This document shows, in pieces, positions 1 to 64,000 of a DNA stretch of 64,000 nucleotides (within the stretch, counting starts at the first letter, position 1; each line of letters opens with the position of its first letter). The notes below the pieces were generated by a model. It was not told the origin of the DNA, made no database searches, and saw only the letters and a list, made by a program, of their open reading frames with translations. A program made the position numbers and the translations under genes. The DNA is taken from the IMG/VR virus record IMGVR_UViG_3300050132_000038, positions 1 to 64,000 of that record, one strand, 5' to 3'.

Positions 1-1921
1 CTTCCAGTGCGGCACCAATGCCCCATGTTATGCCGCCCATCATCTGGGAGTGAGCAGTCTTCTGGTTTAATATACGACCTACATCATAGACGGCTACAAC
101 CCGTGGAATACAGATGGTCCCCAGATCTGCATCGACATGAGCTTCTACGAAGACTGCACCGAATGAATGGAAGGAATACTCGTCTCGTTCATCACCTGTA
201 TTCGCATTGGCCGATGCTTCGATAGGTGTGCCTGATCTCCCCATTACGGCCTTAACTGAGTCACGTCGAACTGGGGACTCCTTACTGATAATCCACCCGT
301 TCTCGATTACTACCTCAGATTTGCCATACACAGGAGACTTCTTATCCTTAACTGCCAAGGCAATAAGCTTCTGTCGGGCCTTCGCACATGCAGAATAAAC
401 AGCAGGGCTAATAGAGGCAGCAGACTTAGATCCACTAGCATCGGGAGACTTAGGCAGTGCAGAGTCACCTAATAAAAATGTCACGTTGTCCACAGTGAAG
501 CCCAACGCCTGTGCAGCAACCTGAGTCATAACAGTGTAGGTACCGGTTCCTAAGTCATGAGTACCAGATCCCACAACTGCAGTACCGTCTGTACGTATGA
601 TCACCTTAGCTGAGGCATCACCTCGATTACCAGGATAGGTAGCTGTTGCCATACCCATACCGATCAGCTTACGGCCCTCACGCAGAGTCCTAGGCTTCGG
701 CTGCCGTTTATCCCATCCGAACTTTGATGCCCCTATGGAGTAGCATTCATTGAGAAACTTACTAGACCAAGGGTTGCCACTATCAGGATCCTTCTCTGCG
801 TAGTTCTTAAGCCTAAGCTCTACTGGACACATCTTTAGGGCATACGACAATTCATCCATAGCTGATTCCAGTGCGAATGATCCCGTGATTGCCCCAGGTG
901 CTCGCATGAACGTTGGATTGCCGATGTTAAGCTTTACTAATCGGTGAGCAGTTACTTGATTGGGTACATCATAGAGAATGCGGGAGATCTCACAGCACGT
1001 CTCAGTCCAATCCTCTAGCATAGAGGTGGTAGAGTAGCTAGTGTGGGACATTGCAGTAAGCACGCCGTCTTTGGTAGCCCCTAGCTTAACGTGCTGCTCA
1101 GTATTCGGTCTATATCCGACAGGGCCAAACATCTGAGGGCGAGTCACCACTAAGCGTACAGGCTTGTCCAACATCTTCGCAACTGTAGCACATAGAATAA
1201 CGTGCGACCACGTTGAACCCTTGCAGCCGAAACCACCCCCAAGGTACGGAGATAGTTCACGCACGTCCGAGGCCTCTATACCGAGGGCCTTAGCGATCGC
1301 CTTCTTCGCATCATGCACCCCTTGAGTGGTATCGTGCAGAACTAACTTCTGTCCGTCCCACTGGGCTAAGGTAGCCAACGTCTCGATCGGATTGTGATTC
1401 TCGATGGGTGTGGTGTACACTTCATCTATCTGTACATCACTTTCCTCAAACCCTTCCTCGAAGTCACCACGTTTAGTATCGGGTGGCACATCAAGTTGGG
1501 GTGGAGGAGTGTACCCGTCTGCACTATCAAATTCGAGTACAGCTTCTTCCTCAGTATAAGTAATACTAAGTTTGTTAGCAGCTTCAGTTGCCCGCTCTAG
1601 GGTAGTGGCGACCACAACTGCGATAGGTTGATTGCTGTAGTGCACCTTATCGTCCTGACATAGGGACAACATACGGGTAGCAGGTAACACTACTTCCTCA
1701 ATCTTCGGTAGCTTAGGTGCGTTAGCGTGAGTCAATACGAGGAGTACGCCTAACATCTTCTCGACTTCTTCTGCATCAATCTTAACTGTACCACTAGCAA
1801 TAGTAGAGGTTACCATTACCGCGTGTACCAAGCCAGGGACCTTGAAGTCAGCAGCATAGGGAGCCGCACCTGTGACCTTTAGTACCCCATCAGTACGATT
1901 TATTGGTTGGCCGATAATCAC
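1..1921 (-). CDS. paoC: Xanthine dehydrogenase-family molybdopterin-binding subunit (PaoC/YagR-like), partial: runs off the left edge
   Basis: Absent from the ORF track, consistent with no in-frame stop before the window edge. GTG start at 1921 overlaps the paoB stop (GTGA). N-terminus reads MIIGQPINRTDGVLKVTGAAPYAADF; the same frame at the edge reads KTAHSQMMGGITWGIGAALEE. Both are XdhA/PaoC motifs. Confidence 0.9.
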   Translation of the reverse strand, partial: MIIGQPINRTDGVLKVTGAAPYAADFKVPGLVHAVMVTSTIASGTVKIDAEEVEKMLGVLLVLTHANAPKLPKIEEVVLPATRMLSLCQDDKVHYSNQPIAVVVATTLERATEAANKLSITYTEEEAVLEFDSADGYTPPPQLDVPPDTKRGDFEEGFEESDVQIDEVYTTPIENHNPIETLATLAQWDGQKLVLHDTTQGVHDAKKAIAKALGIEASDVRELSPYLGGGFGCKGSTWSHVILCATVAKMLDKPVRLVVTRPQMFGPVGYRPNTEQHVKLGATKDGVLTAMSHTSYSTTSMLEDWTETCCEISRILYDVPNQVTAHRLVKLNIGNPTFMRAPGAITGSFALESAMDELSYALKMCPVELRLKNYAEKDPDSGNPWSSKFLNECYSIGASKFGWDKRQPKPRTLREGRKLIGMGMATATYPGNRGDASAKVIIRTDGTAVVGSGTHDLGTGTYTVMTQVAAQALGFTVDNVTFLLGDSALPKSPDASGSKSAASISPAVYSACAKARQKLIALAVKDKKSPVYGKSEVVIENGWIISKESPVRRDSVKAVMGRSGTPIEASANANTGDERDEYSFHSFGAVFVEAHVDADLGTICIPRVVAVYDVGRILNQKTAHSQMMGGITWGIGAALE

Positions 1922-2892
1922 TGTACACCTCTAGCTGTGTTAATGGCGCGCACGATGGAACGTTGTGCTAACCTTACTTTGAATCGGTTATCCCTAGCAG
2001 GCTTTGCTTTCAGTAGTTCAGCTACGGATGCTTCCTTTAGCGCGTCTGAAGTTAGCTCCTTACCAATCAACAGCTTCTCTGCTATTGACGCTCTCCACGG
2101 CTTTAACGCAACACCACCTAAAGCGATCCTAATATCTTGCACTACATTACCTTCCATCTTTAACGCTACTGCAACAGAGACCACAGCGAATGCAAAGCTA
2201 TGACGATCTCGGACTTTCAAATAGTGAACGTGTGTGAACTCATGGGGCGGGAGGTCTACGGAGACTATGAGCTCTCCTTGCTGTAGAACGGTATCAATCT
2301 CGGGGGTATCCTCAGGGAGACGATGGAAGTCAGTGATTGGAATACTGCGTTTGCCTTTAGGCCCTACCACCTGCACAACTGCATCTAGCGCAGCTAATGC
2401 TACACTCATATCAGATGGGTTGGTGGCAATACACTGAGGGCTAGAACCAAAGATAGCCATGTTGCGACTAGCACCATTAATAGCAGCACAGCCACTACCG
2501 GGTTCGCGCTTGTTGCATTCGCTAAACATCGTATCGTAGAAGTAACCACAACGAGTACGCTGCATCAAGTTACCACCAGTGGTTGCCATGTTACGCAACT
2601 GAGCGGATGCACCCGATAGAATAGCCTGGCTTAATAGGGAATACTTAGTACGGACTACCGGATGGTTGGCGGCATCGCTATTGCGAACTGTTGCCCCAAT
2701 ACGGAACCCACCGTTAGGGAGCTCCTCAATCTTGTCTAGTCCTGGTACGTGAGTAATGTCAACAAGGCCGGACGGATGTTCTACGCAGCCCTTCATCAAG
2801 TCCAGGAGGTTAGTGCCTCCTGCAATGAATGTACCGTTAGCACTCAGTGCGCTTTGAATATCTGTGGCTCGAATGTAGGAGAAGTTTTCCAT
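1918..2892 (-). CDS. paoB: FAD-binding subunit of PaoABC-like aldehyde oxidoreductase (PaoB/YagS-like)
   Basis: FAD motifs IAGGTNLLDLMK and GASAQLRNMATTGGNL; four-Cys insertion (RTRC..CNK..SGC..QCIA) typical of the PaoB [4Fe-4S] insert. Confidence 0.92.
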   Translation of the reverse strand: MENFSYIRATDIQSALSANGTFIAGGTNLLDLMKGCVEHPSGLVDITHVPGLDKIEELPNGGFRIGATVRNSDAANHPVVRTKYSLLSQAILSGASAQLRNMATTGGNLMQRTRCGYFYDTMFSECNKREPGSGCAAINGASRNMAIFGSSPQCIATNPSDMSVALAALDAVVQVVGPKGKRSIPITDFHRLPEDTPEIDTVLQQGELIVSVDLPPHEFTHVHYLKVRDRHSFAFAVVSVAVALKMEGNVVQDIRIALGGVALKPWRASIAEKLLIGKELTSDALKEASVAELLKAKPARDNRFKVRLAQRSIVRAINTARGVQ

Positions 2893-3375
2893 CTAGGTCT
2901 CCGATACTGCTTTGATCGCCTTAACGATATTGGGATATGCTCCACAGCGACAGAGGTTGCCGCTCATACGCTCTTTGATCTCGTCATCCAGTGAGGCACC
3001 TGAGACAGCACTCAGTTCCCCACGGTCTAATTCATTTAGCAATGCTGAAGCTGAACACAGTTGACCTGGGGTACAGTAGCCGCATTGGAAAGCATCGTAG
3101 TCGAGGAAGGCTTGTTGAAGATCGCTGAGTTTGTCACCTTCAGCAAGTCCCTCTACAGTAGTGATCTCTTGACCGTCGTGCATAACGGCTAACGTTAAAC
3201 AGGAGTTGATACGCCGACCGTCAACCAGTACAGTACATGCTCCACACTGTCCTCTGTCGCAGCCTTTCTTTGTTCCCATCAACCCGGCACGTTCACGGAT
3301 TGCATCGAGCAGCGTTACCCTGGGTTCAAGATCACCAGAGTACCGTTGCTCGTTTATATTCAGTGTAATTTTCAT
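2893..3375 (-). CDS. paoA: 2x[2Fe-2S] subunit (PaoA/YagT-like), no Tat signal peptide
   Basis: GTKKGCDRGQCGACTV, FQCGYCTPG and MSGNLCRCGAY motifs. Confidence 0.93.
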   Translation of the reverse strand: MKITLNINEQRYSGDLEPRVTLLDAIRERAGLMGTKKGCDRGQCGACTVLVDGRRINSCLTLAVMHDGQEITTVEGLAEGDKLSDLQQAFLDYDAFQCGYCTPGQLCSASALLNELDRGELSAVSGASLDDEIKERMSGNLCRCGAYPNIVKAIKAVSET

Positions 3376-3387
3376 AGTAAATAGAAG

Positions 3388-3419
3388 AGCCCCATTGAAG
3401 TATAATTTTCAATGGGGCT
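3388..3419. terminator. Inverted-repeat hairpin, likely intrinsic terminator at the end of the late block
   Basis: AGCCCCATTGAA / TTCAATGGGGCT perfect 12-bp stem with T-rich flanks. Confidence 0.65.
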
Positions 3420-3437
3420 ATTTGGTTACCCGGTTAG

Positions 3438-3788
3438 TTACAGTTTTGTGAGATCCTCTTTGTACTTGCGGAGATCCTGCTCAAGCTCAGAAACTTCTAC
3501 TTCATCCGCTTCTGGATCCCGTGTCAGCTGCTTGAGCCGTGTTTGAATCTTCTTGATACGTTGCTGCACTGTAGTCTTGCGATCAGCAGGGGCCTTAGAT
3601 ACCTTCGGCTTTGCTGGGTTTTTTGGTTTAGGTGCTGGTTTTCCGGCGTCCTTAGCAAGCTTCGAGTCGGGATGACGCTTAAGGTACTCTCTTTGCATCT
3701 CCGGATTGAGAGAAGTGAACCAGGATGGGGCTGCGACTACTTCCGTAGTTTCCATCAGCCGCGCTGCTGCGTTAAGTTGAATCTTCAT
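3438..3788 (-). CDS. Hypothetical basic protein with N-terminal LNAAxRL tag and WF..HP.SK.A motif
   Basis: MKIQLNAAARL; WFTSLNPEMQREYLKRHPDSKLA; coiled-coil-like C-terminus. Confidence 0.75.
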   Translation of the reverse strand: MKIQLNAAARLMETTEVVAAPSWFTSLNPEMQREYLKRHPDSKLAKDAGKPAPKPKNPAKPKVSKAPADRKTTVQQRIKKIQTRLKQLTRDPEADEVEVSELEQDLRKYKEDLTKL

Positions 3789-3806
3789 ATTAGTAGCCCT
3801 AGTTGA

Positions 3807-4565
3807 TTACGCAGTCGTGCCTTCTTCCACCTGGCGCCGAATTTCTTCTAAATAATCCGGAGCATAGCTGTACAACTTCGACCAGTACTCAATGGCCTGG
3901 GTCTGGTCCGCACGGCTAATGTTAGCCTTCACCATAGCACGACTAAACGATTTGGGGATTGGTACCTGCGAGATAACCGTCACCATATCATAATCAACAA
4001 CGGCAGCAGTTTGGGTAGTAGACGACACCACCTTAACTTGCTTATCGTTAGAAGCCACTACGAAACCGTGATCCATGTCACCCGACTTCGAGACAAACGA
4101 GACGAACTCACCTGAAGCAGCCTTAGCGATCTGAAGGCTACGCAATGCAGGAATGTCCGACCGGCGATGCACCGAAGCATTAACCAATTCCGACAGGTCC
4201 TCGTGACCATGACGTGCAAGGAACTTACCAGCCTTGCCCTCACGAATTTCCCACAGCGACTTGTCTGCATCATCCATCATAATGTTGGACGACATTACCT
4301 TATAGGATGCCCGCAACTCTTTATCAGAGACAACCCGCACTTCCTTGTTAGAACGAACGAACCCAACAGCTACACCAGCTTTGACGATACGGAAGCTATC
4401 TTCAACGGGAGCAGCCAGGTTGTTGAACTTATGTTGGAGAGCCGCACGAATGTCTTCCTTTGTCTGCTTACCAGTGAACGAGATCATCACCTTAGCCAGC
4501 GTCTCGCTCTTCATCCGGAAGTCGGTAATGCTTACAGTCTTTGCGTAGTCCATAATGCTGTTCAT
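3807..4565 (-). CDS. Putative virion structural protein
   Basis: 252-aa ORF with an AAGGA RBS, in the structural block; function not recognised. Confidence 0.6.
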   Translation of the reverse strand: MNSIMDYAKTVSITDFRMKSETLAKVMISFTGKQTKEDIRAALQHKFNNLAAPVEDSFRIVKAGVAVGFVRSNKEVRVVSDKELRASYKVMSSNIMMDDADKSLWEIREGKAGKFLARHGHEDLSELVNASVHRRSDIPALRSLQIAKAASGEFVSFVSKSGDMDHGFVVASNDKQVKVVSSTTQTAAVVDYDMVTVISQVPIPKSFSRAMVKANISRADQTQAIEYWSKLYSYAPDYLEEIRRQVEEGTTA

Positions 4566-4648
4566 GATTTATATCCTTAGTTGTGCAGCAACTTTGTTGT
4601 GAAAGAAAGTGTGAAACAGTAGTGAACCTCTACGGGTCGGTACGGCGG

Positions 4649-4867
4649 TTACTTAGTCTTCTTGGCCTTACGATTGTCTTCTCGCATCTTTTTCATCTTT
4701 TCTTGTAGTTTCTGTAGTCCGTCTCTAGCTGCTACTCCACCTCTACCCATACTGATCAGTTGCTTAGTAGTGGCGATTTTGTTCTGAAGCTGCTTTATCT
4801 CAGTGTCAGAATGTTCCGCTGCAGTAACTTCTGTAAGTCGGGCTGCTGCGTTAAGTTGAATCTTCAT
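4649..4867 (-). CDS. Small basic protein with LNAAxRL tag
   Basis: MKIQLNAAARLTEVTAA; the first 26 nt are identical to those of 3438..3788. Confidence 0.7.
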   Translation of the reverse strand: MKIQLNAAARLTEVTAAEHSDTEIKQLQNKIATTKQLISMGRGGVAARDGLQKLQEKMKKMREDNRKAKKTK

Positions 4868-4949
4868 TTCTAATCCTTTAATTTTTTGGTAATGGTACAG
4901 TTCTGCCAGCTAATGAATGTTTAGAATCACTACAGTACTGAATCGTACC

Positions 4950-5558
4950 TTAGTCCTCCTGAAGCCCTTCTAGCTTATCGGACAATTCTTTCATCTGATC
5001 TTTGAGCTTCTGGGGTACATTCTTTCCGTACCCCTTCATCTCCTTCCGCAGCTTAGTACGCTTTCCTTGGAGATCCTTAATCTTACCTTCCTTAGACTTA
5101 AATTTGAAGGGTAGCTCTGGTAGCTCGCCCTTCTTGCCTATGTCAGTAAGCTCCAGGGGATCAAGTAGGCGACGAATAACTTCATGGCCTCCCTTCTTCA
5201 CCAGCTCCTTGGCCTTCTTCTTAGCTGCGTCCCCACCCTTATGAAGGAGATACTTAGTTAGACTCTTCTCCTCGTCTGGATTCTTCTTTGGTTTAGGCTT
5301 TGTTGTATCGTCTGAGTCCTCGTCTTCACCGCTCGGGCCTTCCAGAAGGGCCTTCGGAGTTTTCAGAGTCTTGGGCGGAGGTTTAAGGCCATCCTTTAGT
5401 TTCTTGGGCTTATGCTTGGATGTATCGTCATCCTCTCCGTCGTAGCCCATAGCGTATTTGCTATCGGGATGCTCCTCAATGTATTCTTCTTTCTGGTCCT
5501 CATCTAGGGCATCCCACCAGTTAGCCAATAACCTAGAGGCAGCTTGGAGCTTAATCAT
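4950..5558 (-). CDS. Charged protein with tag variant and WW..HP.SKYA motif
   Basis: MIKLQAASRLLANWWDALDEDQKEEYIEEHPDSKYA. Confidence 0.72.
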   Translation of the reverse strand: MIKLQAASRLLANWWDALDEDQKEEYIEEHPDSKYAMGYDGEDDDTSKHKPKKLKDGLKPPPKTLKTPKALLEGPSGEDEDSDDTTKPKPKKNPDEEKSLTKYLLHKGGDAAKKKAKELVKKGGHEVIRRLLDPLELTDIGKKGELPELPFKFKSKEGKIKDLQGKRTKLRKEMKGYGKNVPQKLKDQMKELSDKLEGLQED

Positions 5559-5574
5559 TCTAAACTCCTAGGGT

Positions 5575-6081
5575 CTATGCATCTACAAGGTAGTCATAGT
5601 TCCACGTAATAGACAGGGTAACAAGATTCGATGCGGTACCGTCCATTGCGTAGTCTGCAATTGTTTCCGGCCACATACCATAGACGTTAACAGTCTTCAC
5701 TACGTTAGGGATCGAGTTGTAAACCACGATCTGGCCGTTCACCTTATAAGCGGAAGCCAACGTTCCACTATTGTTCACCCATGAACGGGCACTCTCACGC
5801 CAGTTAATGAAGGAGGTACGGGTTAGGTAGTCCGAACCTTCCATGAACACTGATTCAAAGGTGTGCGTATAAATAGCACGACCTGCGTATCGAAGTTCCA
5901 CACCGTGCAAGGCTACAGTCACAGGGTCCATAGCAGCACCTGGCAAAGCAGTAGACTGGCAGCGATAGGTAAGCTGTCGAGTATCAGCTGAGCCTGGGAT
6001 GGCAGGCAAAAAGAGGTCGTACTCCCAGCTTGTCGCCGGATCAGCAATAGACTGCACGTTAGCTAAAGAAGTTCTAGCCAT
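5575..6081 (-). CDS. Tail tube protein (T4 gp19-like)
   Basis: 168 aa, just downstream of the sheath; STALPG, WRE..R.W, YGMWP and final TWNYDY pattern typical of tube proteins. Confidence 0.8.
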   Translation of the reverse strand: MARTSLANVQSIADPATSWEYDLFLPAIPGSADTRQLTYRCQSTALPGAAMDPVTVALHGVELRYAGRAIYTHTFESVFMEGSDYLTRTSFINWRESARSWVNNSGTLASAYKVNGQIVVYNSIPNVVKTVNVYGMWPETIADYAMDGTASNLVTLSITWNYDYLVDA

Positions 6082-6103
6082 AATTAACTCCTAGTTATTT
6101 AAT

Positions 6104-6112
6104 ATGAAATTG
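6104..6112 (-). promoter_or_regulatory. Putative late promoter motif CAATTTNAW, upstream of the tail tube
   Basis: One of nine copies upstream of late-region gene starts (see findings). Confidence 0.55.
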
Positions 6113-6116
6113 ATTG

Positions 6117-6977
6117 TTAGCTAAGAGGCTGATTGGCTACGTTCCACAGATGTAAGGCGTCAGCATCACCCAGTACCTCCTCAGGTTCCTCGTCTGCATC
6201 ACTAAGGATTTGAACCTCGCCCTCTTCAGAAGGTTCACCTAGCATCTCATGACTTTCACAACCCGTATCGAACGTAGCCGCCAGGTAGTTCTCGTCCTCA
6301 TCACGCGAGACCGGGAACTTAACATAGGTCGACCCAGGAGGGGAGTCCACGTCCACAGTGGAGTCTGCTTCCACAACCGAAGCCTCATTCTGATACATGA
6401 TAGACTGCTCATCTAACAAGCGGTCTAGCATTGCTTTAGGCTTAGACTTACGTTTAGCTGCTGGCTTCTTTTTAGTAGCAGGCTTTCTCTTAGCACCTCT
6501 CACTACATCCGGCTGGTCCTCTAGGTTAATGTCAATAGAGGGTATGCTCGACTCAAACATATCGAACGGATTGTCCGTAGTGGAGTCCGCCTCTACTGCT
6601 CTGGGGTTAGAATCCTCGACACCCTGGAGTAGTGGATCCGTGGAAACCGAGTTATCACCCATAGCCCCGTGCTTCTCAATTGCCGCCCGAAGCCGGGAAG
6701 CCAACAGCTTAGCCATAGGGAACGCAGTACCTGATTCTCTAGTGCTTGTACGTGGAGGATTTGCATAGCCGTCACCTAACTCTTCGGCGGCAAACATACC
6801 ACTTGAGGTGTCTCGCTCGTCCCTAGAGCTTAGGGTATCTGCAGCAGTTACTGGATTGGTTTCAAGGAAGTCTTTAACTGCCACCTCATCTTCCTCTTGG
6901 TGCTCGTCTATGTCTGAGGCTTTAACTCTAGTCCCACTGGAGGCTAACAATCGTGATGCTGCGTTTAATTTGAACAT
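6117..6977 (-). CDS. Acidic putative head/internal protein with LNAAxRL tag
   Basis: MFKLNAASRLLAS; second degenerate copy AKLLASRLRAA; many V-x-A-[ASD] sites. Confidence 0.7.
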   Translation of the reverse strand: MFKLNAASRLLASSGTRVKASDIDEHQEEDEVAVKDFLETNPVTAADTLSSRDERDTSSGMFAAEELGDGYANPPRTSTRESGTAFPMAKLLASRLRAAIEKHGAMGDNSVSTDPLLQGVEDSNPRAVEADSTTDNPFDMFESSIPSIDINLEDQPDVVRGAKRKPATKKKPAAKRKSKPKAMLDRLLDEQSIMYQNEASVVEADSTVDVDSPPGSTYVKFPVSRDEDENYLAATFDTGCESHEMLGEPSEEGEVQILSDADEEPEEVLGDADALHLWNVANQPLS

Positions 6978-7037
6978 TTGTTCTCCTAGGGGGATCTACG
7001 CACACTGTACTAGCTATGCGTAGCCTTTACTACTAGG

Positions 7038-8975
7038 TCAGGACGGGGCGACCTGGGCTAAAGTTTCTGCGAAACTGACACCCTGCTGGCTGATGGCTAC
7101 CGTCAACTGGATAATATGCGTCGGTATGGTAGGGATAATAATTACGGTCACGTTCCTAATCCCGCTGTTAAGATCCTGGGCCGTATTATTACTACTATCC
7201 GACACCACATCGAAACTAGAGATTGCTCTCGCATTTTGAAGTGCCAAAAGGTAGGCGCTACAGCTACCTACAATCTGGTTCCCTAAGAACTGGTCATTGG
7301 GCTCTTGCAGTGAGTATAACAAGAACGAGTACAGTGACGTCTTCAACACGTTCACAATACGCCGCACCGACACCCACGACAATGCGGAGAACTCAGTACT
7401 CAACGTCTGTTGTTCCCACAGCGCAGTACCCGAACCAACGAAGGTTTGAGTATAGTTAACCTGCGCTTGGAACAACGAGTTCATCTCACCCGCGTCATAC
7501 GTATAGCGTGTACCCAGCACGTTCACAATACCACGATTCAAACCTGCGATACTGTAACTAGGGTTAGCCACTCGATCGGTACGAGCACACAGTGCAGCCG
7601 CCCAACCACTAAACGGTACATATTGTTGCTTACCGTTAATGGTATCCGCCTCCAACATATCGGGACTAAACAACGCGCTATACGTGGAGTTCAGATTCAA
7701 CTGCAGGTTACGGTAATCAATAGCCGATTGGAAAGCCTGACTTGCACTAGGTACATCGAGCAAGGACACGGAATCCCCACGCGACTGAGCCAACGAATCC
7801 ATAGCCCGTTGGACCGTCGGATCACTGTGACCTGAGTTCAACAAGATATTGATTGGGTACAACTGCTTGTTACTAAACGTAGCCCAACCCGCTGCAACCT
7901 CATACGATGTAGGGAGTGACCCGTTGTTACCCCCTGCCATATTCATAATAGGCACTGTCTCTACCGTAGGAACAGTTAGCAACGCCGGTACATTCGATGT
8001 AACCTGAATCCATTGGGAGAACGGATTAATTCGCTGCTCCAACTCTGCTTCCATCCCAGTCGGGTCTGTCATATCCGTTAGAGAACAATTGAAGTTCTCA
8101 ACTGCATACGTGCTAGACTGTGCAGTGTTAAACACATTAACTGAGAAGAAAGGATTAGCTGGAGGTAATTTAGCAGGACTGGTGATCGGGAACACGGTGG
8201 TACTAGCCATTACTGCACCAGTATCAGTGAACGTCGTAGTAGCCGCACCTACAGTAGCCAACAGTCCAATGGTACCTGCAACACGTCCGTACACATTGTA
8301 ACCAGTAGCCCCAATAACTGGGTTCCAGGTCAACGTTACCTCGTTGGTTGTTGTCCCTGCTGCAATAACCACAGTAACAATGTTAGTGGCCAGCGTTCCA
8401 CCTGCACCAGAAATAGCAGACACCTGGTAGGAATACGTTGAAGCCGCCAACATACCACCAGTAGTAGACGAAGTAGCAGCTAGTCCCGTGGGTGGGTTAA
8501 TATTGTTAGAGGTAATGGAAATCGCAGTGTTATCACCGTACTGTCCTGGGCCTAGTGCTGGGTAGAACAAAGCAATTGCCTCGTTACCAGTACCAGTAGG
8601 AAGTAACGCCATCCAATCAGGCTGGGTAGGATCAGCTACACCTCCAGTGATCTGGGTTAGGTACGTTTCCATACCGTCCGTCCACATAAGAACCGCAGCG
8701 TACATCGCACTGGGATCTACTACTCGAAGACCCCATAGTTGGGAACCCTGACTAAAGTAATCCAGTCCGCAATAAACGTCGAATGACACCTGCGCATTCG
8801 GATTACCGTACTGGTTTAGATAAGACTGTGTGTTAGTAATTAAGGTTGGTACAACAGGCCCTTGGTTCGCCACAATAACCTGAGCAACTACAGAGGTAGA
8901 TGCAGAGACGATTACCTGTGACAAATTAATTTCCTGGACCAGCACTGCTGAACTTTGGTCTGCACTAATTGTCAT
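7038..8975 (-). CDS. Tail sheath protein with inserted Ig/FN3-like domain
   Basis: N-terminal V.VQEI.LS and GP..PTLITN..Y..YG; C-terminal IAGLNRG, VSVRR and SNNT..D motifs of contractile sheaths; insert VTLTWNPVIGATGYNVY. Confidence 0.9.
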   Translation of the reverse strand: MTISADQSSAVLVQEINLSQVIVSASTSVVAQVIVANQGPVVPTLITNTQSYLNQYGNPNAQVSFDVYCGLDYFSQGSQLWGLRVVDPSAMYAAVLMWTDGMETYLTQITGGVADPTQPDWMALLPTGTGNEAIALFYPALGPGQYGDNTAISITSNNINPPTGLAATSSTTGGMLAASTYSYQVSAISGAGGTLATNIVTVVIAAGTTTNEVTLTWNPVIGATGYNVYGRVAGTIGLLATVGAATTTFTDTGAVMASTTVFPITSPAKLPPANPFFSVNVFNTAQSSTYAVENFNCSLTDMTDPTGMEAELEQRINPFSQWIQVTSNVPALLTVPTVETVPIMNMAGGNNGSLPTSYEVAAGWATFSNKQLYPINILLNSGHSDPTVQRAMDSLAQSRGDSVSLLDVPSASQAFQSAIDYRNLQLNLNSTYSALFSPDMLEADTINGKQQYVPFSGWAAALCARTDRVANPSYSIAGLNRGIVNVLGTRYTYDAGEMNSLFQAQVNYTQTFVGSGTALWEQQTLSTEFSALSWVSVRRIVNVLKTSLYSFLLYSLQEPNDQFLGNQIVGSCSAYLLALQNARAISSFDVVSDSSNNTAQDLNSGIRNVTVIIIPTIPTHIIQLTVAISQQGVSFAETLAQVAPS

Positions 8976-9004
8976 AATGTGTTTCTCCTAATGGTCGTTA
9001 GCAG

Positions 9005-9370
9005 TTAAGTCTTAACTGCTGGGGAACTGACGGTCGGAGCCGTGGGTGTAGCTTTAGTAACTGCCGGTGTTGCTGTAGCAGGTTTGACAGGACTACCAAT
9101 GACCTTCTGTGCAGCCATACGACCTGCCACATTAGACTTCGACGTTTTAGCTACTGGTACAGCAGGGGCTTGCACAGTAGCACTATCAACTAACTTGATG
9201 TTCTTGCCGTACAGAGCCATCCAATTGTTATCGATTGTACAGTCAGTAGGCATTGGTGTGCGGCCTCGCCCTGGCACCCGTACGCTCGTACTAACAGGTT
9301 TGCCTTTAACCTGTTTGATGACCCCTACTTGTAAGGGCACCCGTCCGATGTTCATGATAATGGTCGTCAT
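9005..9370 (-). CDS. Hypothetical tail-region protein with Pro/Ala/Thr-rich tail
   Basis: ORF with GGAGG RBS between the sheath and the putative tail completion gene. Confidence 0.55.
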   Translation of the reverse strand: MTTIIMNIGRVPLQVGVIKQVKGKPVSTSVRVPGRGRTPMPTDCTIDNNWMALYGKNIKLVDSATVQAPAVPVAKTSKSNVAGRMAAQKVIGSPVKPATATPAVTKATPTAPTVSSPAVKT

Positions 9371-9384
9371 TCGAGACCTCCAGA

Positions 9385-10059
9385 TTAATCTGTTGTTGGA
9401 AAAGTGAAAACTTGTGAGCTTATCAGCTTGGGATTAACGCCACCGACCGACGATAGAACGTTGATCGTATTGACCTTGCCTCCCGAGGCTAGGATAGGCT
9501 CACTTATATACCCATGCAATGTTAAATTTGCGGTGATAACGTACGCAGATTCAGACTCGACAATGTTGGGTAGTGTAGGGATTGTCACAGACTCAGGCAT
9601 CGTCAACCAGGTGTTGAATGCTAAACGTCCATAGTTGATAGTAGATTTTAGATACCCACCTCGATACGCTAGAACCCATCGTCTAGCAAAGGCCAGTACA
9701 GATCCCTGTTCTACTGAGTCGAATTTGTTAGTGGTGTACGTTATAGCCAACTCGAAGTTAGCAGGCATTACCCGAACCTGCTGCACCGTAGAACCTGAAT
9801 CAACATTAACGATCAGCCCCTTACGTAACATCATCTGCGTACTGTAGGTCTCCTTATTAGCCGCAACACTCTGGATCTCAAAGGTTGCATAAGGATACTC
9901 AAGGGGCTTACCCTCACCAAATATTCTATCTAATACCTTCGTCTTATCTACGCTATTGGTGTACACGCACCTACAGTTGAAGACTTGCTGCCACCTCTGC
10001 TGGAAGGCACTCAGCGTCATCGAGTCTATAGGTACCAGTGTTACTCCTGCTGAAGCCAT
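9385..10059 (-). CDS. Putative tail completion/terminator-like protein
   Basis: Position between the capsid and sheath genes, size, and a PLEYPYATF..beta-rich pattern; assigned mainly by synteny. Confidence 0.45.
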   Translation of the reverse strand: MASAGVTLVPIDSMTLSAFQQRWQQVFNCRCVYTNSVDKTKVLDRIFGEGKPLEYPYATFEIQSVAANKETYSTQMMLRKGLIVNVDSGSTVQQVRVMPANFELAITYTTNKFDSVEQGSVLAFARRWVLAYRGGYLKSTINYGRLAFNTWLTMPESVTIPTLPNIVESESAYVITANLTLHGYISEPILASGGKVNTINVLSSVGGVNPKLISSQVFTFPTTD

Positions 10060-10090
10060 GGGCCCTCCAGATTCAGGGGTTGAAATGGAG

Positions 10091-10135
10091 AGAGGGGTAT
10101 GCGGGACGGCTTTTGCAACCGGCGCATACCCCTCT
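10091..10135 (-). terminator. Long hairpin, probable terminator/processing stem after the capsid operon
   Basis: AGAGGGGTATGCG / CGCATACCCCTCT 13-bp stem plus an inner stem. Confidence 0.6.
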
Positions 10136-10161
10136 ATTAAGGTAGATTACTTACCTAGCTG

Positions 10162-10602
10162 TTACTTACGCTGCTTTGCTTTAGCTGCGGTACGCTGCGT
10201 CATAGACGACAGGACCTTAGCCAACGATGCTGCGATCTCTGCATCTTCGTGGCCGATAGCTTCGTCTTCCACTTCTTCTGGTTCGCCTTCAAACCCTTCA
10301 GCTTCAGCATCCACTTCTTCGCCACCCATTTCGTCTTCGTCGTCACCGACCAGACTCTTAATCGACTCATCTTCCAGTTCGTCTTCAGCAGCCCGAACTT
10401 GTTTCGGTTTAGCCTTAGCAGCTTGCACCTTAGCTTGGGTGTAAGCTTGGTGGTTCGATGCTTCGATAATGTTAATGGCTGCAACAATGTCCGGCATCTT
10501 CGTTGCTTTCATCAGAAACTTGGAAGCCGTTACTGGCCGACCTTTCAGGAGTTGCGTGGCTGCCAAGGCCAAACAGTCCAAAGCTTTGTTATAAGTTTTC
10601 AC
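10162..10602 (-). CDS. Putative head-associated protein (acidic C-terminal half)
   Basis: Directly downstream of the major capsid gene; GAGGA RBS; several V/I-x-A-[AS] sites. Confidence 0.55.
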   Translation of the reverse strand: MKTYNKALDCLALAATQLLKGRPVTASKFLMKATKMPDIVAAINIIEASNHQAYTQAKVQAAKAKPKQVRAAEDELEDESIKSLVGDDEDEMGGEEVDAEAEGFEGEPEEVEDEAIGHEDAEIAASLAKVLSSMTQRTAAKAKQRK

Positions 10603-10681
10603 TTTTCTATGTCCTCTACAAGATGAATTCTGATTAGGGAGGCTAACTTACTAGCCTCACCGTACTCAACAGTTAGACCGC

Positions 10682-11770
10682 TCAGGCGATTCTGTAGCCC
10701 TTAGCAACCGAGCGACTGTTTGCAACTGCCACAGCGATCGACTCTTGGATGATCCAGCCACGACCGCTGACCTTCTCAACACCTGCGCTAATCGGCTCCG
10801 ACGAAATACCACCGCGATCCGAGTAAGCACCATGGTTCAGTGCATCCGAGATAACGAAGAATTCACCTTGGTTTAGCACCTTGTGTTCTGGGTGACGATA
10901 TGCGTCCGACGTAACGGTACACCCATAGATCACACCGAGTTCACCAGTCAACAGCAACTCGTGACGAGCAACCGGGTCGATTGCGTGGTAGAATTCCGAG
11001 TTACCGATAATGTCGATGTACAGATCGGTTGCCATCAACACGTGCGGCGTTTTCAGGCCCCACTGCGACACGTTCACCATAACTTGGGCAAACGTATACG
11101 GCGTCAGTTGACCCGAGATAATCGACAGCGGATTATCAATACCGACGATAGCATTAACTTGGTTGTACCACAGACGGTCTTCGCCGACCATGATAGCTTC
11201 CGTCGCTTCAACGTATTTCTCTTGAAGCACATCCCCGGCGGACTGGTTCAACTCGTTGGTCGGGATATACGGACGGGTAACGATCTGCAATTCCGGAGGA
11301 GTCAACCAACGGTCGCGCGTGATCTGCGAGTAAACCTTGGTCGGGCCAGTTGCATACGTAGCCGTAACGTTCTTGTTCCGCAACGGGAAACGAGGAATCG
11401 AGCCTTGTTCGACTGGAATCTTCGTCAAATACTTACGCATGAAACCTTGACGGTTTGCGGTAAGGTACAACGACTCAGCCATACGTTCGCCCAGAACGCG
11501 GTGTGCATCCGGATCATTGAAACTTGCTTGAATAAGCTCACGGCCAATCTTAGCGCCTTGTTCCGACGAGGCAAACACTGCATCGCTAACGATCTCGCCA
11601 CGCGAAGCAGCTTCGATAAACTGACGCTGCTTGTTCAACAGGTCTTGTTTAGACGAAGCATTGATTTCGCCACCAGCACCAACTGCGTAACCGTTTGAAC
11701 CCGGAAACTTATATTGGGAAGCTGCAACCATAGGCGTCTTGGCTGCTCGGACTTTGATTTTTTCACGCAT
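10682..11770 (-). CDS. Major capsid protein
   Basis: 362 aa after the protease-scaffold-decoration genes; HK97-like motifs (EAIMVGEDRLW, GELGVIYGCTV..D, GWIIQE..AV..SRSVAKG). Confidence 0.85.
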   Translation of the reverse strand: MREKIKVRAAKTPMVAASQYKFPGSNGYAVGAGGEINASSKQDLLNKQRQFIEAASRGEIVSDAVFASSEQGAKIGRELIQASFNDPDAHRVLGERMAESLYLTANRQGFMRKYLTKIPVEQGSIPRFPLRNKNVTATYATGPTKVYSQITRDRWLTPPELQIVTRPYIPTNELNQSAGDVLQEKYVEATEAIMVGEDRLWYNQVNAIVGIDNPLSIISGQLTPYTFAQVMVNVSQWGLKTPHVLMATDLYIDIIGNSEFYHAIDPVARHELLLTGELGVIYGCTVTSDAYRHPEHKVLNQGEFFVISDALNHGAYSDRGGISSEPISAGVEKVSGRGWIIQESIAVAVANSRSVAKGYRIA

Positions 11771-11814
11771 TTTGTTTATTCTCCAATGGATTATTCAGTG
11801 TGTCTGGCGTGATC

Positions 11815-12492
11815 TTACATCGCCGAGAAGCTCAGACCCAGGTAAGGAATGGTCATATTCGGAACACCCGTGATGATGATATTCGGGATGGTGTTACCGG
11901 TACCCGTCTGGTCGGTGATCTGACCATTAGCAGCCAGCTTAACGCTAGTAGCAGCAGCCCAGTTCTTCGATGCGTCGAATTCCGTTACCCACACGTCACC
12001 ACGTTTGATAACACCGATCTGGCCAACGTACGAACCAACGTAACCACCCGGTTGAATGTCGCCGTACAGGGCGCGCATCTGGACCACCGACATAGCATAC
12101 TTGTAAGTAACGCTAACCGTGTCACCTGGAGTCAGGCCGCTGATGTTGGTACCGGTAATGGTGAACGTCGTATTCGGCGTACCCGTCGTCGTGTCGATAA
12201 CAAACACTTGACCAGCAACAGGCATCATCGACAAGGTAATCATGCCACCGGTCGGAACGGTAAACGTCTCAACCTTGTTGGTGTACGATTCCGGGAATGG
12301 GAGAGCCGACGTACCAGCGAAGGCAAAGCCGATGAATACGTCAGTAGCAGTACCAGTCGAAGGCATTGCACCCATCGATTGAGCAGCGCTCGACACCACA
12401 AGTGCCTGCGATTCAGCAAGGATGATTGCGCCCGGTGCAACGAAAGCCTCGCCCGAGTCCACGATTCGCGTAGAAGGCAAATAGAAAGCCAT
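11815..12492 (-). CDS. Putative capsid decoration/structural protein
   Basis: Thr/Gly/Val-rich beta protein immediately upstream of the major capsid gene. Confidence 0.6.
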   Translation of the reverse strand: MAFYLPSTRIVDSGEAFVAPGAIILAESQALVVSSAAQSMGAMPSTGTATDVFIGFAFAGTSALPFPESYTNKVETFTVPTGGMITLSMMPVAGQVFVIDTTTGTPNTTFTITGTNISGLTPGDTVSVTYKYAMSVVQMRALYGDIQPGGYVGSYVGQIGVIKRGDVWVTEFDASKNWAAATSVKLAANGQITDQTGTGNTIPNIIITGVPNMTIPYLGLSFSAM

Positions 12493-12561
12493 GTTTATTT
12501 CTCCAGATAATTAGATTGAAGTCTTATCAGACCTTCACTTTAAAATTGCAAGTATCGCAAA

Positions 12562-14133
12562 TCACAGGTACGTGAAGAACGGTGCATCGCCATTCAGAAT
12601 AGCCTTAGCAGTCAACGAATGACTGGAAGCCTTAGCCTGAGTACGGGTCTTTTGCAGAGGGCGGCTCAGTGCTGCGTGAACAGTACTGGGGCTCTCGATC
12701 TCGTCTTCAAACTCGTCAGCGAACTCACCGTCGTCTTCTGCTTCAGCGGTGTACATGGCTTGGAAGTCAGGACTTGCCGAGTCACCATACAGGTTCTGGT
12801 CGTCGTCCATACCTTCGTCGCTAGTCATGTCCAGTGCTTCTGCAAACGTGTTACGTGTCGACTCAGGCATTGCTTGCAACTTGGTAGCCAGGGTAACGAT
12901 GGCCTTAGCATATGTAACACCGTGCGAGGCAAACACCGAACGTACCAGCTTCGAGGCACCGCGGACACCAGCTGCAGCCAATTCATCTTCGAGTGCTGCA
13001 CGCAACTCGTTCTTGGTGTCTTTGAAGTACTGACGATTGATACCAACAGCAGCGATAGCCAAGCATTGATCGAGAGCCGAGGTAGCAGCTTGAGAAGTCC
13101 GGCGAACTGCAGCAGTAACACTCTTCACCTTAGCTTCAACACGCTTGTTTAATACTTCGGTGCGACCCACGTTCACGGTAGCTAACGTAAATCCCATGCC
13201 CTTCAGACCAGCACGCAAACCATGTTTAGCCATTTCAACGCCAACTACATCTTGGAATTGATCCGACATATAGTGGTCACCATGACCGGCTTTGATAGCC
13301 TGCTTCTTACCCAGTGATGCGATGATACGGTTAGCCTTGATAGCGTGGACTCGCAGGCCAATCGAAGCAAACACAACATCTTCGCTATCCTTATCGTCCA
13401 TTGCATCAATGTCAACCACCGGCATGTCATCTTCGGTAGCGGCACTGTACTCCTTGCCGTCTTCCTCAGCACCCCAGTCGTCCATATCGCCCTCTTCTTC
13501 CTCGTCCACTGCAGCATTCATACGGCGCGATTCAGGGGTGTCTTCCTCCTCATTCTTGAAATGAGTCGAACCACCTTCGTCGTCATTGTCCGTATCGAGA
13601 AGCGATTGCGGAGTGAAGCCATGCTCAAGTTCATCAGCAGCGTTTACTTCTTCCATACCCTCTTCATCATCTTCCTCTTCTTCGTCGAACTCACCAACGG
13701 TCAGATAACCTTCGGCTGGGTCAACGTCGTTGTCGAGGAACTGCTCATCACCTTCTGCAGAGCCTGCCTTAACACCCGAGTCAGGATCAGCACCCGTGAA
13801 CAGGTCAGGATCAGCTTCAGAGCTCGACATATCCGGATCAGTACCCGAGAACGAATCGGTGTCCACATCAGCGTCGGCCTTGATACGCTTAGCTGCTTGC
13901 GTCTTAGCCACGGGTTTAGCTGAAGCATTCATCCGCCGCGTTTCTTTGGTGTCCTTTTCTTCATTCAAGAAATGGGTGGAGCCCCCTTCTGCTTCATCAG
14001 GGTCGATGAGCAGCATGGAGTCCTGATTGTTCTCAATTGAGAAGCCTGAGTATTCCGGAGCCTTCTTTTCCTCGTTAGGGAAATGCGTGGTCGGGAACTG
14101 GGCCGCCGTGATTTTCTTACGTACAATAGCCAT
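12562..14133 (-). CDS. Prohead scaffold/core-like acidic protein
   Basis: Very D/E-rich with an internal repeat (EGGSTHF.NEE.DT.E.RRMNA twice). Start moved to ATG 14133 (GAGAGGA RBS), downstream of a terminator and the promoter motif. Confidence 0.65.
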   Translation of the reverse strand: MAIVRKKITAAQFPTTHFPNEEKKAPEYSGFSIENNQDSMLLIDPDEAEGGSTHFLNEEKDTKETRRMNASAKPVAKTQAAKRIKADADVDTDSFSGTDPDMSSSEADPDLFTGADPDSGVKAGSAEGDEQFLDNDVDPAEGYLTVGEFDEEEEDDEEGMEEVNAADELEHGFTPQSLLDTDNDDEGGSTHFKNEEEDTPESRRMNAAVDEEEEGDMDDWGAEEDGKEYSAATEDDMPVVDIDAMDDKDSEDVVFASIGLRVHAIKANRIIASLGKKQAIKAGHGDHYMSDQFQDVVGVEMAKHGLRAGLKGMGFTLATVNVGRTEVLNKRVEAKVKSVTAAVRRTSQAATSALDQCLAIAAVGINRQYFKDTKNELRAALEDELAAAGVRGASKLVRSVFASHGVTYAKAIVTLATKLQAMPESTRNTFAEALDMTSDEGMDDDQNLYGDSASPDFQAMYTAEAEDDGEFADEFEDEIESPSTVHAALSRPLQKTRTQAKASSHSLTAKAILNGDAPFFTYL

Positions 14134-14230
14134 TGCATCCTCTCTAGAGATTAAAAAGTGTTTGAGATGGAATTCCTTAACACAGATTAAAATTGAGGAT
14201 AGCGTGAAACTACAAGAAGTCGTAGACAAG

Positions 14231-14263
14231 AAAAAAGCCCCGGACCATTGCTGGCGCGGGGCT
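14231..14263 (-). terminator. Intrinsic terminator
   Basis: AGCCCCG..CGGGGCT stem followed by TTTTTT on the minus strand. Confidence 0.75.
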
Positions 14264-14267
14264 CTTC

Positions 14268-15896
14268 TTAATAACCAATAGTGAAGCGACGACTCTTCTT
14301 AATCTGTCGTACTTCTTTCTTATACTGGAAGTGAAACTGTACTTGCCTAATAGCACTCTGCCACACATCACTAGAGTACTGTGAGTTGTCGGCGTTAGGA
14401 TCAGCTTTGTAGATAAGCTGAGGGGGAACGTTCCACCATTGATTGCTGTTAGGATCAACGATGACTGCGTACTTAGATGTTTGCTTATACGCAATGACCC
14501 CATTCACTACCTTAGAGCCTCGTTCCAAAGCAATGCGAACTACACGCCCTGGAGCAAGATCCCACTCCGGAGTTAACGCCAACTCTTTCTTAGTCTCCTC
14601 GGCTTTCTCCCGTTGTTCCTTAACTTTAACCTGCTCTTCCTCTGAGAGATAGATGTCTGCGTTGTTGTGGTCATACCTAGCAGGGTTCAACCCAACTTTA
14701 CGCATCCAGTTCTTCCAGTGATGCCCGTGTCCCTGCTCCGTGTTATCAACTACACGATCAATCTCAGACACAGCTTGGTGGCAACACTCATGGAGGAAGA
14801 TTTCCACGAATACCGGAAGTGGGGCATTGAACAACTTGGGTGCGATCTTAAGCTCCCTAGTAGAAGCCCGCCAGTAGCCACGAGTACGCATTCTTGCCAC
14901 GTTCTTTATGTAGCTAATGTTAGGCGGCTTCATCTGGCCTCCGAACTTATTCTCATTCAGGAAGTTCCACAGGTTACGCATCCAAAGCAAACCACCTTGA
15001 GAGCCTGCGACGCCACCAGTCTTAGAATAGAAGTCACCCAACCTAATTGGGATTGCTATATGAGGGACCTCGGTGTTGTCCTTCTTCAGCAATATCTTAT
15101 CGGGCTGTGTTAGTATATCCTGCGGTTGCCTAGGAGCTTCTGGCGCAGGTCGAACTACGGGTACTTCCGGCTTGACCACAACTACTGGAGGAGCCTTAGG
15201 AGCTTCTGGAGGCTGCGGTACCTTACGCTCATTGTCGAATTTCTTTTCGTCTAAGAGTAGCTCAGATGCAGGTTGTTGTAACTTACCCTTAACCTGTGCT
15301 GTAGTCTTAGTGTACGTAACTTCTAGGTCGTCTTCCTTAGAAGACAGGAGACCCTCTTCCACTTTAACAAAACCTAATCCCTTGAGCAGCTTAGAGATCG
15401 GTACTGAGTTCTCCGTGGTGAACGTAAACTCAATAAACCCTAGAGGTTGCTTACTAGTGAACTGAGGTTTACCAGGGATCGCAGATTTGACAGCCGCCAG
15501 AATCTTACCCCAGCGTGGTACAGATTGACCGAGCAGCACAATCTCAGTATCCGTTACCAGAAGAGGCCACCCAAACTTATTATGGGTGTACACCTTCTTA
15601 TTGAACAACCAGGGCGCGTACCCTAACTTTGAGAGAGCAGAGGTGATCGGGGCTTTGAGATTAATGCCCTTCGGGAACAGGCCAAACCAATGACGGTTGC
15701 CTACTTTCCTCCAGTCGTCAATCTCTATACCCCTAGCACGTAACTGCTTACTAAGCTCTATACTAAACTTATTAGCCTGCTCTGGGCTATCGAAGTTACG
15801 CGCCGTGATCTTCTTCGCCGTACCTAGTGCCTCTTGTAGTCGCTTAGAGGCGCCTAGGCTTCCTGAGCAAACATAGCAGGCGCATTGCATCGACAT
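14268..15896 (-). CDS. SprT-like zinc metalloprotease domain protein
   Basis: IFLHECCH (HExxH) followed by GHGHHWK..M, preceded by TRGYW; long N-terminal region and Pro-rich linker. Confidence 0.78.
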   Translation of the reverse strand: MSMQCACYVCSGSLGASKRLQEALGTAKKITARNFDSPEQANKFSIELSKQLRARGIEIDDWRKVGNRHWFGLFPKGINLKAPITSALSKLGYAPWLFNKKVYTHNKFGWPLLVTDTEIVLLGQSVPRWGKILAAVKSAIPGKPQFTSKQPLGFIEFTFTTENSVPISKLLKGLGFVKVEEGLLSSKEDDLEVTYTKTTAQVKGKLQQPASELLLDEKKFDNERKVPQPPEAPKAPPVVVVKPEVPVVRPAPEAPRQPQDILTQPDKILLKKDNTEVPHIAIPIRLGDFYSKTGGVAGSQGGLLWMRNLWNFLNENKFGGQMKPPNISYIKNVARMRTRGYWRASTRELKIAPKLFNAPLPVFVEIFLHECCHQAVSEIDRVVDNTEQGHGHHWKNWMRKVGLNPARYDHNNADIYLSEEEQVKVKEQREKAEETKKELALTPEWDLAPGRVVRIALERGSKVVNGVIAYKQTSKYAVIVDPNSNQWWNVPPQLIYKADPNADNSQYSSDVWQSAIRQVQFHFQYKKEVRQIKKSRRFTIGY

Positions 15897-15904
15897 ACTT
15901 CCTC

Positions 15905-16723
15905 CTATTCAGAACTAGCGAACTCATGTACCTCATCGGATAGAGCCTGCGCCCAGGCCGGGTCCTTCACTATAGAAACCTCGATCGGGCTGATGCCATG
16001 GGCATTTAAAAAGCTTAAATGGGAGTCACCATTCCAGTCCTTGTGGGTTTTCCAGTTCACATCCTTAATGCTAGAGATGTGCTGACAGCAATACTTAGAA
16101 GTACACTCTGTTCCGCAGTACCCACAAGTAAAGTAATCGACTAGTGCCCCCATAGAGTAGGTGTTGATCTCTTTGGTTAGTACCTTCTGTGCTACGTCAG
16201 GATACTTAGTCTTGTCGATAGCTAAGAGTCCCATCACCTTCCATAGCTTACCATCCCCGTAACCACTTACTTTATGGAAGCTAGCATCGAGGAGAACTCC
16301 GTAGGCCTTCTCGTGATCCTCGTTGTCGTGCTCAAGATGTACAGGGCAACCGGCCCATGCTTTGTAAGCCATACGGGATGTAGGTGGTGGCATGAACCTC
16401 GCTAGTTCCGAGGTCGGAAACGCAATACCGTTCCTATTAGGAAGCTCCGATGGACAGACTACTGTAGAGACGATTATGTAATCGGAAATATTCGGGCTTA
16501 TTTTATAGACTTTAGCCGCAAACGGTAGCCACGTCTCATAGTCCAGCTGAGTAAGGAGCGACTGATCCTTCTCTGCATCCATCACCTTCTCAGTGTGCCC
16601 GATGCTATCAACTACTTTGGTATTGAGAGCATCACCTAAACTAGTGTTAGCACTCAACCTCTTATAGACACCTGCGTCCTCTCGTTTAGCGGATGCCTCC
16701 GCGTATGCTTTTGGGATCCTCAT
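15905..16723 (-). CDS. Prohead maturation protease
   Basis: PNRNG..F, VHLEHDN (catalytic His candidate), YSMG (catalytic Ser candidate), CGYCG zinc ribbon, EVSIVKDPA; lies upstream of scaffold and capsid. Confidence 0.8.
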   Translation of the reverse strand: MRIPKAYAEASAKREDAGVYKRLSANTSLGDALNTKVVDSIGHTEKVMDAEKDQSLLTQLDYETWLPFAAKVYKISPNISDYIIVSTVVCPSELPNRNGIAFPTSELARFMPPPTSRMAYKAWAGCPVHLEHDNEDHEKAYGVLLDASFHKVSGYGDGKLWKVMGLLAIDKTKYPDVAQKVLTKEINTYSMGALVDYFTCGYCGTECTSKYCCQHISSIKDVNWKTHKDWNGDSHLSFLNAHGISPIEVSIVKDPAWAQALSDEVHEFASSE

Positions 16724-16726
16724 AGG

Positions 16727-17023
16727 TTAGCCTTCCCACAAAAATTCTAGCTTAGTAGCTGAAGCAGAGCTCTTCAGTGCCAGGCTCCACTCTCCCTCAT
16801 CCCGCGTTAGCTCTGCGTAGGCGTTATCGTACTCCCAACCAGCAGCCTCTAGAGTTTCAATAACCTTTTCTTTAGGTTCATGCACTATAAAAGCATCGTC
16901 CCCTTGGCGGTCTACGGTGAATCCCTTCGAGGTTAGCGTCCGCATAACTTCGTTCTTTATCTTGTTAGGAACTGCTGCACTAACTTCGACAAGACGGGCT
17001 GCAGCATTCAATTGGATTCTCAT
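16727..17023 (-). CDS. Small protein with LNAAxRL tag
   Basis: MRIQLNAAARLVEVSAA. Confidence 0.7.
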   Translation of the reverse strand: MRIQLNAAARLVEVSAAVPNKIKNEVMRTLTSKGFTVDRQGDDAFIVHEPKEKVIETLEAAGWEYDNAYAELTRDEGEWSLALKSSASATKLEFLWEG

Positions 17024-17036
17024 TTACTACTCCTTA

Positions 17037-17429
17037 TCAGCGAGATACGCAGTACACCGCGCCTGGGGTGGTGAAGGTGACGCGAATAGCAGAGAATGCT
17101 ACAAGAGACTTCTGAATAGCTGTAGTAGTTAGAGTCAGCGTGTTAGCCCAGGGCACGTTAGCCTGTACTGCTGGATCAGGATTAGTAGCTTGGGCTTCCG
17201 GAGCTAACGTAAAGTCTACAGTAGCTGAACTAGTACACTGGAAAAAGTAGCCCTGCTGAACCCGATCCATTGAGGTACAGTCTGCTGCTTTCAAGTACGC
17301 CACGTCACCGATTGCGTTACCAGTTACTCCCACCCAGCCGATAGTACCATCAGGAATTGAAGCTTGACCTATACCACGGGAGCCACCATAGTTAGTGGCC
17401 CCGGTATTACCATGAACTTTGGCAACCAT
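17037..17429 (-). CDS. Putative virion structural protein
   Basis: GAGG RBS; beta-rich 130 aa in the late block. Confidence 0.55.
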   Translation of the reverse strand: MVAKVHGNTGATNYGGSRGIGQASIPDGTIGWVGVTGNAIGDVAYLKAADCTSMDRVQQGYFFQCTSSATVDFTLAPEAQATNPDPAVQANVPWANTLTLTTTAIQKSLVAFSAIRVTFTTPGAVYCVSR

Positions 17430-17440
17430 GATTCACCTCT

Positions 17441-17848
17441 TTATTCAGCGTCGGTATGTTCGGTAGCATCGTCTTCTACAGGTGCTTCAACTGGTTCAGC
17501 TACAGACTCCGAAGGGACTTCCACTGGCGGGGTGTACACGTTAGGAAGTTCATCCGTTTGTGAGTTATCCATATCCGTAGGAATAGGCTCAACCTGAACC
17601 GGGAACACTACTGGAGCCATCAGTTCATCTGCGGTGTCTTCATCGAAATCCGGGTGACCGGGGAGGGTCTTAGGCACGGTGGATGGGTAGGCCAAACCAT
17701 AGGACGCCCGATCACGAGACAACCCATGGAACCGATGGGCGTAGTCCAGGAAATTCGAGATGTCGCGGGCAGTCCATGCCTCACCTGCACTGACTACGAA
17801 ACCTACTTTTGCCATCCCATTCTTGAGTGCAACGATATTGAATTTCAT
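17441..17848 (-). CDS. Protein sharing its N-terminal domain with the PKD protein; acidic/Pro-rich tail
   Basis: MAKVGFVVSAGEAWT..YGLAYP matches MAKVGLPVSAGDNWT..YGFAFP in 24906..25403. Confidence 0.6.
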   Translation of the reverse strand: MKFNIVALKNGMAKVGFVVSAGEAWTARDISNFLDYAHRFHGLSRDRASYGLAYPSTVPKTLPGHPDFDEDTADELMAPVVFPVQVEPIPTDMDNSQTDELPNVYTPPVEVPSESVAEPVEAPVEDDATEHTDAE

Positions 17849-17915
17849 TGTATTTCCTTTGTATAGTTAAGACAGGGCCTGTACAAGCAACCCTGCTACT
17901 CCATCAAATTGCAGA

Positions 17916-20900
17916 CTATACTTCTAGATCCTTATCCTTATCAGAGCCTCGGATGGAAAGCTTCTTCAGCCCCTTCAGCTCCTTGGTAAGATCCATGAGA
18001 GTGGATACCGTTATACCAGCCTCCGTAATCTGTGCGATCTTCGCCTCCAACTGCTGAGGTGAACCAAAGAACGAAAGCGTTGGTGCAGAGGTTTGCCACA
18101 CCACATTGAGTGCTTTCACTTTGATAGCGGCTTTACTAGCCGTCTGACCTTGGATCGGCAAGGCAATGTAAGCTATACCGTCTTCGATAAGCGGATACGG
18201 CTTGAACATCTTCGAATCGTTAGACGGCTTATGCTCCATGCGGTAGAAGTTTTGCAACTTCGCCGAGGTAGTCAACTGATACACGTCCTTATGGCTCTTG
18301 ATCTTCTCAGCCTTAAGTAGGTTATAGAGTTGAGCAAAACCCTCCCTAGCCCCTGACTTCAAGATGGCTGGATCAGGACGGAAACCCTTCTCTTGCCACA
18401 GATCCAACTGACGTTTCAGCCGCAGAGCCTTCGGCATCTTAGCACAGTAGAACAGCGGGTCTGGCCGGAAACCAATAGCCTGCAATGCCTTAGCCACCGA
18501 GTCACCTTCTCCGTTAACGAAGTAGGAAATTCCCAGGAAGCCGTTTACGATAGTAAACTGCAGTTGAGCATTGAGAGATTCTACCAGCTCCTTATGCTTC
18601 TTCAGTTCCTTCTTGATAACGACCTTCTTGTTACGCTCTTGAGCGAGCTTGAGAGCACGACTGCTCTGCTTAAAGATGTTGGCAGGAACATCAATGGGCG
18701 TGTCGATAGGTAGATCCCCAATCTTCTTCAGCAGCTCATTACGAATATCCTTAGTAGAACTCTCGGTACGTGTAATAACGAATACAGAGCTCTTACGAAC
18801 CATAGCAGTAAAGCCAGAGAACAAGTCAACAGGGACACGCTTGCCAGTACCAACGCTGTGCAGAATACCATCACCGAACTCAGTGTGGACTGCCTTACCC
18901 TTCATACTCTGGTACAAGGCTTTCAATCGCAGCTGCTCGGGAGTTTCTTCACCCTCTTCTACCTCGGGTTCATCCTCCTCCTCGTCCCTGCCTGTATCAG
19001 CTTCCTCTGGCTTGCCCAGATACTGATCAAGACGCACTAGACCAGCCTCCTTAGTACCATACAAGTCTAGACCCGGCGGGTAGGGAACCCTAGACATAAG
19101 CTTGGCGTCTGGTGGAGTCTCTGCTACTGTCAGTGGCGTCAACTTAGGATCTTCACCGTTATGAGCTGCCCTATAAGCTACTTTAAATGCCTCATACTCA
19201 TCGTTGCGGACTCCCTTATACTGACCGAATGCCTCGTTGTATTCTGTTAGGTTCTCTTCCCAATCATTCATAGTCTGAATGTTATCCAAACTCATCTTGA
19301 TAATCGGAACGTCAGGAATGCTCTCATACTCAGGGTTATCTGTGTTCTCAAACTTGGCAACAGCAATAACCTTTGAAATCAATCTCGACATCTTGGTAAT
19401 GTCGATCGAACGGTTTGCCAGAATGTAATCATAGAAGATTTCTGCACGGCCTTCAATCTTCTTCAACTCAGGGCGATTGATACGCGAGTCACCCTGTTCC
19501 AGAGTACCGGGGTTCCAGGGATTCTCCCCGCGTAGGAGTCGAGACGCGAACTGGAAGTTAAGGCCTTCGTTCATGGATTGCTCAACACCTACCATCCACT
19601 TTATACGGTCATCCTTCTCGAAACGATCACCGTCCACATCCTTGTTACCCGCCTTGTACAGAATACCCATCTTCTGTAGTTCAGGTCCTGCCAACCGATA
19701 AAGTTCCTCGGCAGATTCCACATAGTTAGTGAACACCAAAACTTTACCTGGGTAGCCCTTGTCTATATGCAGCTTAACTCGGTCTACCATGAGTTGAGCT
19801 TTCGGGCTAACTCGATCAGCACCCTTTAGTACTCGATCGCCTAGTATATCGGAGGCAGGAGCAATCATGAACTGCTCAAGCCGGGCTAGATAGGGCTTCA
19901 GCAGGTTCGCCATATCCTCACCTGCGTCCTCATCCTTTACCTCATCCTCTCCTTCTTCTCCGTCAGTTCCTTCGGCCTCTGGATTCACAAACTTCTGTAG
20001 TGCTTTGTTCTTCTTTGCATCCTCTTTAATACGGTCAATAATACCGTCTAGAATATCATTGTAGACAGAGTACTGAGCGTCCGTTAGGTTGACACCCTTA
20101 ATCCACTCAGTCTTCTTCGGAAGAAGTGCAGCCCACTCTTTACGCATAGCACCCGCTACTACTATACGACTCTTGATCTTCCGCATGATCTCCTGTTGCG
20201 CACCTGGTTTCCAAGCGATAACTCGATTACCCTGAACCTCGGCACCATATCGTAAGTTGAACTCATCTCGAGTACCAAATAACGTTGGATCTATAGTAGC
20301 AATCTGCATTGCCAGATCTGACGGAGAGTCATGAGCCATAGTACCAGAAGCTAGTCGCTTCTTTGGAATGTCAGTAATCAATGACATAGTCGCACGCGTA
20401 CGTGCAGTATCGTTCTTAACCTTGTGCGCCTCGTCGAGAGCTACGTACCCAAATCCAAACTGGCGCAAGAAATCGATAGCCGGGAAGATGGTAGTCGGCG
20501 TAGTACCGTAACACAGAGCACGTTGTCTCCACTTCAACACATCATAGTCAGCAACCACTACTGTGTTACGGGGAGCCTTCTCCAGCATAGCCTTCAATCT
20601 AGGTAACCCATTCTGAACGAATGCATAACTATTGATAGCTATAACATTCAACTTACCCCCAGTGAAGAACACGATCTCCTTCACATAGTTGGCAACTAAG
20701 TGACCTGGACACAAAATCAAATAAGGTTGACTACGGTTAGCTTTGATCTCATACAGTACATCGGTCAAGATGATGACCGATTTGCCACCGCCCGCCTGGA
20801 CTGGTAGGATAGCAAAGTCAGGGCTGTCCTTGAGTAGGTTACGAACCTTGATCTGGTGGGGCAGCATACCTACCACAGGTGACAGCAGGGGAATTGAGGG

Positions 20901-22493
20901 GGGTACCCAGCCCTTGGTTACACCCTGATCTGTAGCCGCTCTACGATTGGTTCTATCCTGTGCTTTGAGTACCTCAAAATCAGAGGAGTACTCAACCACC
21001 AGTATTAACCATGCCAAGTTCTCCATAACGTAGGACACCGAGTAACGAGCGTACACTGCGTCTAAGTTGGAGAGTACCGCACCCTTGATAGTCTTAAAGT
21101 AACGAGCAATAGGGCGGAAAGGACCATATCCAAGACGATCAGAGCTTATGTCCGCAAATGTAACAGGATGGCCTTCATCTTTCTCAAAGCGGCTAGCCCA
21201 GTAGGCGAACCACTGATCTAAGTTGTCTTCGACGCCCGCCTGTGGTAGATTCGCAAAACCCTCTACGTCTGAGGCAAGGACCTTAAAGGATGCAGGATGC
21301 ACGTTAGCAGGAACACCAAGTGCAGCGATACGTGCTATATTCTTGTCCGTGACAATACGTTCTTGTAGGAGCGCCCTTATGTGTGAGACGTCGGCTGCTT
21401 GATACCGAGTAAGGTCTTCTACCTCAAGAAAGCCTGAGGTGTTAGTATAGCTGTACTTGTTATTAACCCAGTCGATCAATACTGGAATGTTAGGCGGCAA
21501 CTTCTGTTTAACTTCTGAGCCAGCCTCCATAGCAGAAGCGCCCTCGTTAATATCTACGAGAGCATAACTGCCATCAGCGCGCGTCCCCGCCTGGGTATAG
21601 CGGTCTTCGTACTGAAGAGTTTGATTCAGTTCCTTAGGAAGATAGACAGGGCGCCCCTTAGGGGTAATAGAAATCCCGTCTTTGTTAATGCGTGCATATT
21701 GCGTATGAGACTTAGGCAGAGTAGCAGCGATCTTAGAGATAGGGAATGCTACAAAGGGGGCCAATCCTTCTGAACCGAAACCCGTCGTTACCCACTGCAA
21801 CAGCATAGGGTAAAGGTCAATATCACGCAACTCAATCCAGTGCGTGGAGGTCAGCTGCTGTGCTTCTTCCTTGGAAATCTTAAAGTCTGCGTAAATAACA
21901 GCCAACCCACCTTTAACCTTAACACGAATTCCTAGAAGACAGGCTTGCAATGCAACCTTAGCCCTAGCGTCTAAACCACTAATGCTCGAAATAACTCGGG
22001 AAGCAGGGATCTCTACGCTCATTGGAATAGTAGGATCACCTTCATCCTTCAAGCGTTGCTGCAACTCCGTCATGTTCTGATGATGCTCAGGAGTTGACTC
22101 AGGAATCTCCTTGGCAAACGCATAGCCCAATAAATTTTGTTCAAGCAACTGACTCAGGGGTCCTTGGCTATTCTTATTGAAAGCGAACAGTGGAACGGAT
22201 ACTCGAAAGTACGGATCAGCACCCATCACCTTCTTGATGGTCAGGTACCCAGCAGGCGTGGTGTCCATTACGAACTTGGTTGCCTTACGAATACCCTGTC
22301 GTACACTACCGAGGCGCTTATCATTGCCAATAGAAGGGAGCAGTGAGCATGCCCACAACTTGGTCATGAACAGGATTTCCGGGCCACTGTATAGTGCGCG
22401 GTAGATGTAGAAGAAGTTGCTCTGTAGCGCCTGCTTATCCAGCTGCAAACTCTCAGGGACAACTAGGTTGGTAGTTGGTCTCAACTCGGCCAT
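17916..22493 (-). CDS. Large SNF2/SWI2-family helicase/ATPase
   Basis: Walker A QAGGGKS, Walker B LDEAH, ASGT, KVLVF, EGLNFQ, WNPG..EQ..SRINR. Confidence 0.88.
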   Translation of the reverse strand: MAELRPTTNLVVPESLQLDKQALQSNFFYIYRALYSGPEILFMTKLWACSLLPSIGNDKRLGSVRQGIRKATKFVMDTTPAGYLTIKKVMGADPYFRVSVPLFAFNKNSQGPLSQLLEQNLLGYAFAKEIPESTPEHHQNMTELQQRLKDEGDPTIPMSVEIPASRVISSISGLDARAKVALQACLLGIRVKVKGGLAVIYADFKISKEEAQQLTSTHWIELRDIDLYPMLLQWVTTGFGSEGLAPFVAFPISKIAATLPKSHTQYARINKDGISITPKGRPVYLPKELNQTLQYEDRYTQAGTRADGSYALVDINEGASAMEAGSEVKQKLPPNIPVLIDWVNNKYSYTNTSGFLEVEDLTRYQAADVSHIRALLQERIVTDKNIARIAALGVPANVHPASFKVLASDVEGFANLPQAGVEDNLDQWFAYWASRFEKDEGHPVTFADISSDRLGYGPFRPIARYFKTIKGAVLSNLDAVYARYSVSYVMENLAWLILVVEYSSDFEVLKAQDRTNRRAATDQGVTKGWVPPSIPLLSPVVGMLPHQIKVRNLLKDSPDFAILPVQAGGGKSVIILTDVLYEIKANRSQPYLILCPGHLVANYVKEIVFFTGGKLNVIAINSYAFVQNGLPRLKAMLEKAPRNTVVVADYDVLKWRQRALCYGTTPTTIFPAIDFLRQFGFGYVALDEAHKVKNDTARTRATMSLITDIPKKRLASGTMAHDSPSDLAMQIATIDPTLFGTRDEFNLRYGAEVQGNRVIAWKPGAQQEIMRKIKSRIVVAGAMRKEWAALLPKKTEWIKGVNLTDAQYSVYNDILDGIIDRIKEDAKKNKALQKFVNPEAEGTDGEEGEDEVKDEDAGEDMANLLKPYLARLEQFMIAPASDILGDRVLKGADRVSPKAQLMVDRVKLHIDKGYPGKVLVFTNYVESAEELYRLAGPELQKMGILYKAGNKDVDGDRFEKDDRIKWMVGVEQSMNEGLNFQFASRLLRGENPWNPGTLEQGDSRINRPELKKIEGRAEIFYDYILANRSIDITKMSRLISKVIAVAKFENTDNPEYESIPDVPIIKMSLDNIQTMNDWEENLTEYNEAFGQYKGVRNDEYEAFKVAYRAAHNGEDPKLTPLTVAETPPDAKLMSRVPYPPGLDLYGTKEAGLVRLDQYLGKPEEADTGRDEEEDEPEVEEGEETPEQLRLKALYQSMKGKAVHTEFGDGILHSVGTGKRVPVDLFSGFTAMVRKSSVFVITRTESSTKDIRNELLKKIGDLPIDTPIDVPANIFKQSSRALKLAQERNKKVVIKKELKKHKELVESLNAQLQFTIVNGFLGISYFVNGEGDSVAKALQAIGFRPDPLFYCAKMPKALRLKRQLDLWQEKGFRPDPAILKSGAREGFAQLYNLLKAEKIKSHKDVYQLTTSAKLQNFYRMEHKPSNDSKMFKPYPLIEDGIAYIALPIQGQTASKAAIKVKALNVVWQTSAPTLSFFGSPQQLEAKIAQITEAGITVSTLMDLTKELKGLKKLSIRGSDKDKDLEV

Positions 22494-22573
22494 TATAACT
22501 ACTCCGTGAATGGATGAATAAAATGTAGCTGTTCAACCATGAAATTGGGTATCTGGTACTGTGAAGAAACGAC

Positions 22574-22609
22574 AAAAGCCCTTTCCAACTTCTTAGGTCG
22601 GAAAGGGCT
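22574..22609 (-). terminator. Intrinsic terminator
   Basis: AGCCCTTTCC..GGAAAGGGCT stem followed by T-tract on the minus strand. Confidence 0.75.
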
Positions 22610-22657
22610 GGGTGCTATCAGGTACGAGATGCATACCCCCTATTTACAGGAGTAGAA

Positions 22658-23059
22658 TCAGGCAGCAGGAGCTGCCACAGGTTGAGTAGCTACCGGTGCA
22701 ACAACGGCCGGAGCAACAGCTACAGGGGCAACGACAGGTGCTACTGGAGCAACTACAACTGGAGCAACAGCTACGGGTGCGGCTACCGGTTGAGCAACAG
22801 CTACAGGTTCAACTGCTACAGGAGCAACTTTCACAGCTACAACAACCGGAACCACGGCAACAGGCAGGATTGCCTTTTTCCGAACAATCAAAGCTTCGAC
22901 GGACGAGATGTCCGTCTTTGCCTTAGTGACCAACGTGTTGAGTAGGCTGGGGTTCTTAACCAAGACAAAGCGGTAGATAAGTATACCGGCAACCGCACCA
23001 ACAACGAATACTGGGATTGCCGACAGAGCGGAAGTAATGGAGGGGAGGAAACTAAACAT
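22658..23059 (-). CDS. Membrane-anchored protein with Val/Ala/Pro repeats
   Basis: N-terminal hydrophobic helix; C-terminal half is VAPV/VAVAP repeats. Confidence 0.6.
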   Translation of the reverse strand: MFSFLPSITSALSAIPVFVVGAVAGILIYRFVLVKNPSLLNTLVTKAKTDISSVEALIVRKKAILPVAVVPVVVAVKVAPVAVEPVAVAQPVAAPVAVAPVVVAPVAPVVAPVAVAPAVVAPVATQPVAAPAA

Positions 23060-23108
23060 AGTGATTCTCCTAAGTTGAAGCTCGATGAGCCTAGGTTGCT
23101 ACTGAGTG

Positions 23109-23831
23109 TTAAATCAAACGATGTAATACTTTCAAAGGGCGGTGGGTGCGAAGTACTGGCATCCAAAGTACGTCCAAAACAAACTTCTCCAACTCTGCTT
23201 GTGAGGGTGTACCGGACGTCGGAACATCAGGGAACATTGAGCATTCGATCTCATATCCGATGTGCCAGCGTGTAGGTGAGTAGCCGCCGTGCTCACCGTT
23301 GATAACAAACATAGTGACGCCGTTGCCGAGGGGCTTAACCCACTTACCGTCTGGGCGACGAACGCTGTTGAAGTGGGGATACGGCATTTTCTGCAACCAC
23401 TGCTCGAACGAGGGATCAGTGATCGTAGCCTTGGCGTACACTACGATATTGAATCCATCGTGCGTTACATGCACTGAGCGGTGGCTCTTGGTCAACTTCA
23501 CTTCATCGAACAGACCAGATCGATTGATGTACTTCACAACCATCATTCGAGCTTCCTTCAAGAAGTCCGAGATCTGATCGTTACGAGACTGGTGGAGTGT
23601 CTGGAAGGGAAAGAGGTCTTGGATTTCGCACAACTCAACGTAACGCTTCAAGCACAATGCCCACGTCTCAGGCACACTAGCAGTCGGTGGAGTTTCTGCA
23701 ACAGCGGTGCCCCATACACTCTTGTTATTCAGGTTAAGCGCAGATGGAAATGTTTCAGGAGTGGGGTTCCTCGCCTGTACAAGAGGAGGGACGCCCAAGT
23801 TGCTGAGGAAGGGCGTATCGGTAGTAGCCAT
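23109..23831 (-). CDS. Hypothetical protein (late block)
   Basis: 240-aa ORF tightly packed with neighbours. Confidence 0.55.
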   Translation of the reverse strand: MATTDTPFLSNLGVPPLVQARNPTPETFPSALNLNNKSVWGTAVAETPPTASVPETWALCLKRYVELCEIQDLFPFQTLHQSRNDQISDFLKEARMMVVKYINRSGLFDEVKLTKSHRSVHVTHDGFNIVVYAKATITDPSFEQWLQKMPYPHFNSVRRPDGKWVKPLGNGVTMFVINGEHGGYSPTRWHIGYEIECSMFPDVPTSGTPSQAELEKFVLDVLWMPVLRTHRPLKVLHRLI

Positions 23832-23833
23832 GA

Positions 23834-24304
23834 TTACTTAGCAGTGGCAAGCAAACGAGCTGATGCACCCAACTTCAGAGGAGCTAATCCATCGCTATAC
23901 AGCATCTCCTGACTAGCAATACCCGAACCTGTATCACCGACACTCACTCCGTCGTTCAACGTCGTGTCCTGCAGACGTTGAGTTGATGTATCAGAAGCAG
24001 GAGCTCCGTCATTAAGCAGCAGGTCATCAGTTTGAGTAACGTTAGGATCATAGTCACCGTCCAGTACTTGTTGGGCATCGCTGAGACCTACATCACCTTG
24101 CCCGCCACCGATACTTTCTACGTCTACTTCTGCATCGGCCAGCACTTCTTCTGACTCAGCAAGCATGGAGTAGCTGATTGCTTCGAGCGTAGCATGATCT
24201 ACTCCGCAGGCGCCCGCTAGTGCATGGAATTGATCATCAGATGGATCGGGATTAACTTTAAGAAACAGAGCTATAAGCTCTTGGAGTTGCTGTTCATTTT
24301 CCAT
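23834..24304 (-). CDS. Acidic protein with C-terminal tag variant
   Basis: Ends LKLGASARLLATAK. Confidence 0.6.
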   Translation of the reverse strand: MENEQQLQELIALFLKVNPDPSDDQFHALAGACGVDHATLEAISYSMLAESEEVLADAEVDVESIGGGQGDVGLSDAQQVLDGDYDPNVTQTDDLLLNDGAPASDTSTQRLQDTTLNDGVSVGDTGSGIASQEMLYSDGLAPLKLGASARLLATAK

Positions 24305-24320
24305 TGTGAATCCTTATTTA

Positions 24321-24575
24321 TTACGTTAGGCCAGGGAACGTAATACCAGCAGGCCGTGTCTTCTTTCCCTTGTACTCTACAAGTTCTGGTAAGCGGTACA
24401 TAGATCGCACACCTCCGCCTACGTCTACCATAGCGACTTCTTCTTTACGCGCTACTTTAATATCGAGTACAGTTCCAATATACTCGTCGGGGTTTCGGGC
24501 TTCTGCTACTTTCATTCCAGGCTGTACCTTTGTAGCAGCTAGTAGTCGAGAGGCCGCATTAAGTTGTATCTGCAT
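24321..24575 (-). CDS. Small SH3/KOW-like protein with LNAAxRL tag
   Basis: MQIQLNAASRLLAA, then VQPGMKV..YIGTV. Confidence 0.65.
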   Translation of the reverse strand: MQIQLNAASRLLAATKVQPGMKVAEARNPDEYIGTVLDIKVARKEEVAMVDVGGGVRSMYRLPELVEYKGKKTRPAGITFPGLT

Positions 24576-24892
24576 TATTTACCTCGGGCTCGCATTAGGT
24601 GAGTATGGCGTCGATTATGGCAGTCCTCACAAATGTGTAGGAGGTTACTTATTAGGTTCGCACCACCCTTTGAGAGCGGTACTATGTGGTGGCAGTCCTT
24701 AGCGGGAGCGTTACACCGCACACCATTAATACGCGCCTCGCACTTTCCTCCAGATCGCTTACGGACTGCAGCACTAATTTCCCACCAGCCCGCTTTTACC
24801 GACATACCGCTCTGGGTATTGTACGAGTCTCGCCTAATAGTAGCCACGCCGAACGCGTTTCTCTTAGCTGGTCTTGTCCGACGTGCCCACAT
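24575..24892 (-). CDS. HNH endonuclease
   Basis: C..C, DCHHIVPLSKGG..SNL..ICEDCHNRRH. Confidence 0.88.
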   Translation of the reverse strand: MWARRTRPAKRNAFGVATIRRDSYNTQSGMSVKAGWWEISAAVRKRSGGKCEARINGVRCNAPAKDCHHIVPLSKGGANLISNLLHICEDCHNRRHTHLMRARGK

Positions 24893-24905
24893 TTCAAACT
24901 CCTAA

Positions 24906-25403
24906 TTAAGCAGTGATAACGACAGGTGCAGTGACAGTGACTTCATGCTCGATCAGTCCGTGCACCATAGGAACAACAGTAGCCGTGTAAGTACCGGCCG
25001 TCTCGTAGGTGTACGTAGTAGTCGGGGTCATCGTAGTAACTAGTGCAGAACCATCACCGAAGTTCCAAACGAACGACTGACCGTTATCGTTCGTCTCGGT
25101 GAGAGTAAACGTCACCAGCGTAGGGCCTGTACCAGTTAGAGGGGTTGCAGCCAGGGTAGCCATGTAGTTCTCGGCACCCACTGCATTAGTAATCTGTTGA
25201 GGCATCTCGCCAGGGAAGGCAAACCCGTAGCCGGCCTTGTACTTATTGGCAGTGTAGCCGCCAGTAGCGAACGAGTCGCTAATAAGGAAAGTTGACCAGG
25301 AGGCTACGTCTACGTTGGTCCAGTTATCACCTGCAGAAACAGGAAGACCAACCTTAGCCATAGCGGTTTTGGCATTAGTGTATGAGACAGGTACTTGGGC
25401 CAT
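24906..25403 (-). CDS. PKD-domain virion surface protein
   Basis: WNFGDG...YTYETAGTYTATV PKD signature; start moved to ATG 25403 (AGGAG RBS). Confidence 0.78.
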   Translation of the reverse strand: MAQVPVSYTNAKTAMAKVGLPVSAGDNWTNVDVASWSTFLISDSFATGGYTANKYKAGYGFAFPGEMPQQITNAVGAENYMATLAATPLTGTGPTLVTFTLTETNDNGQSFVWNFGDGSALVTTMTPTTTYTYETAGTYTATVVPMVHGLIEHEVTVTAPVVITA

Positions 25404-25445
25404 GCGTATAGCTCCTAAACGGGTGAGCCTAGACCCACCCAAGGT

Positions 25446-25826
25446 TTAAACTGAAAAGAAAATACGAAGATCGTTGTTGAGCTTCTGGAGGACCAAACCC
25501 TTCGTACCCTTGAGCGCAAAGCTTGAACGTTCAAAGATGCCGGGTTGAATGTGCAACTGATACCCAAGATCGTTAAGGATCTCTGAACAGAGCTCGGCCT
25601 CCTCAACCACGTCTCCTCGATTGCTCTTATGATACAAGTGGTTCTTGGACAGCGTGAAGAACACGTTTACCTTACGAAGTTGCTGCTCAATCTTCTGTAA
25701 ATCAGGGTCGCGTGTTTGGTCGAAGGCTGCCTCTAATGGTACATTGGCAACTGCCGGGGTTTGTACATTCGTGCTTGAACGAAGTTCTGAATCCCTAAGC
25801 CGGTATGCGGCGCGCAAATCAAACAT
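25446..25826 (-). CDS. Hypothetical protein with tag variant
   Basis: Likely start MFDLRAAYRLRDS at 25826; the ORF-track start at 26021 is uncertain. Confidence 0.5.
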   Translation of the reverse strand: MFDLRAAYRLRDSELRSSTNVQTPAVANVPLEAAFDQTRDPDLQKIEQQLRKVNVFFTLSKNHLYHKSNRGDVVEEAELCSEILNDLGYQLHIQPGIFERSSFALKGTKGLVLQKLNNDLRIFFSV

Positions 25827-25908
25827 TCTATGGGTCTCACTATCTCGATTACTTTTTTCACCCTTCAGAAATACTATCAAGAATACTAGCACCTCTTTAG
25901 GGCGGCTA

Positions 25909-25956
25909 TGTTTGTTACTCAGTGAGGCTAGGTGTTTGTTTCTCAGTAAGGCTAGG
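25909..25956. repeat. Tandem 24-bp direct repeat (2 copies, 2 mismatches)
   Basis: tgtttgttactcagtgaggctagg / tgtttgtttctcagtaaggctagg. Confidence 0.85.
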
Positions 25957-26056
25957 GTACCGCTCAGAACAGCTATCAATGAAGCTAACCAGCTTAGGGA
26001 CTCTCGGAGCTGGACTACCACTCAATCTTGCTATTCATTGAAATGAAATTGTAGAC

Positions 26057-26455
26057 TTAGTGCGGAGTATCATCACCTCCATCTCGATCTCCGCCGCCGT
26101 CATTATGCTTACCGTTCTCGTCCCGAATGGTTAGGAATCGGTCCAGTGTGTTAGCACCTGCCCATACTGCCATGTAGATGCTGAAGTAGGCTTCGGTTAG
26201 TTTATCGTGCAGCACCAACACGATTAGTCCCCACGAGGAGATTACCAGAGCGGTGAATTGCCCTAGCTGATGGATAGATGGTTGTTTAGTTACCGGGTCA
26301 ACTATCAGTGCCCGAAGGTCGAAGTTGTCTTTCTTGTACTGCGCGTAGATCAGCACGCCTACACCTGCTGCTATAATTACCAGGAGTAAGGTGGCCAGAG
26401 TATTGTTTACCAGCGCGGCTAATAGTTGTTGTAGTGCCGTTGCGAGATCGGCCAT
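26057..26455 (-). CDS. Multi-pass membrane protein, holin-like
   Basis: Three hydrophobic segments, charged C-terminus, strong AGGAGG RBS. Confidence 0.5.
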   Translation of the reverse strand: MADLATALQQLLAALVNNTLATLLLVIIAAGVGVLIYAQYKKDNFDLRALIVDPVTKQPSIHQLGQFTALVISSWGLIVLVLHDKLTEAYFSIYMAVWAGANTLDRFLTIRDENGKHNDGGGDRDGGDDTPH

Positions 26456-26510
26456 GACAGCCTCCTTTCTTTTTGAATCTCAATGGGGCTATATGCTATA
26501 TTTACAATAA

Positions 26511-28037
26511 TCAGAATAGCTGACCGTAGCCTCTGCCGTATCTACCCCACATGGTAACAGGAGAGATCGTAATACCCACTGCACCGATAGCGCCGTGCTG
26601 TAGCATAGTCGGATCGGTGGAGCCATCGCCCCCCATCACCCCACGCATTACCAAGTTCTGCTTCAACGCCTTCAGCTCATTGTCCAACCTCGACTGAATC
26701 TTAGAGATAGCAGCATCGAACCCTGCTGTACGATCAATGTCCAAGGTAATAGCAGCACCCTGGAACTGGAATGCCTTCTCTGCTTCTGCCGTTACCTGCG
26801 ATTCCAGAGCAAACATCTCAGCGTGCATCAACCAGTATTCACGGATGACCCCTAAGGCATTGGTGAAGCTGAAGTTGGTGAATACCCCGTACGCACCGTT
26901 GAAAGCATCCGCACCCCGACGCAACCAAGTCATGATCGTTTGGTTAGGGTACAGCATGTCAGGAGTACCATACAGCGTAGTGTTCGCCTTGTTGATCTTC
27001 GACCGTACATCAGTAATAGCTGTCATCATAGATGCATTGATAACGAACAGGTCTGCTGATTCCTGGTAGACGAGCGAGGCTTGTGACGAATACCAATACT
27101 TCCAGATCACAGTGTAGGGGACAAGGGATACCATCAACTGCTGGGTGTCGATGACCCCTGCGTAGTACCAACCATTAGCAGTACGTTCTGAGTTACCAAT
27201 AAGGGACGGGGCTGCTACCTGTACACCGCCAGCCCACAATTCGACGGTGACGTTATCGTACAGCTGATCTAGTACAATCGATAGGTTAGCAGGGCTGCCT
27301 TGCAGTTCAACTGTAGACTGCGTGCCCAAAGGTACCGTATTCAACCCTACTACACGGATGTTCTCGTAGGAGAAGAAAGCATTCTGCGATACCTGACCTT
27401 GCAGTGGATCATTTTGCAGGTTCTGTACCTGCGGGAGTTCTAACGTATATCGAAGTTGATACCGTTGGTTATCTAAGCTAGGTGGTACTGTAGAGGGCAC
27501 TGTGATAACTGCGTTAGCTAGGACTGTGTTAGCCAAACCGTTCGACTGTACCAAATAGTTGTAGGCGTTACCTGCTGCGTACACTGTGCCGTCTGAGGCT
27601 AAGAGTTCCCAGGTTACAAAGCCTCCACGTGGGTCAATAGTAGCAGGGAAGCTAAAGATAGCAGTACCAATTGCTGCCATGCCTGCTTGGATTTCATCAA
27701 CCAGGTCGGTGAACGCCTGCGGATTCTGTGTGGCGTACGGTACAAATAATTCATCCTGAACTGTGACTGCTACCTGAGCTGTGAGCACCCGAGCATTAGT
27801 AGTAGCCAGAATCTGGAAGCCGTAAGCAGTACCAGCAATACCACCGGATAACAGGATCTGCGTTACAGGATTAGCACCTGACTGCAAGACTGCTGTGAGC
27901 GGTGGAGCAGTAGTCGGTGTTACCGCAGTCAATACTATGCTGGTGATCGTTTCACCTGGAGCAAGCATAGACGTTAGGTTTGGTGCGACTAATGTATTCT
28001 CTGTGGGCTGTGCAAAATAGACGAATGTATTGTTCAT
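26511..28037 (-). CDS. Putative virion head/neck structural protein
   Basis: Beta-rich N-terminal domains plus a helical C-terminal domain reminiscent of head-tail adaptors; in the late block. Confidence 0.5.
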   Translation of the reverse strand: MNNTFVYFAQPTENTLVAPNLTSMLAPGETITSIVLTAVTPTTAPPLTAVLQSGANPVTQILLSGGIAGTAYGFQILATTNARVLTAQVAVTVQDELFVPYATQNPQAFTDLVDEIQAGMAAIGTAIFSFPATIDPRGGFVTWELLASDGTVYAAGNAYNYLVQSNGLANTVLANAVITVPSTVPPSLDNQRYQLRYTLELPQVQNLQNDPLQGQVSQNAFFSYENIRVVGLNTVPLGTQSTVELQGSPANLSIVLDQLYDNVTVELWAGGVQVAAPSLIGNSERTANGWYYAGVIDTQQLMVSLVPYTVIWKYWYSSQASLVYQESADLFVINASMMTAITDVRSKINKANTTLYGTPDMLYPNQTIMTWLRRGADAFNGAYGVFTNFSFTNALGVIREYWLMHAEMFALESQVTAEAEKAFQFQGAAITLDIDRTAGFDAAISKIQSRLDNELKALKQNLVMRGVMGGDGSTDPTMLQHGAIGAVGITISPVTMWGRYGRGYGQLF

Positions 28038-28567
28038 GCTTTCACCTTAAAGTAAAAATTCCCTCTAAGTTTATTTATAGGTTTACCTTTTACAATAGGT
28101 ATTGTATCGGTACCCCAAGAGAAATCCACAGGTACCTGAAGATGATCTAGTAGTTCCACTGAATAGTACTTAGATACGGATCTCCAGGTTCTAACTGCCA
28201 TTATACCTATAATGCTTGAACTTTGAAGTTCACCTAGAACATGAATAGCTGCTAGATATAGTACAAGACCTAAATGTCGTCCCCTGTATTCTTCTTCGAT
28301 AAAAACACTGATAACCATGTTGCCTTTGGCCGTCGTAGACAATATTCCAATTATTCTATCTCTATCTTTTAAGAAAAAGTCACGAGAATAAGTCAACTTC
28401 AGGTAGTATAAGGACAAACCTTCTTTTGTGCCAAGTGGTACAGCAGGCTTAGTTTTCAATCGTTTTTCAAGAAACTCTACGTCTCGATCAAATTCTAGTT
28501 GAGTGTAGTTCTCTCGCATCCTAATAGGCATAGACTCTACGAGCCTAGAGGCTGCATTTAATTGCAT
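28034..28567 (-). CDS. GNAT-family acetyltransferase with LNAAxRL tag
   Basis: MQLNAASRLVES; acetyl-CoA motif VFIEEEYRGRHLG..LY; visibly more AT-rich than its neighbours. Confidence 0.72.
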   Translation of the reverse strand: MQLNAASRLVESMPIRMRENYTQLEFDRDVEFLEKRLKTKPAVPLGTKEGLSLYYLKLTYSRDFFLKDRDRIIGILSTTAKGNMVISVFIEEEYRGRHLGLVLYLAAIHVLGELQSSSIIGIMAVRTWRSVSKYYSVELLDHLQVPVDFSWGTDTIPIVKGKPINKLRGNFYFKVKA

Positions 28568-28659
28568 GTCGTTTCACCTGGAGCAAGCATAGGCGTTAGG
28601 TTCGGAGCTACTAATGTGTTTTCTGTTGGCTGTGCGAAGTAGACAAATGTGTTGTTCAT
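28558..28659 (-). pseudogene. Truncated duplicate of the first 30 codons of 26511..28037
   Basis: Translates MNNTFVYFAQPTENTLVAPNLTPMLAPGETTCN*; 28570..28659 vs 27948..28037 differ at 11 of 90 nt. Confidence 0.88.
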
Positions 28660-29378
28660 TTTTCAATTCCCTTCAGGTACTCTGAAACCTTAAGAGGGGT
28701 ATTAGTCTCTGAGACTACGGCTAGTATGTTGTCTCTGCTAACGTGGGACACACCTGGCCCCTGAACCACTACCTCTTTCTGATCGTGGGAAAATGGATCA
28801 TCCAGGACAGTACGTATGAACTTTTTATCTATATAGAACAGAGCTGACGGTGGCGTATGAATAGCTAATATAATTCCGATCTGTTCTAAAGGTGTATCCC
28901 AGGTGACGTTGGCGTACTTCAATGCAACTTTAGGATCTGAGGTCCAGGATGAAAGAACAGCGGGCTCTACTTTCAACGGCTTGCCGTTTAGGATCTTTGT
29001 CAGCGCGGTCTCAGGGATAAGCAACCCTCGATACACTACCTTCGGTAGTGTACTACGGTAGCTTTCTCTAACGACGTGGAAAGCTTTTAGGGCATCCTGC
29101 ATTTGCGCGGAGGTGAATCTACCAGAACCGCCACTTATCCACTGCTGTATAGTATGTGAAACCCATTCAGGGAGGGGTTCAGCTGCAGCTAACAGCCTGT
29201 GTGCGGCGTTCAGCTTGACGCCTGATACTCCTATAGATGGCTGAACTAACGTGTTGTTAATGCCGTTACCCCAGATGTCAGGATCGCCAATTGATAGTTC
29301 CCCATCTGCTATTGGGGCAGTCTCACCTGTTCTGTGCCTAGGTGCGTGCATTGCTTTTGTCTCTTTCATATTAGCCAT
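28656..29378 (-). CDS. ADP-ribosyltransferase-like protein (R-S-E clade) with internal tag
   Basis: VVYRGL, LSSWTSD and DQKEVVV match the R/STS/QxE arrangement; VKLNAAHRLLAA precedes the domain. Confidence 0.65.
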   Translation of the reverse strand: MANMKETKAMHAPRHRTGETAPIADGELSIGDPDIWGNGINNTLVQPSIGVSGVKLNAAHRLLAAAEPLPEWVSHTIQQWISGGSGRFTSAQMQDALKAFHVVRESYRSTLPKVVYRGLLIPETALTKILNGKPLKVEPAVLSSWTSDPKVALKYANVTWDTPLEQIGIILAIHTPPSALFYIDKKFIRTVLDDPFSHDQKEVVVQGPGVSHVSRDNILAVVSETNTPLKVSEYLKGIEK

Positions 29379-29704
29379 AGTACAGACCTTCCTGGCGCTG
29401 TCGTCAGTAGGCGGATAGTCTGTCCCTTCTGTTTCAATTGAACTGTAGTGCCCGCACAGTACATACCACCGTTGACCTGCCGAGGTTCATCTGAGATCCA
29501 TCGAGCTAACGCCAAGGCCATGACGATACGGGGGCTTTCCTCGTACACTAGCAGGGAATTATTTGCGTCATCTGGTGACTCCGCTTCGATACCATAGTTC
29601 GCTAGTAGTTCAATCAGGTGGGTACTCAACATGGCTTGCTCCTCTATAAGGGACGCTACTAGTCGGTGTGCAGCTTTCATATTAATCTCTCTAGTGTTAG
29701 CCAC
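29366..29704 (-). CDS. Hypothetical protein with tag variant
   Basis: EINMKAAHRLVAS near the N-terminus. Confidence 0.6.
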   Translation of the reverse strand: MANTREINMKAAHRLVASLIEEQAMLSTHLIELLANYGIEAESPDDANNSLLVYEESPRIVMALALARWISDEPRQVNGGMYCAGTTVQLKQKGQTIRLLTTAPGRSVLWLI

Positions 29705-29710
29705 TATGCG

Positions 29711-29980
29711 TTAGCCTCGGTCGGTTATGCGAGCCTTGTTACCCTCTTTGGCTACGTGGCACTTGTGCTCACCTTTACTAAACTCACCGGAGCCTGTTGA
29801 CGTCCACCCATCGCTTTTCAACTTGGAGACTACCTCAGAGAGTGTGGCGTCTACCGTGACATAGTTAGCACCCTCTGGGCGATCGTAGGTGAACTGGAGG
29901 CTGTTGATCCAGCCTTCAAAAGGGTCAGCGTGGACCTCGTACATAGAAAGTAATCGAGAAGCAGCATTGAGTTTAAACAT
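29711..29980 (-). CDS. Small protein with LNAAxRL tag
   Basis: MFKLNAASRLLS. Confidence 0.68.
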   Translation of the reverse strand: MFKLNAASRLLSMYEVHADPFEGWINSLQFTYDRPEGANYVTVDATLSEVVSKLKSDGWTSTGSGEFSKGEHKCHVAKEGNKARITDRG

Positions 29981-30021
29981 AGGGAATCCTTAGTAAGTTT
30001 TCAATGCTGCTAAGTATCATG

Positions 30022-31419
30022 CTAGAGCCACAGCTTCTCTTTACCTGTCGGCTGCTCAGCTTTGGTTTCAGGAGCTTCGGAAGGCTTACTTTCTTCTCCG
30101 ATGCCACTGTTCAGAATCAAAAGAACTTTTCGGAGTTGGGCGTTATTTAATCCAAACTTCTGGCCTAGGAATTCAGCATCGTGCACTGAGACCTCTCTAC
30201 CCTTCGCTACGTTGGTCACTGTGAATTCAATTTGCGTGCTAGAGGGCTTCATTCGAATCTTAGCAGTGCGTGAGCTCTTAAACAACCCCTTTACTTCCTG
30301 GTACAGGGCATACGCAACTTCCTTGGCTTGCTCAGGCTCAACACCTTTACGCAGCTTGAACACTAGCTTATCTTCATCTACATCCAGCTTCTGAATGAAA
30401 TCCTTGTAGCTAAACATCTCTGGCTTCAACTCGTTCAGGGGTTTCCGCAGTTGCGTGGACAACGGCACAGTACCGAGCGAGGAGCTGAAGTCTTCTAGAG
30501 CTAAGAGATCAGAGATAGCTTTAACTGCCTCGCCTGCTGAGCCAACCGATTCACCTCCCTCTTTCAGCAGTTGACCCGGGAGTTCGTACTCTGGGTTAAT
30601 CTGAATCGTAGTAGACTCACCAACAACCCATTGCACTGAGATGTACAGGCTAGGCGTTACCTTACCTTCATCGTTAGTAGCGTTAATCAGCATCAGGTAG
30701 TAGGTGAAAACGATCTGGCCTTCAGCAGAAGTCGATACGTAGAGGAACAGATTGGAGTCCTCAAACATAACGTGCTCTTGCACTTCCTGACGAATAACGT
30801 CGATGTACTTCTCGAAGGTCTTCGGCACATGCTTGGCTGCCACTTCATTTAGGAAGCCTAAGACCGTTTTCAACTGCTTAGCAACCTTACCTTTCAACTC
30901 ATGGAGTGCAGCTATAGTAGCTGTATACGCTTCACCACGACGATCCGGGAACTGCATAGAGAGTTGAGCTTCCACTGCTTCTAGGGTACGATGTTTCTCG
31001 TATAGGTCCTCAGAGAGAGAGTACTGCTCTTCCAGCTTCTTAACGTTAGGGACCACCACCTTAGTAAGTTCTGGATCAATCTTACGCTTGAGTCGTGATT
31101 TATTTGACCCACCTTCACCTTCTTTGATGGTGAGTTCCATCTCAGCAGCCTTAACTAGAGTAGCACCAACCCACTCCTTTGGCTTCTTTAGGAAGGCCAA
31201 CTGAGTTTGGTGTACCTTAATAACCTTCTCGTTCTCGTCGATCTCTTCCTTCATAGTATCTAGGAAGCGAGTGACGTCATCGATGTAACGAAACTTCGGT
31301 AGTTCGATCGCGTGGACACGAGTTCGGGCTACTGTTTTGTTCTTAGCTGTTGCTGACTTCTTCGTGGCAGTAATACCCGAGGAAGCGCGGAGGCGAGCGG
31401 CTGCATTAGTCTTGACCAT
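30022..31419 (-). CDS. Putative virion protein with tag variant
   Basis: MVKTNAAARLRAS; preceded by a CAATTTAAT motif. Confidence 0.65.
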   Translation of the reverse strand: MVKTNAAARLRASSGITATKKSATAKNKTVARTRVHAIELPKFRYIDDVTRFLDTMKEEIDENEKVIKVHQTQLAFLKKPKEWVGATLVKAAEMELTIKEGEGGSNKSRLKRKIDPELTKVVVPNVKKLEEQYSLSEDLYEKHRTLEAVEAQLSMQFPDRRGEAYTATIAALHELKGKVAKQLKTVLGFLNEVAAKHVPKTFEKYIDVIRQEVQEHVMFEDSNLFLYVSTSAEGQIVFTYYLMLINATNDEGKVTPSLYISVQWVVGESTTIQINPEYELPGQLLKEGGESVGSAGEAVKAISDLLALEDFSSSLGTVPLSTQLRKPLNELKPEMFSYKDFIQKLDVDEDKLVFKLRKGVEPEQAKEVAYALYQEVKGLFKSSRTAKIRMKPSSTQIEFTVTNVAKGREVSVHDAEFLGQKFGLNNAQLRKVLLILNSGIGEESKPSEAPETKAEQPTGKEKLWL

Positions 31420-31480
31420 TATTATTCCTTACGAATTCGAGATCTGAATAAGATTAAATTGTATTCTAGTATGTTCGGTA

Positions 31481-32710
31481 CTACGTTCTGTACTTGCCGG
31501 TAACGTTATCCCTCGAGTTCAGTGTAGTCCTGTCCTTAGACATGATACGACCACGAGGAGGCAGTATTCTATATAGCTCCTGCGGCTGTATTACTCGCAC
31601 CTGAACTTCCCAACCTAGGATTGAACGTTGCCGAGACTTCCACGTATTGACTGATTGTACGACCAGGACTTTACCAAGCTGTGACTCCACGATAATATCC
31701 TGGGAGTTAATAGTAGGTACATTAGGACTCAATACAATCTGGAAGGGTTCCATCTGTTCCAGCAACGATATATCGGTTCCTATGTTACGTTTCGGGAATT
31801 CAAAATACACCGACTCAGTAGTGAGTGCGAATTGAATCTCTAGGTGGGAGAACTCCCCATTAACATTGGCAGTTAGTAAGTGAGGACCTCCGTCACACAA
31901 GGCTAGTACCTGTGTAGGATTCGTAATGGGAGTTCCATCGATGCTAAAGGTAGCAGGAACCGCCTTCGCCATATTCCACACCTTGAATACATCTATCCCT
32001 ATAGCACCACGAGGAAACTTCACAATGACCGAGAAGTTTTGCGCCTTAGCGGTAAGTGGCTTCCTCGTTACGTTGATCTCGCCTTCTTGGGATAACTTAA
32101 CGTCCGTAACGGTGAGGACTGTACGGTGCGCGTGGAATGGGGCAAACCCACCAATGAATCCAGTGCCAAAACAAATGGGACACGCTACATCCGAGAAGCC
32201 GAGAACAGATGCATCGAAGTCACCTACTAGATCATCTATGGTGGTCGAGTTAAGAGGGCCGTTATCCTCGAAGTCGATACCTTCTGTGATGACCTCGAAG
32301 GGGAAGTCACCGCCTTCTCCAGTGCTACCAAGTGAGAATTGCCCTTGGTTTGGGTCGGTAGAGAACGGCGAAGTCTCAGTGATGTTATTTGGGAATTGTC
32401 GATTAGGCTGCTCGTACGGAGTGATCGTAAACTCCATAGCGCCAGTCAACATCGAGTTAATATCACCTTGGGATGCCTTACCATCTTTGCCGAGGATACC
32501 GTTGATCTGTTTACCAGATGCTTGGCAGCTACACTTACGACCTTGGAGCAAACGGTTGTAGTGGCAGCAGGAAATTCCCTGGGCTCTGAAGGCATTGTAC
32601 GTCTTGTTCTGCTGGATAGCCATCACCTCGGTGATAGCCTTCTCAGCTACATCGGCACCACGAGCATTGGGAGGTAGAAGACGATTATTCGTACTATTCT
32701 TGTACGGCAA
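31481..32710 (-). CDS. Putative head-closure/neck protein with Zn-finger
   Basis: GRKCSC and CPICFGTGFIGG motifs; C-terminal beta domain; assignment by recollected resemblance to jumbo phage neck proteins. Confidence 0.45.
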   Translation of the reverse strand: MPYKNSTNNRLLPPNARGADVAEKAITEVMAIQQNKTYNAFRAQGISCCHYNRLLQGRKCSCQASGKQINGILGKDGKASQGDINSMLTGAMEFTITPYEQPNRQFPNNITETSPFSTDPNQGQFSLGSTGEGGDFPFEVITEGIDFEDNGPLNSTTIDDLVGDFDASVLGFSDVACPICFGTGFIGGFAPFHAHRTVLTVTDVKLSQEGEINVTRKPLTAKAQNFSVIVKFPRGAIGIDVFKVWNMAKAVPATFSIDGTPITNPTQVLALCDGGPHLLTANVNGEFSHLEIQFALTTESVYFEFPKRNIGTDISLLEQMEPFQIVLSPNVPTINSQDIIVESQLGKVLVVQSVNTWKSRQRSILGWEVQVRVIQPQELYRILPPRGRIMSKDRTTLNSRDNVTGKYRT

Positions 32711-32774
32711 TTTGGGTGCCTCCAGATCAACTATTTTAATTATTATAAAATTGACCTGGAGTTGAAGGAGGGAC

Positions 32775-33119
32775 TTAGTTTACGGCTAGAGCGGGGAATT
32801 GCTTCTGGACTTGCTGTGCAAAGCACTCTATGGTAGCGCACACGGTATTGAGGCTAAAGTATTGGGACTTGAACTCACCGTTACGAAGTCTCACATCTAC
32901 TTGCACCTCACCGGAAGTAGCGATCTTCACAAACTTAGTTCGTTTCCTGTTCTGTGCAGTGAGGGAAGCATCGTAGTAAACAAACTCTACTCCAGGTGCT
33001 TTGTCAAGGGTGATCAACCGTTCTTTGAGTGAGTTCCAGAACATATCTTTCATAAACGTTGTTACGTGGCGATCCCATTTACCGAGAGCGCAGTCCTGCA
33101 TAGTACCAGATACAAGCAT
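32775..33119 (-). CDS. Hypothetical protein
   Basis: ORF with GGAG RBS, preceded by TGTAAATA. Confidence 0.55.
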   Translation of the reverse strand: MLVSGTMQDCALGKWDRHVTTFMKDMFWNSLKERLITLDKAPGVEFVYYDASLTAQNRKRTKFVKIATSGEVQVDVRLRNGEFKSQYFSLNTVCATIECFAQQVQKQFPALAVN

Positions 33120-33170
33120 CTAAATCTCCGTAAGGCTAAAAGTTGTTATGTTTCAACCACTATTTACAGT

Positions 33171-33740
33171 CTAATCAAAGTGGGTAAGTCTGTACGCCGC
33201 GCTCATCTTCAGAGGGTCGACGCCATTCTTCTTCGCGTTTTCTATTCTGGAGATTTCCATCTCAACTGAGCGCATCGACTGTGGATCAGCTAGCAATGAT
33301 TCTAGCCCAGGGTGTAGGGGATCAGGCCACTCATTATACGGCACCCATACGTTACCTGCGGTTTCCTCAGCGAATTCAGGTGGAGAATTAATCTCGAATT
33401 GCTTAGGAATGACTACGAGATTGTTAGCGTACTGAAATCCGCGGTCTGCATCATAGTACGTCATGAGAGGGAATATCTTCATCTCACCTGTGTATCCTGT
33501 TTCCTCTCTAAGTTCCCGTTTGAGTGCGGTGAACGTTTCCTCGTTACCGTCGATAGAACCTCCCCAACAACCGTACGTGTTTGGCGTATCCGAAGTAGTG
33601 CTACGGAGTTGGAAACTGAAGTTCAGTGTGTCTGCAGCTAGGAGTAGGCAACCAACCGCGTAGTGGTACCCCCTCACCCCAGGGACCCATTCTTCACCAT
33701 CTTTGTGTGCTAGTAGTCGTGTAGCTGCATTTAGTTTCAT
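33171..33740 (-). CDS. Nudix hydrolase with tags at both ends
   Basis: Nudix box GGSIDGNEETFTALKRELREETG; starts MKLNAATRLLA, ends LKMSAAYRLTHFD. Confidence 0.88.
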   Translation of the reverse strand: MKLNAATRLLAHKDGEEWVPGVRGYHYAVGCLLLAADTLNFSFQLRSTTSDTPNTYGCWGGSIDGNEETFTALKRELREETGYTGEMKIFPLMTYYDADRGFQYANNLVVIPKQFEINSPPEFAEETAGNVWVPYNEWPDPLHPGLESLLADPQSMRSVEMEISRIENAKKNGVDPLKMSAAYRLTHFD

Positions 33741-33749
33741 TGTCAGGTC

Positions 33750-34373
33750 CTAAGAAGTCGGGTCCACTATGACAACCTGCCTTCCGCGCATCATGAAGTT
33801 GTCCTTGTGGATGTCCGGGTAGCCATCACCAGTGTTGTACTCAGCTACAAGCCACTCGGCGAATTGTTTTAGATTCGGATCTAAGGGTGCGCCACGCGAA
33901 GTCTTTATCTCACATAGGCGGGTCCACAGCGGACTAACCTTAGACTGGTATACCGAGAGGTTTTTCTGGTGCGGTACAAAGCATATAGTCTCCAGTCCAT
34001 AGATGAACTTCTTGAACTGGGCTTCTGACATAGGAGTCAGTTTCTCCATGAAGACCACGTGAAGTCCTGTCTTATCTGAGTTCCAAATGTGGCCTTTGTA
34101 CTTCGGATCAGGATCCAGACCGTGTTCGTCGTGGTGCTCGCCCTTGATCTTCAATAGATACGGATTGTGGGGATTAGCCTGACAGAACTTCGTATACGAT
34201 TCGAACGCAGGGTCGTGAGTGAACACCTTCACCATCGTCGTCGGATCTGTTAGATGCTGAAAGACAAAGGCGTGAGAGCCCTTTGCTACAGGCTCTATAC
34301 CTTGTGACTTCAAGTCCTTCAGATACTCTGTCAAGGTGACTGCGATTAACCTAGTAGCTGCGTTTAACTTCAT
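33750..34373 (-). CDS. Protein-kinase-like (PKL fold) enzyme with LNAAxRL tag
   Basis: Gly-loop AKGSHAFVF, VKV lysine, FMEKL hinge, DIHKDNFM catalytic loop, IVDP. Confidence 0.78.
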   Translation of the reverse strand: MKLNAATRLIAVTLTEYLKDLKSQGIEPVAKGSHAFVFQHLTDPTTMVKVFTHDPAFESYTKFCQANPHNPYLLKIKGEHHDEHGLDPDPKYKGHIWNSDKTGLHVVFMEKLTPMSEAQFKKFIYGLETICFVPHQKNLSVYQSKVSPLWTRLCEIKTSRGAPLDPNLKQFAEWLVAEYNTGDGYPDIHKDNFMMRGRQVVIVDPTS

Positions 34374-34376
34374 TTT

Positions 34377-35792
34377 CTATTTCCCTACTAAAAAGTTTGT
34401 GAAAGCCCATTCGTTATCTTCATCGAAATCCTTCTTGTACAGGTGCCCTCTGTTATCCAAGGGACTCCAATCTGAATAGTAAGCCACCATAGGACCAAGG
34501 TAGGGTTTAGCTATTGACAGCACAAAGTCGAAGGGTAAGTCTTCTGGCTCACAATAACCCATTCTCGGATTCTCTAACGTCCATACTATAGCCCCTAGCA
34601 GTGAGGCACATACCTGCACAGTAGTTGCATTCTGACCAGGAACTAACGATCGAGCTTCCTCTATATCTAATTGAGAGCCATACCACAGCGCATTCTTACC
34701 ATGACCTAGGAGCAACACCCCTAGTTCATCGATACCACTTAGTATGGAGTTCTTAGCAATCCTAGTATTACGGTGCATCCACAATTCTTGTCCACGCATC
34801 TCATGGATTGAGGCCAATGCTGCATCTGTCGGCTGATACGCATAGTACACTGTAGGTCTATAGGAATCAGTGGATAGATACTCACTGATCGTTACTGCCT
34901 CTGAGTGCTGGATTAGGAATCCGTTATACGTACCACCAAGAGGCACCCAGGACTTCACGAGGGTGGCTACTCCGGGAGTGTCGAGATACGCTGAATTCCC
35001 CTGCACAGTTAAGCCACCAACCTCTTGCGGTTCGTGCGACCCCCAACCTAGTTCAGCAGGTGCTCTACCCTCAGCCCAGAAGCCTTCGCAGCTCCAGGTG
35101 TTAACGAATTCATGTACGCGCTTAGGAACCTTCAGTATCTGTGTATCGCGTTCTGCTATTTGAATCACCTTAGTATCAGTGGCCTCGGCTAGAGCTGCCC
35201 AACCCATTTGGTTCTGTGGAACCTCAGTAGATAATCCGGTATCCTTAGCAATCTTGAGTAATGCAGCTTTTGTGAAATGCGATACTAGCCCAGGGTTAGC
35301 CCCGTGCGTTACTACACAGGTAGCATGACCTGGGTACTTGGAAGCCATCTCCCTAATCTCTTGATGCTCTGTGTACAAAGTACGTTCTGCTAGATCGGGT
35401 ATTGTCTCGTCGGGTGAGGTAGCCCAACGCTCAATGGACGTGTCGATGTACATAACGTTATGGGATAGGCACCACTCTACAATAGCTATTCCATCGATGT
35501 TCAAGCTTAGGTTGACGAGGTAATCACCTTCAGCTAGTAAGGACTCAAGAGTAGAGCCCATGTTGTCTTCTACTATCTCACGCACTACGTAGTGAATGCC
35601 TGTGTAGGGAGCGAATTCAGGGCGCTCTACCTTATCCAAAACAGTTATCTTGGAGGGATTCAGATCTATGTGGCGGAGGAGCATTGGTAACATCGTCTGC
35701 CCTACAGCACCAAAGCCCAAGAGTAAGAGGCGACCATCGTGTGTTGCTAACTTTTGACTAGCTAGTAGTCTGGAGGCTGCGTTAATCTTCAT
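34377..35792 (-). CDS. hss: Homospermidine synthase with N-terminal tag
   Basis: GFGAVG Rossmann motif, HGANPGLVSHF, QIAERDTQ, FVNTWSCEGF, HSEA, YRPTVYYAY, GIDELGVLL, QNATTVQV. Confidence 0.93.
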   Translation of the reverse strand: MKINAASRLLASQKLATHDGRLLLLGFGAVGQTMLPMLLRHIDLNPSKITVLDKVERPEFAPYTGIHYVVREIVEDNMGSTLESLLAEGDYLVNLSLNIDGIAIVEWCLSHNVMYIDTSIERWATSPDETIPDLAERTLYTEHQEIREMASKYPGHATCVVTHGANPGLVSHFTKAALLKIAKDTGLSTEVPQNQMGWAALAEATDTKVIQIAERDTQILKVPKRVHEFVNTWSCEGFWAEGRAPAELGWGSHEPQEVGGLTVQGNSAYLDTPGVATLVKSWVPLGGTYNGFLIQHSEAVTISEYLSTDSYRPTVYYAYQPTDAALASIHEMRGQELWMHRNTRIAKNSILSGIDELGVLLLGHGKNALWYGSQLDIEEARSLVPGQNATTVQVCASLLGAIVWTLENPRMGYCEPEDLPFDFVLSIAKPYLGPMVAYYSDWSPLDNRGHLYKKDFDEDNEWAFTNFLVGK

Positions 35793-35878
35793 CTCGTAGC
35801 TCTCATTGAAAATGGTAGAATCAATGAGGCTAGGTGGGCTGTACTTCTACCCGGTGTACGGCCCACGTTCAGGCTAGA

Positions 35879-36031
35879 TTACTCGTCGCCTTGTTCCTGC
35901 TCTTGTCCAGGTTGCTCCTGTTCCTGCTCCTGACCATTCTCCTCAGGTTCACCTGGACCTTGTTGCTGTTGCTGGTTCTGCTCTTGAGTCGTACTCTGAC
36001 TCACGTTTTGACTTACATTAACCTTAGTCAT
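35879..36031 (-). CDS. Short Gln/Glu-rich low-complexity peptide
   Basis: ATG 36031 with GAGG RBS; QEQ/QQQ repeats. Confidence 0.45.
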   Translation of the reverse strand: MTKVNVSQNVSQSTTQEQNQQQQQGPGEPEENGQEQEQEQPGQEQEQGDE

Positions 36032-36094
36032 GACTGCCTCACATTTGAAGTTAGGTGGGGTTAGCACCGGATTCAATACAGCTAGTCAGTGCTA

Positions 36095-36307
36095 CTACTT
36101 ACCCAGTAAGCGACGGGCCGCGCTAACCTCTACGTCATCCAAGACAGAGGCGTCCCTCCGGTTTTGGTAAATGTAGTTAGTCAAAGCCCACTTGTTATCA
36201 GGATGCGATTTCTCAGCGTCCTTCTTAGACTTCTCCCAGTCCTTCTCCAATTTCTTCTTAGTACCACGCCCTTCACGGACATCTTTATTGATTAATGCGT
36301 TAGGCAC
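36095..36307 (-). CDS. Small basic protein with C-terminal tag variant
   Basis: Ends VEVSAARRLLGK; AGGAG RBS. Confidence 0.6.
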   Translation of the reverse strand: MPNALINKDVREGRGTKKKLEKDWEKSKKDAEKSHPDNKWALTNYIYQNRRDASVLDDVEVSAARRLLGK

Positions 36308-36344
36308 TTTGATTCTCCTAGTAGCTGAAAATCAATACTGCTAG

Positions 36345-36848
36345 TTATACACGTTTAAGTTGGTGAACACTGAATACTCCGTAGGTAGGAATATCGTCGT
36401 TCACTCCTTCCTTGCCTTCTACAGAGTTAAACCCAGCAGCCTTGAGGATCCTAACTAGCTCAGGTAGTTGCATGTACCACTCCCACACATGCTTATAACC
36501 GGAACCCTTTACCTCTGCTAGTTCGTCCATGAGCTCCATACCCTTTTCTCTAGTGATGTGACCCTCCTGGAATTGCGAGAGTATGCCACGCTTCACCCGA
36601 TCGGTTACATCCTTCAGCTGAACTTCCGTTTGTAGCGTTCGGAAACCAAAGTCGAAGCTATGCCCTATGTCAGCATGAAATTCTAGTACGTGCTGTTCAT
36701 CCTTTGCATACTCTAAGGCGTAGTCTCGATCAGGAGTAATGAAGATGATGTGCTGGTTCTTTGCGTGTTCATCCGACCAGGTTTGAGTTAGGCCTCGGTA
36801 GAAGATTTGACTAGCTAGTAGCCTGTGTGCTGCGTTTAGTTTCATCAT
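36345..36848 (-). CDS. ADP-ribosyltransferase-like protein with LNAAxRL tag
   Basis: MMKLNAAHRLLAS; FYRG..IFITPDRDYALEYA..GFNSV..YGVF..QLK resembles phage ART-like domains. Confidence 0.5.
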   Translation of the reverse strand: MMKLNAAHRLLASQIFYRGLTQTWSDEHAKNQHIIFITPDRDYALEYAKDEQHVLEFHADIGHSFDFGFRTLQTEVQLKDVTDRVKRGILSQFQEGHITREKGMELMDELAEVKGSGYKHVWEWYMQLPELVRILKAAGFNSVEGKEGVNDDIPTYGVFSVHQLKRV

Positions 36849-37780
36849 ACTTCTTCCTTTAGAGCTTTGCTCACTACAGCATCCTCTAATCCTTGCCCTA
36901 TGGATTCTACAAAGTGGCGGAGAACGCTGCCCTCCGGAACTTTCCTTTTACGAATGGCGTTGAGCGCGCTAGTTAAAGCTAGGCTGCCAGCACCAGCAAC
37001 AAGGTGTGCGGCAAACCCACCAGGTAGTGCCGCTATACTCATGCCTAATGCCATCTTCCCTAGGCCCTTGATTGCTTTCTTCTGCTCAGCACTCAACTCT
37101 GTACCCTCACTCAGTGCTACAAGTCCTGTGGTGGCCTGCTTTACCCTAGGGAAGGACCGGTCTAGTACCTTAGCTATGTGTGAGGCCTTAGACTTAATGT
37201 GCTGAGCAATGGCACCCTTCTTAGGTGGTGTCGATACCTCTTCATCAGGTACATCGGCTTTCTCTATACCCTCGGCCACGGAGTCCACGAACACTTCGAG
37301 GTCGTCCTTACCATTGGAATTCTCTTTGTTCTTTTTGAAGTGTTCCGTAGCGTATTTCACTGCGTGAACACCTACGTGACCAGCAGTATGAATAAGGTGT
37401 GCCTGTTCCTTACCTACTGCGAACTTCAATGCTGATTTCAGGACTGTATCCCCGAGCTCCATGAGAACATCCCGATGGTCCTCAGTTAGCTTCTTCCCTG
37501 TGGCAAGATGCTTTAGGGCTGCGGTAGCTCCGGATAACAGTGGGAATGAATCTCGGAGTAGCCTCGCTATCTTAGGGCCGTGGGTTCTTAGGACACCTGC
37601 AGACGCCTTACGGGGCTCAGGTGTATCCTTAGCCTCGGGTTCTTTCGAGTCTTCCTTTATGGAATCCTTAGCATACTTGGAGCCTGGATGATCCTTGATG
37701 TATTGCTTCTTCTGGTCGGCATCAAGAGCTTCCCACCAATCCTCCGAAGCTAACAGTCGATGCGCCGCGTTTAGTTTCAT
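36845..37780 (-). CDS. Tagged protein, paralog A (internal duplication, Gly/Ala-rich hydrophobic segment)
   Basis: MKLNAAHRLLAS; WWEALDADQKKQYIKDHPGSKYA; paralogous to 37777..38808. Confidence 0.72.
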   Translation of the reverse strand: MKLNAAHRLLASEDWWEALDADQKKQYIKDHPGSKYAKDSIKEDSKEPEAKDTPEPRKASAGVLRTHGPKIARLLRDSFPLLSGATAALKHLATGKKLTEDHRDVLMELGDTVLKSALKFAVGKEQAHLIHTAGHVGVHAVKYATEHFKKNKENSNGKDDLEVFVDSVAEGIEKADVPDEEVSTPPKKGAIAQHIKSKASHIAKVLDRSFPRVKQATTGLVALSEGTELSAEQKKAIKGLGKMALGMSIAALPGGFAAHLVAGAGSLALTSALNAIRKRKVPEGSVLRHFVESIGQGLEDAVVSKALKEEV

Positions 37781-38808
37781 CCTTCCCCCTCACCACCAGC
37801 AGTGTGCTCAAGCAAGGCATCTTCCAAGCCTTCGCCAATCGACTCTACGAAGTGGTGGATGATGTGTCCATCTTTGAACTTACCACTCTGTATTAGTTTG
37901 AATGCGTGGGTGATTGCTACTGAGCCAACCCCTGCTGCTAAGTGGGCAGCCAGTCCACCAGGTAGTGCGGCGATACTTAAGCCCAAAGTAATCTTACCCA
38001 GGCTCTTCATTGCGGTTTTCTGTTCATCCGAAAGCTTCTGTCCTTCGCTTAGGGCAACCAAACCTTGGGTAGCAGGCTTGATATGCTGGAAGGACTTATC
38101 CAGCACCTGTGTAATGTGGTGTGCTTTACTCCTGATGTGCCGACCGATAGCAGAACGGTAGCTACTCTTAGGTGCAGCATGCTCTTTAGGAACCGGGGCT
38201 TCCTTAGCTTGCTCTACACCATCGGCTAAAGCCTCGACGAAGACCTCAACGTCATCCTTACCCTCGGACTGTTCCTTCTTCTCTTTGAAGTGTTCCACTG
38301 CGTGGTTAACTGCGGTAATACCAATACGGCCGAGTACCTGAGCACCATGAACACCAACAACAGAGCTAAGAGTAGCTTTGAGGGCTACACCACCGAGGTC
38401 GTATAGTGCTTCCTTGTGGTTTTCCTCTAGGGCCTTACCGGTGGCTAAATGCTTTAGGGCTGAGGTAGCTTCATGGATTAGCGGAAATGTCTTCTTAAGG
38501 AAGCTGGCAATCTTAGGGGCATGTTTACGAATGCCACCTGCAATCTTCTTACGGTGCTCTGGATTAATCTGCGACTTAGCCGCAGGCTCTGTACCCAACT
38601 CCTCTTCATCCTTCTTGGATTTCGATTCCTCGTTAGAGCCCTCTCGAATAGCGTCCTCTGCGTACTTCGAGTGGGGGTGTTCCTCTATGTACTCCTTCTT
38701 CTGGTCGGGCTCTAGATGTTGCCACCACTCACTGGCTGCTGGAGCCTTTGCCTGAGTAATAGTGGATGCTACCAATCGTGCTGCTGCGTTTAGTTTGAAT
38801 TGTTTCAT
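37777..38808 (-). CDS. Tagged protein, paralog B
   Basis: FKLNAAARLVAS; WWQHLEPDQKKEYIEEHPHSKYA; shares SIAALPGG.AAHL.AG and HFVESIG.GLEDA with paralog A. Confidence 0.72.
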   Translation of the reverse strand: MKQFKLNAAARLVASTITQAKAPAASEWWQHLEPDQKKEYIEEHPHSKYAEDAIREGSNEESKSKKDEEELGTEPAAKSQINPEHRKKIAGGIRKHAPKIASFLKKTFPLIHEATSALKHLATGKALEENHKEALYDLGGVALKATLSSVVGVHGAQVLGRIGITAVNHAVEHFKEKKEQSEGKDDVEVFVEALADGVEQAKEAPVPKEHAAPKSSYRSAIGRHIRSKAHHITQVLDKSFQHIKPATQGLVALSEGQKLSDEQKTAMKSLGKITLGLSIAALPGGLAAHLAAGVGSVAITHAFKLIQSGKFKDGHIIHHFVESIGEGLEDALLEHTAGGEGEG

Positions 38809-38810
38809 GT

Positions 38811-40472
38811 TTAATCCTTCACCTCTGTGTCGTGTTTTTCAAGGAAGCGAGGAATGCGAAAGCCTAACTGCCGGAAGAACATGATCTGTATGCTTGGGTC
38901 CACGTAGTTGGCTAGTGCTGTTGTGCCCGTGACTTTAGTTCCACCGCTAGCCATTGTTCTAATATGGTTTAGCAACTTACCGACCTGCTCGCCCATCTTC
39001 GTTAGCATAGCGAGTGCAGCACGCTCGTCCTTGGGAGGCTTCTCCATAGCCTTCTCCATAAGCTCAGAGAACAGATGAGTACCTCGCAGGGTCCGAAGCT
39101 TGTGCACAGTTGTTCCTGCAGGGGCACCTAGCTCTTTGAAGTAAGCGTTAGCGTCCTTGGCATTAACCGGGACTTTACGAGCGCTTTTGTCCACGGTGAA
39201 CACTCGGTCCTTAGGCTGCTTGCCCGCTAACAGTTGGAGTAAGGCTTTGATAACAAACTTCTGTGTAGGATCAGACGCTACCAACTTATGCACGGTCTTG
39301 ATGGAGTCCTTACCAAGGTAGCGAATAGTGATGTTACCTGAAGCATGGTCTACAGCCATATGTTTTACCAGCAGGGTGGATACACCGAACGTCGCTTCAC
39401 CTGGAGTACCAACACGGGCTGCAAACTCATACAGGATCTCTAAGATGGTGGCGGCTACACATTCAGCATCAGTAATCTTGAATTGTTTAACCTTGGAGAA
39501 CCAGGCTTTCTGCATCGACAAGATCTTGGGTGCGAGGTCAGCGACGTGCTGGAACTTTGCCTTAGCTGCTTCCTTCTTGTACTCCGAAGTGTAGAAGTAG
39601 GGACCAGGGCCGCCATCGCTACGTATAGCCTGAAACACAAAATCCTTACCACCCTCTTTCCCGAACTGCTTGTTCATTATCATGGTAGGGAACATAATAG
39701 CCGAGGGGACACCGTCGATCATCTTACCAGTGTTGGTGTATAGCCTACCCAGGTCGTCAACCTCGCCTGTGAATCCAACAGGAAGCATGTGCTCAATACC
39801 ATTGGCGTGTAGGTAGGCCAAGAGCTCCTCGTAGGGAACTGTGTCATGTCCGGATTTACGCACATAGGATACTACGGCATCCTTCCACACCTGGTTGTGC
39901 TCCTTGCGGTATGCTTGGTACTGTGCGTACTCTTCTGGGTGAGTTTCCTTAACCTGTTTGGCTTCATCTATAGTAAGTGCGGTGTCGTCACGGCCGACCA
40001 TCTCGAACACTAGCTTGCGGAGCGTGTCACTCTTCTGTTGACCTTGTTTGGGAGCAAACCGAGAGCTAACGAAAGGACTATGAACTATACCTGCCATCTT
40101 CTGAATCTTGGAGAGCGCGGCTTCACTATCGGTACGGAGGTACAGGCCGAGGGCTTTCAGTACGTCGATCTCCTGAGAGGTGAATGACTTCTCCGCACGA
40201 TACGTCTCGAACATCTCCTTGATCTCAGTACCAAGGAGTACCAACTGTTCTGCTTTACCCGTGCCGGCAAGGGCTGCCTGGATGGACGGAAGGAGGGAAG
40301 GAAGTTGCTTTCCCCACTTAGCGATGATTGCTTTAGGAATGCTTTTTAGTTCTTGGGCAGTTTCCTTGTCCGGTTTGCTCTCCGGCCCGTTGCTAACGTA
40401 GTCAACAATTAAAACAAAAAGAGGTTGGAGGAGGTTCAGAAGCTCTGAGGCTGTGATTAATGTTTGGTCCAT
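38811..40472 (-). CDS. DNA topoisomerase IB with long N-terminal extension
   Basis: Catalytic pentad candidates: ARVG, YLGKD, HKLRT, LLNH, NYVDP. Start moved to ATG 40472, downstream of the terminator and promoter motif. Confidence 0.85.
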   Translation of the reverse strand: MDQTLITASELLNLLQPLFVLIVDYVSNGPESKPDKETAQELKSIPKAIIAKWGKQLPSLLPSIQAALAGTGKAEQLVLLGTEIKEMFETYRAEKSFTSQEIDVLKALGLYLRTDSEAALSKIQKMAGIVHSPFVSSRFAPKQGQQKSDTLRKLVFEMVGRDDTALTIDEAKQVKETHPEEYAQYQAYRKEHNQVWKDAVVSYVRKSGHDTVPYEELLAYLHANGIEHMLPVGFTGEVDDLGRLYTNTGKMIDGVPSAIMFPTMIMNKQFGKEGGKDFVFQAIRSDGGPGPYFYTSEYKKEAAKAKFQHVADLAPKILSMQKAWFSKVKQFKITDAECVAATILEILYEFAARVGTPGEATFGVSTLLVKHMAVDHASGNITIRYLGKDSIKTVHKLVASDPTQKFVIKALLQLLAGKQPKDRVFTVDKSARKVPVNAKDANAYFKELGAPAGTTVHKLRTLRGTHLFSELMEKAMEKPPKDERAALAMLTKMGEQVGKLLNHIRTMASGGTKVTGTTALANYVDPSIQIMFFRQLGFRIPRFLEKHDTEVKD

Positions 40473-40523
40473 TCTATTGTTCCTAAAGAAGCGATGTTTA
40501 GAATGAAATTGCGGGCGTAACGC

Positions 40524-40561
40524 AAAAGAGGGCACGTATTCCGCTAAGAATACGTGCCCTC
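40524..40561 (-). terminator. Intrinsic terminator separating the early/middle block from the late block
   Basis: GAGGGCACGTATTC / GAATACGTGCCCTC 14-bp stem followed by TTTT. Confidence 0.82.
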
Positions 40562-40759
40562 GATTTCACTTCTCTACCACACTACTAACCTTCGTTTTCC
40601 TCGTCTTCACCTACCTGTTCTTCTAACCACACATGCTTCTCATTTGTGTGGTCTTCGATTTGCTCCATTGCAGCCATGCGATCATCGAGATCAATATCAT
40701 GATCCCTAGCCAACTCAGAGATCAGGGAAAGAATCTCATTCAAACGTTCGTCAACAGTA

Positions 40760-41560
40760 TTAGCCATTGTCATGTCCCTCGTCCTCATCCGAATCATAGT
40801 CTTCCATGTCCAGGTCTTCATCTTCCAAGGCTTCTGCAGCCATGAGAACGTCGAGCATAGGATCTTTCAGAATAGGCAACGTCACTGCTTCAATCAACGA
40901 TGCTACTTCCACAATATCGCAAGCTTCTGCAATCAACGAACCATCATCGAACATAGTAGCGTAGATAGCTGCTTCTGGTGGTTGGAAGTTCGGACCCTTC
41001 TGAACCTTACCGTTTTCATCCTTGATAGGCATTCCGTCTGCACCGAGCTTGGTGAAGTTAGAACCCATTATACAAGCCAGAACCGACTCAAGCGGAATAC
41101 CGTATTTCAGAGCTTCGCTACGGTTGTACACGTTCATATCACCGAGCCAATCAGCGATCATAACCAGGATTTGATTGTCCAGGTCACCATTGTGATTAGC
41201 GAGGATAACAGTTTGGGCGAGATTAGTACCCCGCATACCAGTGATACCCCTCGTTGCCAAGAAGTCAACAATACTATTTCCCTCTGCGGGGATGTGAGCT
41301 TCCCGCATCTCCAGTAAGGCCAGGATCTCCTTACCTTCGTCCATCTCCTTCTGGAGGGTCTTCATGAACCCGGTCATACGCTGAACAGGCGATTCCCCGA
41401 GGTTGTCCAGCGAGGGTGTACTATTGATCGGCAGATCGTACATCTTGTTTTGCTTGTACACTTGAAACATAAACAGCTGTTCAATAGGCAAGCCAGTTGC
41501 CGCGAACTCTTCTGCACTGGAGTTGACAATGTTGGTGTACTGCTCTAACGACATGCTCAT
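40760..41560 (-). CDS. MazG-like (all-alpha) NTP pyrophosphohydrolase
   Basis: KEMDEG..DWLGD..SNFTKLGADG.PI.DENGKVQKGPNF.PP. Confidence 0.78.
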   Translation of the reverse strand: MSMSLEQYTNIVNSSAEEFAATGLPIEQLFMFQVYKQNKMYDLPINSTPSLDNLGESPVQRMTGFMKTLQKEMDEGKEILALLEMREAHIPAEGNSIVDFLATRGITGMRGTNLAQTVILANHNGDLDNQILVMIADWLGDMNVYNRSEALKYGIPLESVLACIMGSNFTKLGADGMPIKDENGKVQKGPNFQPPEAAIYATMFDDGSLIAEACDIVEVASLIEAVTLPILKDPMLDVLMAAEALEDEDLDMEDYDSDEDEGHDNG

Positions 41561-41599
41561 CTTTAATTCCTTGGTTGGGGTTACTTATGTTATTTACAG

Positions 41600-41830
41600 T
41601 TAAGAATTTTTAGGGATTGGTTCATACAGAGAGTCCACACACCATACAAAATTAGTAGGACTCATTGGGTGCGGTTTACGCTGTGCATCACCTTTAGCTT
41701 CTCTAGTCTTCCCCCAGGTACCAAGAACTTCTAAACGTTCCTGAACACGAAACTTATCGCCAGCTCGCACATCTTGTAACCCTGCTAAGTCCAGCCAAGC
41801 TCCGTTAGTGAGGATCTGTACTTTACTCAT
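41600..41830 (-). CDS. Hypothetical protein
   Basis: ATGA-coupled to the upstream gene. Confidence 0.5.
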   Translation of the reverse strand: MSKVQILTNGAWLDLAGLQDVRAGDKFRVQERLEVLGTWGKTREAKGDAQRKPHPMSPTNFVWCVDSLYEPIPKNS

Positions 41831-42069
41831 TCTTTGTCCTTACCAAGTTCAATTTCTTTAAAGTCATCGCCCTCTGCAATCTGTTTGATGTACTTCGCAA
41901 TCTTATCTGCCTGGTCAATCGGGATGTTGAGGCCTTGCCGACCGTGCTGCCAAGTTGGATTCTTCTTGGTCTGGTACATTTGGCGAAGGGACACGAAGCG
42001 CTCCCCGTTGAGGATCACTCCACTCATTCTGATCGCTTTAGCATCGGACAGCTTTAGAAGTTTTGCCAT
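41827..42069 (-). CDS. PC4-like ssDNA-binding protein
   Basis: FVSLRQMY..W..GRQGLNIP pattern of the PC4 fold. Confidence 0.68.
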   Translation of the reverse strand: MAKLLKLSDAKAIRMSGVILNGERFVSLRQMYQTKKNPTWQHGRQGLNIPIDQADKIAKYIKQIAEGDDFKEIELGKDKE

Positions 42070-42081
42070 ATTATTCCTTAG

Positions 42082-42276
42082 TTAGTACCCACCGAAACCT
42101 GTATCAGCCGGAGCAGAAGAACGAGCAGCTGCCACTGCAAACACTACGCTAACCACTAGTATAGTGAGCATAATCTTCCAGGTTACGCTCCAGCCTAGAA
42201 GGAATAAGAAGATTAGAAATGTTAGCGTTACTACTATAATGTTAGTTATAGTTAGATGATCTAGATTTGCTTTCAC
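42082..42276 (-). CDS. Small two-TM membrane protein
   Basis: Two hydrophobic helices. Confidence 0.5.
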   Translation of the reverse strand: MKANLDHLTITNIIVVTLTFLIFLFLLGWSVTWKIMLTILVVSVVFAVAAARSSAPADTGFGGY

Positions 42277-42581
42277 TGGGAAAACCTCGTAGCCTCACGG
42301 TCATTGAGGAATTGGCATAAGTCCTCCTCTTCTACGTGCCAACAAAGAACAGTAGTATCAGCTATAGCATTTATATTCCCGCGATCCCCTACTAGATAGC
42401 GTACTCCCACCGAGTTGATAACCTGCTGTTGTTTGTCTACGGCGTAGACTTTTATCTGATCCAGCAAGGTGTACTCGTGTTCACCAGTCCTCTTTGTTAC
42501 GGTACTATTGACTGGGATTTCAGAAGCGGGCAACAACACTTTGAACACTAGCTGCCCACTACACTCGTCGTGATCACCCAT
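42273..42581 (-). CDS. Hypothetical protein
   Basis: AAGGAG RBS, packed ORF. Confidence 0.55.
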   Translation of the reverse strand: MGDHDECSGQLVFKVLLPASEIPVNSTVTKRTGEHEYTLLDQIKVYAVDKQQQVINSVGVRYLVGDRGNINAIADTTVLCWHVEEEDLCQFLNDREATRFSQ

Positions 42582-42699
42582 TGCTACTCCTTATGTTCCG
42601 AGCGTCGGGCCATACCAATTTCCCGCAGCTGATTAATCGTAAGATCGTAGTCAACGCATTTAAAGAGTGCTTGGTCTGCTTCTTTTCGTTCTTCTGTCA

Positions 42700-43545
42700 T
42701 TACCTGTTCACCTGGAATGTTGGGATCGGGGAGTTCCCGCTCCCTACGTACTGAGGTTGCACACCATTCCAACGCTCAATCCACATCTGGGTCAGCACTT
42801 CTGGATTCTTTGCCAAAGCTGCACCTCGCAATTCCGTTGCCTGTGCCTCATTCTGAGCAACCGTAACGTCAGCAAGTGAGTTCACAACACGCTTCGCTGC
42901 TTCTGCCTTGGTCTGCGCTACTTCATTCTCAATTTGGATCCCCTTCTGAATCGCTGCCATCTTGGAGTTCATAGCAGCAACAATCTGCGGCGGGTAACGG
43001 AAGCTACCAATGGAGGATAGCTGTTCTACAGTAATGCCCACCGTGGAAGCCTTTGCAATTAGCTTCTGATTAACCTGAGTCATGAACTTTGCACGGTCGC
43101 TACTGATCTGATCCAGCGTCATAGAGCCCGCAACTTCTACTAAAGAATCACGTACCATGTTACGCAGGTACACGTCAGTGATCTCGTCCATGCCCTGCCG
43201 GTACTTCTGGAAAATCGTGGGGACGTTGGCTTCTGCAATGTGGTAGGTGATACCGAAGTCAGCATTAACGTTAGTCCCTTCTTGCGATTGGAAGTCGATC
43301 GACTCGTTCTTGGCCTTGCCTTCATCGAGGGATGCCGTCCACGTATAGTTCTGAGTGAACGTAGGGAACAAGTAGACTTGCGTGTTCCAACCTTGGAACG
43401 TGTTACCCGGCTGCAACACTTGGTTCTGCACGCCCGAACCTGAACCATACTTGTTGACCTTTACGCCAACGTACCCAACAGGAACTTTGGTACAGGCTGC
43501 GAGGAACGCGAGGGAGAGCAGGGAAAGGGTGATCTTCTTGTTCAT
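42700..43545 (-). CDS. SPFH/band-7 family lipoprotein
   Basis: Lipobox LAAC, VPVGYVGVKV, coiled coil with AEA, WIERWNGVQP. Confidence 0.87.
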   Translation of the reverse strand: MNKKITLSLLSLAFLAACTKVPVGYVGVKVNKYGSGSGVQNQVLQPGNTFQGWNTQVYLFPTFTQNYTWTASLDEGKAKNESIDFQSQEGTNVNADFGITYHIAEANVPTIFQKYRQGMDEITDVYLRNMVRDSLVEVAGSMTLDQISSDRAKFMTQVNQKLIAKASTVGITVEQLSSIGSFRYPPQIVAAMNSKMAAIQKGIQIENEVAQTKAEAAKRVVNSLADVTVAQNEAQATELRGAALAKNPEVLTQMWIERWNGVQPQYVGSGNSPIPTFQVNR

Positions 43546-43769
43546 TCTGAATCCTTAATTTTGTTGAGTTTGCGAAAACTACGAGCCACTATGTACCACA
43601 GTATGAACATAGCCGCTGCGTAGAGCATGACGAATGCGGGTAACAGAACGTAGGCGTCACCACTTTGGGTGAGCATGGAAGCGATACTGATACCTGCAAA
43701 CATTGCGTACACTGTTACGAGGGTTGCTAACAGCAAGATTGCGAGTTTGGTTTTGAGATAACGCTTCAT
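43542..43769 (-). CDS. Small two-TM membrane protein coupled to the SPFH gene
   Basis: Hydrophobic helices; ATGA overlap. Confidence 0.55.
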   Translation of the reverse strand: MKRYLKTKLAILLLATLVTVYAMFAGISIASMLTQSGDAYVLLPAFVMLYAAAMFILWYIVARSFRKLNKIKDSE

Positions 43770-43783
43770 TAGTTCCTCCCTTA

Positions 43784-44119
43784 CTAAATCTTATTTACAA
43801 GTGGCTTCACAATTAGGTGATAGTTAGCGAGGACCTTTCGGCCAGGAATACAGAAGCCGTTATCCGCGTAGTAACCTAGATGCCAGGAAGTCTTAGTCAC
43901 ACCTACTAAGGCGTTTCCAAGTTTAGTCCGACCGTAGATAGGTTCTGCGTGAGGCACATTAGAATTGAATGTGTACTTCCCACTAGGCGCACGTAACACC
44001 TTACCCGTCTGTGCTTCCATTATTCCGTCTGCGGAAAGCCAGAGTCGATCACTGTGATCTAGGAAAGGCAAGTTAAGGAATGCCGATTTGCCGAAGTCAT
44101 CTGTCACAAGATATAGCAT
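43784..44119 (-). CDS. Hypothetical protein
   Basis: AAGGA RBS, packed ORF. Confidence 0.5.
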   Translation of the reverse strand: MLYLVTDDFGKSAFLNLPFLDHSDRLWLSADGIMEAQTGKVLRAPSGKYTFNSNVPHAEPIYGRTKLGNALVGVTKTSWHLGYYADNGFCIPGRKVLANYHLIVKPLVNKI

Positions 44120-44248
44120 GTTATTTCCTTTTGCGATAGTCGCGAAGCTTCGGGATTAGGCTGTTGGAGATGACACGGACTTCTCTGATTGGTGCTTTCT
44201 CGCCTGAGATGTCGCCAAGTTCTGTGAATGGGTAATCAGTGTATGCTT

Positions 44249-44599
44249 TCATGATCTTTTCGCTACTAGAAATTTAGCGAAGGCTAAGGCATTGCCCCAA
44301 CCTTCATCTGTTGGCGGGAAGCGGGCGTCTGGACTAATATCCACTTCACTAAAATGAGGATCGAGCTTGTTTAAGACACGGGACAGTAGGTCGTTTACAG
44401 TGTAGATCCCACTGTATACCATGACTTTCATGCCCTCGAAGTTCTTAGCATCTGGGTAGTGAACTTTTACTACCAAACAGACGTTAGCTTTGCACCTCAC
44501 TATAGAGTGATTTACCACCTTGAAGTTCAGGGGATCCGGGTTGCTGTTCGGTGCTGCGTAGGGTGAACTGCTGCATTTGCTTCCCATACTAATGCCCAT
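44249..44599 (-). CDS. Hypothetical protein
   Basis: AAGGA RBS, packed ORF. Confidence 0.55.
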   Translation of the reverse strand: MGISMGSKCSSSPYAAPNSNPDPLNFKVVNHSIVRCKANVCLVVKVHYPDAKNFEGMKVMVYSGIYTVNDLLSRVLNKLDPHFSEVDISPDARFPPTDEGWGNALAFAKFLVAKRS

Positions 44600-44601
44600 G
44601 A

Positions 44602-44847
44602 TTATTCCTTAATCATCTCATTGTAATCTTCTATAAGATCCTTCAACGCCCTACCAGAGGCGTGTACCCACCGTGGTGGTATACGGCAAACGCGCTGTGC
44701 GGTTACCGTATACTCTTTGGCTATAGCCTGTCCATTGATTGTAGTTGAACCATCTGCATGCTCTTGAATACTGAGGGTAAGAGTGACTTCCTTGGTAATA
44801 GGGCTGGCACTGAGATGCTCTAGCTTCTCGAAGTTTTCAGGGGTCAT
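44602..44847 (-). CDS. Hypothetical protein
   Basis: Overlaps the upstream stop codon. Confidence 0.5.
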   Translation of the reverse strand: MTPENFEKLEHLSASPITKEVTLTLSIQEHADGSTTINGQAIAKEYTVTAQRVCRIPPRWVHASGRALKDLIEDYNEMIKE

Positions 44848-45236
44848 CAGGAACTCAAATAATAAATGTGGGCATTAGTGGCAAATGCAACTCGGTAATG
44901 GCTACCCCACCTAGGATGTACATAGTGGGTGTGGTAGTACATTACGTGGGCGAATACTCTGCGCGTCCTCCTTGAGTACATAACACGTCTTGCTGTTGTG
45001 ATAGCGGTAGACCACGCTTTCCTTTCAACAGGATTCTTGACCCTGGGTGCTGTTAGCCGATGGTGTGCAGTCCAGCTGAACTGGCGAGGTTCTTCTATGA
45101 CGTTACATACACTGCGGTGCTCCTTCTCCGCCCTATTAAGGGCTACCGCAGCTACTGCTTCTCTATCAATTACTGTTGTACCACGTGCTTCGTAGAATAC
45201 GTTGAGGGCTAGGCAGAGTAAGGCCGAGCCTATCAC
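44847..45236 (-). CDS. SleB/Hydrolase_2 cell-wall hydrolase
   Basis: CLALNVFYEARG, V.LNR, QFSW, YYH..V.P.W, HIYY. Confidence 0.85.
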   Translation of the reverse strand: MIGSALLCLALNVFYEARGTTVIDREAVAAVALNRAEKEHRSVCNVIEEPRQFSWTAHHRLTAPRVKNPVERKAWSTAITTARRVMYSRRTRRVFAHVMYYHTHYVHPRWGSHYRVAFATNAHIYYLSS

Positions 45237-45529
45237 TTCTTAGCCTTCTTGTTAAACGTCTTACGCTCAGTGCTTATACCTTCGTATACGGCAACAAGCT
45301 TGTCTAAGTTTCGTGCAATAGCGATAGCGACCTTTGTCTTATGGACGTCATTCTCGAAGAAGAGTATGCGGGTAGCACTACCATCTAGGTCTGTTATAGA
45401 ACTCAACGCCGAGTCTACGGCCATAACGAAGCGAGGATGTGCTCCACGGTTAGCTGCCCCCTCGTATTCCTTGCACTCTGCTTCGGTATTAAACGGGGTG
45501 CCGTCATCTGCCACATATTGAATTTTCAT
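45233..45529 (-). CDS. Hypothetical protein
   Basis: YVADDGTPFNTEAECKEYE, a common small-phage-protein N-terminus. Confidence 0.55.
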   Translation of the reverse strand: MKIQYVADDGTPFNTEAECKEYEGAANRGAHPRFVMAVDSALSSITDLDGSATRILFFENDVHKTKVAIAIARNLDKLVAVYEGISTERKTFNKKAKK

Positions 45530-45921
45530 TTCAGTTCCTTAGTGTAGCCGCCCGTACCGTATTCAACTTCGCCGTTAGGCAGAAGTACCATAGAGACGTG
45601 TGTAGGTGTGAAGTCCTTTACTACTTTTAGTTCTAACGAGTTGATTTCATCTAGAGCATTCCGTACTACAACTAGACGATCCCGTTCATGGCGGACGCTT
45701 GTTCCATTAGCCCACCGACTAAGTAGAATCTGGTGTTCCTGCTGGAGAGACTCTCGATCTGCAATCGTGTACACTTTTTTCGGGTTGTACTTACGAAACT
45801 CCTGCATCATCTCTTTGTAGAGCTTCTCGGAAAGCTTTGCGTCCTTAGCTTCGAGCGCATCCCACAGCTTTGTACCAGAGGCAACTGTTACGTCTTTATA
45901 CTTTACAGTGTGCTTGCTCAT
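45526..45921 (-). CDS. Hypothetical protein
   Basis: ATGA-coupled ORF. Confidence 0.5.
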   Translation of the reverse strand: MSKHTVKYKDVTVASGTKLWDALEAKDAKLSEKLYKEMMQEFRKYNPKKVYTIADRESLQQEHQILLSRWANGTSVRHERDRLVVVRNALDEINSLELKVVKDFTPTHVSMVLLPNGEVEYGTGGYTKELK

Positions 45922-46143
45922 TGTATAGAACTCGAATCAGAATCACCAAGCAAGTAGTCATAGCTATGACTGTCGATACGTTGGCCTTCCAAATTTACAC
46001 TGACGTTTACTCTACTCTCACCTGTTCTACTCTCACCTGCCTCTACACTGACCCTAATCTGAAGTTTCGCCTGTATGAAGTTGAACATACAATGCTGGAA
46101 GTGCGGATTTTCAAACAGTTTCTCGATTTGCTCGTTAGTCATG

Positions 46144-46461
46144 TTAGCTCCCTTTACTATAGAGGTCTTCCTGGCCCCAATGCCAGCCTTGAGCCCACTC
46201 TTGGCGTAAGGCAGGCGTTTGGTACGGGTTACTTTCAAGTGTTTTCCCGTTAGCCCTAGATTTGCAACCATCCTGGTAGGCTAACTCTGTGGCACTCTGC
46301 ATCTTAGGGAACTCGACTTGCACACAGGCTTGCTTCTCAATCAGCTTCTCTACCTCGTCTGCCCAGCGCCGTAATTTGTTGGCATGTTGCTGGACCGTAA
46401 AGTATGGACATTCAGCTTCCTCAGCTGCACGTCTACGTAGATACTCAGCTAGTTCTTTCAT
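46144..46461 (-). CDS. Hypothetical protein with C-terminal RMF-like motif
   Basis: AYQDG..NPY..W.QGW. Confidence 0.5.
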   Translation of the reverse strand: MKELAEYLRRRAAEEAECPYFTVQQHANKLRRWADEVEKLIEKQACVQVEFPKMQSATELAYQDGCKSRANGKTLESNPYQTPALRQEWAQGWHWGQEDLYSKGS

Positions 46462-46739
46462 GGGAAGAACCCGGAGATGATTACTTTGTTGGTAGGATTG
46501 GCGATTGCCTTCCGCGGTAGCTTCTTATACTGCTTGAGCTTATACTGCTTGAGCTTATACTGCTTGAGCTTATACTGACCTGCCTCATTATATATGAGAT
46601 CATTAAGCTCGTCCTGCAAGCTCATGTCCTGATCCGCATTGTTGATGAAGATCTTGTCTAGGTGAGACTGATCTCCAGCCACTATGAAGAAACTCAAAGG
46701 TTCTTGCCTGCACATGTCCCAGATAATTACTGTCTTCAT
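46458..46739 (-). CDS. Hypothetical protein containing an in-frame tandem repeat
   Basis: QYKLK three times plus QYK. Confidence 0.55.
   Translation of the reverse strand: MKTVIIWDMCRQEPLSFFIVAGDQSHLDKIFINNADQDMSLQDELNDLIYNEAGQYKLKQYKLKQYKLKQYKKLPRKAIANPTNKVIISGFFP
46524..46577. repeat. Perfect 15-bp tandem repeat, 3.6 copies
   Basis: (cttatactgcttgag) three times plus cttatactg. Confidence 0.95.
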
Positions 46740-46975
46740 TTTGAATCTCCGTTTAGAATAGGTGGCAGTTCATCGTAGTACTGGTTGTCCTCTAGCCACT
46801 GGGTGATAAGCGAAGTTGACCTTGCAAGATCCTCTTCATTATATAGTTCAGGCCAGGGGCTCTTGATGAACAGGTTGCAGAAGTGCTGGCCTAACCGAAG
46901 ATGTTTCAGGGCTCCCGCATCCTTGTACCGTAGGGTGATGAACTTAGCGAAAGCTCTTGCACACGAATGGTCCAT
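46736..46975 (-). CDS. Hypothetical protein
   Basis: LRLGQHFCN..PELYNE; AAGGAG RBS. Confidence 0.55.
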   Translation of the reverse strand: MDHSCARAFAKFITLRYKDAGALKHLRLGQHFCNLFIKSPWPELYNEEDLARSTSLITQWLEDNQYYDELPPILNGDSK

Positions 46976-47388
46976 TATCTTCTCCTTAGTTCACCGCGCT
47001 TCATAGCTGCGTACTCTGATTCGGATAGTAATTGATCGCCCATTTTATTCCCCGGAGGTGCGATCCTATTCTGAATCTCACGATAACGCTCTTTGGCTGC
47101 TTCTTCACGCTCTGCCATTTCGCCAGTTAGTCGAGGCTGCGCCTTCATCACCGTTACCGGGAATCGTTCGGCTGCACTGCGGGTGTTCACAATTCCTGAC
47201 GTTCTGTACACCGGCATCTTTGACTGAATGAATTCACGTTCAACCTTTGTGCTCCTAGTCGTCTTAGCGAACCCAGACGTCATGCTCTTCAATGCTTGGA
47301 AACGCGCTCCCACTTGCTGCTCTTCTTGTAACTTACGTGCCCGTTCTTTGTCACGGGCGACTGCTGCTTTTGCTTTCTGCGACTTCAC
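46975..47388 (-). CDS. Hypothetical basic protein
   Basis: AAGGA RBS; preceded by TGTAAATA. Confidence 0.55.
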   Translation of the reverse strand: MKSQKAKAAVARDKERARKLQEEQQVGARFQALKSMTSGFAKTTRSTKVEREFIQSKMPVYRTSGIVNTRSAAERFPVTVMKAQPRLTGEMAEREEAAKERYREIQNRIAPPGNKMGDQLLSESEYAAMKRGELRRR

Positions 47389-47438
47389 AGTTTATCCTTA
47401 ACTGACATTCCTAAATACTATTTACACGCCTAAAATGC

Positions 47439-47472
47439 AAAAGAGGATTCAGATTGTTAGTCTGAATCCTCT
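47439..47472 (-). terminator. Intrinsic terminator after NAMPT
   Basis: AGAGGATTCAGA / TCTGAATCCTCT stem followed by T-tract. Confidence 0.8.
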
Positions 47473-47479
47473 ATACTAC

Positions 47480-48880
47480 TTACAGGTTGCTGTTTGAACG
47501 TACTTGTGCGAACGTCATGTCACGGAACATCTGATCGCTACCTAAGGTATTCTTATACACAGGTTCCAGATAGTTGTGATAGGCTACCACACTAGCCTCG
47601 ACTGCAGAAGTCATGATACCCATGTCGTTTGCGTACACCATCTGCCTACCCTTCTTTGAAGCCTTGGCCCTAGAGGTAGCTGGATTCTTAGCAATGCCAG
47701 TCCAACCAGACAATCCATTGGTTACTGCAGATGCCTTGTGTGCATACCCGAGCGTATCACGATTGATACCTTGAAGGAGGGCGCCGCCCATGCCGAATGC
47801 GACGTTCTCGATCGAGAACTTGTTGAGTTCCAATGCCGTGCAAATTGCATTGATAGATGTACGATTCACACCATCGCCTTGAATCACCCGCACTGCTGGG
47901 TGCAACACTGAATAACCTTTACTGTTGGTCGTGTAACCATACGAATTTGCCAGGGAGCGAACAGTGTACATAACTTCCGATACGGGATCACCAGAGTCCG
48001 GACGAATCACAACACGGCCACCTTTCTCCAACACTCGGTCTTTCAGCTGCTTGCCCCAGATGTTGTCTACTGCGTTATGCAGGTCGTAAGCATCTGATAC
48101 GCACGCATAAATCTTGCCCTCACCACCAAAGTTTTCAATCATATTGGCGTAGGCATCAGCCTCGAACTCTTGACCCCAGGAGCAAACAGTGAAGTGCTCC
48201 ATCGCAGGGATTGAATAACCTGCTAATGGTTCCTCGTAGAATTGAGCTGCGGCTTCGATACCGCCCATCGTATCGCTGCCCATGAAGTTAACCAAGTGTG
48301 CCATTGCCCCTAGGCTTGCTGTCTCTTCTGACGATGCACCGCGAGCACCAAAGTCATGCAAGCGGAACCCCAACTCTGCCTTTGGACTATCGCAGGTCTT
48401 CTCTAGCCATTTGCGAAGATCTTGCTTGATGTGCCAGCTCAGGGTTGCCACAGTCGATGGATACCAGAGCGCACGCAGCAAGGAGGTTTCAACGAATTGC
48501 CCAATCCAAGGAATCGAAGGATCGGTGGACATTACCTGATACAGGGGGACACGGTTCGGGACGACCAAGCCTTCGGGCAGAGCTTGCAGGCTAATAGGAG
48601 GCAGCCCTTTGTGGATTTCGACAATTCGCATGAACTCAGCGTAGGGGAAGTACCCACTGTGGCGAAGTGCAGTAGCCTGGGCGTACTTAACTTGCTCCCT
48701 GGTCAACGGGTTACTTCGAATCTTCCGCAGCCATGCTTGAAGCCCAAACACCATGCTCTTCTTGAAGACTTCATCCGACCGTGCTTCTGCGTAGCTGCTA
48801 ACGTTACGCAAGGACTTAGGGAGCTGCAGGTAGTGGGAGTATTTATATGAATCGGTATCGAGTGCGAAATTATAGGTCAT
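47480..48880 (-). CDS. nadV: Nicotinamide phosphoribosyltransferase
   Basis: DTDSYKYSH, LHDFGARG, SIPAMEH, CVSDAYD, IRPDSGDP, IQGDG, FGMGGALLQ, SKKGR. Confidence 0.95.
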   Translation of the reverse strand: MTYNFALDTDSYKYSHYLQLPKSLRNVSSYAEARSDEVFKKSMVFGLQAWLRKIRSNPLTREQVKYAQATALRHSGYFPYAEFMRIVEIHKGLPPISLQALPEGLVVPNRVPLYQVMSTDPSIPWIGQFVETSLLRALWYPSTVATLSWHIKQDLRKWLEKTCDSPKAELGFRLHDFGARGASSEETASLGAMAHLVNFMGSDTMGGIEAAAQFYEEPLAGYSIPAMEHFTVCSWGQEFEADAYANMIENFGGEGKIYACVSDAYDLHNAVDNIWGKQLKDRVLEKGGRVVIRPDSGDPVSEVMYTVRSLANSYGYTTNSKGYSVLHPAVRVIQGDGVNRTSINAICTALELNKFSIENVAFGMGGALLQGINRDTLGYAHKASAVTNGLSGWTGIAKNPATSRAKASKKGRQMVYANDMGIMTSAVEASVVAYHNYLEPVYKNTLGSDQMFRDMTFAQVRSNSNL

Positions 48881-48881
48881 G

Positions 48882-48929
48882 GCAAATCTCCTTTGCTTTA
48901 AATGGATTCCTCGGACTCACTGCCCGAGG
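48882..48929 (-). promoter_or_regulatory. Tandem-hairpin 5' leader occluding the NAMPT RBS
   Basis: CCTCGGGC-AGTGA-GTCCGAGG, 12 nt, then GCAAA-GGAGA-TTTGC and ATG. Confidence 0.6.
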
Positions 48930-48951
48930 TTTGGTGCTACAGGATATATTG

Positions 48952-50052
48952 TTAGTCCACGGGTAGCATATTAATCATTTTGTGGATAATCCAGTAATGG
49001 TCACTATAGAGCTCCTGCGGGTTCAGCAACCCCAGAGGGAACCAACGAGCTTCCGCTGCGTCATCCCCTGCTTCTACTTCTGGCAATGTTGGGCGATCAT
49101 TTAACAGATACAGATACGCATGAGTGATAATGCGCCCTCGTTCGTCTGAACGATTCGGATCAGAGAACACATGCTTGAATCTGAAAGACAGATCAATGAT
49201 CTCCCGTGACAATCCAATCTTCGTCTCCTCTCGTGCTTCACGAGCTGAACTATCAGCCAGCTTCTCGAACTCGTTAGTGAATCCACCAGGGAGCGCCCAC
49301 AGCCCTTTACCTGGATTCATCCCTCGCTTGATAAGCAGTACGTGATTCGATTGAATGAACACGGAATCGGTAGTCGTGTGCGTCGCATTGTACGGCTTGC
49401 CCCTGCCGTCTTTGCCAACGTACTTGTGCTCTAGCTTATACTGTGCTGCGAAGTCCCGCGATTCAACTAACCCATTCACAATGTCTGCGTTGTTCTCAAG
49501 CCAGCTCTCAAGGTACGGAACAACAGGAGCGGGTACTTGCATCTTCCATCCCTTATGTCCGTCCAGCATATTATTGCGAATGTCCGTGGCGCTAAGGATA
49601 ACGCCATCCTCCTTGTAGGCACCCACGTCCACCGAACCCCACTGCGGAAACTTCTTCAAGTAGTACGAGGTATGATCCTTAGAGAAACCAACAAGGCCGA
49701 CCTTAACCTCAGCCTCCCTAACCCCACTCAGAGCTTCTACAGCGTTTACACCCTTGGCAACCTTACGCTGAGCTTCCATGCACCAGTGAAAATCGTTGTC
49801 GTGCATGTAATCGTTCAGGCTATCTACTAACAGCGAATCGTCAGTAAGTTCCTGCCTAAAGGTTTTAAGTAGCATCAGCGCAACCTCATCAGCCGTCCAT
49901 GGATTCTTTACCGTGCGAGGACGATTGGCTGAACCCACTAGAACCAGAACGTGACGAGCACGCTTCAATGCCTCGCGGATTACAAACTCATGCCCCCTGT
50001 GTAACGGGCGGAAGCGACCGATGAATACCAACAAATCATATTCGTATTGCAT
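48952..50052 (-). CDS. nadM: Bifunctional NMN adenylyltransferase / Nudix ADP-ribose pyrophosphatase (NadM-Nudix)
   Basis: FIGRFRPLHRGH, GSAN, KNPW, SATDIR, then Nudix box LPGG..AREAREETK and AGDDA. Start placed at ATG 50052 after the GGAGA RBS. Confidence 0.93.
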   Translation of the reverse strand: MQYEYDLLVFIGRFRPLHRGHEFVIREALKRARHVLVLVGSANRPRTVKNPWTADEVALMLLKTFRQELTDDSLLVDSLNDYMHDNDFHWCMEAQRKVAKGVNAVEALSGVREAEVKVGLVGFSKDHTSYYLKKFPQWGSVDVGAYKEDGVILSATDIRNNMLDGHKGWKMQVPAPVVPYLESWLENNADIVNGLVESRDFAAQYKLEHKYVGKDGRGKPYNATHTTTDSVFIQSNHVLLIKRGMNPGKGLWALPGGFTNEFEKLADSSAREAREETKIGLSREIIDLSFRFKHVFSDPNRSDERGRIITHAYLYLLNDRPTLPEVEAGDDAAEARWFPLGLLNPQELYSDHYWIIHKMINMLPVD

Positions 50053-50054
50053 TT

Positions 50055-50098
50055 GCAAATCTCCTTTGCGGATTTATACTAGAGGGCTCTCTGCCCTC
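50055..50098 (-). promoter_or_regulatory. Tandem-hairpin 5' leader occluding the NadM-Nudix RBS
   Basis: GAGGGC-AGAGA-GCCCTC, 12 nt, then GCAAA-GGAGA-TTTGC and ATG. Confidence 0.6.
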
Positions 50099-50104
50099 AT
50101 TTAC

Positions 50105-50112
50105 TATTTACA
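50105..50112 (-). promoter_or_regulatory. TGTAAATA promoter-like motif (one of ten copies found)
   Basis: Immediately upstream of the nadM leader; resembles the T4 late -10 box TATAAATA. Confidence 0.5.
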
Positions 50113-50113
50113 G

Positions 50114-50470
50114 TCAAACATCAAAGTTAAGCAACAGAGTAACGGGGTCGATGAACTCAACAGGCTTACCATGTTCCCTACAGAGTTTAATCTCTGCTTG
50201 AACTCCCGTCGAAGTCTCCCACCCGAACATTGTTAAAACAATCATACTGCCGCATTGCTTGAGTAACGTCTCCGAGTATGTTTTCCAATACGCCCAATCA
50301 CTAGGCAGCTCACCGTAGTTAAGTATGAAGTGCTTCAACAGTGGCGATACTGTGTAGATGCCCTTCTCCATCAACCGTGCATCACATCGACAGAGTGTGT
50401 GGATGCGATCTTCAAGGACCAATGGGTCGCTATCCGAGTAAGGTGCTGCTAGGTATATCAACTTTTCCAT
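50114..50470 (-). CDS. DUF1937 / nucleoside deoxyribosyltransferase-like protein
   Basis: IYLAAPYS, VSPL..H, W, GWETSTGVQAEI. Confidence 0.72.
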   Translation of the reverse strand: MEKLIYLAAPYSDSDPLVLEDRIHTLCRCDARLMEKGIYTVSPLLKHFILNYGELPSDWAYWKTYSETLLKQCGSMIVLTMFGWETSTGVQAEIKLCREHGKPVEFIDPVTLLLNFDV

Positions 50471-50473
50471 TGC

Positions 50474-50758
50474 TTAATACTCCAGGCCAAGAGCCTTGCG
50501 AACTAACTTCTCGTCACGCTCAGGCTTCGATTCTTTGTTGAGTGAATCACTCCGGCCGTGGCACCGTACACCAATTCCAAACTGTGAATTCTTATCTGCG
50601 TACACATCGACGAACCCCGCAGATAACACTTCGTAGAACATACGCCTGCCCATATCCGCATGAACAACACACTCAGGGAAAACTATAGCTACTAGGCACA
50701 GCATTTCTTTACCGTTGACTTCACCGCGAACCTGCCCGACTACATACTTTGATTTCAT
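50474..50758 (-). CDS. Hypothetical protein
   Basis: IVFPECVVH..SAGF..C.GRSDSL; GAGG RBS. Confidence 0.55.
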   Translation of the reverse strand: MKSKYVVGQVRGEVNGKEMLCLVAIVFPECVVHADMGRRMFYEVLSAGFVDVYADKNSQFGIGVRCHGRSDSLNKESKPERDEKLVRKALGLEY

Positions 50759-51169
50759 CCATCACCTCAGAATAGTTAGTTGACGTTCGGCCAAGGCATC
50801 GAGTTCGGCCTCGCTAATCCTTCCTGCGTTCTTGTCATCGAGTGCCCTAGTGAGCACGTCTATGACTGATCGCAAGAGTTCGAGCTGCTGATTGAGTTGG
50901 TGGTGCTTCACCATAATCTCAAGCATCACTTCTTGGAATTTGCTTTCCATAGGTCCTCATATAGTAAACTTCTTCGGTTGGGCTCTTCGTTACTCCTGAA
51001 CCTCAAAGCGGGAACACGCTACGTAAGCAGTGTCGCCCGCGTCGTCTAGTATGATATAACACGAGCCATACGTACCGCGCACCTTGTATGTCTTTCCTAC
51101 AGTGAACTTGTAGTAACGACTCGTGTACCCATCGGGCTTCCCTAACAACTTAACATTCATCACTTCACT

Positions 51170-52576
51170 CTATTTGTTTGCCAGTACCAAACCTTCCGCG
51201 GCCAATGCTTTAACAAGGGTCTCCAGTTCTGACTCGCTGAACTCAACGTCCTTGATTGTGATGGAGCGACTCACCAGGCTGCTCTGTGCGGGAGGTACAG
51301 TCTTGCCATAGCCCAGGTTCCGCAATTCGTGAACAAGCTGCCGGCACTCAGTAAGAGTGAATGATTGACCTTTAACGCGCACCGTCAGGTCAAGCAAAGG
51401 TGCTGCCTCAGGTGCTTTGATAGCTTTGACTTGAACAAGAGAAGTGGTCATTGCGATTTCCTCTACAGTGGTTACTGGTTTAACAGCGGGAGCTGCTTGG
51501 GTAACTGTCGGCGTAACTGTGGTTGCGCTAGGCTTAGCAGGACTTGTGGAGTATGCCGTAGGGTCAATTATCTCAGGTCGCAGTGTCCACACGTTGACGG
51601 ATAGCCCTCCCTTGTTAAGTCCATGGGTTGTATCGAACCATCCTTTACCCTTCATGGTGGACATTAAGTTCTGTATACGGAGCGTAGGCTGCTCAGGACG
51701 TATAGCCTGAACCAACGCCGCTACCTCTGACGACTTGTACGATTTGCGATCCGACATTGCCTTCCAAATCAACACGAGGATCGTGTCATCCTTACTCATG
51801 CTGGCCGAGTGATCTACAAAGACGGGTTGCGTTTCTGCAGCCTTCACCACGGCAGGAACAATAGAGAAGGGTGGTTCCTCCTTGAACTCAGCTTTGGGTT
51901 GAGGGCTCTGGCTTGCGATGCTTTCGGTGGAAGTCAACAGCGACGGCATAGGGAAGTCCTTACGTAGAGAGTATGCTACACCGGAACCTTTGTGGTTCCG
52001 ACGATCAAACCAGCGATTCGTTCTAATCAGTGTGTCTAATCGTTTGTCTGTGATACGGCTATCGAACTTGTACTCAGCTAGTATCTTGCGAATCTCGTAA
52101 GGGGTGCGGGGCCTACCGTCTGACATAACTTTCCAGATGCCGACGTCCAGGCCCTCCTCAGGACGAATCACTCCTTTAGGATCTGGGGTGGCTCGCTCAT
52201 TAGGTTCTCGCTGAACCCACTTTGCATTCCTAGTCGTGATAGTAGTGTCCATTATTTTCTTCTTCATGGTGTAGGTAAGAATGCCACTTGCTGCTCTAAC
52301 AACAGTGAAGTGGCCATCAGCCGCATACTTGTTCATCACTACTGCAACCATCTTGGCGTCAGGATGCTTACTAAGTCTCTGTAGAACATCGTTGATTGTC
52401 CAACCTCGGTAATTCGACATTAGGTCAGTCACACAATCACGAATGTCCTCCATAGGGTCCGGCTTGTTTAAGTCTGCTGCTAACTGCGAACCAAACGATC
52501 CCTCTGGTTTGGCTACCGAGAATAAACTCGGTAACTGATTCAGGTCTTTTACTTTGTACCCTTTAGACATACTCAT
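51170..52576 (-). CDS. Multi-repeat putative DNA-binding protein
   Basis: Three xxxxMS[DN]..[ED][IV] winged-helix-like repeats and two C-terminal repeats. Confidence 0.55.
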   Translation of the reverse strand: MSMSKGYKVKDLNQLPSLFSVAKPEGSFGSQLAADLNKPDPMEDIRDCVTDLMSNYRGWTINDVLQRLSKHPDAKMVAVVMNKYAADGHFTVVRAASGILTYTMKKKIMDTTITTRNAKWVQREPNERATPDPKGVIRPEEGLDVGIWKVMSDGRPRTPYEIRKILAEYKFDSRITDKRLDTLIRTNRWFDRRNHKGSGVAYSLRKDFPMPSLLTSTESIASQSPQPKAEFKEEPPFSIVPAVVKAAETQPVFVDHSASMSKDDTILVLIWKAMSDRKSYKSSEVAALVQAIRPEQPTLRIQNLMSTMKGKGWFDTTHGLNKGGLSVNVWTLRPEIIDPTAYSTSPAKPSATTVTPTVTQAAPAVKPVTTVEEIAMTTSLVQVKAIKAPEAAPLLDLTVRVKGQSFTLTECRQLVHELRNLGYGKTVPPAQSSLVSRSITIKDVEFSESELETLVKALAAEGLVLANK

Positions 52577-52776
52577 TTCACTCCGTACTTTGCCGCGAAA
52601 TTGGCAACGCGCCGCCAGAAGATGTGTTTGTAGGTCGGTGTATGTACGTCGTTCATAGCCACCCGTGCTACGCTATTAACTCGCCTACGCCGGGAGGGCC
52701 CTTTCAGCCGTTCTCGTTTTAAGGCCACGCGCTTGGAGCCAAGACTACCTCGCCGAAAATAAAATAGTGTCATCAT
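52573..52776 (-). CDS. Small Arg-rich protein
   Basis: ATGA-coupled on both sides; ends KYGVK like the ligase. Confidence 0.5.
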   Translation of the reverse strand: MMTLFYFRRGSLGSKRVALKRERLKGPSRRRRVNSVARVAMNDVHTPTYKHIFWRRVANFAAKYGVK

Positions 52777-54713
52777 TTCACTCCATACTTCTTACAAAAT
52801 TCGGTGAACGTCATCGCCTTGTCACCTGCCTTCTCAATCTTCGATGATTTACGACCTCCCTCACGGTATAGAAGCACCGTGGTCTTTGTGGAGAAGTCCG
52901 CAACAGTTCCGCCTAGTGCTTCAATCATAGATAACTGTGCTTGATCTCGATAGCCAGTGAACGTAGCAACGACACCAGCCAACTTACTATTGAGTACCTT
53001 CTTGGCTTTCTTTGGCTTGGGCAAGTCACCGTTGACTGTAAGATACTTCGTAACGTCGGCGAACCAACTCTTAAAGTTCTCGACCCCCTCTAGGATAAGA
53101 TTCACTGTATTATCGGCAAATCCTTTAGTTGCAAGGAGCTTGGTTTTTATCTCCTTGAATGATAACTCGGAACTGTAACCGCACAACTCATTCATCGAAA
53201 TGCCTACGGCTTCGACTGCGGAAAGACGACGCTCGCCTACACCAACATCGAAACACGAGGAAGCAACCATCAACTGCTTCAATGAGATTTCATTACACAG
53301 CACTCGCGTCAACTCAGTGAGAACCTTTTCTGATTGGTTTGGCCCGAGTCCTGCATTTTCTAATACTGCTATAGCAGTAGCGTCCTTGCCCTGCACAAGC
53401 TTAATGTAATCGTGCGGGTGCTTAAGACCTCCTTTTACATCATGTAACTTCCCAATCGTCTTGCGTGCGATGAATTCAATTCCTAGTGTCGTTAGGAAAC
53501 GATCAATGATCCGAACCCTTTGTTCTGGTGAGCTCTCAATCGCCATGAAGTTTACGCCGACTAACTTGTGAGGTACTTCCGGCAACTGAATCTTGCCCTT
53601 CTTCACGACACCCACGACCTTCGGTATCACTCCTCCGCTGCGAACGATTTTCAAGATAGCACCAGGTCCTATACCCCTATCAAGCATCCACTTCGCATTG
53701 TGTACCGTGCAGAACTTAACGAGTACGCCATCCATCTTCGTCGGCTCAATCTCAATCTTAGGCACTACTCGGCCAAAGCCTGACGTCTGATAAATCACGC
53801 GCTTAACTTTGCATTCTGCTGCGTTTGCTTCATCGTTGAACTTATATGCGATTAACTGCTTCGGCTTCTCCGCGTCCTCGTAATGCATCACCCAATCAGC
53901 AGGGGCAATCACCAGCCCATCCATCTCATACTCCGAGTCGTCGCGTATTTCAGCGAGTTCGTTCGCGTGATTGATGTCCGGTAATTCTGAGGAAGCAACT
54001 AGGTAATGCGTAACTACTTTGAATCCCCACTTCCTTGCCAACTTCAAGCCCTCAGGAAGGGTAGAACCGTAGACACCCAGGACCACCAGATCAACATCAA
54101 TTAAGGCCGGGTGCATATCCTTGCGATTGAACAATCCATTCACGAGGTTACGGCCGTTGTCTGCACCTGCATCACCCTTTGCCTCACGACTCCAGTTCTT
54201 CTCAAACACTTTCTTCTTCATCAACCCTTCGAGACGAAACACTGTTTGTTCCTTAGTAGAGATTGTCGCCGGGATCAACTTGAGCTTAGTCAAGTGCGGG
54301 ATGAAGAATGAAATGTCACCGCCGGTGATACCATCGCCACGCGTAATCAATCGGGATGCTTTGCCGTTCTCATAAATAAGTTGAAGCGATGTACCGTCTA
54401 GCTTATCAGACCAGACCCATTTCTTAACTGCTTTGTGCTTTGCGTAGAACTTGGGAACTGCCTCGTCGTACATTTTATTCAACGAGGGCATTGGTCTCCA
54501 CAGCAGTGTGTCGGTTTTCTTATCTGCGACCTTCACGCCGGTCTTCTTCAAGCGATCCCACTCAGGAGAAACTTTACGAATCGTATCTTCCAGCTTATCA
54601 AAAGCCTTATCACTCATAATCGGCTCGTTGCCGTTGTAGTACGCAGTCTGCGCTTTCACGTACAGCTTCTTCATTTCAGAAAGTGTCATTGGAGTCGGTG
54701 CCATTTTTTTCAA
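52773..54713 (-). CDS. ligA: NAD-dependent DNA ligase
   Basis: YYNG..MSD..FD, MPSL, KLDG, TRGDG..G.D, DGLVI, AYKF, TVHN, RSGGVIPK, C-terminal BRCT (FTG..GG..SSKIEKA). Confidence 0.93.
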   Translation of the reverse strand: MKKMAPTPMTLSEMKKLYVKAQTAYYNGNEPIMSDKAFDKLEDTIRKVSPEWDRLKKTGVKVADKKTDTLLWRPMPSLNKMYDEAVPKFYAKHKAVKKWVWSDKLDGTSLQLIYENGKASRLITRGDGITGGDISFFIPHLTKLKLIPATISTKEQTVFRLEGLMKKKVFEKNWSREAKGDAGADNGRNLVNGLFNRKDMHPALIDVDLVVLGVYGSTLPEGLKLARKWGFKVVTHYLVASSELPDINHANELAEIRDDSEYEMDGLVIAPADWVMHYEDAEKPKQLIAYKFNDEANAAECKVKRVIYQTSGFGRVVPKIEIEPTKMDGVLVKFCTVHNAKWMLDRGIGPGAILKIVRSGGVIPKVVGVVKKGKIQLPEVPHKLVGVNFMAIESSPEQRVRIIDRFLTTLGIEFIARKTIGKLHDVKGGLKHPHDYIKLVQGKDATAIAVLENAGLGPNQSEKVLTELTRVLCNEISLKQLMVASSCFDVGVGERRLSAVEAVGISMNELCGYSSELSFKEIKTKLLATKGFADNTVNLILEGVENFKSWFADVTKYLTVNGDLPKPKKAKKVLNSKLAGVVATFTGYRDQAQLSMIEALGGTVADFSTKTTVLLYREGGRKSSKIEKAGDKAMTFTEFCKKYGVK

Positions 54714-54740
54714 TTTCCTTTTGAGTTTATCAGTTTAAGC

Positions 54741-55343
54741 TTATTCAAACCGAAGTGGGTTCTTTGTAATTGCCAATCGAATGTTGCGCATCTTCAACTC
54801 TGATCCCCAGATTTTGGTAATCATCTTATTGAAGTCATCGACGGTGCGGATTCGGGGACTCTTGATAATTTTGGAACCTCTCAACTCCAAAAGATAGACG
54901 CATAGGTTCTTACCGTAGGCCTCACCAATACGGTTAATCCAAAAGCGTCGGCCAAAGTCGGTTTGAATCTGGTCGCTGATAATGTCGTGACGCTCAAACA
55001 AAACTTCCCAGAAGACTTTAGGAGCGAATCGCACTGGGGTTGCGAACTCAGGGTCACTCCAAACACCTACTTGACATCCTGCTCGTAAGGGAGGGGCTTT
55101 AATGTCTGCTACCTTTACGCAGTAACGGGTTAAACCTTCACCGTCAACTGCAAAGAAGTATTCGACAGGTTGTCCGTCTTCTACTGTGAAACGTCTAAAG
55201 AGTGTAGCTTGACCAAGATCACTAACTTCCTTGGCATCCCCTAACCATTCAGAGGTCACCCTGGCATTCATAATATCAGACAGCGAAAATTGCTCAAATG
55301 CAAAGGCTTTCTTTGTAAGTTGGATAGCTAGTACCTCGTACAT
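54741..55343 (-). CDS. Hypothetical protein, possibly GNAT-like
   Basis: IISDQIQTDFGRRFW; has its own TG.TATAAT promoter-like sequence. Confidence 0.5.
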   Translation of the reverse strand: MYEVLAIQLTKKAFAFEQFSLSDIMNARVTSEWLGDAKEVSDLGQATLFRRFTVEDGQPVEYFFAVDGEGLTRYCVKVADIKAPPLRAGCQVGVWSDPEFATPVRFAPKVFWEVLFERHDIISDQIQTDFGRRFWINRIGEAYGKNLCVYLLELRGSKIIKSPRIRTVDDFNKMITKIWGSELKMRNIRLAITKNPLRFE

Positions 55344-55379
55344 GCTGTTGCTCCTGGTATAACTTATTATATCACATAT

Positions 55380-55568
55380 TTACACAACTTTGTTTAGTTT
55401 ATGGATGAGGTAGAACTTATCGGAAGCGAACAGTTTGTTTAACGCATCAGCTACTATCTGCGATTGGGTGAGTTCTGACCACTCTGCGTACTGCTCGAGT
55501 TCCGCTTGTACTTCCTTTTCCAAGTTGAATCGTACTACTGCTTTCTTTTCTTTTATGATACGAGGCAT
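55380..55568 (-). CDS. Ribbon-helix-helix-like DNA-binding protein
   Basis: VRFNLEKEVQAELEQYA..TQSQIVADAL. Confidence 0.55.
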   Translation of the reverse strand: MPRIIKEKKAVVRFNLEKEVQAELEQYAEWSELTQSQIVADALNKLFASDKFYLIHKLNKVV

Positions 55569-56152
55569 TCTCTATGTTCCTAAAGTTCTACTGAGTCTAC
55601 AGCCCAGTTGGTGTACCTTCTCATATTCGGTTTATACTTCTGCTCCTCTTCAAAGCGAGCACGTGCTATGTGTCGAGCGTTATACCAATCTTGGAAACGA
55701 CCATCAACTACAATCTCATAGCTAGTGATTTCTTTTCCCGTATCCTTATCGAGGATTACACACAGGTGTGTAACAGGATGCCCATTCATTACCTACTCCT
55801 AGTCGTGTAATGATATTCTCTGCTGCTTGAGTTCTAGTAGGTCACAGACTACACACTTGCGCTGCTGTGTAACGACACGACCTACGACCCCACCTTTGTC
55901 GTTGACTAGGTTAGAGTCATTCACGATCTCCCACTTCGACCACCTGTGGAACCAGTGTAACCTACTAACGTGAGATGCTCGGTAGGGCTTGATCCTGGCG
56001 AACTTCAACTTCATTATGTACTCCTACCCGAGGTTAGTAACACGGCGACGACGCATCCAAATTTTCAGTATGCCTCGGACCAAGTGAGAAGATGTTCTTT
56101 TTACTACAAAATTCGGCCGTGGCCGTAGGCTTCTACGAATTTCTCTCATTGG

Positions 56153-56458
56153 TCACTCTCCAAGTTCTTTCTTAAGCCGTTCAAGCTGTGCGCGCTTACG
56201 CACCAAGGCTTGCTCTTTCTCTTCTACTTCTCGTGTCTCCCGAATCCTCATCTCATCTACAGTTTCCTTATGGGGGAACTCTACTGAGAGATATTCAGCT
56301 GAGTCTGCATACCTACCAGGTTGCCTGTTGAAACGGGCACCTGGGTACTGCTTTTCAAACTCGTTAAGGAGTTTCACTACATCCGCGATAGTAAGGTAAT
56401 CGAGATCACCAAGCCCTATCTCTTTGTCAGTTGCTACCCAAATAGTTTTCTGTGCCAT
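56153..56458 (-). CDS. Hypothetical protein
   Basis: AAGGAG RBS; ends LERLKKELGE. Confidence 0.55.
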   Translation of the reverse strand: MAQKTIWVATDKEIGLGDLDYLTIADVVKLLNEFEKQYPGARFNRQPGRYADSAEYLSVEFPHKETVDEMRIRETREVEEKEQALVRKRAQLERLKKELGE

Positions 56459-56468
56459 TGTCTACTCC

Positions 56469-56882
56469 TTACGAAATATGGATTTCAAGTTCACGGCCTA
56501 GCACACGGAAGCACTGAGCGATAACGTCGATGTTTGTTATGAGATGGCCCGATCCCAACATGCGGGAAACCTGCTGAGGTTTCATGTTTAAACGGTTAGC
56601 CAGCTCAGTGCGGTTGACACCCTGCCCGTGCATCTCATTTATAAGCTTCACCTTTAACGCCATGCTTGGTGCTAACTCTACTACATAGTTGGCGTGCTTG
56701 AGCACGGGCCAGGGGATTGGCTTACGGCTTTCAAAGTAAGTATCTAATGCAGAGAGCAAACAGTCACTCGCCATCTCCATTGCCTCCTCTTCTGTTTCTC
56801 CCGCTGTTGCAGCTTCAGGAATATCCGGGAAGGTAACGAGGAAGCCGGTGCTATCTTTGGTTAAGATAAAGGGGTAGTTCAT
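56469..56882 (-). CDS. hicB: HicB-family antitoxin with HTH; no adjacent hicA
   Basis: FLVTFPDIPEAATAGETEEEAMEMASDCL..PIP.P plus C-terminal HTH TELANRLNMKPQQVSR. Confidence 0.88.
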   Translation of the reverse strand: MNYPFILTKDSTGFLVTFPDIPEAATAGETEEEAMEMASDCLLSALDTYFESRKPIPWPVLKHANYVVELAPSMALKVKLINEMHGQGVNRTELANRLNMKPQQVSRMLGSGHLITNIDVIAQCFRVLGRELEIHIS

Positions 56883-57349
56883 GATTTACTCAATATAGAA
56901 GTAATGGTGTCGAACGCTGCATCGAACTTGTCAGTAATTGCAGAGGTCAAGTGTGTTCCGTACACTGCGAGCAGCTCATACTTGAGAGCCTCTAGCACGA
57001 CTTCTGGTTTGTGCTTTCTCAGTATAGGTCGGAGTAGGGAGTGGACTGGAGTGAATGGTTGAGTCTCCTTAACCCGTGGTAAGGCTTGCCCTTTCTTACT
57101 CTTGTAGATCGTGGCTCTCAACCTCTCAGTGGAGAAAGGAGATGCTACATAGTAATGCACCTCCTTACCTCCGACCTTCTCTGAACGTAGTATACCGGCT
57201 CTAGTCATTGCCGAGAGGTAAGTGTTGATACTGCTGGCCTTGTACTTATTGGCTGTACAGTAGGGTGCGAGGTATGCTCGACACATCGCCGACGTAACGC
57301 CAGGGTTTGACAGGACATAGCTGTGTACAACTCCTGCTAGGACGCTCAT
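56879..57349 (-). CDS. Putative winged-helix protein
   Basis: NPGVTS..SINTYLSAMTRAGILR..HYYV. Confidence 0.5.
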   Translation of the reverse strand: MSVLAGVVHSYVLSNPGVTSAMCRAYLAPYCTANKYKASSINTYLSAMTRAGILRSEKVGGKEVHYYVASPFSTERLRATIYKSKKGQALPRVKETQPFTPVHSLLRPILRKHKPEVVLEALKYELLAVYGTHLTSAITDKFDAAFDTITSILSKS

Positions 57350-57600
57350 TGCCTACTCCCGTTGTCGTAAGGATTGTTTGGAACCAGGTGGCCGACTACG
57401 TACACCGGAGGGTTGTGAACCTCCGGTTTGTCTCCTAAGAAAAACGCAAGGCACAAGACTGTGAACGACCCGACAATAATTACATGCCAGAACGTGACCA
57501 GTATCGACCCCAGGATAACTGCGAGGATAGCGAACAGCAGGACCGCATGGACTGTGTGTTCTGAGAACCCTATGTAGTTTGAGATTTGATGTGCGAGCAT
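57346..57600 (-). CDS. Small membrane protein
   Basis: Long hydrophobic stretch; AAGGAG RBS. Confidence 0.5.
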   Translation of the reverse strand: MLAHQISNYIGFSEHTVHAVLLFAILAVILGSILVTFWHVIIVGSFTVLCLAFFLGDKPEVHNPPVYVVGHLVPNNPYDNGSRQ

Positions 57601-57610
57601 TACCTACTCC

Positions 57611-58417
57611 TTACACGCTAACGTTATGACCGGTCATTGCTTTGAACCATTCCGGGGTTGTCCTGTATCGGTAATTGTTGAGTGCATGGATGGCGTCTGA
57701 GGATGCCTTACTCCCCGTTGTTTTGTAATCGCAGACTTTCCAATCCGACCAGTTGATGAATGGCAACCAGTAGGAGCGGGTCATCGACGGCCACACAGGA
57801 AGCATCGTACCCGCATCCATAAGATTCTTGATGATGAACCGTAAGCCTTCGCGTGCGTCATGCGAGCCGAACCAGAACAGATCAGGAGTACATTCAAAGC
57901 GCAGATTCTGATTCCTCCACTCTGGATCAGTCTTTGACTCCCACCCACCAGAACTCAGTACACCATTAGGATATGCGGCTAAGTCTTTGGGCTGCCAACA
58001 GTATTGAAGAGTCGCGCCGTTGCGATGCACAGCCAGCTTACCTGAGCTATCCTGATAGCTGTACGTGTCAAAGTTCAAGACTGCACCAATCTCCGGGTTA
58101 GCCAGAACGTAATGCGTTTCCGTATAATCCCGGGCTTCTTCCCCCTCCCAGACGTGGGGGAATGTATCAGTGTACACCTCGATGAAACCCAAGTCCTTAA
58201 CGATCTGCAGGTACGGAAGAGCATCCATGCCAAACGTCGTATCATTTGCATCTAGCAACAGTTGCTCCTTGAGCACATTCTTAGCGCCCTGCAAGGTTAA
58301 CAGCTCGAGTACAATTTCCTTCGGAGTACTATCGTCGATGCGCTGGCCGTGTAGCTCTTCTACCTTAGCCACCACGTCGAAGTTGTTGAGATCGCGATAC
58401 AGATTTTCATTCTTCAT
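57611..58417 (-). CDS. Hypothetical protein
   Basis: 268-aa ORF with AAGGA RBS. Confidence 0.6.
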   Translation of the reverse strand: MKNENLYRDLNNFDVVAKVEELHGQRIDDSTPKEIVLELLTLQGAKNVLKEQLLLDANDTTFGMDALPYLQIVKDLGFIEVYTDTFPHVWEGEEARDYTETHYVLANPEIGAVLNFDTYSYQDSSGKLAVHRNGATLQYCWQPKDLAAYPNGVLSSGGWESKTDPEWRNQNLRFECTPDLFWFGSHDAREGLRFIIKNLMDAGTMLPVWPSMTRSYWLPFINWSDWKVCDYKTTGSKASSDAIHALNNYRYRTTPEWFKAMTGHNVSV

Positions 58418-58820
58418 TTTCTTATTCCTTAGGCCGACAGTTAGGTACTGCGTATTTCAGTTGAACACAGAAGGGGCTCCTGCAACAGTCACCCTTCTCT
58501 GCCCCGCACTTAGGGCACTCACGAAAGTTCCTCCATTGGTTAGCAAATATTTCCTCGCGGCTCATACCTTTAGGGAAGGGTAAGACGAATGGCTCTCTGT
58601 AGTCAGGATTGGGCATTGCTACTCCTTGTTGAACGGATAAACCAATCCGCTTCCTGCTTGAAGTTAAGTGCTTCTTTTCTAAACATAGCTGCAGCATAGC
58701 GTCGAGCGTGATCTTCATGCTCGTACTTTGGGTCAATCTCAATCTCGTAGCTCGCCAACTCCTTATCAGTGCGTCGATCAATAACGGTACACACGTAGGT
58801 GACAATCATTTTCTTACTCC

Positions 58821-59264
58821 TTAGTTATCCGTGCCGACGTACTCTTGCAAGTCTGAGATGAACTGGGACCACTCTTTGTCTTTCGCCATCGAGTTTGCCA
58901 TCTTTACGTACAAAGCTTTTACCAAAGTTTCCAAATCGGGAACTTCATGTGTACCGAACTTGGGAACCAATTTATCATTCTGCTCCACCACCTGCTCGTA
59001 GTATTCATTAATACCGTTGTGGAATGGAGTTTCATACAACCACTCGAAGTAGTCCAAAGGCTTGACTTTACCGCCCTTCTTAAGGTGGTTGCCCACATCC
59101 TTGCAAGCGGTGTACCACGCCCGAACTTCCTTCTCCCAACCTTTGACATACTGCGATGTTGGATACAGGAATAACTTCAAGATGTGTTTGCCCAGAACAA
59201 GAGAAACGCCAGTGATACGATTTTCGGCCTCACTTCTAGTGAATGCCATTGCTGTAACTTTCAT
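58821..59264 (-). CDS. DUF29-like protein
   Basis: LGKHILKL..Y..GWEKEV pattern. Confidence 0.45.
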   Translation of the reverse strand: MKVTAMAFTRSEAENRITGVSLVLGKHILKLFLYPTSQYVKGWEKEVRAWYTACKDVGNHLKKGGKVKPLDYFEWLYETPFHNGINEYYEQVVEQNDKLVPKFGTHEVPDLETLVKALYVKMANSMAKDKEWSQFISDLQEYVGTDN

Positions 59265-59554
59265 GGGCTACTCCTTAGTACAGCGTGTGCAACAGCGGGC
59301 GAACATACATATCAATCAGAACCGGGCACGTGAACACGATGAAGCCGCCGATGATGCCGTAGAACACTTCCTTGTTGCTTTTGATTGCGTCGATGATGAA
59401 GTTCATTTTGATTCTCCGAGTTAGCGAATGGTTATAACAAGAGTTAGAGCAATGCTGGCTGATTGAATACGACCGAATCCTGACATACGAGCGAACTTGT
59501 AGAGCTGGGACAATGACCACAGCTCGAAACGAATTAGGGATAACATGATGCTCC

Positions 59555-59842
59555 TTAGTACGCTGCTATGTTCCAGGTGGTCAACAATGCTTTGAACTCG
59601 GTGTAGGTTGCACACTCGGCTTGAGTCTGGACATGGCCCTTTCGCGTTAGCACACTAACCGCGAGGTATCCACAGTCATACGCGAGATCAACGTAAAGAC
59701 TGAAACGGCCTTTACCTTTAATCTCGATGACCTCAGAGTAAACTCTTTTGACATTCACGCCGACGTCAAGCAATGCCTGTGCAAACTTGATCGTTGCCTT
59801 GCGAACCTTACCCTCTACGTTCAACACTTTTGCTTTTGCCAT
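59555..59842 (-). CDS. Hypothetical early protein
   Basis: First ORF after the sigma70-like promoter; AAGGA RBS. Confidence 0.55.
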   Translation of the reverse strand: MAKAKVLNVEGKVRKATIKFAQALLDVGVNVKRVYSEVIEIKGKGRFSLYVDLAYDCGYLAVSVLTRKGHVQTQAECATYTEFKALLTTWNIAAY

Positions 59843-59890
59843 TTTGTTCTTCCTTTTCCTTTGGTTTTCTATCGGGTGCCTCTACACCTT

Positions 59891-59919
59891 ATTGTAACAC
59901 GTATTTACATGGGAAACAA
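59891..59919 (-). promoter_or_regulatory. Sigma70-like early promoter with extended -10
   Basis: TTGTTT-17 nt-TACAAT with TGn extension and an AT-rich upstream tract, in a ~300-bp intergenic gap. Confidence 0.55.
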
Positions 59920-60100
59920 CAATTTTGTTTAGGTGTTGTTTTTACGCAAATTTGCACAAAAAATAGGCAAAATCTAGGGATCACGGGTAAATGGTCAAAA
60001 CCCCTATTTTCAGCCCGTCAGAGGGTGCCTACGACGCTGTAGCCTACCTGCAATGGAAGGTTTACCTAGTCTGATAAACCGGGAATTTTGGCCCAAAACG

Positions 60101-60147
60101 AAAAAGCCCTGCCGCCAATCTTTTTAGGGACCAGGGGCAGGGCTTTT
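60101..60147. terminator. Bidirectional intrinsic terminator
   Basis: AAAAGCCCTGCC..GGCAGGGCTTTT. Confidence 0.68.
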
Positions 60148-60288
60148 AGTAGAGGGCAAGTGTGACCAGGAAAAAGAATAAGAACACGAGGAACCACAGC
60201 CTCGGCGAGTTTATAGGGAATAACACGTAGAGGAGCAGCCCTGTCAGCATCAGTGAGATCATTACGTGGATCTCCAGGTCTATGTACG

Positions 60289-60636
60289 TCATGTGATAAC
60301 CGCTTCGGGTGTAGCTGCCTCCTTGCTTACAATCTCCTTGAACAGCTCGACGATACGTAGCAAGGCATGCTCAAAACATTGTGCTGCTTGCATACGCTGA
60401 GTGGTCTGAAACGGCATAGGCATAGGCCCGTCAACCAGAGCGGTAAGCATTATTCGATTCACGATGTACATGGCAGGGATAGCCACCATAATCATCTCGA
60501 ACTCAAAGTGATACTTATATCCAGAGTTAACAACTTCTACCTTTACATAGTAGTCGCTGATCTCTTTGTATTTCCCCCTGACTGTACCGGTTAGCGTAAC
60601 ATCGCCCACCCTAGAACTAAAATTCCGAACTTCCAT
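60289..60636 (-). CDS. Hypothetical protein
   Basis: AAGGA RBS. Confidence 0.5.
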   Translation of the reverse strand: MEVRNFSSRVGDVTLTGTVRGKYKEISDYYVKVEVVNSGYKYHFEFEMIMVAIPAMYIVNRIMLTALVDGPMPMPFQTTQRMQAAQCFEHALLRIVELFKEIVSKEAATPEAVIT

Positions 60637-60656
60637 ACTGTTTCCTTACTTAAAAA

Positions 60657-60965
60657 TTATTCCTGATTTACTAACGTGGTGAGAACGCGCTCAAACAACA
60701 TCTCCACTTTGGGGTCTGTCAGGAGCAGCGTCTTTAGTGATATGAGTGTTCCGGTACGATCATGTATACGAACTAGGCGAAGCATGTACTGGTGGTCTTG
60801 CTGCCTGATAATGCTGAACGTGTAGAACTGAGAGTTGAGGAACACCTGAACGTCGAAGGTATCCTCCTGCTTAAGCACAACCCCTTCTGCGGGTAATTCT
60901 TCTGCGCCCTTCTTCACTACACAGTTGAAGGTACTAATTTGATTGGTTTGCTGATTCATGCTCAA
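60657..60965 (-). CDS. Hypothetical protein
   Basis: Packed ORF. Confidence 0.5.
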   Translation of the reverse strand: MSMNQQTNQISTFNCVVKKGAEELPAEGVVLKQEDTFDVQVFLNSQFYTFSIIRQQDHQYMLRLVRIHDRTGTLISLKTLLLTDPKVEMLFERVLTTLVNQE

Positions 60966-61449
60966 GAAGTCCTAAGAGACACAGAAGGAAGAGGGAGCCA
61001 ATGGCGCCTATTGCTAAATCGTGTGACGCTACTGAATGCCTGTTCATAACTAGGGCACACAGCAGTGATGCAAATATACAGGTGAAGAATGCGAATACCA
61101 CACCTATACGAAATTTTGTTAGTAACGGAAGAACAGACTCGGGTACGCCCTCGAACTTTTGATTCGGCCACCAGTGCCTAACTTGCTCCGGATGCCACTC
61201 AATACGCAAGACCGGAAACAGTGTGGAACCCATATCGTTATGCACAAGGATTAGTGTGCGGGTATCTTGCACAGGGGCTGCTGTTAAGCCCACGTGGGTA
61301 AGTGCGTTAATTAGGGGCTGGAGATGGGGAGCATTCACAACCTCGTAGTATAGAACGCCCGACTCCTGGTTGCTATCTTTGATACGGGCGAATATCTCTC
61401 GGAGATCTGACTGCTCATCTGGGTATCGTTTACCGGCTGAGTTGTACAC
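60934..61449 (-). CDS. Membrane protein with two C-terminal TM helices
   Basis: Hydrophobic C-terminal segments; GGAG RBS. Confidence 0.5.
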   Translation of the reverse strand: MYNSAGKRYPDEQSDLREIFARIKDSNQESGVLYYEVVNAPHLQPLINALTHVGLTAAPVQDTRTLILVHNDMGSTLFPVLRIEWHPEQVRHWWPNQKFEGVPESVLPLLTKFRIGVVFAFFTCIFASLLCALVMNRHSVASHDLAIGAIGSLFLLCLLGLLEHESANQSN

Positions 61450-61688
61450 TAGGATTCTCCAGAAGTTATTACTCAGCCGGGTGGCTGGATTACAAAGCCA
61501 AGTTTGTGATAATGCGTGTTGCAGTTTCAGGGGTTAGCCTGTGTGCTCTCAGCATGGCGCGAAGTGCTGCTTTAACGTCAGTAACTTTAACGAAGTCACC
61601 TGAGTCAGCTACCACTAGATCGACTTGCCCTGTGTCTTCTGCGTGGACTACAGAGTACCGCTTAACCTTCAATTCTTTGTGGACCGCC

Positions 61689-61952
61689 TTAGACATTGAA
61701 TCCCCGTACCAACAAGAACAGACGAAGGCTATGCATGTTTGACGACAACCGCTTGAAGGACTGTTCGATACCCTGAGAACTTGCGAGAGGCAGTGCGTGT
61801 TCCAGAGTGCGAACAGCTGCAGTGATTTGTGTAAGAGAGTCTGCCCAATCTTTGATTTGGAGGTCTGCAATCTCTTCGTTGGTGGGCGGTGCTGTGGACA
61901 GGAGAAGGGATTCTTCGATTGCGTTGGTTGCTTTGTAGGTGTAATCGGTCAT
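61689..61952 (-). CDS. Hypothetical protein
   Basis: AGGA RBS; helical 87 aa. Confidence 0.45.
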   Translation of the reverse strand: MTDYTYKATNAIEESLLLSTAPPTNEEIADLQIKDWADSLTQITAAVRTLEHALPLASSQGIEQSFKRLSSNMHSLRLFLLVRGFNV

Positions 61953-62009
61953 AGTTGCTAGTCCTAGAAGAGGAAAGGGATAGTCAGGATTGACTACCCT
62001 CTATTTACA

Positions 62010-62417
62010 TTAGTGCTGAATAGGAGTGGTCAGCGGAAGTGTTAATGTAATTGATTGACGGAAGACTGGACGCACATAAATGTCCTCACCACGTTCAAGC
62101 ACACCATCGACGTGATAACCATTGCAGTACCACACGCCTCTAATCGGATCGCAGCTAACGTCTACAACACGAGGCCAGATCGTGCCTGCACTAGATTGCA
62201 GTGGAAGATAACCAGGGACGTGATACAGGCCATCGGCAACAGGAGTTGCTGAGGAGTAACCGATAGTCTGTCCAAGGCTCGGCACACCAGAACCCATCGG
62301 CACGTTAGCTACCAGGATGGATGGTGGATCGCCTGGAGGCATTCCACCATTGGTGAGTTCTTGTGCTTGCGCACTGAAGGCTACACCAAGCAGTGCTACT
62401 AGTAAGAGTTGCTTCAT
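62010..62417 (-). CDS. Secreted protein (Sec signal peptide)
   Basis: MKQLLLVALLGVAFSAQA; YHVPGY..TIWPRVVDVSC..CNGY. Confidence 0.65.
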   Translation of the reverse strand: MKQLLLVALLGVAFSAQAQELTNGGMPPGDPPSILVANVPMGSGVPSLGQTIGYSSATPVADGLYHVPGYLPLQSSAGTIWPRVVDVSCDPIRGVWYCNGYHVDGVLERGEDIYVRPVFRQSITLTLPLTTPIQH

Positions 62418-62629
62418 CGTTGCTCCCTACTCCGTAGTTGAGTCCTTAGATGCATCGGCCTCTACACTAAGCTTGGCAACCAGTGCATCAACCTGATCCT
62501 GCGTTGCGTGACCTTCTGCACGCGCTTCATCAGCCCGGTCCAGCCACTTTGCGTCTTCATTACCTCCGCTCGGGTCTTCATTACTATTATTTTCAGACAT
62601 GATTAGTTCCTTTATGAGTTTATTCAAAA

Positions 62630-63340
62630 TTACTTGGTAACAGACTGCGCACGCATTTCCGCATTGGCTTTGATGATAGCGGCGTGTGCTTGAATTTCTT
62701 CGGCGGTCTTCATCTGCGGCGTTACCGTCATCAGCACACCCTTCGAGTCCAACAAAGCGAGAGGGCGTTGAACAACGGCTGCTGCTACGGGTGCCGGAGT
62801 AACGACCGAGCCAGGAGCAACTGCTTGGCCGGTATCAGGATCAATTAGAGGACGACCGGCTGCAACCCACTCGGCCTTCGTCATTGGGCAACCACGGCGA
62901 ATGGTGGCCCCATCTTTGCGACGATCAATAACACCACCCGACACAGAGATCGAATAGCGAATGTCGTCATTGGTACAGAGAAGGGCCATTGCTGCGGAGT
63001 GCTCGCCCATGTTCCATTCTTCACGCGCGTTCTTCAACATCGTGCAATTGGAATCTGTCCAGGTCGAACCAAGGGCTACACCGAACGACATACCGGTCGC
63101 ACCCATCGACGAACTACCCATACACGTATCATTTGAAGAGGTGAGCGAGGGAGCGAATGCCGAGGAGGTTGCGTAGCGAACGGTACTATCAGAAACAGGG
63201 GCGAACAACAGGGAACCACCTTGTGCTGCACTCTGCGTACTTGCATTCGATGCCGTGCTTGCAGTCTGTGCAAAGGCTACAGCTGACGATAGAGAAAGTA
63301 CAGTTGCTACTAGGAGCTTCTTATTCATGTTTTCGTCCAA
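62630..63340 (-). CDS. Secreted Cys-containing protein (Sec signal peptide)
   Basis: MNKKLLVATVLSLSSAVAFA; APSLTS..DTCMGS..G..W.D.NC..AMALLC. Confidence 0.65.
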   Translation of the reverse strand: MDENMNKKLLVATVLSLSSAVAFAQTASTASNASTQSAAQGGSLLFAPVSDSTVRYATSSAFAPSLTSSNDTCMGSSSMGATGMSFGVALGSTWTDSNCTMLKNAREEWNMGEHSAAMALLCTNDDIRYSISVSGGVIDRRKDGATIRRGCPMTKAEWVAAGRPLIDPDTGQAVAPGSVVTPAPVAAAVVQRPLALLDSKGVLMTVTPQMKTAEEIQAHAAIIKANAEMRAQSVTK

Positions 63341-63358
63341 TTAAGGAGGGCAAATGTG

Positions 63359-63396
63359 AAAAGAGGTGGATAGGGAACTTAATCCCTATCCACCTC
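63359..63396 (-). terminator. Intrinsic terminator
   Basis: GAGGTGGATAGGGA / TCCCTATCCACCTC 14-bp stem followed by TTTT. Confidence 0.8.
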
Positions 63397-63431
63397 AGTC
63401 TAGCTAGATGTTACGTGTGAAGCTTTGTTGA

Positions 63432-64000
63432 TTACGGGTTGTTGCTGACTGGGTTGTTGATAAGCGTTGCGCCTGCGCCTTCACCCGTCGTGATAGCACC
63501 GCCGAAGTTGAAACCACCATTCGTGTTAACAGTGATGGTGCTCGGATCGCTAAGAGCTGTACTACCAACCGTCAATCCCGAACCTTGGGTGGTAGCCGTT
63601 GCGCCCCAGGCGTCGCCCGTCAGCGTCGACGTAATATCCGTGGTGGACGTCGAACCGGTGGTCTTGTTTACGCTAGAGCTATTCGTGGACGAGAGGCTCG
63701 TGGTGTAGCTACCACCCTCAGCTGAACCAACAGCCCCACCTTGGTTTCTACCAGCAACAATGTTATTGCCACTGACCAGCGTAATATTACCGGAGCTGCT
63801 ACCGCCGTTTACTGTGGTATTCTCACTGGTGTTGGCGTCAGCCGAACCAGTCGAGACTGCGCTACCCGTGCCTGCGCCCGAGCTGAGGTTCCAGCCGTAT
63901 GCGCTACCGCTATTAGCAATAGTACCGGAGGTGGTTGCTACGCCGCTCTTGCTGATACCTGCCGTCGAGGTAACTGCAGAACTTTCGCTATTGAAAGCTT
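63432..64000 (-). CDS. Ser/Thr/Gly/Asn-rich protein, partial (start beyond the right edge)
   Basis: Minus-strand frame apparently open from the edge to TAA at 63432; ends NTNGGFNFGGAITTGEGAGATLINNPVSNNP. Confidence 0.65.
   Translation of the reverse strand, partial: AFNSESSAVTSTAGISKSGVATTSGTIANSGSAYGWNLSSGAGTGSAVSTGSADANTSENTTVNGGSSSGNITLVSGNNIVAGRNQGGAVGSAEGGSYTTSLSSTNSSSVNKTTGSTSTTDITSTLTGDAWGATATTQGSGLTVGSTALSDPSTITVNTNGGFNFGGAITTGEGAGATLINNPVSNNP

Follow-up and report, generated by a model that had tools for sequence, protein, structure and literature searches.

A Variable Island of Tagged Genes in the Head Module

The window analyzed here (64 kb) is the first part of a complete jumbo myovirus genome of 218,861 bp (219 kb). 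The phage is of the RSL1/BcepSauron type, its relatives being Ralstonia phiRSL1 (RSL1) and Burkholderia BcepSauron. A variable island at 28.0–38.8 kb, bounded by the head-tail connector and topoisomerase IB, contains genes whose products share a short address peptide (the tag; Table 1). These genes lie within the head and neck module, with the prohead protease and the major head protein nearby. The position of the island is syntenic with RSL1 ORF108–118, and its content differs among relatives. The enzyme ORFs listed in an earlier sequence-only reading of this DNA are all present at the positions given there, on the minus strand. The SprT-like peptidase and the SNF2 helicase of the head module have domains of the type found in polyvalent proteins.

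Table 1. Features of the Tagged Island, the Head Module, and the NAD Genes
Feature	Position	Strand	Characteristics
Major head protein	10682..11770	−	phrog_2522, E 1.6e-91; 71–75% identity to RSL1 and BcepSauron
SprT-like metallopeptidase-domain protein, head module	14268..15896	−	PF10263, E 7.2e-12
Prohead (head maturation) protease	15905..16723	−	phrog_18299, E 5.9e-90; 67–73% identity to RSL1 and BcepSauron proteases
SNF2-type helicase, 1525 aa, head module	17916..22493	−	phrog_62 and phrog_21391, E ~1e-95; SNF2-rel_dom, E 1.2e-17
Connector	26511–28037		Flanks tagged island
GNAT-fold acetyltransferase candidate, 177 aa	28034..28567	−	N-terminal tag
ART1, 240 aa	28656..29378	−	54-aa leader, internal tag, R-S-E type ADP-ribosyltransferase domain
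Small protein, no assigned function	29366..29680	−	Tagged; likely N terminus MKAAHRLVAS
89-aa protein, no assigned function	29711..29980	−	Tagged
465-aa protein, no assigned function	30022..31419	−	Tagged
Nudix hydrolase, 189 aa	33171..33740	−	Tagged; exact Nudix box, aa 61–83 (nt 33492–33560)
T7 gp0.7-type protein kinase core, 207 aa	33750..34373	−	Tagged; phrog_15752, E 3.4e-6, aa 21–207
Homospermidine synthase (HSS)/saccharopine dehydrogenase family enzyme, 471 aa	34377..35792	−	Tagged; Pfam, E 2.6e-23 and 9.3e-23
70-aa ORF	36095..36307	−	Tag-like motif 3 residues before the end; homologous to N-terminal part of RSL1 ORF112
ART2, 167 aa	36345..36848	−	Tag, then directly ART-PolyVal/AcrIF11-like ADP-ribosyltransferase domain
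Two paralogs (311 and 343 aa), no assigned function	36845..38808	−	Tagged
NAMPT	47480–48880	−	Untagged
NMNAT-Nudix	48952–50058	−	Untagged
NAD-dependent DNA ligase	52773–54713	−	Alternative consumer of salvaged NAD

The tag is about 12 residues long, with a LNAAxRL core and the consensus M-K-[IL]-(Q)-L-N-A-A-x-R-L-[LV]-[AE]-[ST]. Of 343 ORFs, 19 contain the strict motif, and 17 of these have it among their first 20 residues; in shuffled proteomes, the motif averaged 0.07 occurrences and never exceeded 1. About two dozen proteins (~24) are tagged genome-wide; 19 are encoded in the head/tail block or the adjoining genome end, and a few outliers lie at 87.7, 164.9, and 184 kb. Codons for Arg and Leu vary freely within the tag, so that selection is at the peptide level. 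AlphaFold predicts the tag as a short detached helix, and both ADP-ribosyltransferase models have a low-confidence N-terminal helix at residues 4–11. The motif is not exclusively N-terminal; internal and C-terminal copies are also found. Following the Arg-Leu pair, the pattern L-x-[A/E], then [S/T], recurs, which suggests a cleavage site, and the prohead protease is the presumed processing enzyme.

Relatives carry lineage-specific versions of the tag on enzymes of the same classes. Tagged orthologs of the kinase and ART2 occur in L006, together with four tagged GNAT-like proteins, and the tag recurs on the Nudix enzyme in RSL1 (ORF109), BcepSauron (gp099), and L016. For two proteins, the tag is present in this phage and absent from relatives: HSS is 62% identical to untagged RSL1 ORF110, and the orthologs of the 465-aa protein in L006, L016, and RSL1 (ORF116) lack its tagged 37-aa extension. 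The small protein at 29366..29680 is likely to start at the ATG at 29680. In the two paralogs, a conserved stretch (WW..L....QKK.Y.K.HP.SKYA) directly follows the tag.

Two Tagged ADP-Ribosyltransferases from Different Clades

The sequence-only reading had reported ADP-ribosylation motifs behind the tag at 28656 and, more weakly, at 36345. For ART1, the fold and the motifs (YRG, 116–118; SSWT, 143–146; QKE, 200–202) hold up, but the tag is internal rather than N-terminal. It occupies residues 55–65 (nt 29184–29216), behind a conserved 54-aa leader, and the preceding codon (GTC) is not a start codon. RSL1 ORF117 has the same leader and tag with a different C-terminal domain. Structural neighbors of ART1 in the Atlas are of the Vis/ADPrib_exo_Tox type. 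It has no Pfam family and no detectable sequence-profile membership in ADPrib_exo_Tox or ART. Its homologs, about 19 of which can be detected, constitute a family of their own that is mostly viral and in which the Q of Q-x-E is not conserved. T4 Alt was absent from the best 30 Swiss-Prot matches of the fold search; judged from its model, ART1 is not notably Alt-like.

The ranking of the two enzymes is reversed at the family level, where only ART2 has an assignment: its homologs carry PF18760 (ART-PolyVal). The predicted ART2 model (pLDDT 88) has AcrIF11 (6kyf) as its closest solved fold, followed by diphtheria toxin and PARPs. In BFVD, 26 matches reach E ≤ 1e-3, and polyvalent proteins account for many of these; a pre-ejectosome chain and a MuF-protease fusion are further structural neighbors. 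Invariant residues of ART2 include Y17-R18-G19, H33, T38, Y43, Y47, and E147. Since the closest characterized relative inactivates a CRISPR surveillance complex, a defense protein is a plausible target of ART2.

Nudix Hydrolase, Kinase, Acetyltransferase, and Homospermidine Synthase

Motifs for nucleotide-diphosphate hydrolysis, phosphorylation, and acetylation had also been proposed, and each is borne out. The Nudix hydrolase has a perfect Nudix box, exceeds the Pfam NUDIX gathering score (E 6.6e-9), matches phrog_1198 (E 1.3e-20), and has a second tag-like motif at its C terminus. The kinase belongs to a T7 gp0.7-type PHROG family. In alignment with T7 gp0.7, residues G32, K49, D187, H189, N192, and D204 are kept; the G-loop, Lys, DxHxxN (catalytic loop PDIHKDNF, aa 186–193), and DP motifs are colinear, and the protein terminates directly past the metal-binding DP motif. 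Its L006 ortholog has a precomputed match, marked weak, to PF27024 (Phage_T7_kinase). The protein at 28034 has a motif A-like sequence (YRGRHLG, aa 94–100; nt 28268–28288) and falls below the Pfam Acetyltransf_1 cut-off (E 0.0065; 17.2 bits versus 20.7), yet all ten of its Atlas feature neighbors are GNATs (score 0.94) and its structural neighbor is a GNAT cluster (TM 0.71). The tagged GNATs of L006 are above the Pfam cut-off. We regard the protein at 28034 as a candidate GNAT, with support at the fold level only.

Folds and catalytic motifs are thus supported for all five enzymes of the sequence-only reading. The list was incomplete, as the tagged HSS is a sixth. Recognizable enzymes make up half of the tagged ORFs between 28034 and 36848 (6 of 12) and about 6 of 24 genome-wide. 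The remaining tagged proteins (~18 of 24) have no detectable family, so that the claim of a tagged cargo "dominated" by modification enzymes describes the annotatable minority. As a biosynthetic enzyme, the tagged HSS fits poorly into a host-takeover cocktail; the RSL1 homospermidine synthase is reported to be functional (PMC9992855).

The NAD-salvage pair is present, as had been noted, but its assignment to feeding the ARTs is unsupported and only one of several readings. The gene block also holds an NAD-dependent ligase at a distance of ~2.7 kb, and pairs of the NAMPT/NMNAT type also rebuild NAD against NAD-depleting defenses.

Discussion

The tag most likely earmarks proteins to be packaged in the phage head and injected along with the DNA. 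In the explanation that we favor, and hold to be somewhat better than an even bet, the peptide is comparable to the T4 capsid-targeting sequence (CTS), and packaged enzymes from a modular island modify proteins of the next host. A cargo protein would be docked by its tag in the core of the prohead as this assembles; the prohead protease would then cut the tag off, leaving mature enzymes in the head that exit together with the DNA. Once in a new cell, these enzymes would act on host proteins by ADP-ribosylation, phosphorylation, and acetylation and would hydrolyze a nucleotide-diphosphate compound, either ahead of phage transcription or regardless of it. The island would be modular in that gain of the peptide turns a protein into cargo and effector domains are exchanged behind a constant leader. 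The takeover cocktail of the sequence-only reading is partly supported: the folds, the tag, the head-module location, and the polyvalent-type domain set are in its favor, and the NAD-salvage link is unsupported. A literature search on RSL1-like phages found no accessible virion proteomics.

The location of the tagged genes among morphogenesis genes would also suit a tag that is a prohead-targeting or protease-recognition motif on enzymes that serve the phage in the producing cell or prohead rather than in the next host. Possible activities would be modification of DNA or of head-core proteins, or production of polyamine to condense DNA, a role that the tagged HSS would fit; internal and C-terminal motif copies resemble the cleavage sites of scaffold-type proteins. 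We consider this unlikely, given that host-directed effectors, known or predicted, include ART-PolyVal/AcrIF11-type ARTs, T7-type kinases, and GNATs (PMC5512222; bioRxiv 10.1101/2024.08.26.609590) and that variation of the island among relatives is expected of arms-race cargo, not of conserved assembly functions.

It is slightly more doubtful still that the tag is unrelated to the capsid, being a localization, stability, or co-regulation signal on late-expressed proteins (it could, for example, mediate membrane association or act as a degron), with the enzymes as ordinary expressed takeover proteins. T7 gp0.7 and AcrIF11, the closest characterized relatives of two of the enzymes, do act as expressed proteins, and the outlying tagged ORFs are far from the structural module. 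Against this stand the concentration of most tagged ORFs in the head/tail block or at the adjoining genome end, a tag that lacks twin-arginine and has neither the length nor the low polarity of a Sec or lipoprotein signal, and the resemblance of [A/E]-[S/T] after Leu to T4-type prohead protease sites. The sub-threshold Pfam score of the GNAT, the features of ART1 (no Pfam family, variable Q), and the moderate fold scores would be compatible with some or all of the enzyme-like proteins being internal head proteins that have lost catalysis and retain just the fold. This is improbable in view of the perfect Nudix box, the Lys, catalytic Asp/Asn, and metal-binding Asp retained by the kinase, and the residues invariant across homologs of 38–84% identity (R, S, and E in ART1; H, Y, and E in ART2).

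Comparison with Known Systems

The favored reading, packaged cargo, has its nearest parallel in the T4 CTS system of Alt and IPI–III, a genuine precedent (PMC9026906). In both systems, a short N-terminal peptide is shared by proteins that are otherwise unrelated, their genes lie inside or close to the head module with a prohead protease gene not far away, and the cargo includes an ADP-ribosyltransferase. T4 Alt has motif-like sequences at both ends, a feature paralleled by the Nudix cargo, and loses propeptides from both ends (PMC9026906). The peptides have no sequence similarity (MKTYQEFIAE-type in T4 versus the LNAAxRL core), and the T4 set comprises ~4 proteins versus ~24 here. Unlike in T4, the cargo adds a kinase, a GNAT, a Nudix hydrolase, HSS, and a second ART clade, and the tag is in some proteins C-terminal or behind a 54–70-aa leader. 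Packaging and cleavage are features of T4 and are predictions for the present phage.

T7 gp0.7, which had been offered as a second precedent, is an early expressed protein and not a packaged parallel to the tagged kinase. The two share colinear N-lobe, catalytic-loop, and DP motifs and have no canonical C-lobe, but the tagged kinase lacks the C-terminal domain by which gp0.7 shuts off transcription. AcrIF11, an anti-CRISPR ADP-ribosyltransferase, is likewise expressed without a capsid tag and is only ~10% identical to ART2. ART1 shares with the Vis/C3/SpvB-type R-S-E mono-ADP-ribosyltransferases their fold and the motifs R, S-x-S/T-like, and Q-x-E, although no membership in their sequence profiles is detectable. 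The propeptide-bearing ejection proteins of the giant phages phiKZ and SPN3US, the Dar proteins of P1, and MuF-toxin fusions are either effectors fused to head proteins or proteins from inside the head that are ejected and undergo processing by a T4 gp21-like protease. They come from other phage lineages, with an A/S/G-x-E cleavage logo and mostly non-enzymatic or RNAP cargo.

Packaging and injection have been predicted for the polyvalent proteins, which occur in phages and in conjugative elements (Iyer, Burroughs, Anand, de Souza, and Aravind, 2017; PMC5512222). Their repertoire has in common with this phage ARTs (including ART-PolyVal), a Ser/Thr kinase, GNAT, Zn-metallopeptidase, and SNF2 helicase (PMC5512222), although their kinases form a truncated clade rather than the T7 gp0.7 type. 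A polyvalent protein is one giant multidomain polypeptide, whereas here the domains are encoded by separate small genes, each with an address peptide. The two ARTs, the kinase, the GNAT, and the Nudix hydrolase of the island are stand-alone, apparently catalytically intact versions of domains that are fused into polyvalent proteins in other phages.

Genomic Setting of the Tagged Proteins

The virus record is complete (218,861 bp, with direct terminal repeats), and the window is its start. Nearly all genes of the region are carried on the minus strand. Identity of the major head protein is 71-75% with its counterparts in Ralstonia phage phiRSL1 and Burkholderia phages BcepSauron, BcepSaruman, and BCSR5, and falls to 60% with the one in Achromobacter phage Motura; a search with the head maturation protease returned the same relatives. 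Because of these matches the virus is, judged by its head genes, an RSL1/Sarumanvirus-type jumbo myovirus. The relatives are detectable through proteins only; at the DNA level, a megablast search of 50,697 phage records with the 28.0-38.8 kb island gave no match. The region, a head module that includes the tagged enzymes, is syntenic with RSL1 ORF108-118 (topoisomerase IB, Nudix, homospermidine synthase [HSS], and on to the connector), with differing gene content.

Features of the window and their coordinates
Feature	Coordinates	Strand	Matched by
Flavoprotein subunit, 324 aa	1918-2892	-	
Tail sheath	7038-8975		PHROG, Pfam
Major head protein	10682-11770	-	PHROG, Pfam
Region of the RSL1 ORF135 homologue	11800-12510	-	
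Acidic, repetitive protein	12562-14229		
SprT-like peptidase	14268-15896	-	Pfam
Head maturation protease	15905-16723	-	PHROG, Pfam
SNF2 helicase, 1525 aa	17916-22493	-	PHROG, Pfam
ORF125 homologue	23834-24304	-	
HNH endonuclease	24575-24892	-	
Head-tail connector	26511-28037		PHROG, Pfam
GNAT	28034-28567	-	
ART1	28656-29378	-	
465-aa protein	30022-31419	-	
Nudix	33171-33740	-	PHROG, Pfam
Kinase	33750-34373	-	PHROG
HSS	34377-35792	-	Pfam
65-aa ORF	35879-36076	-	
ORF112 homologue	36095-36307	-	
ART2	36345-36848	-	
Topoisomerase IB	38811-40535		PHROG, Pfam
SPFH/Band_7 protein	42700-43545	-	
NAMPT	47480-48880	-	
NMNAT-Nudix	48952-50058	-	
NAD-dependent DNA ligase	52773-54713	-	

Several other genes of the window were noted. 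Adjoining the tail genes is one for a flavoprotein subunit of the type found in molybdopterin dehydrogenases, unusual in a phage, with FAD_binding_5 (E 1.7e-40) and CO_deh_flav_C (E 1.7e-16) domains. RSL1 ORF135, homologous to a gene beside the major head protein, is a virion structural protein; the neighboring product, strongly acidic and repetitive, is a possible scaffold. The HNH endonuclease within the head module is conserved in RSL1 (ORF122, 61% identity), and an SPFH/Band_7 protein is encoded beyond the topoisomerase. The 65-aa ORF between a 70-aa tagged ORF and HSS is mostly Q/E-rich low complexity, and its coding status is uncertain.

Conservation and Position of the Tag

The strict motif [LIT][NQ]A[AS]xRL is present in 19 of 343 ORFs, and in 17 of these it lies within the first 20 residues; 200 shuffled proteomes gave a mean of 0.07 (maximum 1). 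A looser pattern widens the tagged set to ~24 ORFs genome-wide, 19 of which lie at 3.4-38.8 kb or at 216-218 kb, the far genome end, contiguous with the window across the terminal repeat. Column by column, the tag reads M-K-[IL]-(Q)-L-N-A-A-x-R-L-[LV]-[AE]-[ST]. Its codons vary (CGG, CGA, AGG, CGT, CGC, and AGA for Arg, all six for Leu), and conservation is therefore on the peptide, under protein-level selection, and not on the RNA. AlphaFold models of ART1 and ART2 place the tag in a short, low-confidence helix (residues 4-11) that is detached from the domain. As with T4-type capsid-targeting sequences (CTS), one short, mostly N-terminal peptide is found on otherwise unrelated proteins encoded in the head module.

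Other positions also occur. Tag-like motifs end three proteins, namely the ORF125 and ORF112 homologues and Nudix (at 33171-33206). The corresponding RSL1 proteins, ORF125 and ORF112, run ~95-100 aa past the motif, so the local genes look shortened at a probable cleavage site. ART1 carries an internal tag, which begins at residue 55 after a 54-residue leader. The tag as the true start of ART1 was rejected, as the preceding codon is GTC, not a start codon. The leader recurs in the proteins P0002 and P0016 (the latter metagenomic) and in RSL1 ORF117, and in leaders of this type N-x-[LIV]-V-Q-P-[ST]-I-x-V-x-G is conserved immediately before the tag. The internal and C-terminal copies would fit a cleavage signal, and the recurring L-x-[A/E] then [S/T] that follows Arg-Leu recalls the sites cut by T4-type proteases.

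Enzymes Carrying the Tag

Six of the 12 tagged ORFs at 28.0-38.8 kb, and six of the ~24 genome-wide, are recognizable enzymes. Pfam searches of the remaining tagged ORFs, five outside the window included, found no family or function. The sequence-only reading, which had described the cargo as dominated by modification enzymes, is thus correct only for the annotatable part. Its placing of each enzyme behind the tag stands as well, although for ART1 the position is not N-terminal. HSS, a biosynthetic enzyme, is also tagged (Pfam E ~1e-23; 62% identity to the biochemically characterized RSL1 enzyme). Direct PDB sequence searches with ART1, ART2, the kinase, and GNAT returned nothing meaningful, and an NCBIfam search gave no equivalog or specific subfamily for Nudix and nothing for the other enzymes.

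The Nudix and kinase assignments made from motifs were borne out by family searches. Nudix has the exact box GX5EX7REUXEEXGU at residues 61-83 (regular expression match) and hits PF00293 with 36.3 bits against a gathering score of 21.1 (E 6.6e-9) and phrog_1198 (E 1.3e-20). The kinase matches the T7 gp0.7-type phrog_15752 over residues 21-207 (E 3.4e-6). When it was aligned with T7 gp0.7 (NC_001604) and an orthologue from the metagenomic relative L006, the invariant residues included G32 of the glycine-rich loop, K49 (the ATP lysine), D187-x-H189-x-x-N192, and D204, which binds metal in the 'DP' motif. The protein ends three residues past D204 and is therefore a bare kinase core. The L006 orthologue (32% identity, E 2.8e-24) has a precomputed match, marked weak, to PF27024 Phage_T7_kinase; tblastn against phage isolates found no relatives of the kinase.

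The GNAT claim was upheld by structure and fell short by profile. Acetyltransf_1 scores 17.2 bits, below its gathering score of 20.7, over the acetyl-CoA-binding region, and YRGRHLGLV (residues 94-102) fits acetyl-CoA motif A (R/Q-x-x-G-x-G/A) only loosely. The ESM Atlas model (pTM 0.82), however, superimposes on a viral GNAT cluster with a TM of 0.71, and all of its ten best named feature neighbors in the Atlas are GNATs. Only one or two relatives were found in a set of 5.8 billion proteins. We accept a GNAT fold from these models; activity is less certain.

ART1 has an ART fold (pLDDT 91 for a model from the family alignment) and an R-S-E triad. In a 16-sequence alignment, a W, R117 (Y-R-G), S144-W145 (S-S-W-T), E202, and G207 are invariant, whereas the Q of Q-x-E varies. 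Fold and catalytic residues support ART1 as an ADP-ribosyltransferase. An exhaustive HMMER search yielded 19 family representatives; a search of the 5.8-billion-protein set gave one or two relatives. Pfam, PHROG, NCBIfam, and PDB sequence searches with ART1 returned no match, PF03496 and PF01129 match neither it nor any of 16 family members, and the family profile found nothing among PDB sequences. Since none of the 16 members matches a Pfam ART model, we regard ART1 as a distinct, mostly viral ART family. ART1 shows no particular likeness to T4 Alt, with Alt missing from its top 30 Swiss-Prot fold matches and no PHROG match.

ART2, ranked the weaker of the two on motifs, is the only one of the pair for which a named family could be proposed. 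Its nine full-length homologues (38-82% identity by BLASTP) all have the N-terminal tag. The most distant, P0012 (38% identity, E 3e-35), carries PF18760 ART-PolyVal, which is matched by four of the ten family members (ART2 and its nine homologues) when scanned singly (best E 2.2e-5). PF18760 matches neither ART2 itself nor the six-frame translation of the genome; because the homologues match and ART2 does not, its membership in ART-PolyVal would be by transitive homology. The model (pLDDT 88) has a diphtheria toxin/PARP-like ART fold. It matches 26 viral proteins in BFVD at E<=1e-3, many of which are polyvalent proteins of 1,000-1,500 aa or are named ART-PolyVal, and one of which is a capsid protease-MuF fusion. 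The closest characterized relative of ART2, AcrIF11, with a likeness only in fold and features, ADP-ribosylates the Csy complex (bioRxiv 10.1101/2024.08.26.609590), which makes an anti-defense target plausible for ART2 by analogy.

Tag Dialects and Apparent Domain Exchange in Relatives

The arrangement of peptide plus enzyme is conserved across relatives, with the tag kept in lineage-specific dialects. RSL1 uses looser A-[AV]-x-R-L forms and BcepSauron A-A-x-R-L, N- or C-terminally. In L006 the form is M-K-I-E-A-A-x-R-L-x-A, on at least 12 ORFs that include the kinase, ART2, and four GNAT-like proteins, all of which match GNAT models, three above the Acetyltransf_1 cut-off. The L006 island (ENA ERZ27310941 k141_145316, 47495-68001) holds, beside these four tagged paralogues, an untagged patatin-like phospholipase, a BubE-domain protein, and DUF3175 proteins.

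The tag is present on Nudix in each of the four lineages examined. In this phage HSS and the 465-aa protein also bear it, and their orthologues in RSL1 and metagenomic relatives start without it; this pattern suggests recent recruitment of both into the tagged set. RSL1 ORF117 (positions 7286-7996 of the RSL1 locus L002) has the leader and tag of ART1 joined to a different C-terminal domain with no Pfam match, an apparent exchange of cassettes behind a leader that stays constant. In the more distant Erwinia jumbo phages, an ART2 homologue matches from residue 10 onward. At the locus in Erwinia phage Alexandra (NC_047995, 160711-173193) the homologue is without the LNAAxRL tag, and its neighbors share another recurrent N-terminal peptide, M-A-L-I-K-I-[NS]-L..A-V.S.S-A. 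A different address label may therefore operate in Alexandra-type phages.

NAD-Salvage Genes

The sequence-only reading had NAD salvage feeding the ARTs. The genes, NAMPT and NMNAT-Nudix, are real and untagged; the link is unsupported, as the NAD-dependent DNA ligase lies ~2.7 kb away in the same gene block. The ligase offers what may be a simple reason for a phage to salvage NAD. Pairs of the NAMPT/NMNAT type also restore NAD against NAD-depleting defense systems. A connection with the ARTs is possible.

Discussion

The observation that modification enzymes are gathered behind a common tag is upheld with the corrections made here, and its interpretation as a pre-made takeover or anti-defense cocktail is partly supported. 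The tag would act in the manner of the capsid-targeting sequence of T4, where an N-terminal stretch of ten residues is enough to bring IPIII or foreign proteins into the prohead core and is then cut off by gp21; the T4 ART, Alt, has propeptides removed from both of its ends (PMC9026906). A complex prediction with the prohead protease, the major head protein, and ART2 scored 0.00, a value that bears neither way on binding. Neither a virion proteome nor propeptide data turned up for RSL1, BcepSauron, or Matilda in the accessible literature.

HSS bears on the alternative in which part of the tagged set works for the virion. Being biosynthetic, it fits a takeover cocktail less well, and for this reason we keep the alternative alive. 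The broader reading, an open 'address-label' system in RSL1-like phages, is one we consider possible, if somewhat short of probable: a peptide of ~12 residues, at either end or behind a leader, would direct proteins into the head, and effectors would be shuffled behind it as in polymorphic toxin cassettes. If the address-label reading is true, every lineage would inject a rapidly evolving set of post-translational modifiers of its own (here an AcrIF11-like ART, an ART family without a Pfam model, multiple GNATs, and a T7-type kinase). The system would then be the counterpart of polyvalent proteins in unbundled form, and would supply a ready tag with which foreign proteins could be loaded into the heads of jumbo phages.

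If the tag loads heads, a single injection would deliver five or more distinct activities that modify proteins or nucleotides. To our knowledge, very few packaged enzymes have been characterized outside T4 Alt and the N4 and phiKZ polymerases. The cultured relatives RSL1 and BcepSauron could reveal how a phage acts on its host in the first seconds of infection. ART1, with no Pfam model, and the AcrIF11-like ART2, packaged if the tag loads heads, are candidate anti-defense effectors, and the tag could serve as a transferable peptide when jumbo phages are used to deliver proteins.

Two known systems are comparable. Polyvalent proteins (Iyer et al.) have been predicted to travel in the virion and, once injected, to modify proteins of the host (PMC5512222), and their ART (with ART2 a putative member of ART-PolyVal itself), kinase, GNAT, SprT-like peptidase, and SNF2 helicase are found here too; the difference is that each domain stands alone here, under a label of its own. 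The computational polyvalent-protein hypothesis would thereby be tied to a simpler, genetically tractable arrangement. Against the T4 CTS, the tag has a different core and no sequence similarity. By analogy, the tag system would work like both T4 CTS/Alt and polyvalent proteins, and it is a member of neither because its tag sequence differs, its set of cargo proteins is far larger and richer in enzymes, and its architecture is unbundled.

What the first reader, a model, noticed from the sequence alone, without database searches (positions are those of the whole stretch)
34377..35792. Homospermidine synthase carrying the putative packaging tag
Seen: a complete HSS with MKINAASRLLAS appended before the Rossmann fold, inside the tagged-gene operon. 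Known: HSS makes sym-homospermidine from putrescine using NAD+, viral HSS genes exist (for example in chloroviruses), and polyamines neutralise packaged DNA. Inference: the enzyme may be loaded into the prohead to make polyamine where DNA is condensed, or be injected to remodel host polyamines. The tag appears grafted onto a gene of cellular origin.
Basis: partly seen in the sequence, partly recalled or inferred. Interest (0 to 1): 0.66.

Follow-up and report, generated by a model that had tools for sequence, protein, structure and literature searches.

The report
Cargo-tagged homospermidine synthase in jumbo phage
A complete, apparently active polyamine-making enzyme of a phiRSL1-like jumbo phage starts with the same 12-residue peptide as about 22 other proteins of that phage, most of them encoded among the head genes. 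The peptide most likely marks it for loading into the virus particle, but this has not been shown.

Summary
Window 34377-35792 (-) encodes a 471-aa bacterial-type homospermidine synthase (HSS) with the Rossmann motif and all eight catalytic residues intact.

Residues 1-12 are a peptide with the core K-[LI]-N-A-A-x-R-L-[LV]-[AE]. It recurs, almost always at the N-terminus, in about 23 ORFs of this 218.9-kb phage genome; 2 are expected by chance. Twenty of the 23 lie in one 41-kb block that holds the portal, protease, capsid and sheath genes. All synonymous codons are used, so selection acts on the protein.

Cellular HSS and phiRSL1 HSS lack the peptide. The untagged HSS of related phages starts where the window's tag ends.

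The tag is common to the phiRSL1/Motura group and is carried by fast-evolving accessory proteins: a NUDIX hydrolase, a kinase-like protein and a possible ADP-ribosyltransferase. This resembles the T4 capsid-targeting sequence and its internal proteins.

I judge capsid or virion loading of HSS the best explanation (about 0.55). It is inferred: no virion proteome was available and the one complex prediction gave no verdict. PBCV-1 offers a precedent, since its HSS is virion-associated. The tag on HSS is not a recent graft: a whole clade of phage HSS shares it. Synthesis of polyamine inside the head for DNA condensation is unsupported.

The parts
34377..35792 (-). Homospermidine synthase CDS, 471 aa, complete
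   Evidence: AF2 model has mean pLDDT 86.2 and pTM 0.89.
35757..35792 (-). N-terminal tag, residues 1-12 (M-K-I-N-A-A-S-R-L-L-A-S)
   Evidence: PSSM 29.3 bits. In the model it is a short helix (residues 3-9) with pLDDT about 47, not packed on the fold. It lies outside all HSS homology.
35739..35756 (-). Residues 13-18 (Q-K-L-A-T-H), the native leader of the enzyme
   Evidence: Untagged HSS of related phages starts M-Q-K-L-A-R-P-x-G-R at this point.
35313..35726 (-). NAD-binding Rossmann domain (residues 23-160)
   Evidence: Pfam PF03435, E 9e-23. G26-x-G28-x-x-G31 present.
34485..35303 (-). Catalytic C-terminal domain (residues 164-436)
   Evidence: Pfam PF16653, E 3e-23. N166, E214, W233, E241, H296, E298, Y317 and D355 conserved.
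33750..34373 (-). Tagged 207-aa protein, weakly kinase-like, 3 nt downstream of HSS
   Evidence: Tag scores 28.6 bits. Matches phrog_15752 (T7 0.7-type kinase) at E 3e-6.
33171..33740 (-). Tagged NUDIX hydrolase
   Evidence: Pfam NUDIX E 7e-9. Tag scores 30.9 bits. The tag is kept on the orthologues of phiRSL1, BcepSauron/Saruman and G002.
36345..36848 (-). Tagged 167-aa protein, possible ADP-ribosyltransferase (lead only)
   Evidence: Tag scores 33.1 bits. Atlas feature score 0.94 to ART-PolyVal/AcrIF11 clusters. Pfam gave nothing and the fold was poor.
36845..38808 (-). Two tagged paralogues (311 and 343 aa) with a second shared motif and Gly/Ala-rich hydrophobic C-terminal parts; their start and stop codons overlap by 4 nt
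36095..36307 (-). 70-aa ORF that ends in a tag copy. Together with 29711-29980 it corresponds to one protein of relative G002 that has the tag in the middle
28034..31419 (-). Five further tagged ORFs next to the portal gene: 28034-28567; 28656-29378 (tag at residue 55); 29366-29704; 29711-29980; 30022-31419
26511..28037 (-). Portal/connector-like protein, untagged
   Evidence: phrog_17327, E 7e-83.
24321..24575 (-). Tagged 84-aa ORF
16727..17023 (-). Tagged 98-aa ORF immediately upstream of the protease gene
15905..16723 (-). Prohead maturation protease, untagged
   Evidence: phrog_18299, E 6e-90. H132, S190 and H215 invariant in 72 homologues.
12562..14133 (-). Acidic 523-aa protein between the protease and capsid genes, a likely scaffold
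   Evidence: Position and composition; alignment A2. The scaffold function is inferred.
10682..11770 (-). Major capsid protein, untagged
   Evidence: phrog_2522, E 2e-91. 71-75% identical to phiRSL1 and BcepSauron.
3438..6977 (-). Four further tagged ORFs around the tail tube gene: 3438-3788, 4649-4867, 4950-5558, 6117-6977

Best explanation
The gene encodes a working NAD-dependent homospermidine synthase to which a clade-specific cargo tag is attached. The tag is a short amphipathic N-terminal helix with the core A-A-x-R-L. It acts like the capsid-targeting sequence of T4 internal proteins: during head assembly it docks its carrier to a component of the prohead interior (scaffold/core, protease or shell). 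HSS is thereby enclosed with about 20 other accessory proteins, including a NUDIX hydrolase, a kinase-like protein, a possible ADP-ribosyltransferase and small variable proteins. These are probably delivered into the next host with the DNA, so that putrescine is converted to homospermidine from the first moments of infection.

Shown: the enzyme is intact; the tag is an add-on, shared, selected at the protein level, concentrated in the head module and common to the phiRSL1/Motura group.

Inferred: binding to the prohead, presence in virions, ejection and the timing of action. Because HSS has no Glu between the tag and the Rossmann strand, its tag may stay attached if the protease is Glu-specific like T4 gp21.
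For: - The tag occurs in 23 ORFs against about 2 expected, and 20 of the 23 are N-terminal.
- Twenty of the 23 lie in one 41-kb stretch (19% of the circular map) that also holds the portal, protease, scaffold-like, capsid, sheath and tube genes; binomial P = 3e-12.
- Core structural proteins themselves are untagged. The carriers are accessory proteins, mostly without orthologues even in phiRSL1 or G002. This matches T4, where a conserved CTS sits on hypervariable internal proteins (PMC9026906).
- Leu and Arg of the tag each use six codons, and orthologues can carry the tag internally. This excludes an RNA-level or start-site signal.
- The tag co-occurs with this head module: it is present in phiRSL1, G002, Motura and 68 IMG/VR loci with capsid identity of 60% or more, and not seen in the head region of an Alexandravirus with 35% capsid identity.
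- The carriers include enzymes of the kind that T4 packages (Alt).
- In the HSS model the tag is a free, low-confidence helix outside the fold.
- Precedent: PBCV-1 HSS is virion-associated (PMC7019647).
- In an unrelated phage contig (G307), HSS and a NUDIX hydrolase again share that lineage's own N-terminal motif: 7 of 70 ORFs against 0 of 366 in a phage of equal GC content.
Against: - There is no protein-level evidence that any tagged protein is in a virion. The phiRSL1 virion proteome paper was not held.
- No receptor was identified. The one complex prediction scored 0.00, which counts as no verdict.
- Only 5 of about 22 tags are followed by the T4-like L-x-E site, and HSS has none.
- HSS works untagged in phiRSL1 (PMC9992855) and is untagged in Motura and in a class of related phages that do have the tag system. 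Packaging is therefore not needed for its basic role.
- The position of HSS among tagged genes is partly inherited synteny: topoisomerase IB, NUDIX and HSS are also neighbours in phiRSL1.
- Bacterial HSS is a dimer of about 104 kDa, a bulky cargo to eject through a tail.
Confidence: 0.55

Rival explanations
1. The tag is a sorting or regulatory signal that has nothing to do with the virion. It could be a docking motif for a phage or host factor, serving timed proteolysis, membrane localisation or recruitment to an assembly or replication site. HSS then acts in the cytoplasm as an ordinary auxiliary metabolic enzyme.
For: - Untagged HSS orthologues exist in phages that have the tag system.
- Three tagged ORFs lie far from the head module, at 87.7, 164.9 and 183.9 kb.
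- No virion evidence and no predicted receptor were obtained.
Against: - Tagged genes are strongly clustered with the portal, protease and capsid genes.
- The tag co-distributes with this head module across relatives.
- The carrier set looks like injected effectors, and the conserved polar N and R argue against simple lipid binding.
Confidence: 0.25
2. The motif is mainly a recognition or cleavage site of the prohead protease (or of the neighbouring SprT-like protease). It would act as a maturation or activation signal rather than a targeting signal, and HSS would carry it as a propeptide.
For: - Five tags end in R-L-x-E, which fits the L/I-x-E rule of T4-type proteases.
- The motif can be internal in some proteins.
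- The related phage PaBG shows multiple proteolytic processing of virion proteins (PMC7412058).
Against: - HSS and many other carriers have no Glu near the tag.
- Capsid, scaffold-like and protease proteins score below 8 bits with the tag matrix.
- The strong preference for the extreme N-terminus is not expected of a mere cleavage site. This reading also overlaps with the main one, because a substrate of the prohead protease must be inside the prohead.
Confidence: 0.12
3. The shared N-terminus is a by-product without function. It could be a recombination joint of shuffled gene cassettes, a translation-initiation optimum, or a wrongly called start.
For: - Gene pieces are indeed rearranged at the tag: 36095-36307 plus 29711-29980 correspond to one gene in G002.
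Against: - Nucleotides are not conserved while the residues are; Leu and Arg each use all six codons.
- The motif is kept across phages whose capsid proteins are only 60% identical.
- No alternative start would leave the Rossmann fold intact.
Confidence: 0.04

Closest known systems
T4 capsid-targeting sequence (CTS) on internal proteins IPI-III, and the packaged ADP-ribosyltransferase Alt
   Same: Both are short N-terminal peptides shared by otherwise unrelated, fast-evolving accessory proteins that are encoded near the head genes. The carriers include enzymes. A prohead protease gene and an acidic scaffold-like gene are present. Some tags end in L-x-E (PMC9026906).
   Different: There is no sequence similarity to the T4 CTS. 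Far more carriers are involved (about 23, against 3-4 in T4). The motif can be internal. Many carriers, HSS among them, lack a Glu cleavage site. Targeting has been demonstrated for T4 and has not been tested here.
phiRSL1 ORF110 homospermidine synthase (biochemically validated)
   Same: 62% identity over residues 19-469. The gene neighbourhood is the same: topoisomerase IB, NUDIX, HSS and the head genes (PMC9992855).
   Different: phiRSL1 HSS has a different, unique N-terminus and no tag, although its NUDIX neighbour is tagged.
PBCV-1 (chlorovirus) homospermidine synthase
   Same: It is a virus-encoded functional HSS that is reported as virion-associated (PMC7019647).
   Different: It belongs to a eukaryotic giant virus with an internal membrane. 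No targeting peptide is known for it. Virion association has been measured there and is only inferred here.
Achromobacter phage Motura HSS
   Same: It is encoded by a phage of the same wider group, which uses the same tag on at least 14 head-module proteins.
   Different: It is only 33% identical and untagged. It sits in a metabolic cluster with a glutathionylspermidine synthase and a transporter substrate-binding domain gene, so it is a separate acquisition used as a plain metabolic gene.
Encapsulin cargo-loading peptides; propeptides of phiKZ/SPN3US head proteins
   Same: In both cases short terminal peptides or propeptides bring diverse proteins, enzymes included, inside an HK97-fold shell.
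   Different: Encapsulin peptides are mostly C-terminal and bind the shell directly. phiKZ-type propeptides are long and are removed after S/A/G-x-E. Neither shows the A-A-x-R-L motif. The binding partner here is unknown.

Membership tests
Bacterial-type homospermidine synthase (EC 2.5.1.44) | Saccharopine-dehydrogenase-like two-domain architecture with an N-terminal NAD Rossmann fold | tested here: met
   PF03435 and PF16653 score above their cut-offs. G-x-G-x-x-G at residues 26-31. AF2 model pTM 0.89.
Bacterial-type homospermidine synthase (EC 2.5.1.44) | Catalytic and substrate-binding residues of BvHSS: N162, E210, W229, E237, H296, E298, Y323, D361 | tested here: met
   The equivalents N166, E214, W233, E241, H296, E298, Y317 and D355 are present, and invariant in 46 homologues (residue list from PMC4725965).
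Bacterial-type homospermidine synthase (EC 2.5.1.44) | Close similarity to enzymes with proven activity | tested here: met
   62% identical to phiRSL1 HSS. E 1e-114 to Legionella HSS 2ph5 and E 3e-106 to BvHSS 4plp.
Bacterial-type homospermidine synthase (EC 2.5.1.44) | Formation of sym-homospermidine from putrescine | not testable with these tools
   Needs expression and LC-MS of polyamines.
T4-type capsid-targeting sequence system | A short N-terminal peptide shared by several otherwise unrelated proteins of one phage | tested here: met
   23 ORFs against 2 expected; 20 of them N-terminal.
T4-type capsid-targeting sequence system | Carriers are non-essential, fast-evolving head-internal proteins encoded with the head genes | tested here: inconclusive
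   The clustering with head genes and the lack of orthologues were shown. A location inside the head was not shown.
T4-type capsid-targeting sequence system | The peptide is removed by the prohead protease at a consensus Glu site | tested here: inconclusive
   A protease gene is present. R-L-x-E follows 5 of about 22 tags. HSS has no Glu before residue 56.
T4-type capsid-targeting sequence system | The peptide is sufficient to bring a foreign protein into the prohead | not testable with these tools
   Needs a reporter fusion in a cultured relative. The complex prediction gave no verdict.
T4-type capsid-targeting sequence system | Sequence relatedness to the T4 CTS | tested here: not met
   By eye, the core A-A-x-R-L motif shows no resemblance to the T4 CTS as I recall it (own knowledge; the held review, does not print it). 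The system is therefore analogous to the T4 family and is not a member of it.
Virion-associated viral HSS (as in PBCV-1) | HSS detected in purified particles | not testable with these tools
   Literature precedent only.

The most novel reading that the evidence does not exclude
phiRSL1/Motura-group jumbo phages have a previously undescribed, modular cargo-loading system. An N-terminal A-A-x-R-L helix would load more than 20 interchangeable proteins into the head, among them metabolic and signalling enzymes. HSS would be one such cargo: a phage would ship a polyamine synthase inside its particle, convergently with chlorovirus PBCV-1 and possibly with other phage lineages in which HSS and a NUDIX hydrolase share a different N-terminal motif. 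The host polyamine pool would then be rewired before any phage gene is expressed, or homospermidine would be made inside the prohead.
Probability: 0.45. Interest if true: 0.78.

Novelty: new variant of a known kind. Interest (0 to 1): 0.62.

Why it matters
If the tag loads cargo, it gives a simple sequence rule for reading the injected-protein repertoire of a whole group of jumbo phages from genomes alone. Many of these phages are known only from metagenomes.

It would also add a biosynthetic enzyme of small-molecule metabolism to the proteins that phages deliver with their DNA. This links two old observations, that polyamines are needed for phage growth and that HSS is found in PBCV-1 particles.

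The hypothesis is directly testable in cultured relatives (phiRSL1, Motura, BcepSauron). A 12-residue portable tag could also serve for packaging foreign proteins in phage heads, as the T4 CTS does.

Tried and rejected
[quoted passage not shown] The score was 0.00, which is no verdict, so it is not used for or against binding.
- **Possible ADP-ribosyltransferase (36345-36848).** The single-sequence fold had pLDDT 42 and was unusable. Pfam gave nothing even at E = 5. Only the Atlas feature lead remains.
- **Weak tag-like stretches** at the N-termini of the capsid and scaffold-like proteins. All score below 8 bits with the tag matrix, so they are not counted.
- **Other N-terminal classes of phage HSS.** The phiRSL1 type and a T4-CTS-like type with F-x-x-F were tested as possible tags. 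In phiRSL1 and in the 236-kb contig G003 the HSS N-terminus matches no other ORF, so this is not supported there.
- **Virion proteome of phiRSL1** (Yamada 2010): the paper is not held. Effantin 2013 was sought by search only and not found. Reviews and papers on related phages do not mention the tag or virion HSS.
- **Scan of the species genome collection with HSS:** only 2 loci were found because it works by patterns. It was replaced by a search of 301 genomes of one bacterial class.
- **Megablast of 14 kb of the window against phage records:** no match.
- **Promoter and terminator scan of 27.5-42 kb:** nothing above chance except one strong hairpin at 40528-40561, at the start of the topoisomerase IB ORF.
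- **Head region of an Erwinia Alexandravirus:** no tag, so published proteomes of that sister group cannot be used.

Full report
**What the window is.** The window is the first 64 kb of a 218,861-bp IMG/VR phage record rated 100% complete. Its ends overlap by 127 identical bases, so the map is circular. GC content is about 48%.

The capsid protein is 71-75% identical to those of Ralstonia phage phiRSL1 and Burkholderia phages BcepSauron/Saruman, and 60% identical to that of Achromobacter phage Motura. Gene order around the finding matches phiRSL1: topoisomerase IB, NUDIX hydrolase, HSS, then a conserved 409-aa protein, the portal-like gene, a 1,525-aa SNF2 helicase, the protease, a scaffold-like protein, the capsid protein and the sheath. 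Nearly all genes from about 40.5 kb down to 3.4 kb lie on the minus strand.

**The enzyme.**
- ORF 34377-35792 (-) is 471 aa long.
- It has both Pfam domains of the saccharopine-dehydrogenase-like HSS family.
- It matches solved HSS structures at E 1e-114 (Legionella, 2ph5) and E 3e-106 (Blastochloris, 4plp).
- It is 62% identical to the biochemically validated phiRSL1 HSS (PMC9992855).
- The Rossmann glycines and the equivalents of all eight residues named as catalytic or substrate-binding in BvHSS are present. They are invariant in an alignment of 46 homologues.
- An AlphaFold2 model built on that alignment is confident (pLDDT 86, pTM 0.89), except for the first ten residues (pLDDT 47). These form a short helix, residues 3-9, that is not packed on the fold.

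I therefore treat it as a functional HSS. Activity itself was not testable.

**The tag is real.** A simple pattern search found the motif at the start of 15 ORFs in the window, all on the minus strand, and more in the whole genome.
- An unbiased all-against-all comparison of the first 18 residues of 361 ORFs gave one large cluster, which is this family.
- A position matrix built from 19 copies gave 23 hits of 8 bits or more, against a mean of 2.0 (maximum 5) in shuffled proteomes.
- Twenty-one hits score above 22 bits and 20 start within the first eight residues. HSS scores 29.3 bits.
- Twenty of the 23 lie in one 41-kb stretch of the circular map, from 216.5 kb through the origin to 38.8 kb (P = 3e-12). 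This stretch contains the portal, protease, scaffold-like, capsid, sheath and tube genes.
- The core structural proteins do not carry the tag.
- The invariant Leu and Arg each use six different codons and Ala uses four, so the conservation is at the protein level.

**The tag is an addition to HSS.** Homology with cellular and phiRSL1 HSS starts at residue 19.
- In 301 genomes of one bacterial class, 14 genomes (15 loci) encode HSS. Their leaders before the Rossmann strand are short and unrelated. The tag matrix scored at most -0.2 bits for the 14 loci scored; the fifteenth was read by eye and shows no tag.
- Among the 120 best hits of the 5.8-billion-protein word search, nearly all unnamed metagenomic proteins and several shown to lie on phage contigs, one group of eight starts M-Q-K-L-A-R-P-x-G-R.
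- One member of that group sits in a contig with phiRSL1-like gene order, and a neighbouring gene there is tagged.
- The window protein reads tag, then Q-K-L-A-T-H-D-G-R. It is exactly that type of HSS with 12 residues put in front.

**History of the tag on HSS.** A maximum-likelihood tree of 119 HSS sequences was built with the N-terminal columns removed.
- The window protein falls in a clade of 11 sequences that all carry the tag (SH-aLRT 99).
- In the wider clade of 30 sequences that includes phiRSL1, 15 are tagged. Eight form the bare M-Q-K-L group. Five, with one unclassed row, form the phiRSL1 subgroup, in which a different N-terminus precedes an otherwise shared T-K-Y-H-K-P-E-G leader.
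- A second tagged clade of five lies elsewhere in the tree.
- At least four gains or losses are needed. The tree is unrooted, so their order is not settled.
- The tag on HSS is therefore old and labile within phages. It is not a fresh graft in this genome.
- Motura has a distant HSS (33% identity) without any leader, placed beside a glutathionylspermidine synthase and a transporter substrate-binding domain gene.

**The tag system across relatives.**
- phiRSL1 has only a handful of copies, with the core A-A-V-Q-R-L. They are on NUDIX ORF109, internally in ORF112, ORF117 and ORF141, and on one further ORF.
- A 230-kb IMG/VR relative (G002) has about 13 copies, including on HSS and NUDIX.
- Motura has at least 14, with its own flavour (I-Q-A-x-x-R-L-x-A), packed around the portal gene.
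- In 68 IMG/VR loci centred on related capsid genes, 44 distinct ORFs score 12 bits or more, many of them directly beside the protease gene.
- The head region of an Erwinia Alexandravirus (35% capsid identity) shows none.
- Most tagged genes of the window have no detectable orthologue in phiRSL1 or G002.
- One gene of G002 with an internal tag corresponds to two separate window ORFs. One ends with the tag and the other begins with it.

**What the carriers are.**
- A NUDIX hydrolase.
- A protein weakly like the T7 0.7 kinase.
- A weak GNAT-like protein.
- A 167-aa protein whose language-model features resemble ART-PolyVal/AcrIF11 ADP-ribosyltransferases. This is a lead only.
- Two paralogues with Gly/Ala-rich hydrophobic C-terminal parts.
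- Many small proteins of unknown function.

Five carriers share a second motif, W-W-x-x-L ... H-P-x-S-K-Y-A, right after the tag.

**Interpretation.** The pattern closely parallels the T4 capsid-targeting sequence. That is a 10-19-residue N-terminal peptide on hypervariable internal proteins. It gives them affinity for the prohead core, is cut off by gp21, and can carry foreign proteins into the head and on into the host. The enzyme Alt is packaged alongside them (PMC9026906).

I therefore consider loading of HSS into the prohead and virion the best explanation, at about 0.55. The steps from sharing a head-module tag to being in the virion are inferred. I found no accessible virion proteome for this group. 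The only complex prediction gave no verdict.

Cleavage is uncertain. Five tags are followed by L-x-E, but HSS has no Glu before residue 56. If the protease is Glu-specific, HSS would keep its tag.

**What HSS would do.** Delivery with the DNA, to convert host putrescine early in infection, seems more likely than making counter-ions for packaged DNA. PBCV-1 HSS is virion-associated, yet virion polyamines there neutralise only about 0.2% of the DNA phosphate (PMC7019647). Untagged HSS in sister phages shows that the enzyme is also useful as an ordinary expressed gene. Synthesis inside the head is not excluded, but nothing supports it.

**A possible generalisation (partly followed).** In a 52-kb fragment of an unrelated phage (G307, 36% GC), 7 of 70 ORFs begin M-[KR]-[LIV]-x-[DE]-[ILV]. 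The count is 0 of 366 in another HSS-bearing phage of the same GC content and 1 of 361 in the window genome. The seven include HSS and, again, a NUDIX hydrolase. In contig G308, HSS and the next two genes share a similar start. HSS and NUDIX may therefore be recurrent members of tagged sets in several phage lineages. These contigs are fragments and I did not test this further.

**Novelty.** HSS in phiRSL1-type phages and CTS-type targeting are both known. The A-A-x-R-L tag family, its size, and its presence on a polyamine synthase were not found in any paper of the held library. I rate this as a new variant of a known kind.

Noticed in passing
window 1-3375 (-), continuing over the record's end: A three-gene molybdenum hydroxylase set (xanthine dehydrogenase/CO dehydrogenase type) lies inside the phage, flanked by tagged genes. 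It comprises the molybdopterin-binding large subunit (cut by the window start), an FAD subunit (1918-2892) and a 2Fe-2S subunit (2893-3375) (Pfam). This is unusual cargo for a phage.
   Followed up: partly
window 3438-3788, 4950-5558, 36845-37780, 37777-38808; genome 217966-218457: A second conserved motif, W-W-x-x-L-x-x-D-Q-K-x-x-Y-I-x-x-H-P-x-S-K-Y-A, follows the tag directly in five tagged proteins. No Pfam or PHROG family matches it.
   Followed up: no
window 36345-36848 (-): The language-model features of this tagged 167-aa protein resemble ART-PolyVal/AcrIF11 ADP-ribosyltransferase clusters (score 0.94). It would be an analogue of T4 Alt. Pfam gave nothing and the single-sequence fold failed.
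   Followed up: partly
window 14268-15896 (-): A 542-aa protein with a SprT-like metalloprotease domain sits between the prohead protease and the scaffold-like gene. Motura has a SprT-like gene in its head module too.
   Followed up: no
window 17916-22493 (-): A 1,525-aa SNF2-type helicase lies in the middle of the head module and is conserved in phiRSL1 (ORF129) and Motura. Its position is reminiscent of head-packaged helicase proteins such as P1 DarB (from my own knowledge, not tested).
   Followed up: no
window 36095-36307 and 29711-29980; G002 224640-225095: One gene of a relative, with the tag in the middle, corresponds to two separate ORFs here. One ends with the tag and the other starts with it. 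The tag may act as a module boundary in gene shuffling.
   Followed up: partly
window 47480-48880 and 48952-50058 (-): By the look of their N-termini and by synteny with phiRSL1 ORF106 and ORF104, these encode nicotinate phosphoribosyltransferase-like and NadR/NMN adenylyltransferase-like proteins. That would be NAD salvage in a phage whose HSS needs bound NAD. No family scan was run.
   Followed up: no
window 40528-40561: A strong hairpin with 14-15 base pairs, followed on the minus strand by a T-rich tail, overlaps the first codons of the long topoisomerase IB ORF. It is probably the terminator of the upstream unit, in which case the real topoisomerase start lies further downstream.
   Followed up: no
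L187-L189 (contig G307) and L190-L192 (contig G308): In other HSS-bearing phage fragments, HSS shares a different N-terminal motif with other ORFs. In G307 the motif M-K-L-x-E-I type begins 7 of 70 ORFs, including a NUDIX hydrolase. In G308, HSS and the two following genes share a similar start.
   Followed up: partly
window 12562-14133 (-): The acidic scaffold-like protein has three copies of a conserved S-T-H-F-x-N-E-E motif (G-G precedes it in two copies) in its disordered N-terminal half. The motif is conserved in 38 relatives. Its function is unknown.
   Followed up: no

Follow-up and report, generated by a model that had tools for sequence, protein, structure and literature searches.

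The window analysed here, a 64,000-nucleotide stretch corresponding to positions 1 to 64,000 of the IMG/VR virus record IMGVR_UViG_3300050132_000038, is part of a jumbo phage genome of 218,861 bp and contains two adjacent NAD-salvage genes, NadM-Nudix and NadV/NAMPT, both on the minus strand. [quoted passage not shown] Read in the direction of transcription, the features are the following:

50105-50112, minus strand: promoter-like motif TGTAAATA, ending 6 nt before hairpin 1 of the nadM leader.
50082-50098, minus strand: hairpin 1 of the nadM leader, GAGGGC-AGAGA-GCCCTC.
50070-50081, minus strand: 12-nt linker TAGTATAAATCC, containing one G.
50055-50069, minus strand: SD hairpin of the nadM leader, GCAAA-GGAGA-TTTGC, followed by AA and then the ATG at 50052.
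48952-50052, minus strand: NadM-Nudix gene (NMN adenylyltransferase fused to a Nudix domain), 366 aa.
48909-48929, minus strand: hairpin 1 of the nadV leader, CCTCGGGC-AGTGA-GTCCGAGG, with one G-U pair, located between the two genes 22 nt after the nadM stop codon.
48897-48908, minus strand: 12-nt linker AATCCATTTAAA, containing no G.
48882-48896, minus strand: SD hairpin of the nadV leader, the same 15-mer GCAAA-GGAGA-TTTGC, followed by C and then the ATG at 48880.
47480-48880, minus strand: NadV/NAMPT gene (nicotinamide phosphoribosyltransferase), 466 aa.
47442-47472, minus strand: terminator-like hairpin followed by a T-run directly after the nadV stop codon, the likely 3' end of the nadM-nadV transcription unit.

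Gene identities rest on Pfam matches (CTP_transf_like and NUDIX for NadM-Nudix; NAMPT_N and NAPRTase for NadV). NadM-Nudix is 53% identical to the bifunctional NMN adenylyltransferase of phiRSL1. A megablast search of GenBank phages returned no near relative, and relatives were reached only by distant blastn and tblastn.

Structure and uniqueness of the two leaders

The leaders had been noticed in an earlier note made from the sequence alone, and the observation made there is correct. We first asked whether the arrangement could have arisen by chance. The 15-mer of the SD hairpin occurs exactly twice in the window, with no other site within 3 mismatches. Predicted folding energies for hairpin 1 are -11.5 kcal/mol (z-score -3.1) for nadM and -14.4 kcal/mol (z-score -4.2) for nadV, while the SD hairpins are weak, at -4.3 and -3.8 kcal/mol, respectively. 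In the whole genome, SD-in-loop hairpins with a perfect stem of 5 bp or more in front of an ORF are rare, and these two stand out. Covariance models of the full architecture hit only these two sites up to E=10, confirming the note's remark that no other gene has it. A general survey of hairpin loops in the genome showed no over-represented loop sequence; hairpin 1 is therefore not a genome-wide repeat.

The motif TGTAAATA occurs 45 times in the genome against about 8 expected, always points the same way as the genes, and is intergenic in 28 of 45 copies although only 11.7% of the genome is intergenic. In related phages, sigma-70-like TTGACA-17-TATAAT promoters end 2-9 nt before hairpin 1. We infer from sequence alone that hairpin 1 of the nadM leader lies at or very near the 5' end of the transcript.

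Distribution, covariation and gene context of the motif

We next asked whether the architecture exists elsewhere. With different stem sequences, it precedes nadM and nadV in phages of alpha-, beta- and gamma-proteobacteria (phiRSL1, BcepSauron, DSS3P8, RcXuper, LucasX and RTH11) and in most of 80 IMG/VR loci examined. Across the family the stems vary freely while the loops are conserved: loop 1 is AUAGA in 76 of 88 members, usually closed by a G-C pair (G-AUAGA-C), and loop 2 is GGAGU or GGAGA. In the wider alignment the G at position 4 of loop 1 is invariant and the A at position 5 exceeds 90%. The pattern RGWGA proposed in the note for the loops describes only this phage lineage. The window variants do occur in other loci of the family (L numbers are our labels for loci), AGAGA in L013, L106, L142 and L143 and AGUGA in L068, and the C-G closing pair seen here is shared with L013, L015 and L019. 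Loops AAAGA and GUAGA are also found. The exact identity of the 15-mer and the exact 12-nt spacing, both reported in the note, are features of this phage only: family linkers are 6-16 nt long (median 10), narrowly distributed and mostly 8-12 nt, contain only 4.9% G against 21.6% in the stems and are not conserved in sequence, and the sequence of stem 2 is free.

The absence of conservation and covariation in homologous leaders had been named beforehand as grounds for rejecting a shared regulatory RNA; instead, homologous leaders are conserved and covary strongly. In a MAFFT alignment (A2), 94.3% of cells pair, against 52.7% after shuffling (0 of 500 shuffles reach the observed value) and 33-45% when the partners are slid, and all 13 pairs, including every pair of the SD helix, show changes on both sides. 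The rows of A2 were pre-selected by our own hairpin finder, which inflates the pairing percentage somewhat, a bias not shared by the gene-blind and whole-genome scans described below. An 89-sequence alignment (A4) gave 95.9% against 53.6%, and RNAalifold recovered both helices on its own. No conserved anti-SD or other alternative pairing was found.

To determine which genes carry the motif, covariance models were run over 16 whole phage records (about 4.2 Mb), yielding 34 hits at E<=0.1. All of those examined lie directly 5' of nadM, nadV, pnuC (PF04973, 1.9e-37), nadA (PF02445, 2.1e-84) or small or unknown ORFs inside NAD clusters. Homologues of pnuC and nadA in other phages carry it too. A pattern scan of IMG/VR that took no account of gene identity gave 59 matches, 53 of them directly 5' of nadM or nadV. 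SD hairpins of 5 bp or more are present at 84% of 108 NAD-gene starts, against 21% of 319 other SD-bearing ORF starts in the same loci. Model R1 scores the nadM and nadV leaders of the window at 38.9 and 24.4 bits, respectively (hairpin 1 of nadM occupying positions 1-19 of the hits with both models). Model R2, built from 89 leaders of other phages without this genome or its nearest relative, scores them at 36.5 bits (E=4.8e-5) and 26.6 bits (E=5.7e-3), with no other hit up to E=10 in 218,861 bp. Thus, in model score, loop 1 (A-N-N-G-A), linker, SD hairpin (required to end 0-5 nt before the start codon, and ending 2 and 1 nt before the ATG here) and downstream gene, both leaders behave as members of the family.

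The limits of the family were also examined. phiRSL1 and BcepSauron have the architecture by eye, with AAGA or TAGA tetraloops and a U-run, but are not detected by R2. More distant NadM-bearing phages (T4-like Klebsiella and Escherichia phages, a KVP40-like phage, Aeromonas phage 31, and Caulobacter, Brevundimonas and Rhizobium phages) lack hairpin 1 and are not hit by the models, although several keep an SD hairpin. In bacterial genome contigs, the pattern GGGATAGACCC-N(6-20)-AAAGGAGTTTT, which represents only one subclass of the motif, gave two matches, one inside a coding region and the other at a site where a nadV/nadM tblastn found nothing; we take both as chance, and no bacterial copy of this subclass was found. 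Searches with all Rfam 15 models gave no match to the leaders, either in the window (gathering threshold, and E<=10 on 48800-50200) or on 20 canonical relatives, apart from two chance sRNA matches inside the nadM coding region. We found no paper describing the motif.

Level of action and candidate effectors

All 119 hits lie on the coding strand, and G-U and U-G pairs make up about half of the non-Watson-Crick cells, pointing to RNA, not DNA. This makes a DNA operator for a dimeric transcription factor of the NrtR, NadR or NiaR type very unlikely, even though the identical 15-bp palindrome at both genes could be read as one: an operator would conserve the half-site sequence, whereas here only the pairing of the stems is conserved and it is the loops, not the arms, that are constant. 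An intrinsic terminator or attenuator at hairpin 1 is equally disfavoured. Hairpin 1 is followed by TTTT in phiRSL1 and BcepSauron, and a simple terminator scan flags 50082-50098, but on the plus strand; the window hairpins are followed by UAGUAUAA and AAUCCAUU, neither a U-run, and only 9 of 88 family members have UUUU within 8 nt.

The note's interpretation, a cis-regulatory RNA for coordinated translational control of NAD salvage bound by a dimeric protein (CsrA/RsmA-like, or NadM-Nudix itself) or by a metabolite, is partly supported. What the analysis establishes is the architecture, its strand specificity, its covariation with tolerance of G-U pairs, and its specificity to NAD genes. That the element acts on the mRNA at translation initiation, which we consider most likely, is an inference drawn from the SD lying in loop 2 and from the hairpin ending 0-2 nt before the start codon; binding of any protein or metabolite is likewise inferred, as is the existence of one shared trans-acting effector that would recognise the hairpin-1 loop together with the neighbouring SD hairpin, so that nadM and nadV (and elsewhere pnuC and nadA) would be expressed in step.

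Of the binders proposed in the note, a CsrA/RsmA-like protein bridging two GGA-containing loops is very unlikely. Loop 2 with its closing A, A-GGAG, resembles the A(N)GGA-in-a-loop site of CsrA, two hairpins about 10 nt apart would suit a dimer, and a few members do have GGA in loop 1 (GUGGA in L023, L025 and L043; GGAGA in L083). However, the GGA that defines CsrA sites is missing from loop 1 in nearly all members, including both leaders here. Moreover, motif-bearing phages infect Ruegeria and Rhodobacter, alpha-proteobacteria generally lack CsrA, and CsrA control would not be limited to NAD genes.

We tentatively favour, at less than even confidence, another RNA-binding protein, one that would contact two similar purine-rich pentaloops about 10 nt apart, clamp the weak SD hairpin and block the 30S subunit. 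The simplest candidates would be the oligomeric enzymes that always co-occur with the motif, NadV or NadM-Nudix, acting as autoregulators. In promoter-proximal copies such as nadM here, hairpin 1 would also be the 5'-terminal stem-loop of the mRNA. In favour of a protein over a ligand, only about 7 nt are conserved outside the SD, the hairpins are simple with no internal loops, the two pentaloops resemble each other (xxAGA), and linker length is narrowly distributed. Non-consensus loop-1 variants tend to be shared by the leaders of one genome (4 of 27 pairs against 1.4 expected, a value reached in 75 of 5000 shuffles), but this is only suggestive, and one genome (G003) carries both AUAGA and AGAGA loops, which weakens the argument that the loop co-evolves with a genome-specific protein. 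There is also a reason to regulate: NARP2, the phage NAD+ reconstitution pathway formed by these two enzymes, consumes PRPP and over-produces NAD+ even without a defence system (preprint 10.1101/2024.02.11.579819). Against this view, the SD hairpin alone is weak (about -4 kcal/mol) and could simply present the SD rather than hide it, no conserved regulator gene lies within +/-2.5 kb of the clusters (clustering of all ORFs in 87 loci found no family beyond nadM and nadV in more than 8 loci), and the occurrence of the motif in phages of very different hosts argues against a host-specific protein and fits a metabolite equally well.

A metabolite-sensing riboswitch is possible but more doubtful. 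An NAD-related molecule (NAD+, NMN, nicotinamide or ADP-ribose) would bind the loops and promote or break docking between them, hiding or exposing the SD, as guanidinium does for the two hairpins of the guanidine-II riboswitch. The regulon consists of non-homologous genes of one pathway, as is typical of riboswitches; the motif is found in phages of three proteobacterial classes and in many uncultivated phages without a conserved neighbouring regulator gene; and two small hairpins with conserved loops, a variable linker held to 8-12 nt and the second hairpin at the SD follow the guanidine-II plan (PMC5558903). That motif was itself first judged "suggestive of protein binding" because of its simple repeated hairpins (PMC2864571). 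On the other hand, the G-AUAGA-C core, the only part conserved outside the SD, tolerates several variants, including AAGA tetraloops in phiRSL1 and BcepSauron, whereas ligand-binding cores are usually nearly invariant; there are no internal loops or junctions; the two loops show no Watson-Crick complementarity; loop 1 does not covary with the fifth base of loop 2; and no Rfam riboswitch model matches. In the most far-reaching version of this reading, doubtful but not excluded, the motif would be a new class of virus-borne riboswitch responding to NAD+ or NMN as a co-repressor or to nicotinamide, the product of NAD-cleaving defence systems, as an inducer, so that the phage would switch on its NAD-rebuilding counter-defence pathway only once host immunity has started to destroy NAD+.

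A constitutive element with no sensing is unlikely. Hairpin 1 would then be a 5'-terminal or post-processing stabiliser protecting the mRNA from 5'-end-dependent decay, hairpin 2 would simply present the SD for efficient early translation, and the unit would travel with NAD genes as a mobile expression cassette. Hairpin 1 does start at about +1 of the inferred transcript and is stable, the SD hairpin is too weak to block a ribosome on its own, the distance from SD to ATG is optimal, and phages that lack hairpin 1 (BUDD, DLP_6, Lw1 and a KVP40-like phage) still keep an SD hairpin. But this reading does not explain why the loop-1 sequence is conserved while the stems drift freely, nor why, among hundreds of genes per genome including others with the same promoter type, only NAD genes carry the element. 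In addition, many nadV copies lie between genes with no promoter of their own, and the element precedes unlinked NAD genes (nadA about 300 kb from nadM in genome G005, nadV about 35 kb away in genome G007).

Related RNA elements and meaning for phage NAD metabolism

The resemblance to the guanidine-II riboswitch (mini-ykkC motif) is one of design, not membership. Guanidine-II likewise has freely varying stems, conserved terminal loops and closing pairs, and acts purely on translation (PMC5558903), but its loops are identical ACGR tetraloops on C-G-closed stems that pair with each other, and it serves guanidine detoxification in bacteria. Here the loops are pentaloops that differ from each other and are not complementary, the SD lies inside loop 2, and the context is NAD metabolism in phages. 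The NAD+ riboswitches of class I (nadA motif, a tandem arrangement) and class II (pnuC motif, involving the SD) are also leader RNAs of NAD biosynthesis or transport genes, including nadA and pnuC, but have internal bulges or a pseudoknot and occur in Acidobacteria and Streptococcus, and their Rfam models match neither the window nor the 20 relatives. The pan motif and similar candidates consist of simple repeated hairpins upstream of genes of one vitamin or cofactor pathway and were read as sites for a dimeric protein (PMC2864571); in the pan motif, however, the conserved feature is bulged A residues in the stem, the genes are those of pantothenate, and the setting is bacterial. In the coat protein-replicase hairpins of the RNA phages MS2 and PP7 and in lambda N-boxB, the loop and not the stem sequence is read by a small protein, and in MS2 and PP7 a dimer binds at the ribosome-binding site and represses translation. 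Judged from sequence alone, the PP7 loop consensus R-U-A-K-G-R resembles AUAG-A. Those elements are single hairpins with a bulged purine in ssRNA phages, or an antitermination site in lambda, and no homologous protein is known in these dsDNA phages. CsrA/RsmA-regulated leaders also display the SD GGA in a hairpin loop with a second hairpin a short distance upstream, but differ in the loop-1 GGA and in regulon, and some hosts of the phages studied here probably lack CsrA.

Reconstitution of NAD+ by NadV plus NadM is a recently recognised way for phages to defeat NAD-depleting defences such as Thoeris, DSR and SIR2-type systems, and is costly because it drains PRPP. We found nothing describing how phages control it. 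The element, about 50 nt long and located almost only in front of NAD-making genes, probably controls this anti-defence pathway, and its sharing by nadM, nadV, pnuC and nadA across many phage lineages gives a concrete handle on that control. It also marks unknown genes that carry the same leader, including the families phrog_33851 and phrog_1843 and several small ORFs, as probable members of phage NAD metabolism. If the element senses a metabolite, it would be a rare case of a virus-borne riboswitch class that regulates an anti-defence pathway; if it binds a protein, it defines a new RNA operator and implies a regulator still to be identified.

Two leaders of shared architecture and their relatives in other phages

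The phage genome is a single contig of 218,861 bp with direct terminal repeats and 48% GC, of which the window represents the first 64 kb. Genes in the region of interest run on the minus strand, as do both leaders, which are as described in the earlier note; the observation made there is therefore correct. The features are:

50114-50470 (-), gene directly upstream of nadM, nucleoside-2-deoxyribosyltransferase-like (DUF1937)
52773-54713 (-), NAD-dependent DNA ligase gene, further upstream
50105-50112 (-), copy of the octamer TGTAAATA, probable promoter element
50098-50082 (-), hairpin 1 of the nadM leader, GAGGGC-AGAGA-GCCCTC, followed by a 12-nt linker
50069-50055 (-), Shine-Dalgarno (SD) hairpin of the nadM leader, GCAAA-GGAGA-TTTGC, followed by AA and ATG
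48952-50052 (-), NadM-type NMN adenylyltransferase fused to a Nudix domain
48929-48909 (-), hairpin 1 of the nadV leader, CCTCGGGC-AGTGA-GTCCGAGG, followed by a 12-nt linker
48896-48882 (-), SD hairpin of the nadV leader, the same 15-mer, followed by C and ATG
47480-48880 (-), NadV/NAMPT nicotinamide phosphoribosyltransferase
47442-47472 (-), terminator-like hairpin following nadV

The 15-mer occurs only twice in the window, with no near-matches. Hairpin 1 is stable (predicted energies of -11.5 and -14.4 kcal/mol for nadM and nadV, respectively), while the SD hairpin is weak (-4.3 and -3.8 kcal/mol). The DUF1937 and DNA ligase genes are both linked to NAD or nucleotide metabolism, but neither carries the leader motif. 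A few other genes of this phage (window 6081 (-) and 44599 (-); genome 142009 (-)) have a short SD-in-loop hairpin, such as TAACT-AGG-AGTTA and GATTA-AGGAA-TAATC, but they have no hairpin 1 and are not scored by the covariance models described below.

We next asked whether this architecture is conserved. The nearest named relatives are Ralstonia phage phiRSL1 and Burkholderia phages BcepSauron and BcepSaruman, at about 67% nucleotide identity over the two genes. Their nadM and nadV leaders have the same plan with different sequences: hairpin 1 carries an AAGA or TAGA loop, and the SD hairpins are GCAAC-AGGA-GTTGC (BcepSauron, both genes) and TTTCC-AGAGA-GGAAA or TATCC-AGAGA-GGATA (phiRSL1). 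In phiRSL1 and BcepSauron (collected loci L001:4330-4360 (-) and L002:4265-4290 (-)), hairpin 1 has an AAGA tetraloop and is followed by TTTT, and there it looks like an intrinsic terminator or attenuator, unlike in the window and most of the family. Phages of Ruegeria (DSS3P8), Rhodobacter (RcXuper) and Xanthomonas (LucasX, RTH11) show the architecture too, now with a G-ATAGA-C core in hairpin 1. A profile scan of IMG/VR with a NadM-Nudix alignment returned 80 loci, and in most of them both genes carry the element.

The family consensus was derived from the 88 distinct sequences of the model alignment A4. Hairpin 1 has a free stem, a loop that is ATAGA in 76 of 88 and a closing pair that is G-C in 76 of 88; in the wider 115-sequence alignment A3, the G at loop position 4 is present in all 109 rows that have a base there. 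The linker is 6-16 nt (median 10) and contains only 4.9% G. Hairpin 2 also has a free stem, with a loop that is GGAGT (51), GGAGA (11) or a near variant, and a closing pair that is A-T in 79 of 88. The AGAGA and AGTGA loops of the window, with C-G closure, are minority variants, which recur in loci L013, L015, L019, L068, L106, L142 and L143. More distant nadM and nadV genes (loci L113:2920-3003, L116:2910-2991, L111:2920-3003 and 4000-4085, and L114:2910-2991), examples being those of Escherichia phage Lw1, a KVP40-like Vibrio phage, Pseudomonas phage Astolliot and Salmonella phage PHA46, keep an SD-in-loop hairpin but have no AUAGA hairpin 1, a typical case being AACGTG-GAG-CACGTT followed by ATG. 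The SD hairpin may be the older part of the element.

An RNA structure found in front of NAD genes

To test whether the pairing is maintained, we used a plain MAFFT alignment of 59 distinct leaders. In this alignment, 94.3% of cells form standard pairs, against 52.7% after shuffling (0 of 500 shuffles reach this) and 33-45% when partners are slid by 1-3 columns, and all 13 pairs show changes on both sides. The 89-sequence model alignment gives 95.9% against 53.6%. It should be noted that the 59 rows were chosen by our own hairpin finder and that model alignments lean towards the model; the specificity tests presented next do not depend on that choice. RNAalifold recovers both helices without being told. 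G-U and U-G pairs are common among the non-Watson-Crick cells, all 119 model hits lie on the coding strand, and the conserved parts are the loops, not the arms. These three points fit an RNA element and not a DNA operator. Only 9 of 88 copies of hairpin 1 are followed by a U-run, so it is not a terminator.

Two covariance models, R1 and R2, were then run over 16 whole phage records totalling about 4.2 Mb. In the genome studied here, exactly two hits were obtained up to E=10, the two leaders. DSS3P8, LucasX and five IMG/VR genomes (G001, G007, G008, G009 and G011) have two hits each. Of the other scanned genomes, G004 has one hit, at nadV; G002 has four, all in its NAD cluster (nadM, nadV and two small ORFs); G003 has nadM, nadV, a 50-aa ORF and PnuC (PF04973, 1.9e-37); G005 has nadM, nadV and, about 300 kb away, NadA quinolinate synthase (PF02445, 2.1e-84); G012 has nadV and two small ORFs; G013 has nadM, nadV and a 215-aa ORF; and G006 and G010 have no hit at E<=0.1. 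Close homologues of that PnuC and that NadA in other viral contigs also start with the motif. R2 was built from 89 leaders, none of them from this genome or from its closest relative L013, and it finds the nadM leader (36.5 bits, E=4.8e-5) and the nadV leader (26.6 bits, E=5.7e-3) and nothing else in the genome.

A gene-blind scan of IMG/VR with two sequence patterns that encode only the loop cores gave 59 matches, of which 53 are directly 5' of nadM or nadV. Two of the remaining six precede members of the same unknown families seen in the NAD clusters. Two protein families of unknown function, phrog_33851 (about 120 aa, motif GEDPNCD...HYQP..G.FEG) and phrog_1843 (about 215 aa), carry the same NAD-type leader in several phages (L099:2110-2463 (-), L213:3534-3911 (-), L053:5975 onward; L033:1823-2470 (+), L161 (cut)), and are candidate new members of phage NAD metabolism or its regulation. 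Further small ORFs inside NAD clusters (50-116 aa, with no Pfam hit; L046:1797-2096 and 2154-2504, L099:1566-1811, L106:1548-1700) each have their own copy of the leader. SD-in-loop hairpins of 5 bp or more occur at 84% of NAD-gene starts, against 21% of other SD-bearing ORF starts in the same loci. SD hairpins are occasionally used outside the NAD genes: an unrelated gene in one IMG/VR phage (L042:1790-1826 (+)) has a long SD hairpin (TATCGTTC-AAAGGA-GAACGATA) directly after a TATAAT box. A pattern scan of 185,579 bacterial and archaeal genomes for one common subclass of the motif found only two matches, both apparently due to chance.

Inferred position on the transcript and possible modes of action

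In this genome, the octamer TGTAAATA occurs 45 times against about 8 expected. It always points the same way as the genes, i.e. on the minus strand below about 115 kb, where gene orientation flips, and on the plus strand above. Most copies are intergenic, usually 19-60 nt before a start codon. Copies in the window include 22641-22648, 26499-26506, 33161-33168, 41591-41598, 47419-47426, 50105-50112 and 62002-62009 (all minus strand). The octamer is probably a phage promoter element resembling the T4 late TATAAATA, and one copy ends 6 nt before hairpin 1 of nadM. In IMG/VR relatives, sigma-70-like TTGACA-17-TATAAT promoters, or TATAAATA, end 2-9 nt before hairpin 1. Promoter-proximal copies therefore probably form the very 5' end of the mRNA, although this is inferred from sequence alone. 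Copies in front of nadV usually lie between genes without a promoter, as is the case here, so a 5'-end position is not essential to the element.

What the analysis establishes is a conserved bipartite RNA structure with the SD in loop 2, ending next to the start codon and restricted to genes of one pathway. From this, we infer that it acts at translation initiation and gives all NAD genes of a phage a common control point. The interpretation proposed in the earlier note, that of a cis-regulatory RNA coordinating translation of the NAD salvage genes and bound by a dimeric protein (CsrA/RsmA-like or NadM-Nudix itself) or by a metabolite, is supported in part. For the effector, we tentatively favour an RNA-binding protein, without holding it more likely than not: the hairpins are plain, only about 7 nt outside the SD are conserved, the two pentaloops are alike (xxAGA), the spacing is narrow, and non-consensus loops tend to be shared within a genome. 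No regulator gene is conserved next to the clusters, so the simplest candidates would be the always-present oligomeric enzymes NadV or NadM-Nudix, or else a widely conserved host factor. A metabolite sensor built like the guanidine-II riboswitch is somewhat less likely. The regulon logic, the breadth of hosts and the two-hairpin plan all fit, and the guanidine-II motif was itself once thought to bind a protein; against this, the loop tolerates variants, and the loops show neither a ligand pocket nor complementarity. Less likely still is a constitutive stabiliser combined with an SD presenter, which explains the 5' position and the weak SD hairpin, but neither the conserved loop nor the restriction to NAD genes. 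CsrA, a DNA operator and a terminator each fail a defining test.

Relation to known leaders and significance

Rfam 15 has no family that matches the window or 20 canonical relatives. Full-text literature searches found no paper that links a riboswitch, hairpin or leader to phage nadV or nadM, although these searches did not extend to most subscription journals and a prior description cannot be excluded. Neither the survey of viral NAD systems (PMC9503650) nor the preprint on NARP2, the NAD+ reconstitution pathway formed by these two enzymes (10.1101/2024.02.11.579819), mentions one. We regard the element as a new family among the tandem-hairpin translational leaders, themselves already known, its closest relative in design being guanidine-II and its closest functional relatives being the NAD+-I and NAD+-II riboswitches.

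The NadV and NadM pathway lets phages rebuild NAD+ against NAD-depleting immunity, at a metabolic cost. A shared 50-nt control element, the control itself being inferred, makes the regulation of this pathway directly testable, and also points to new candidate NAD-related genes.
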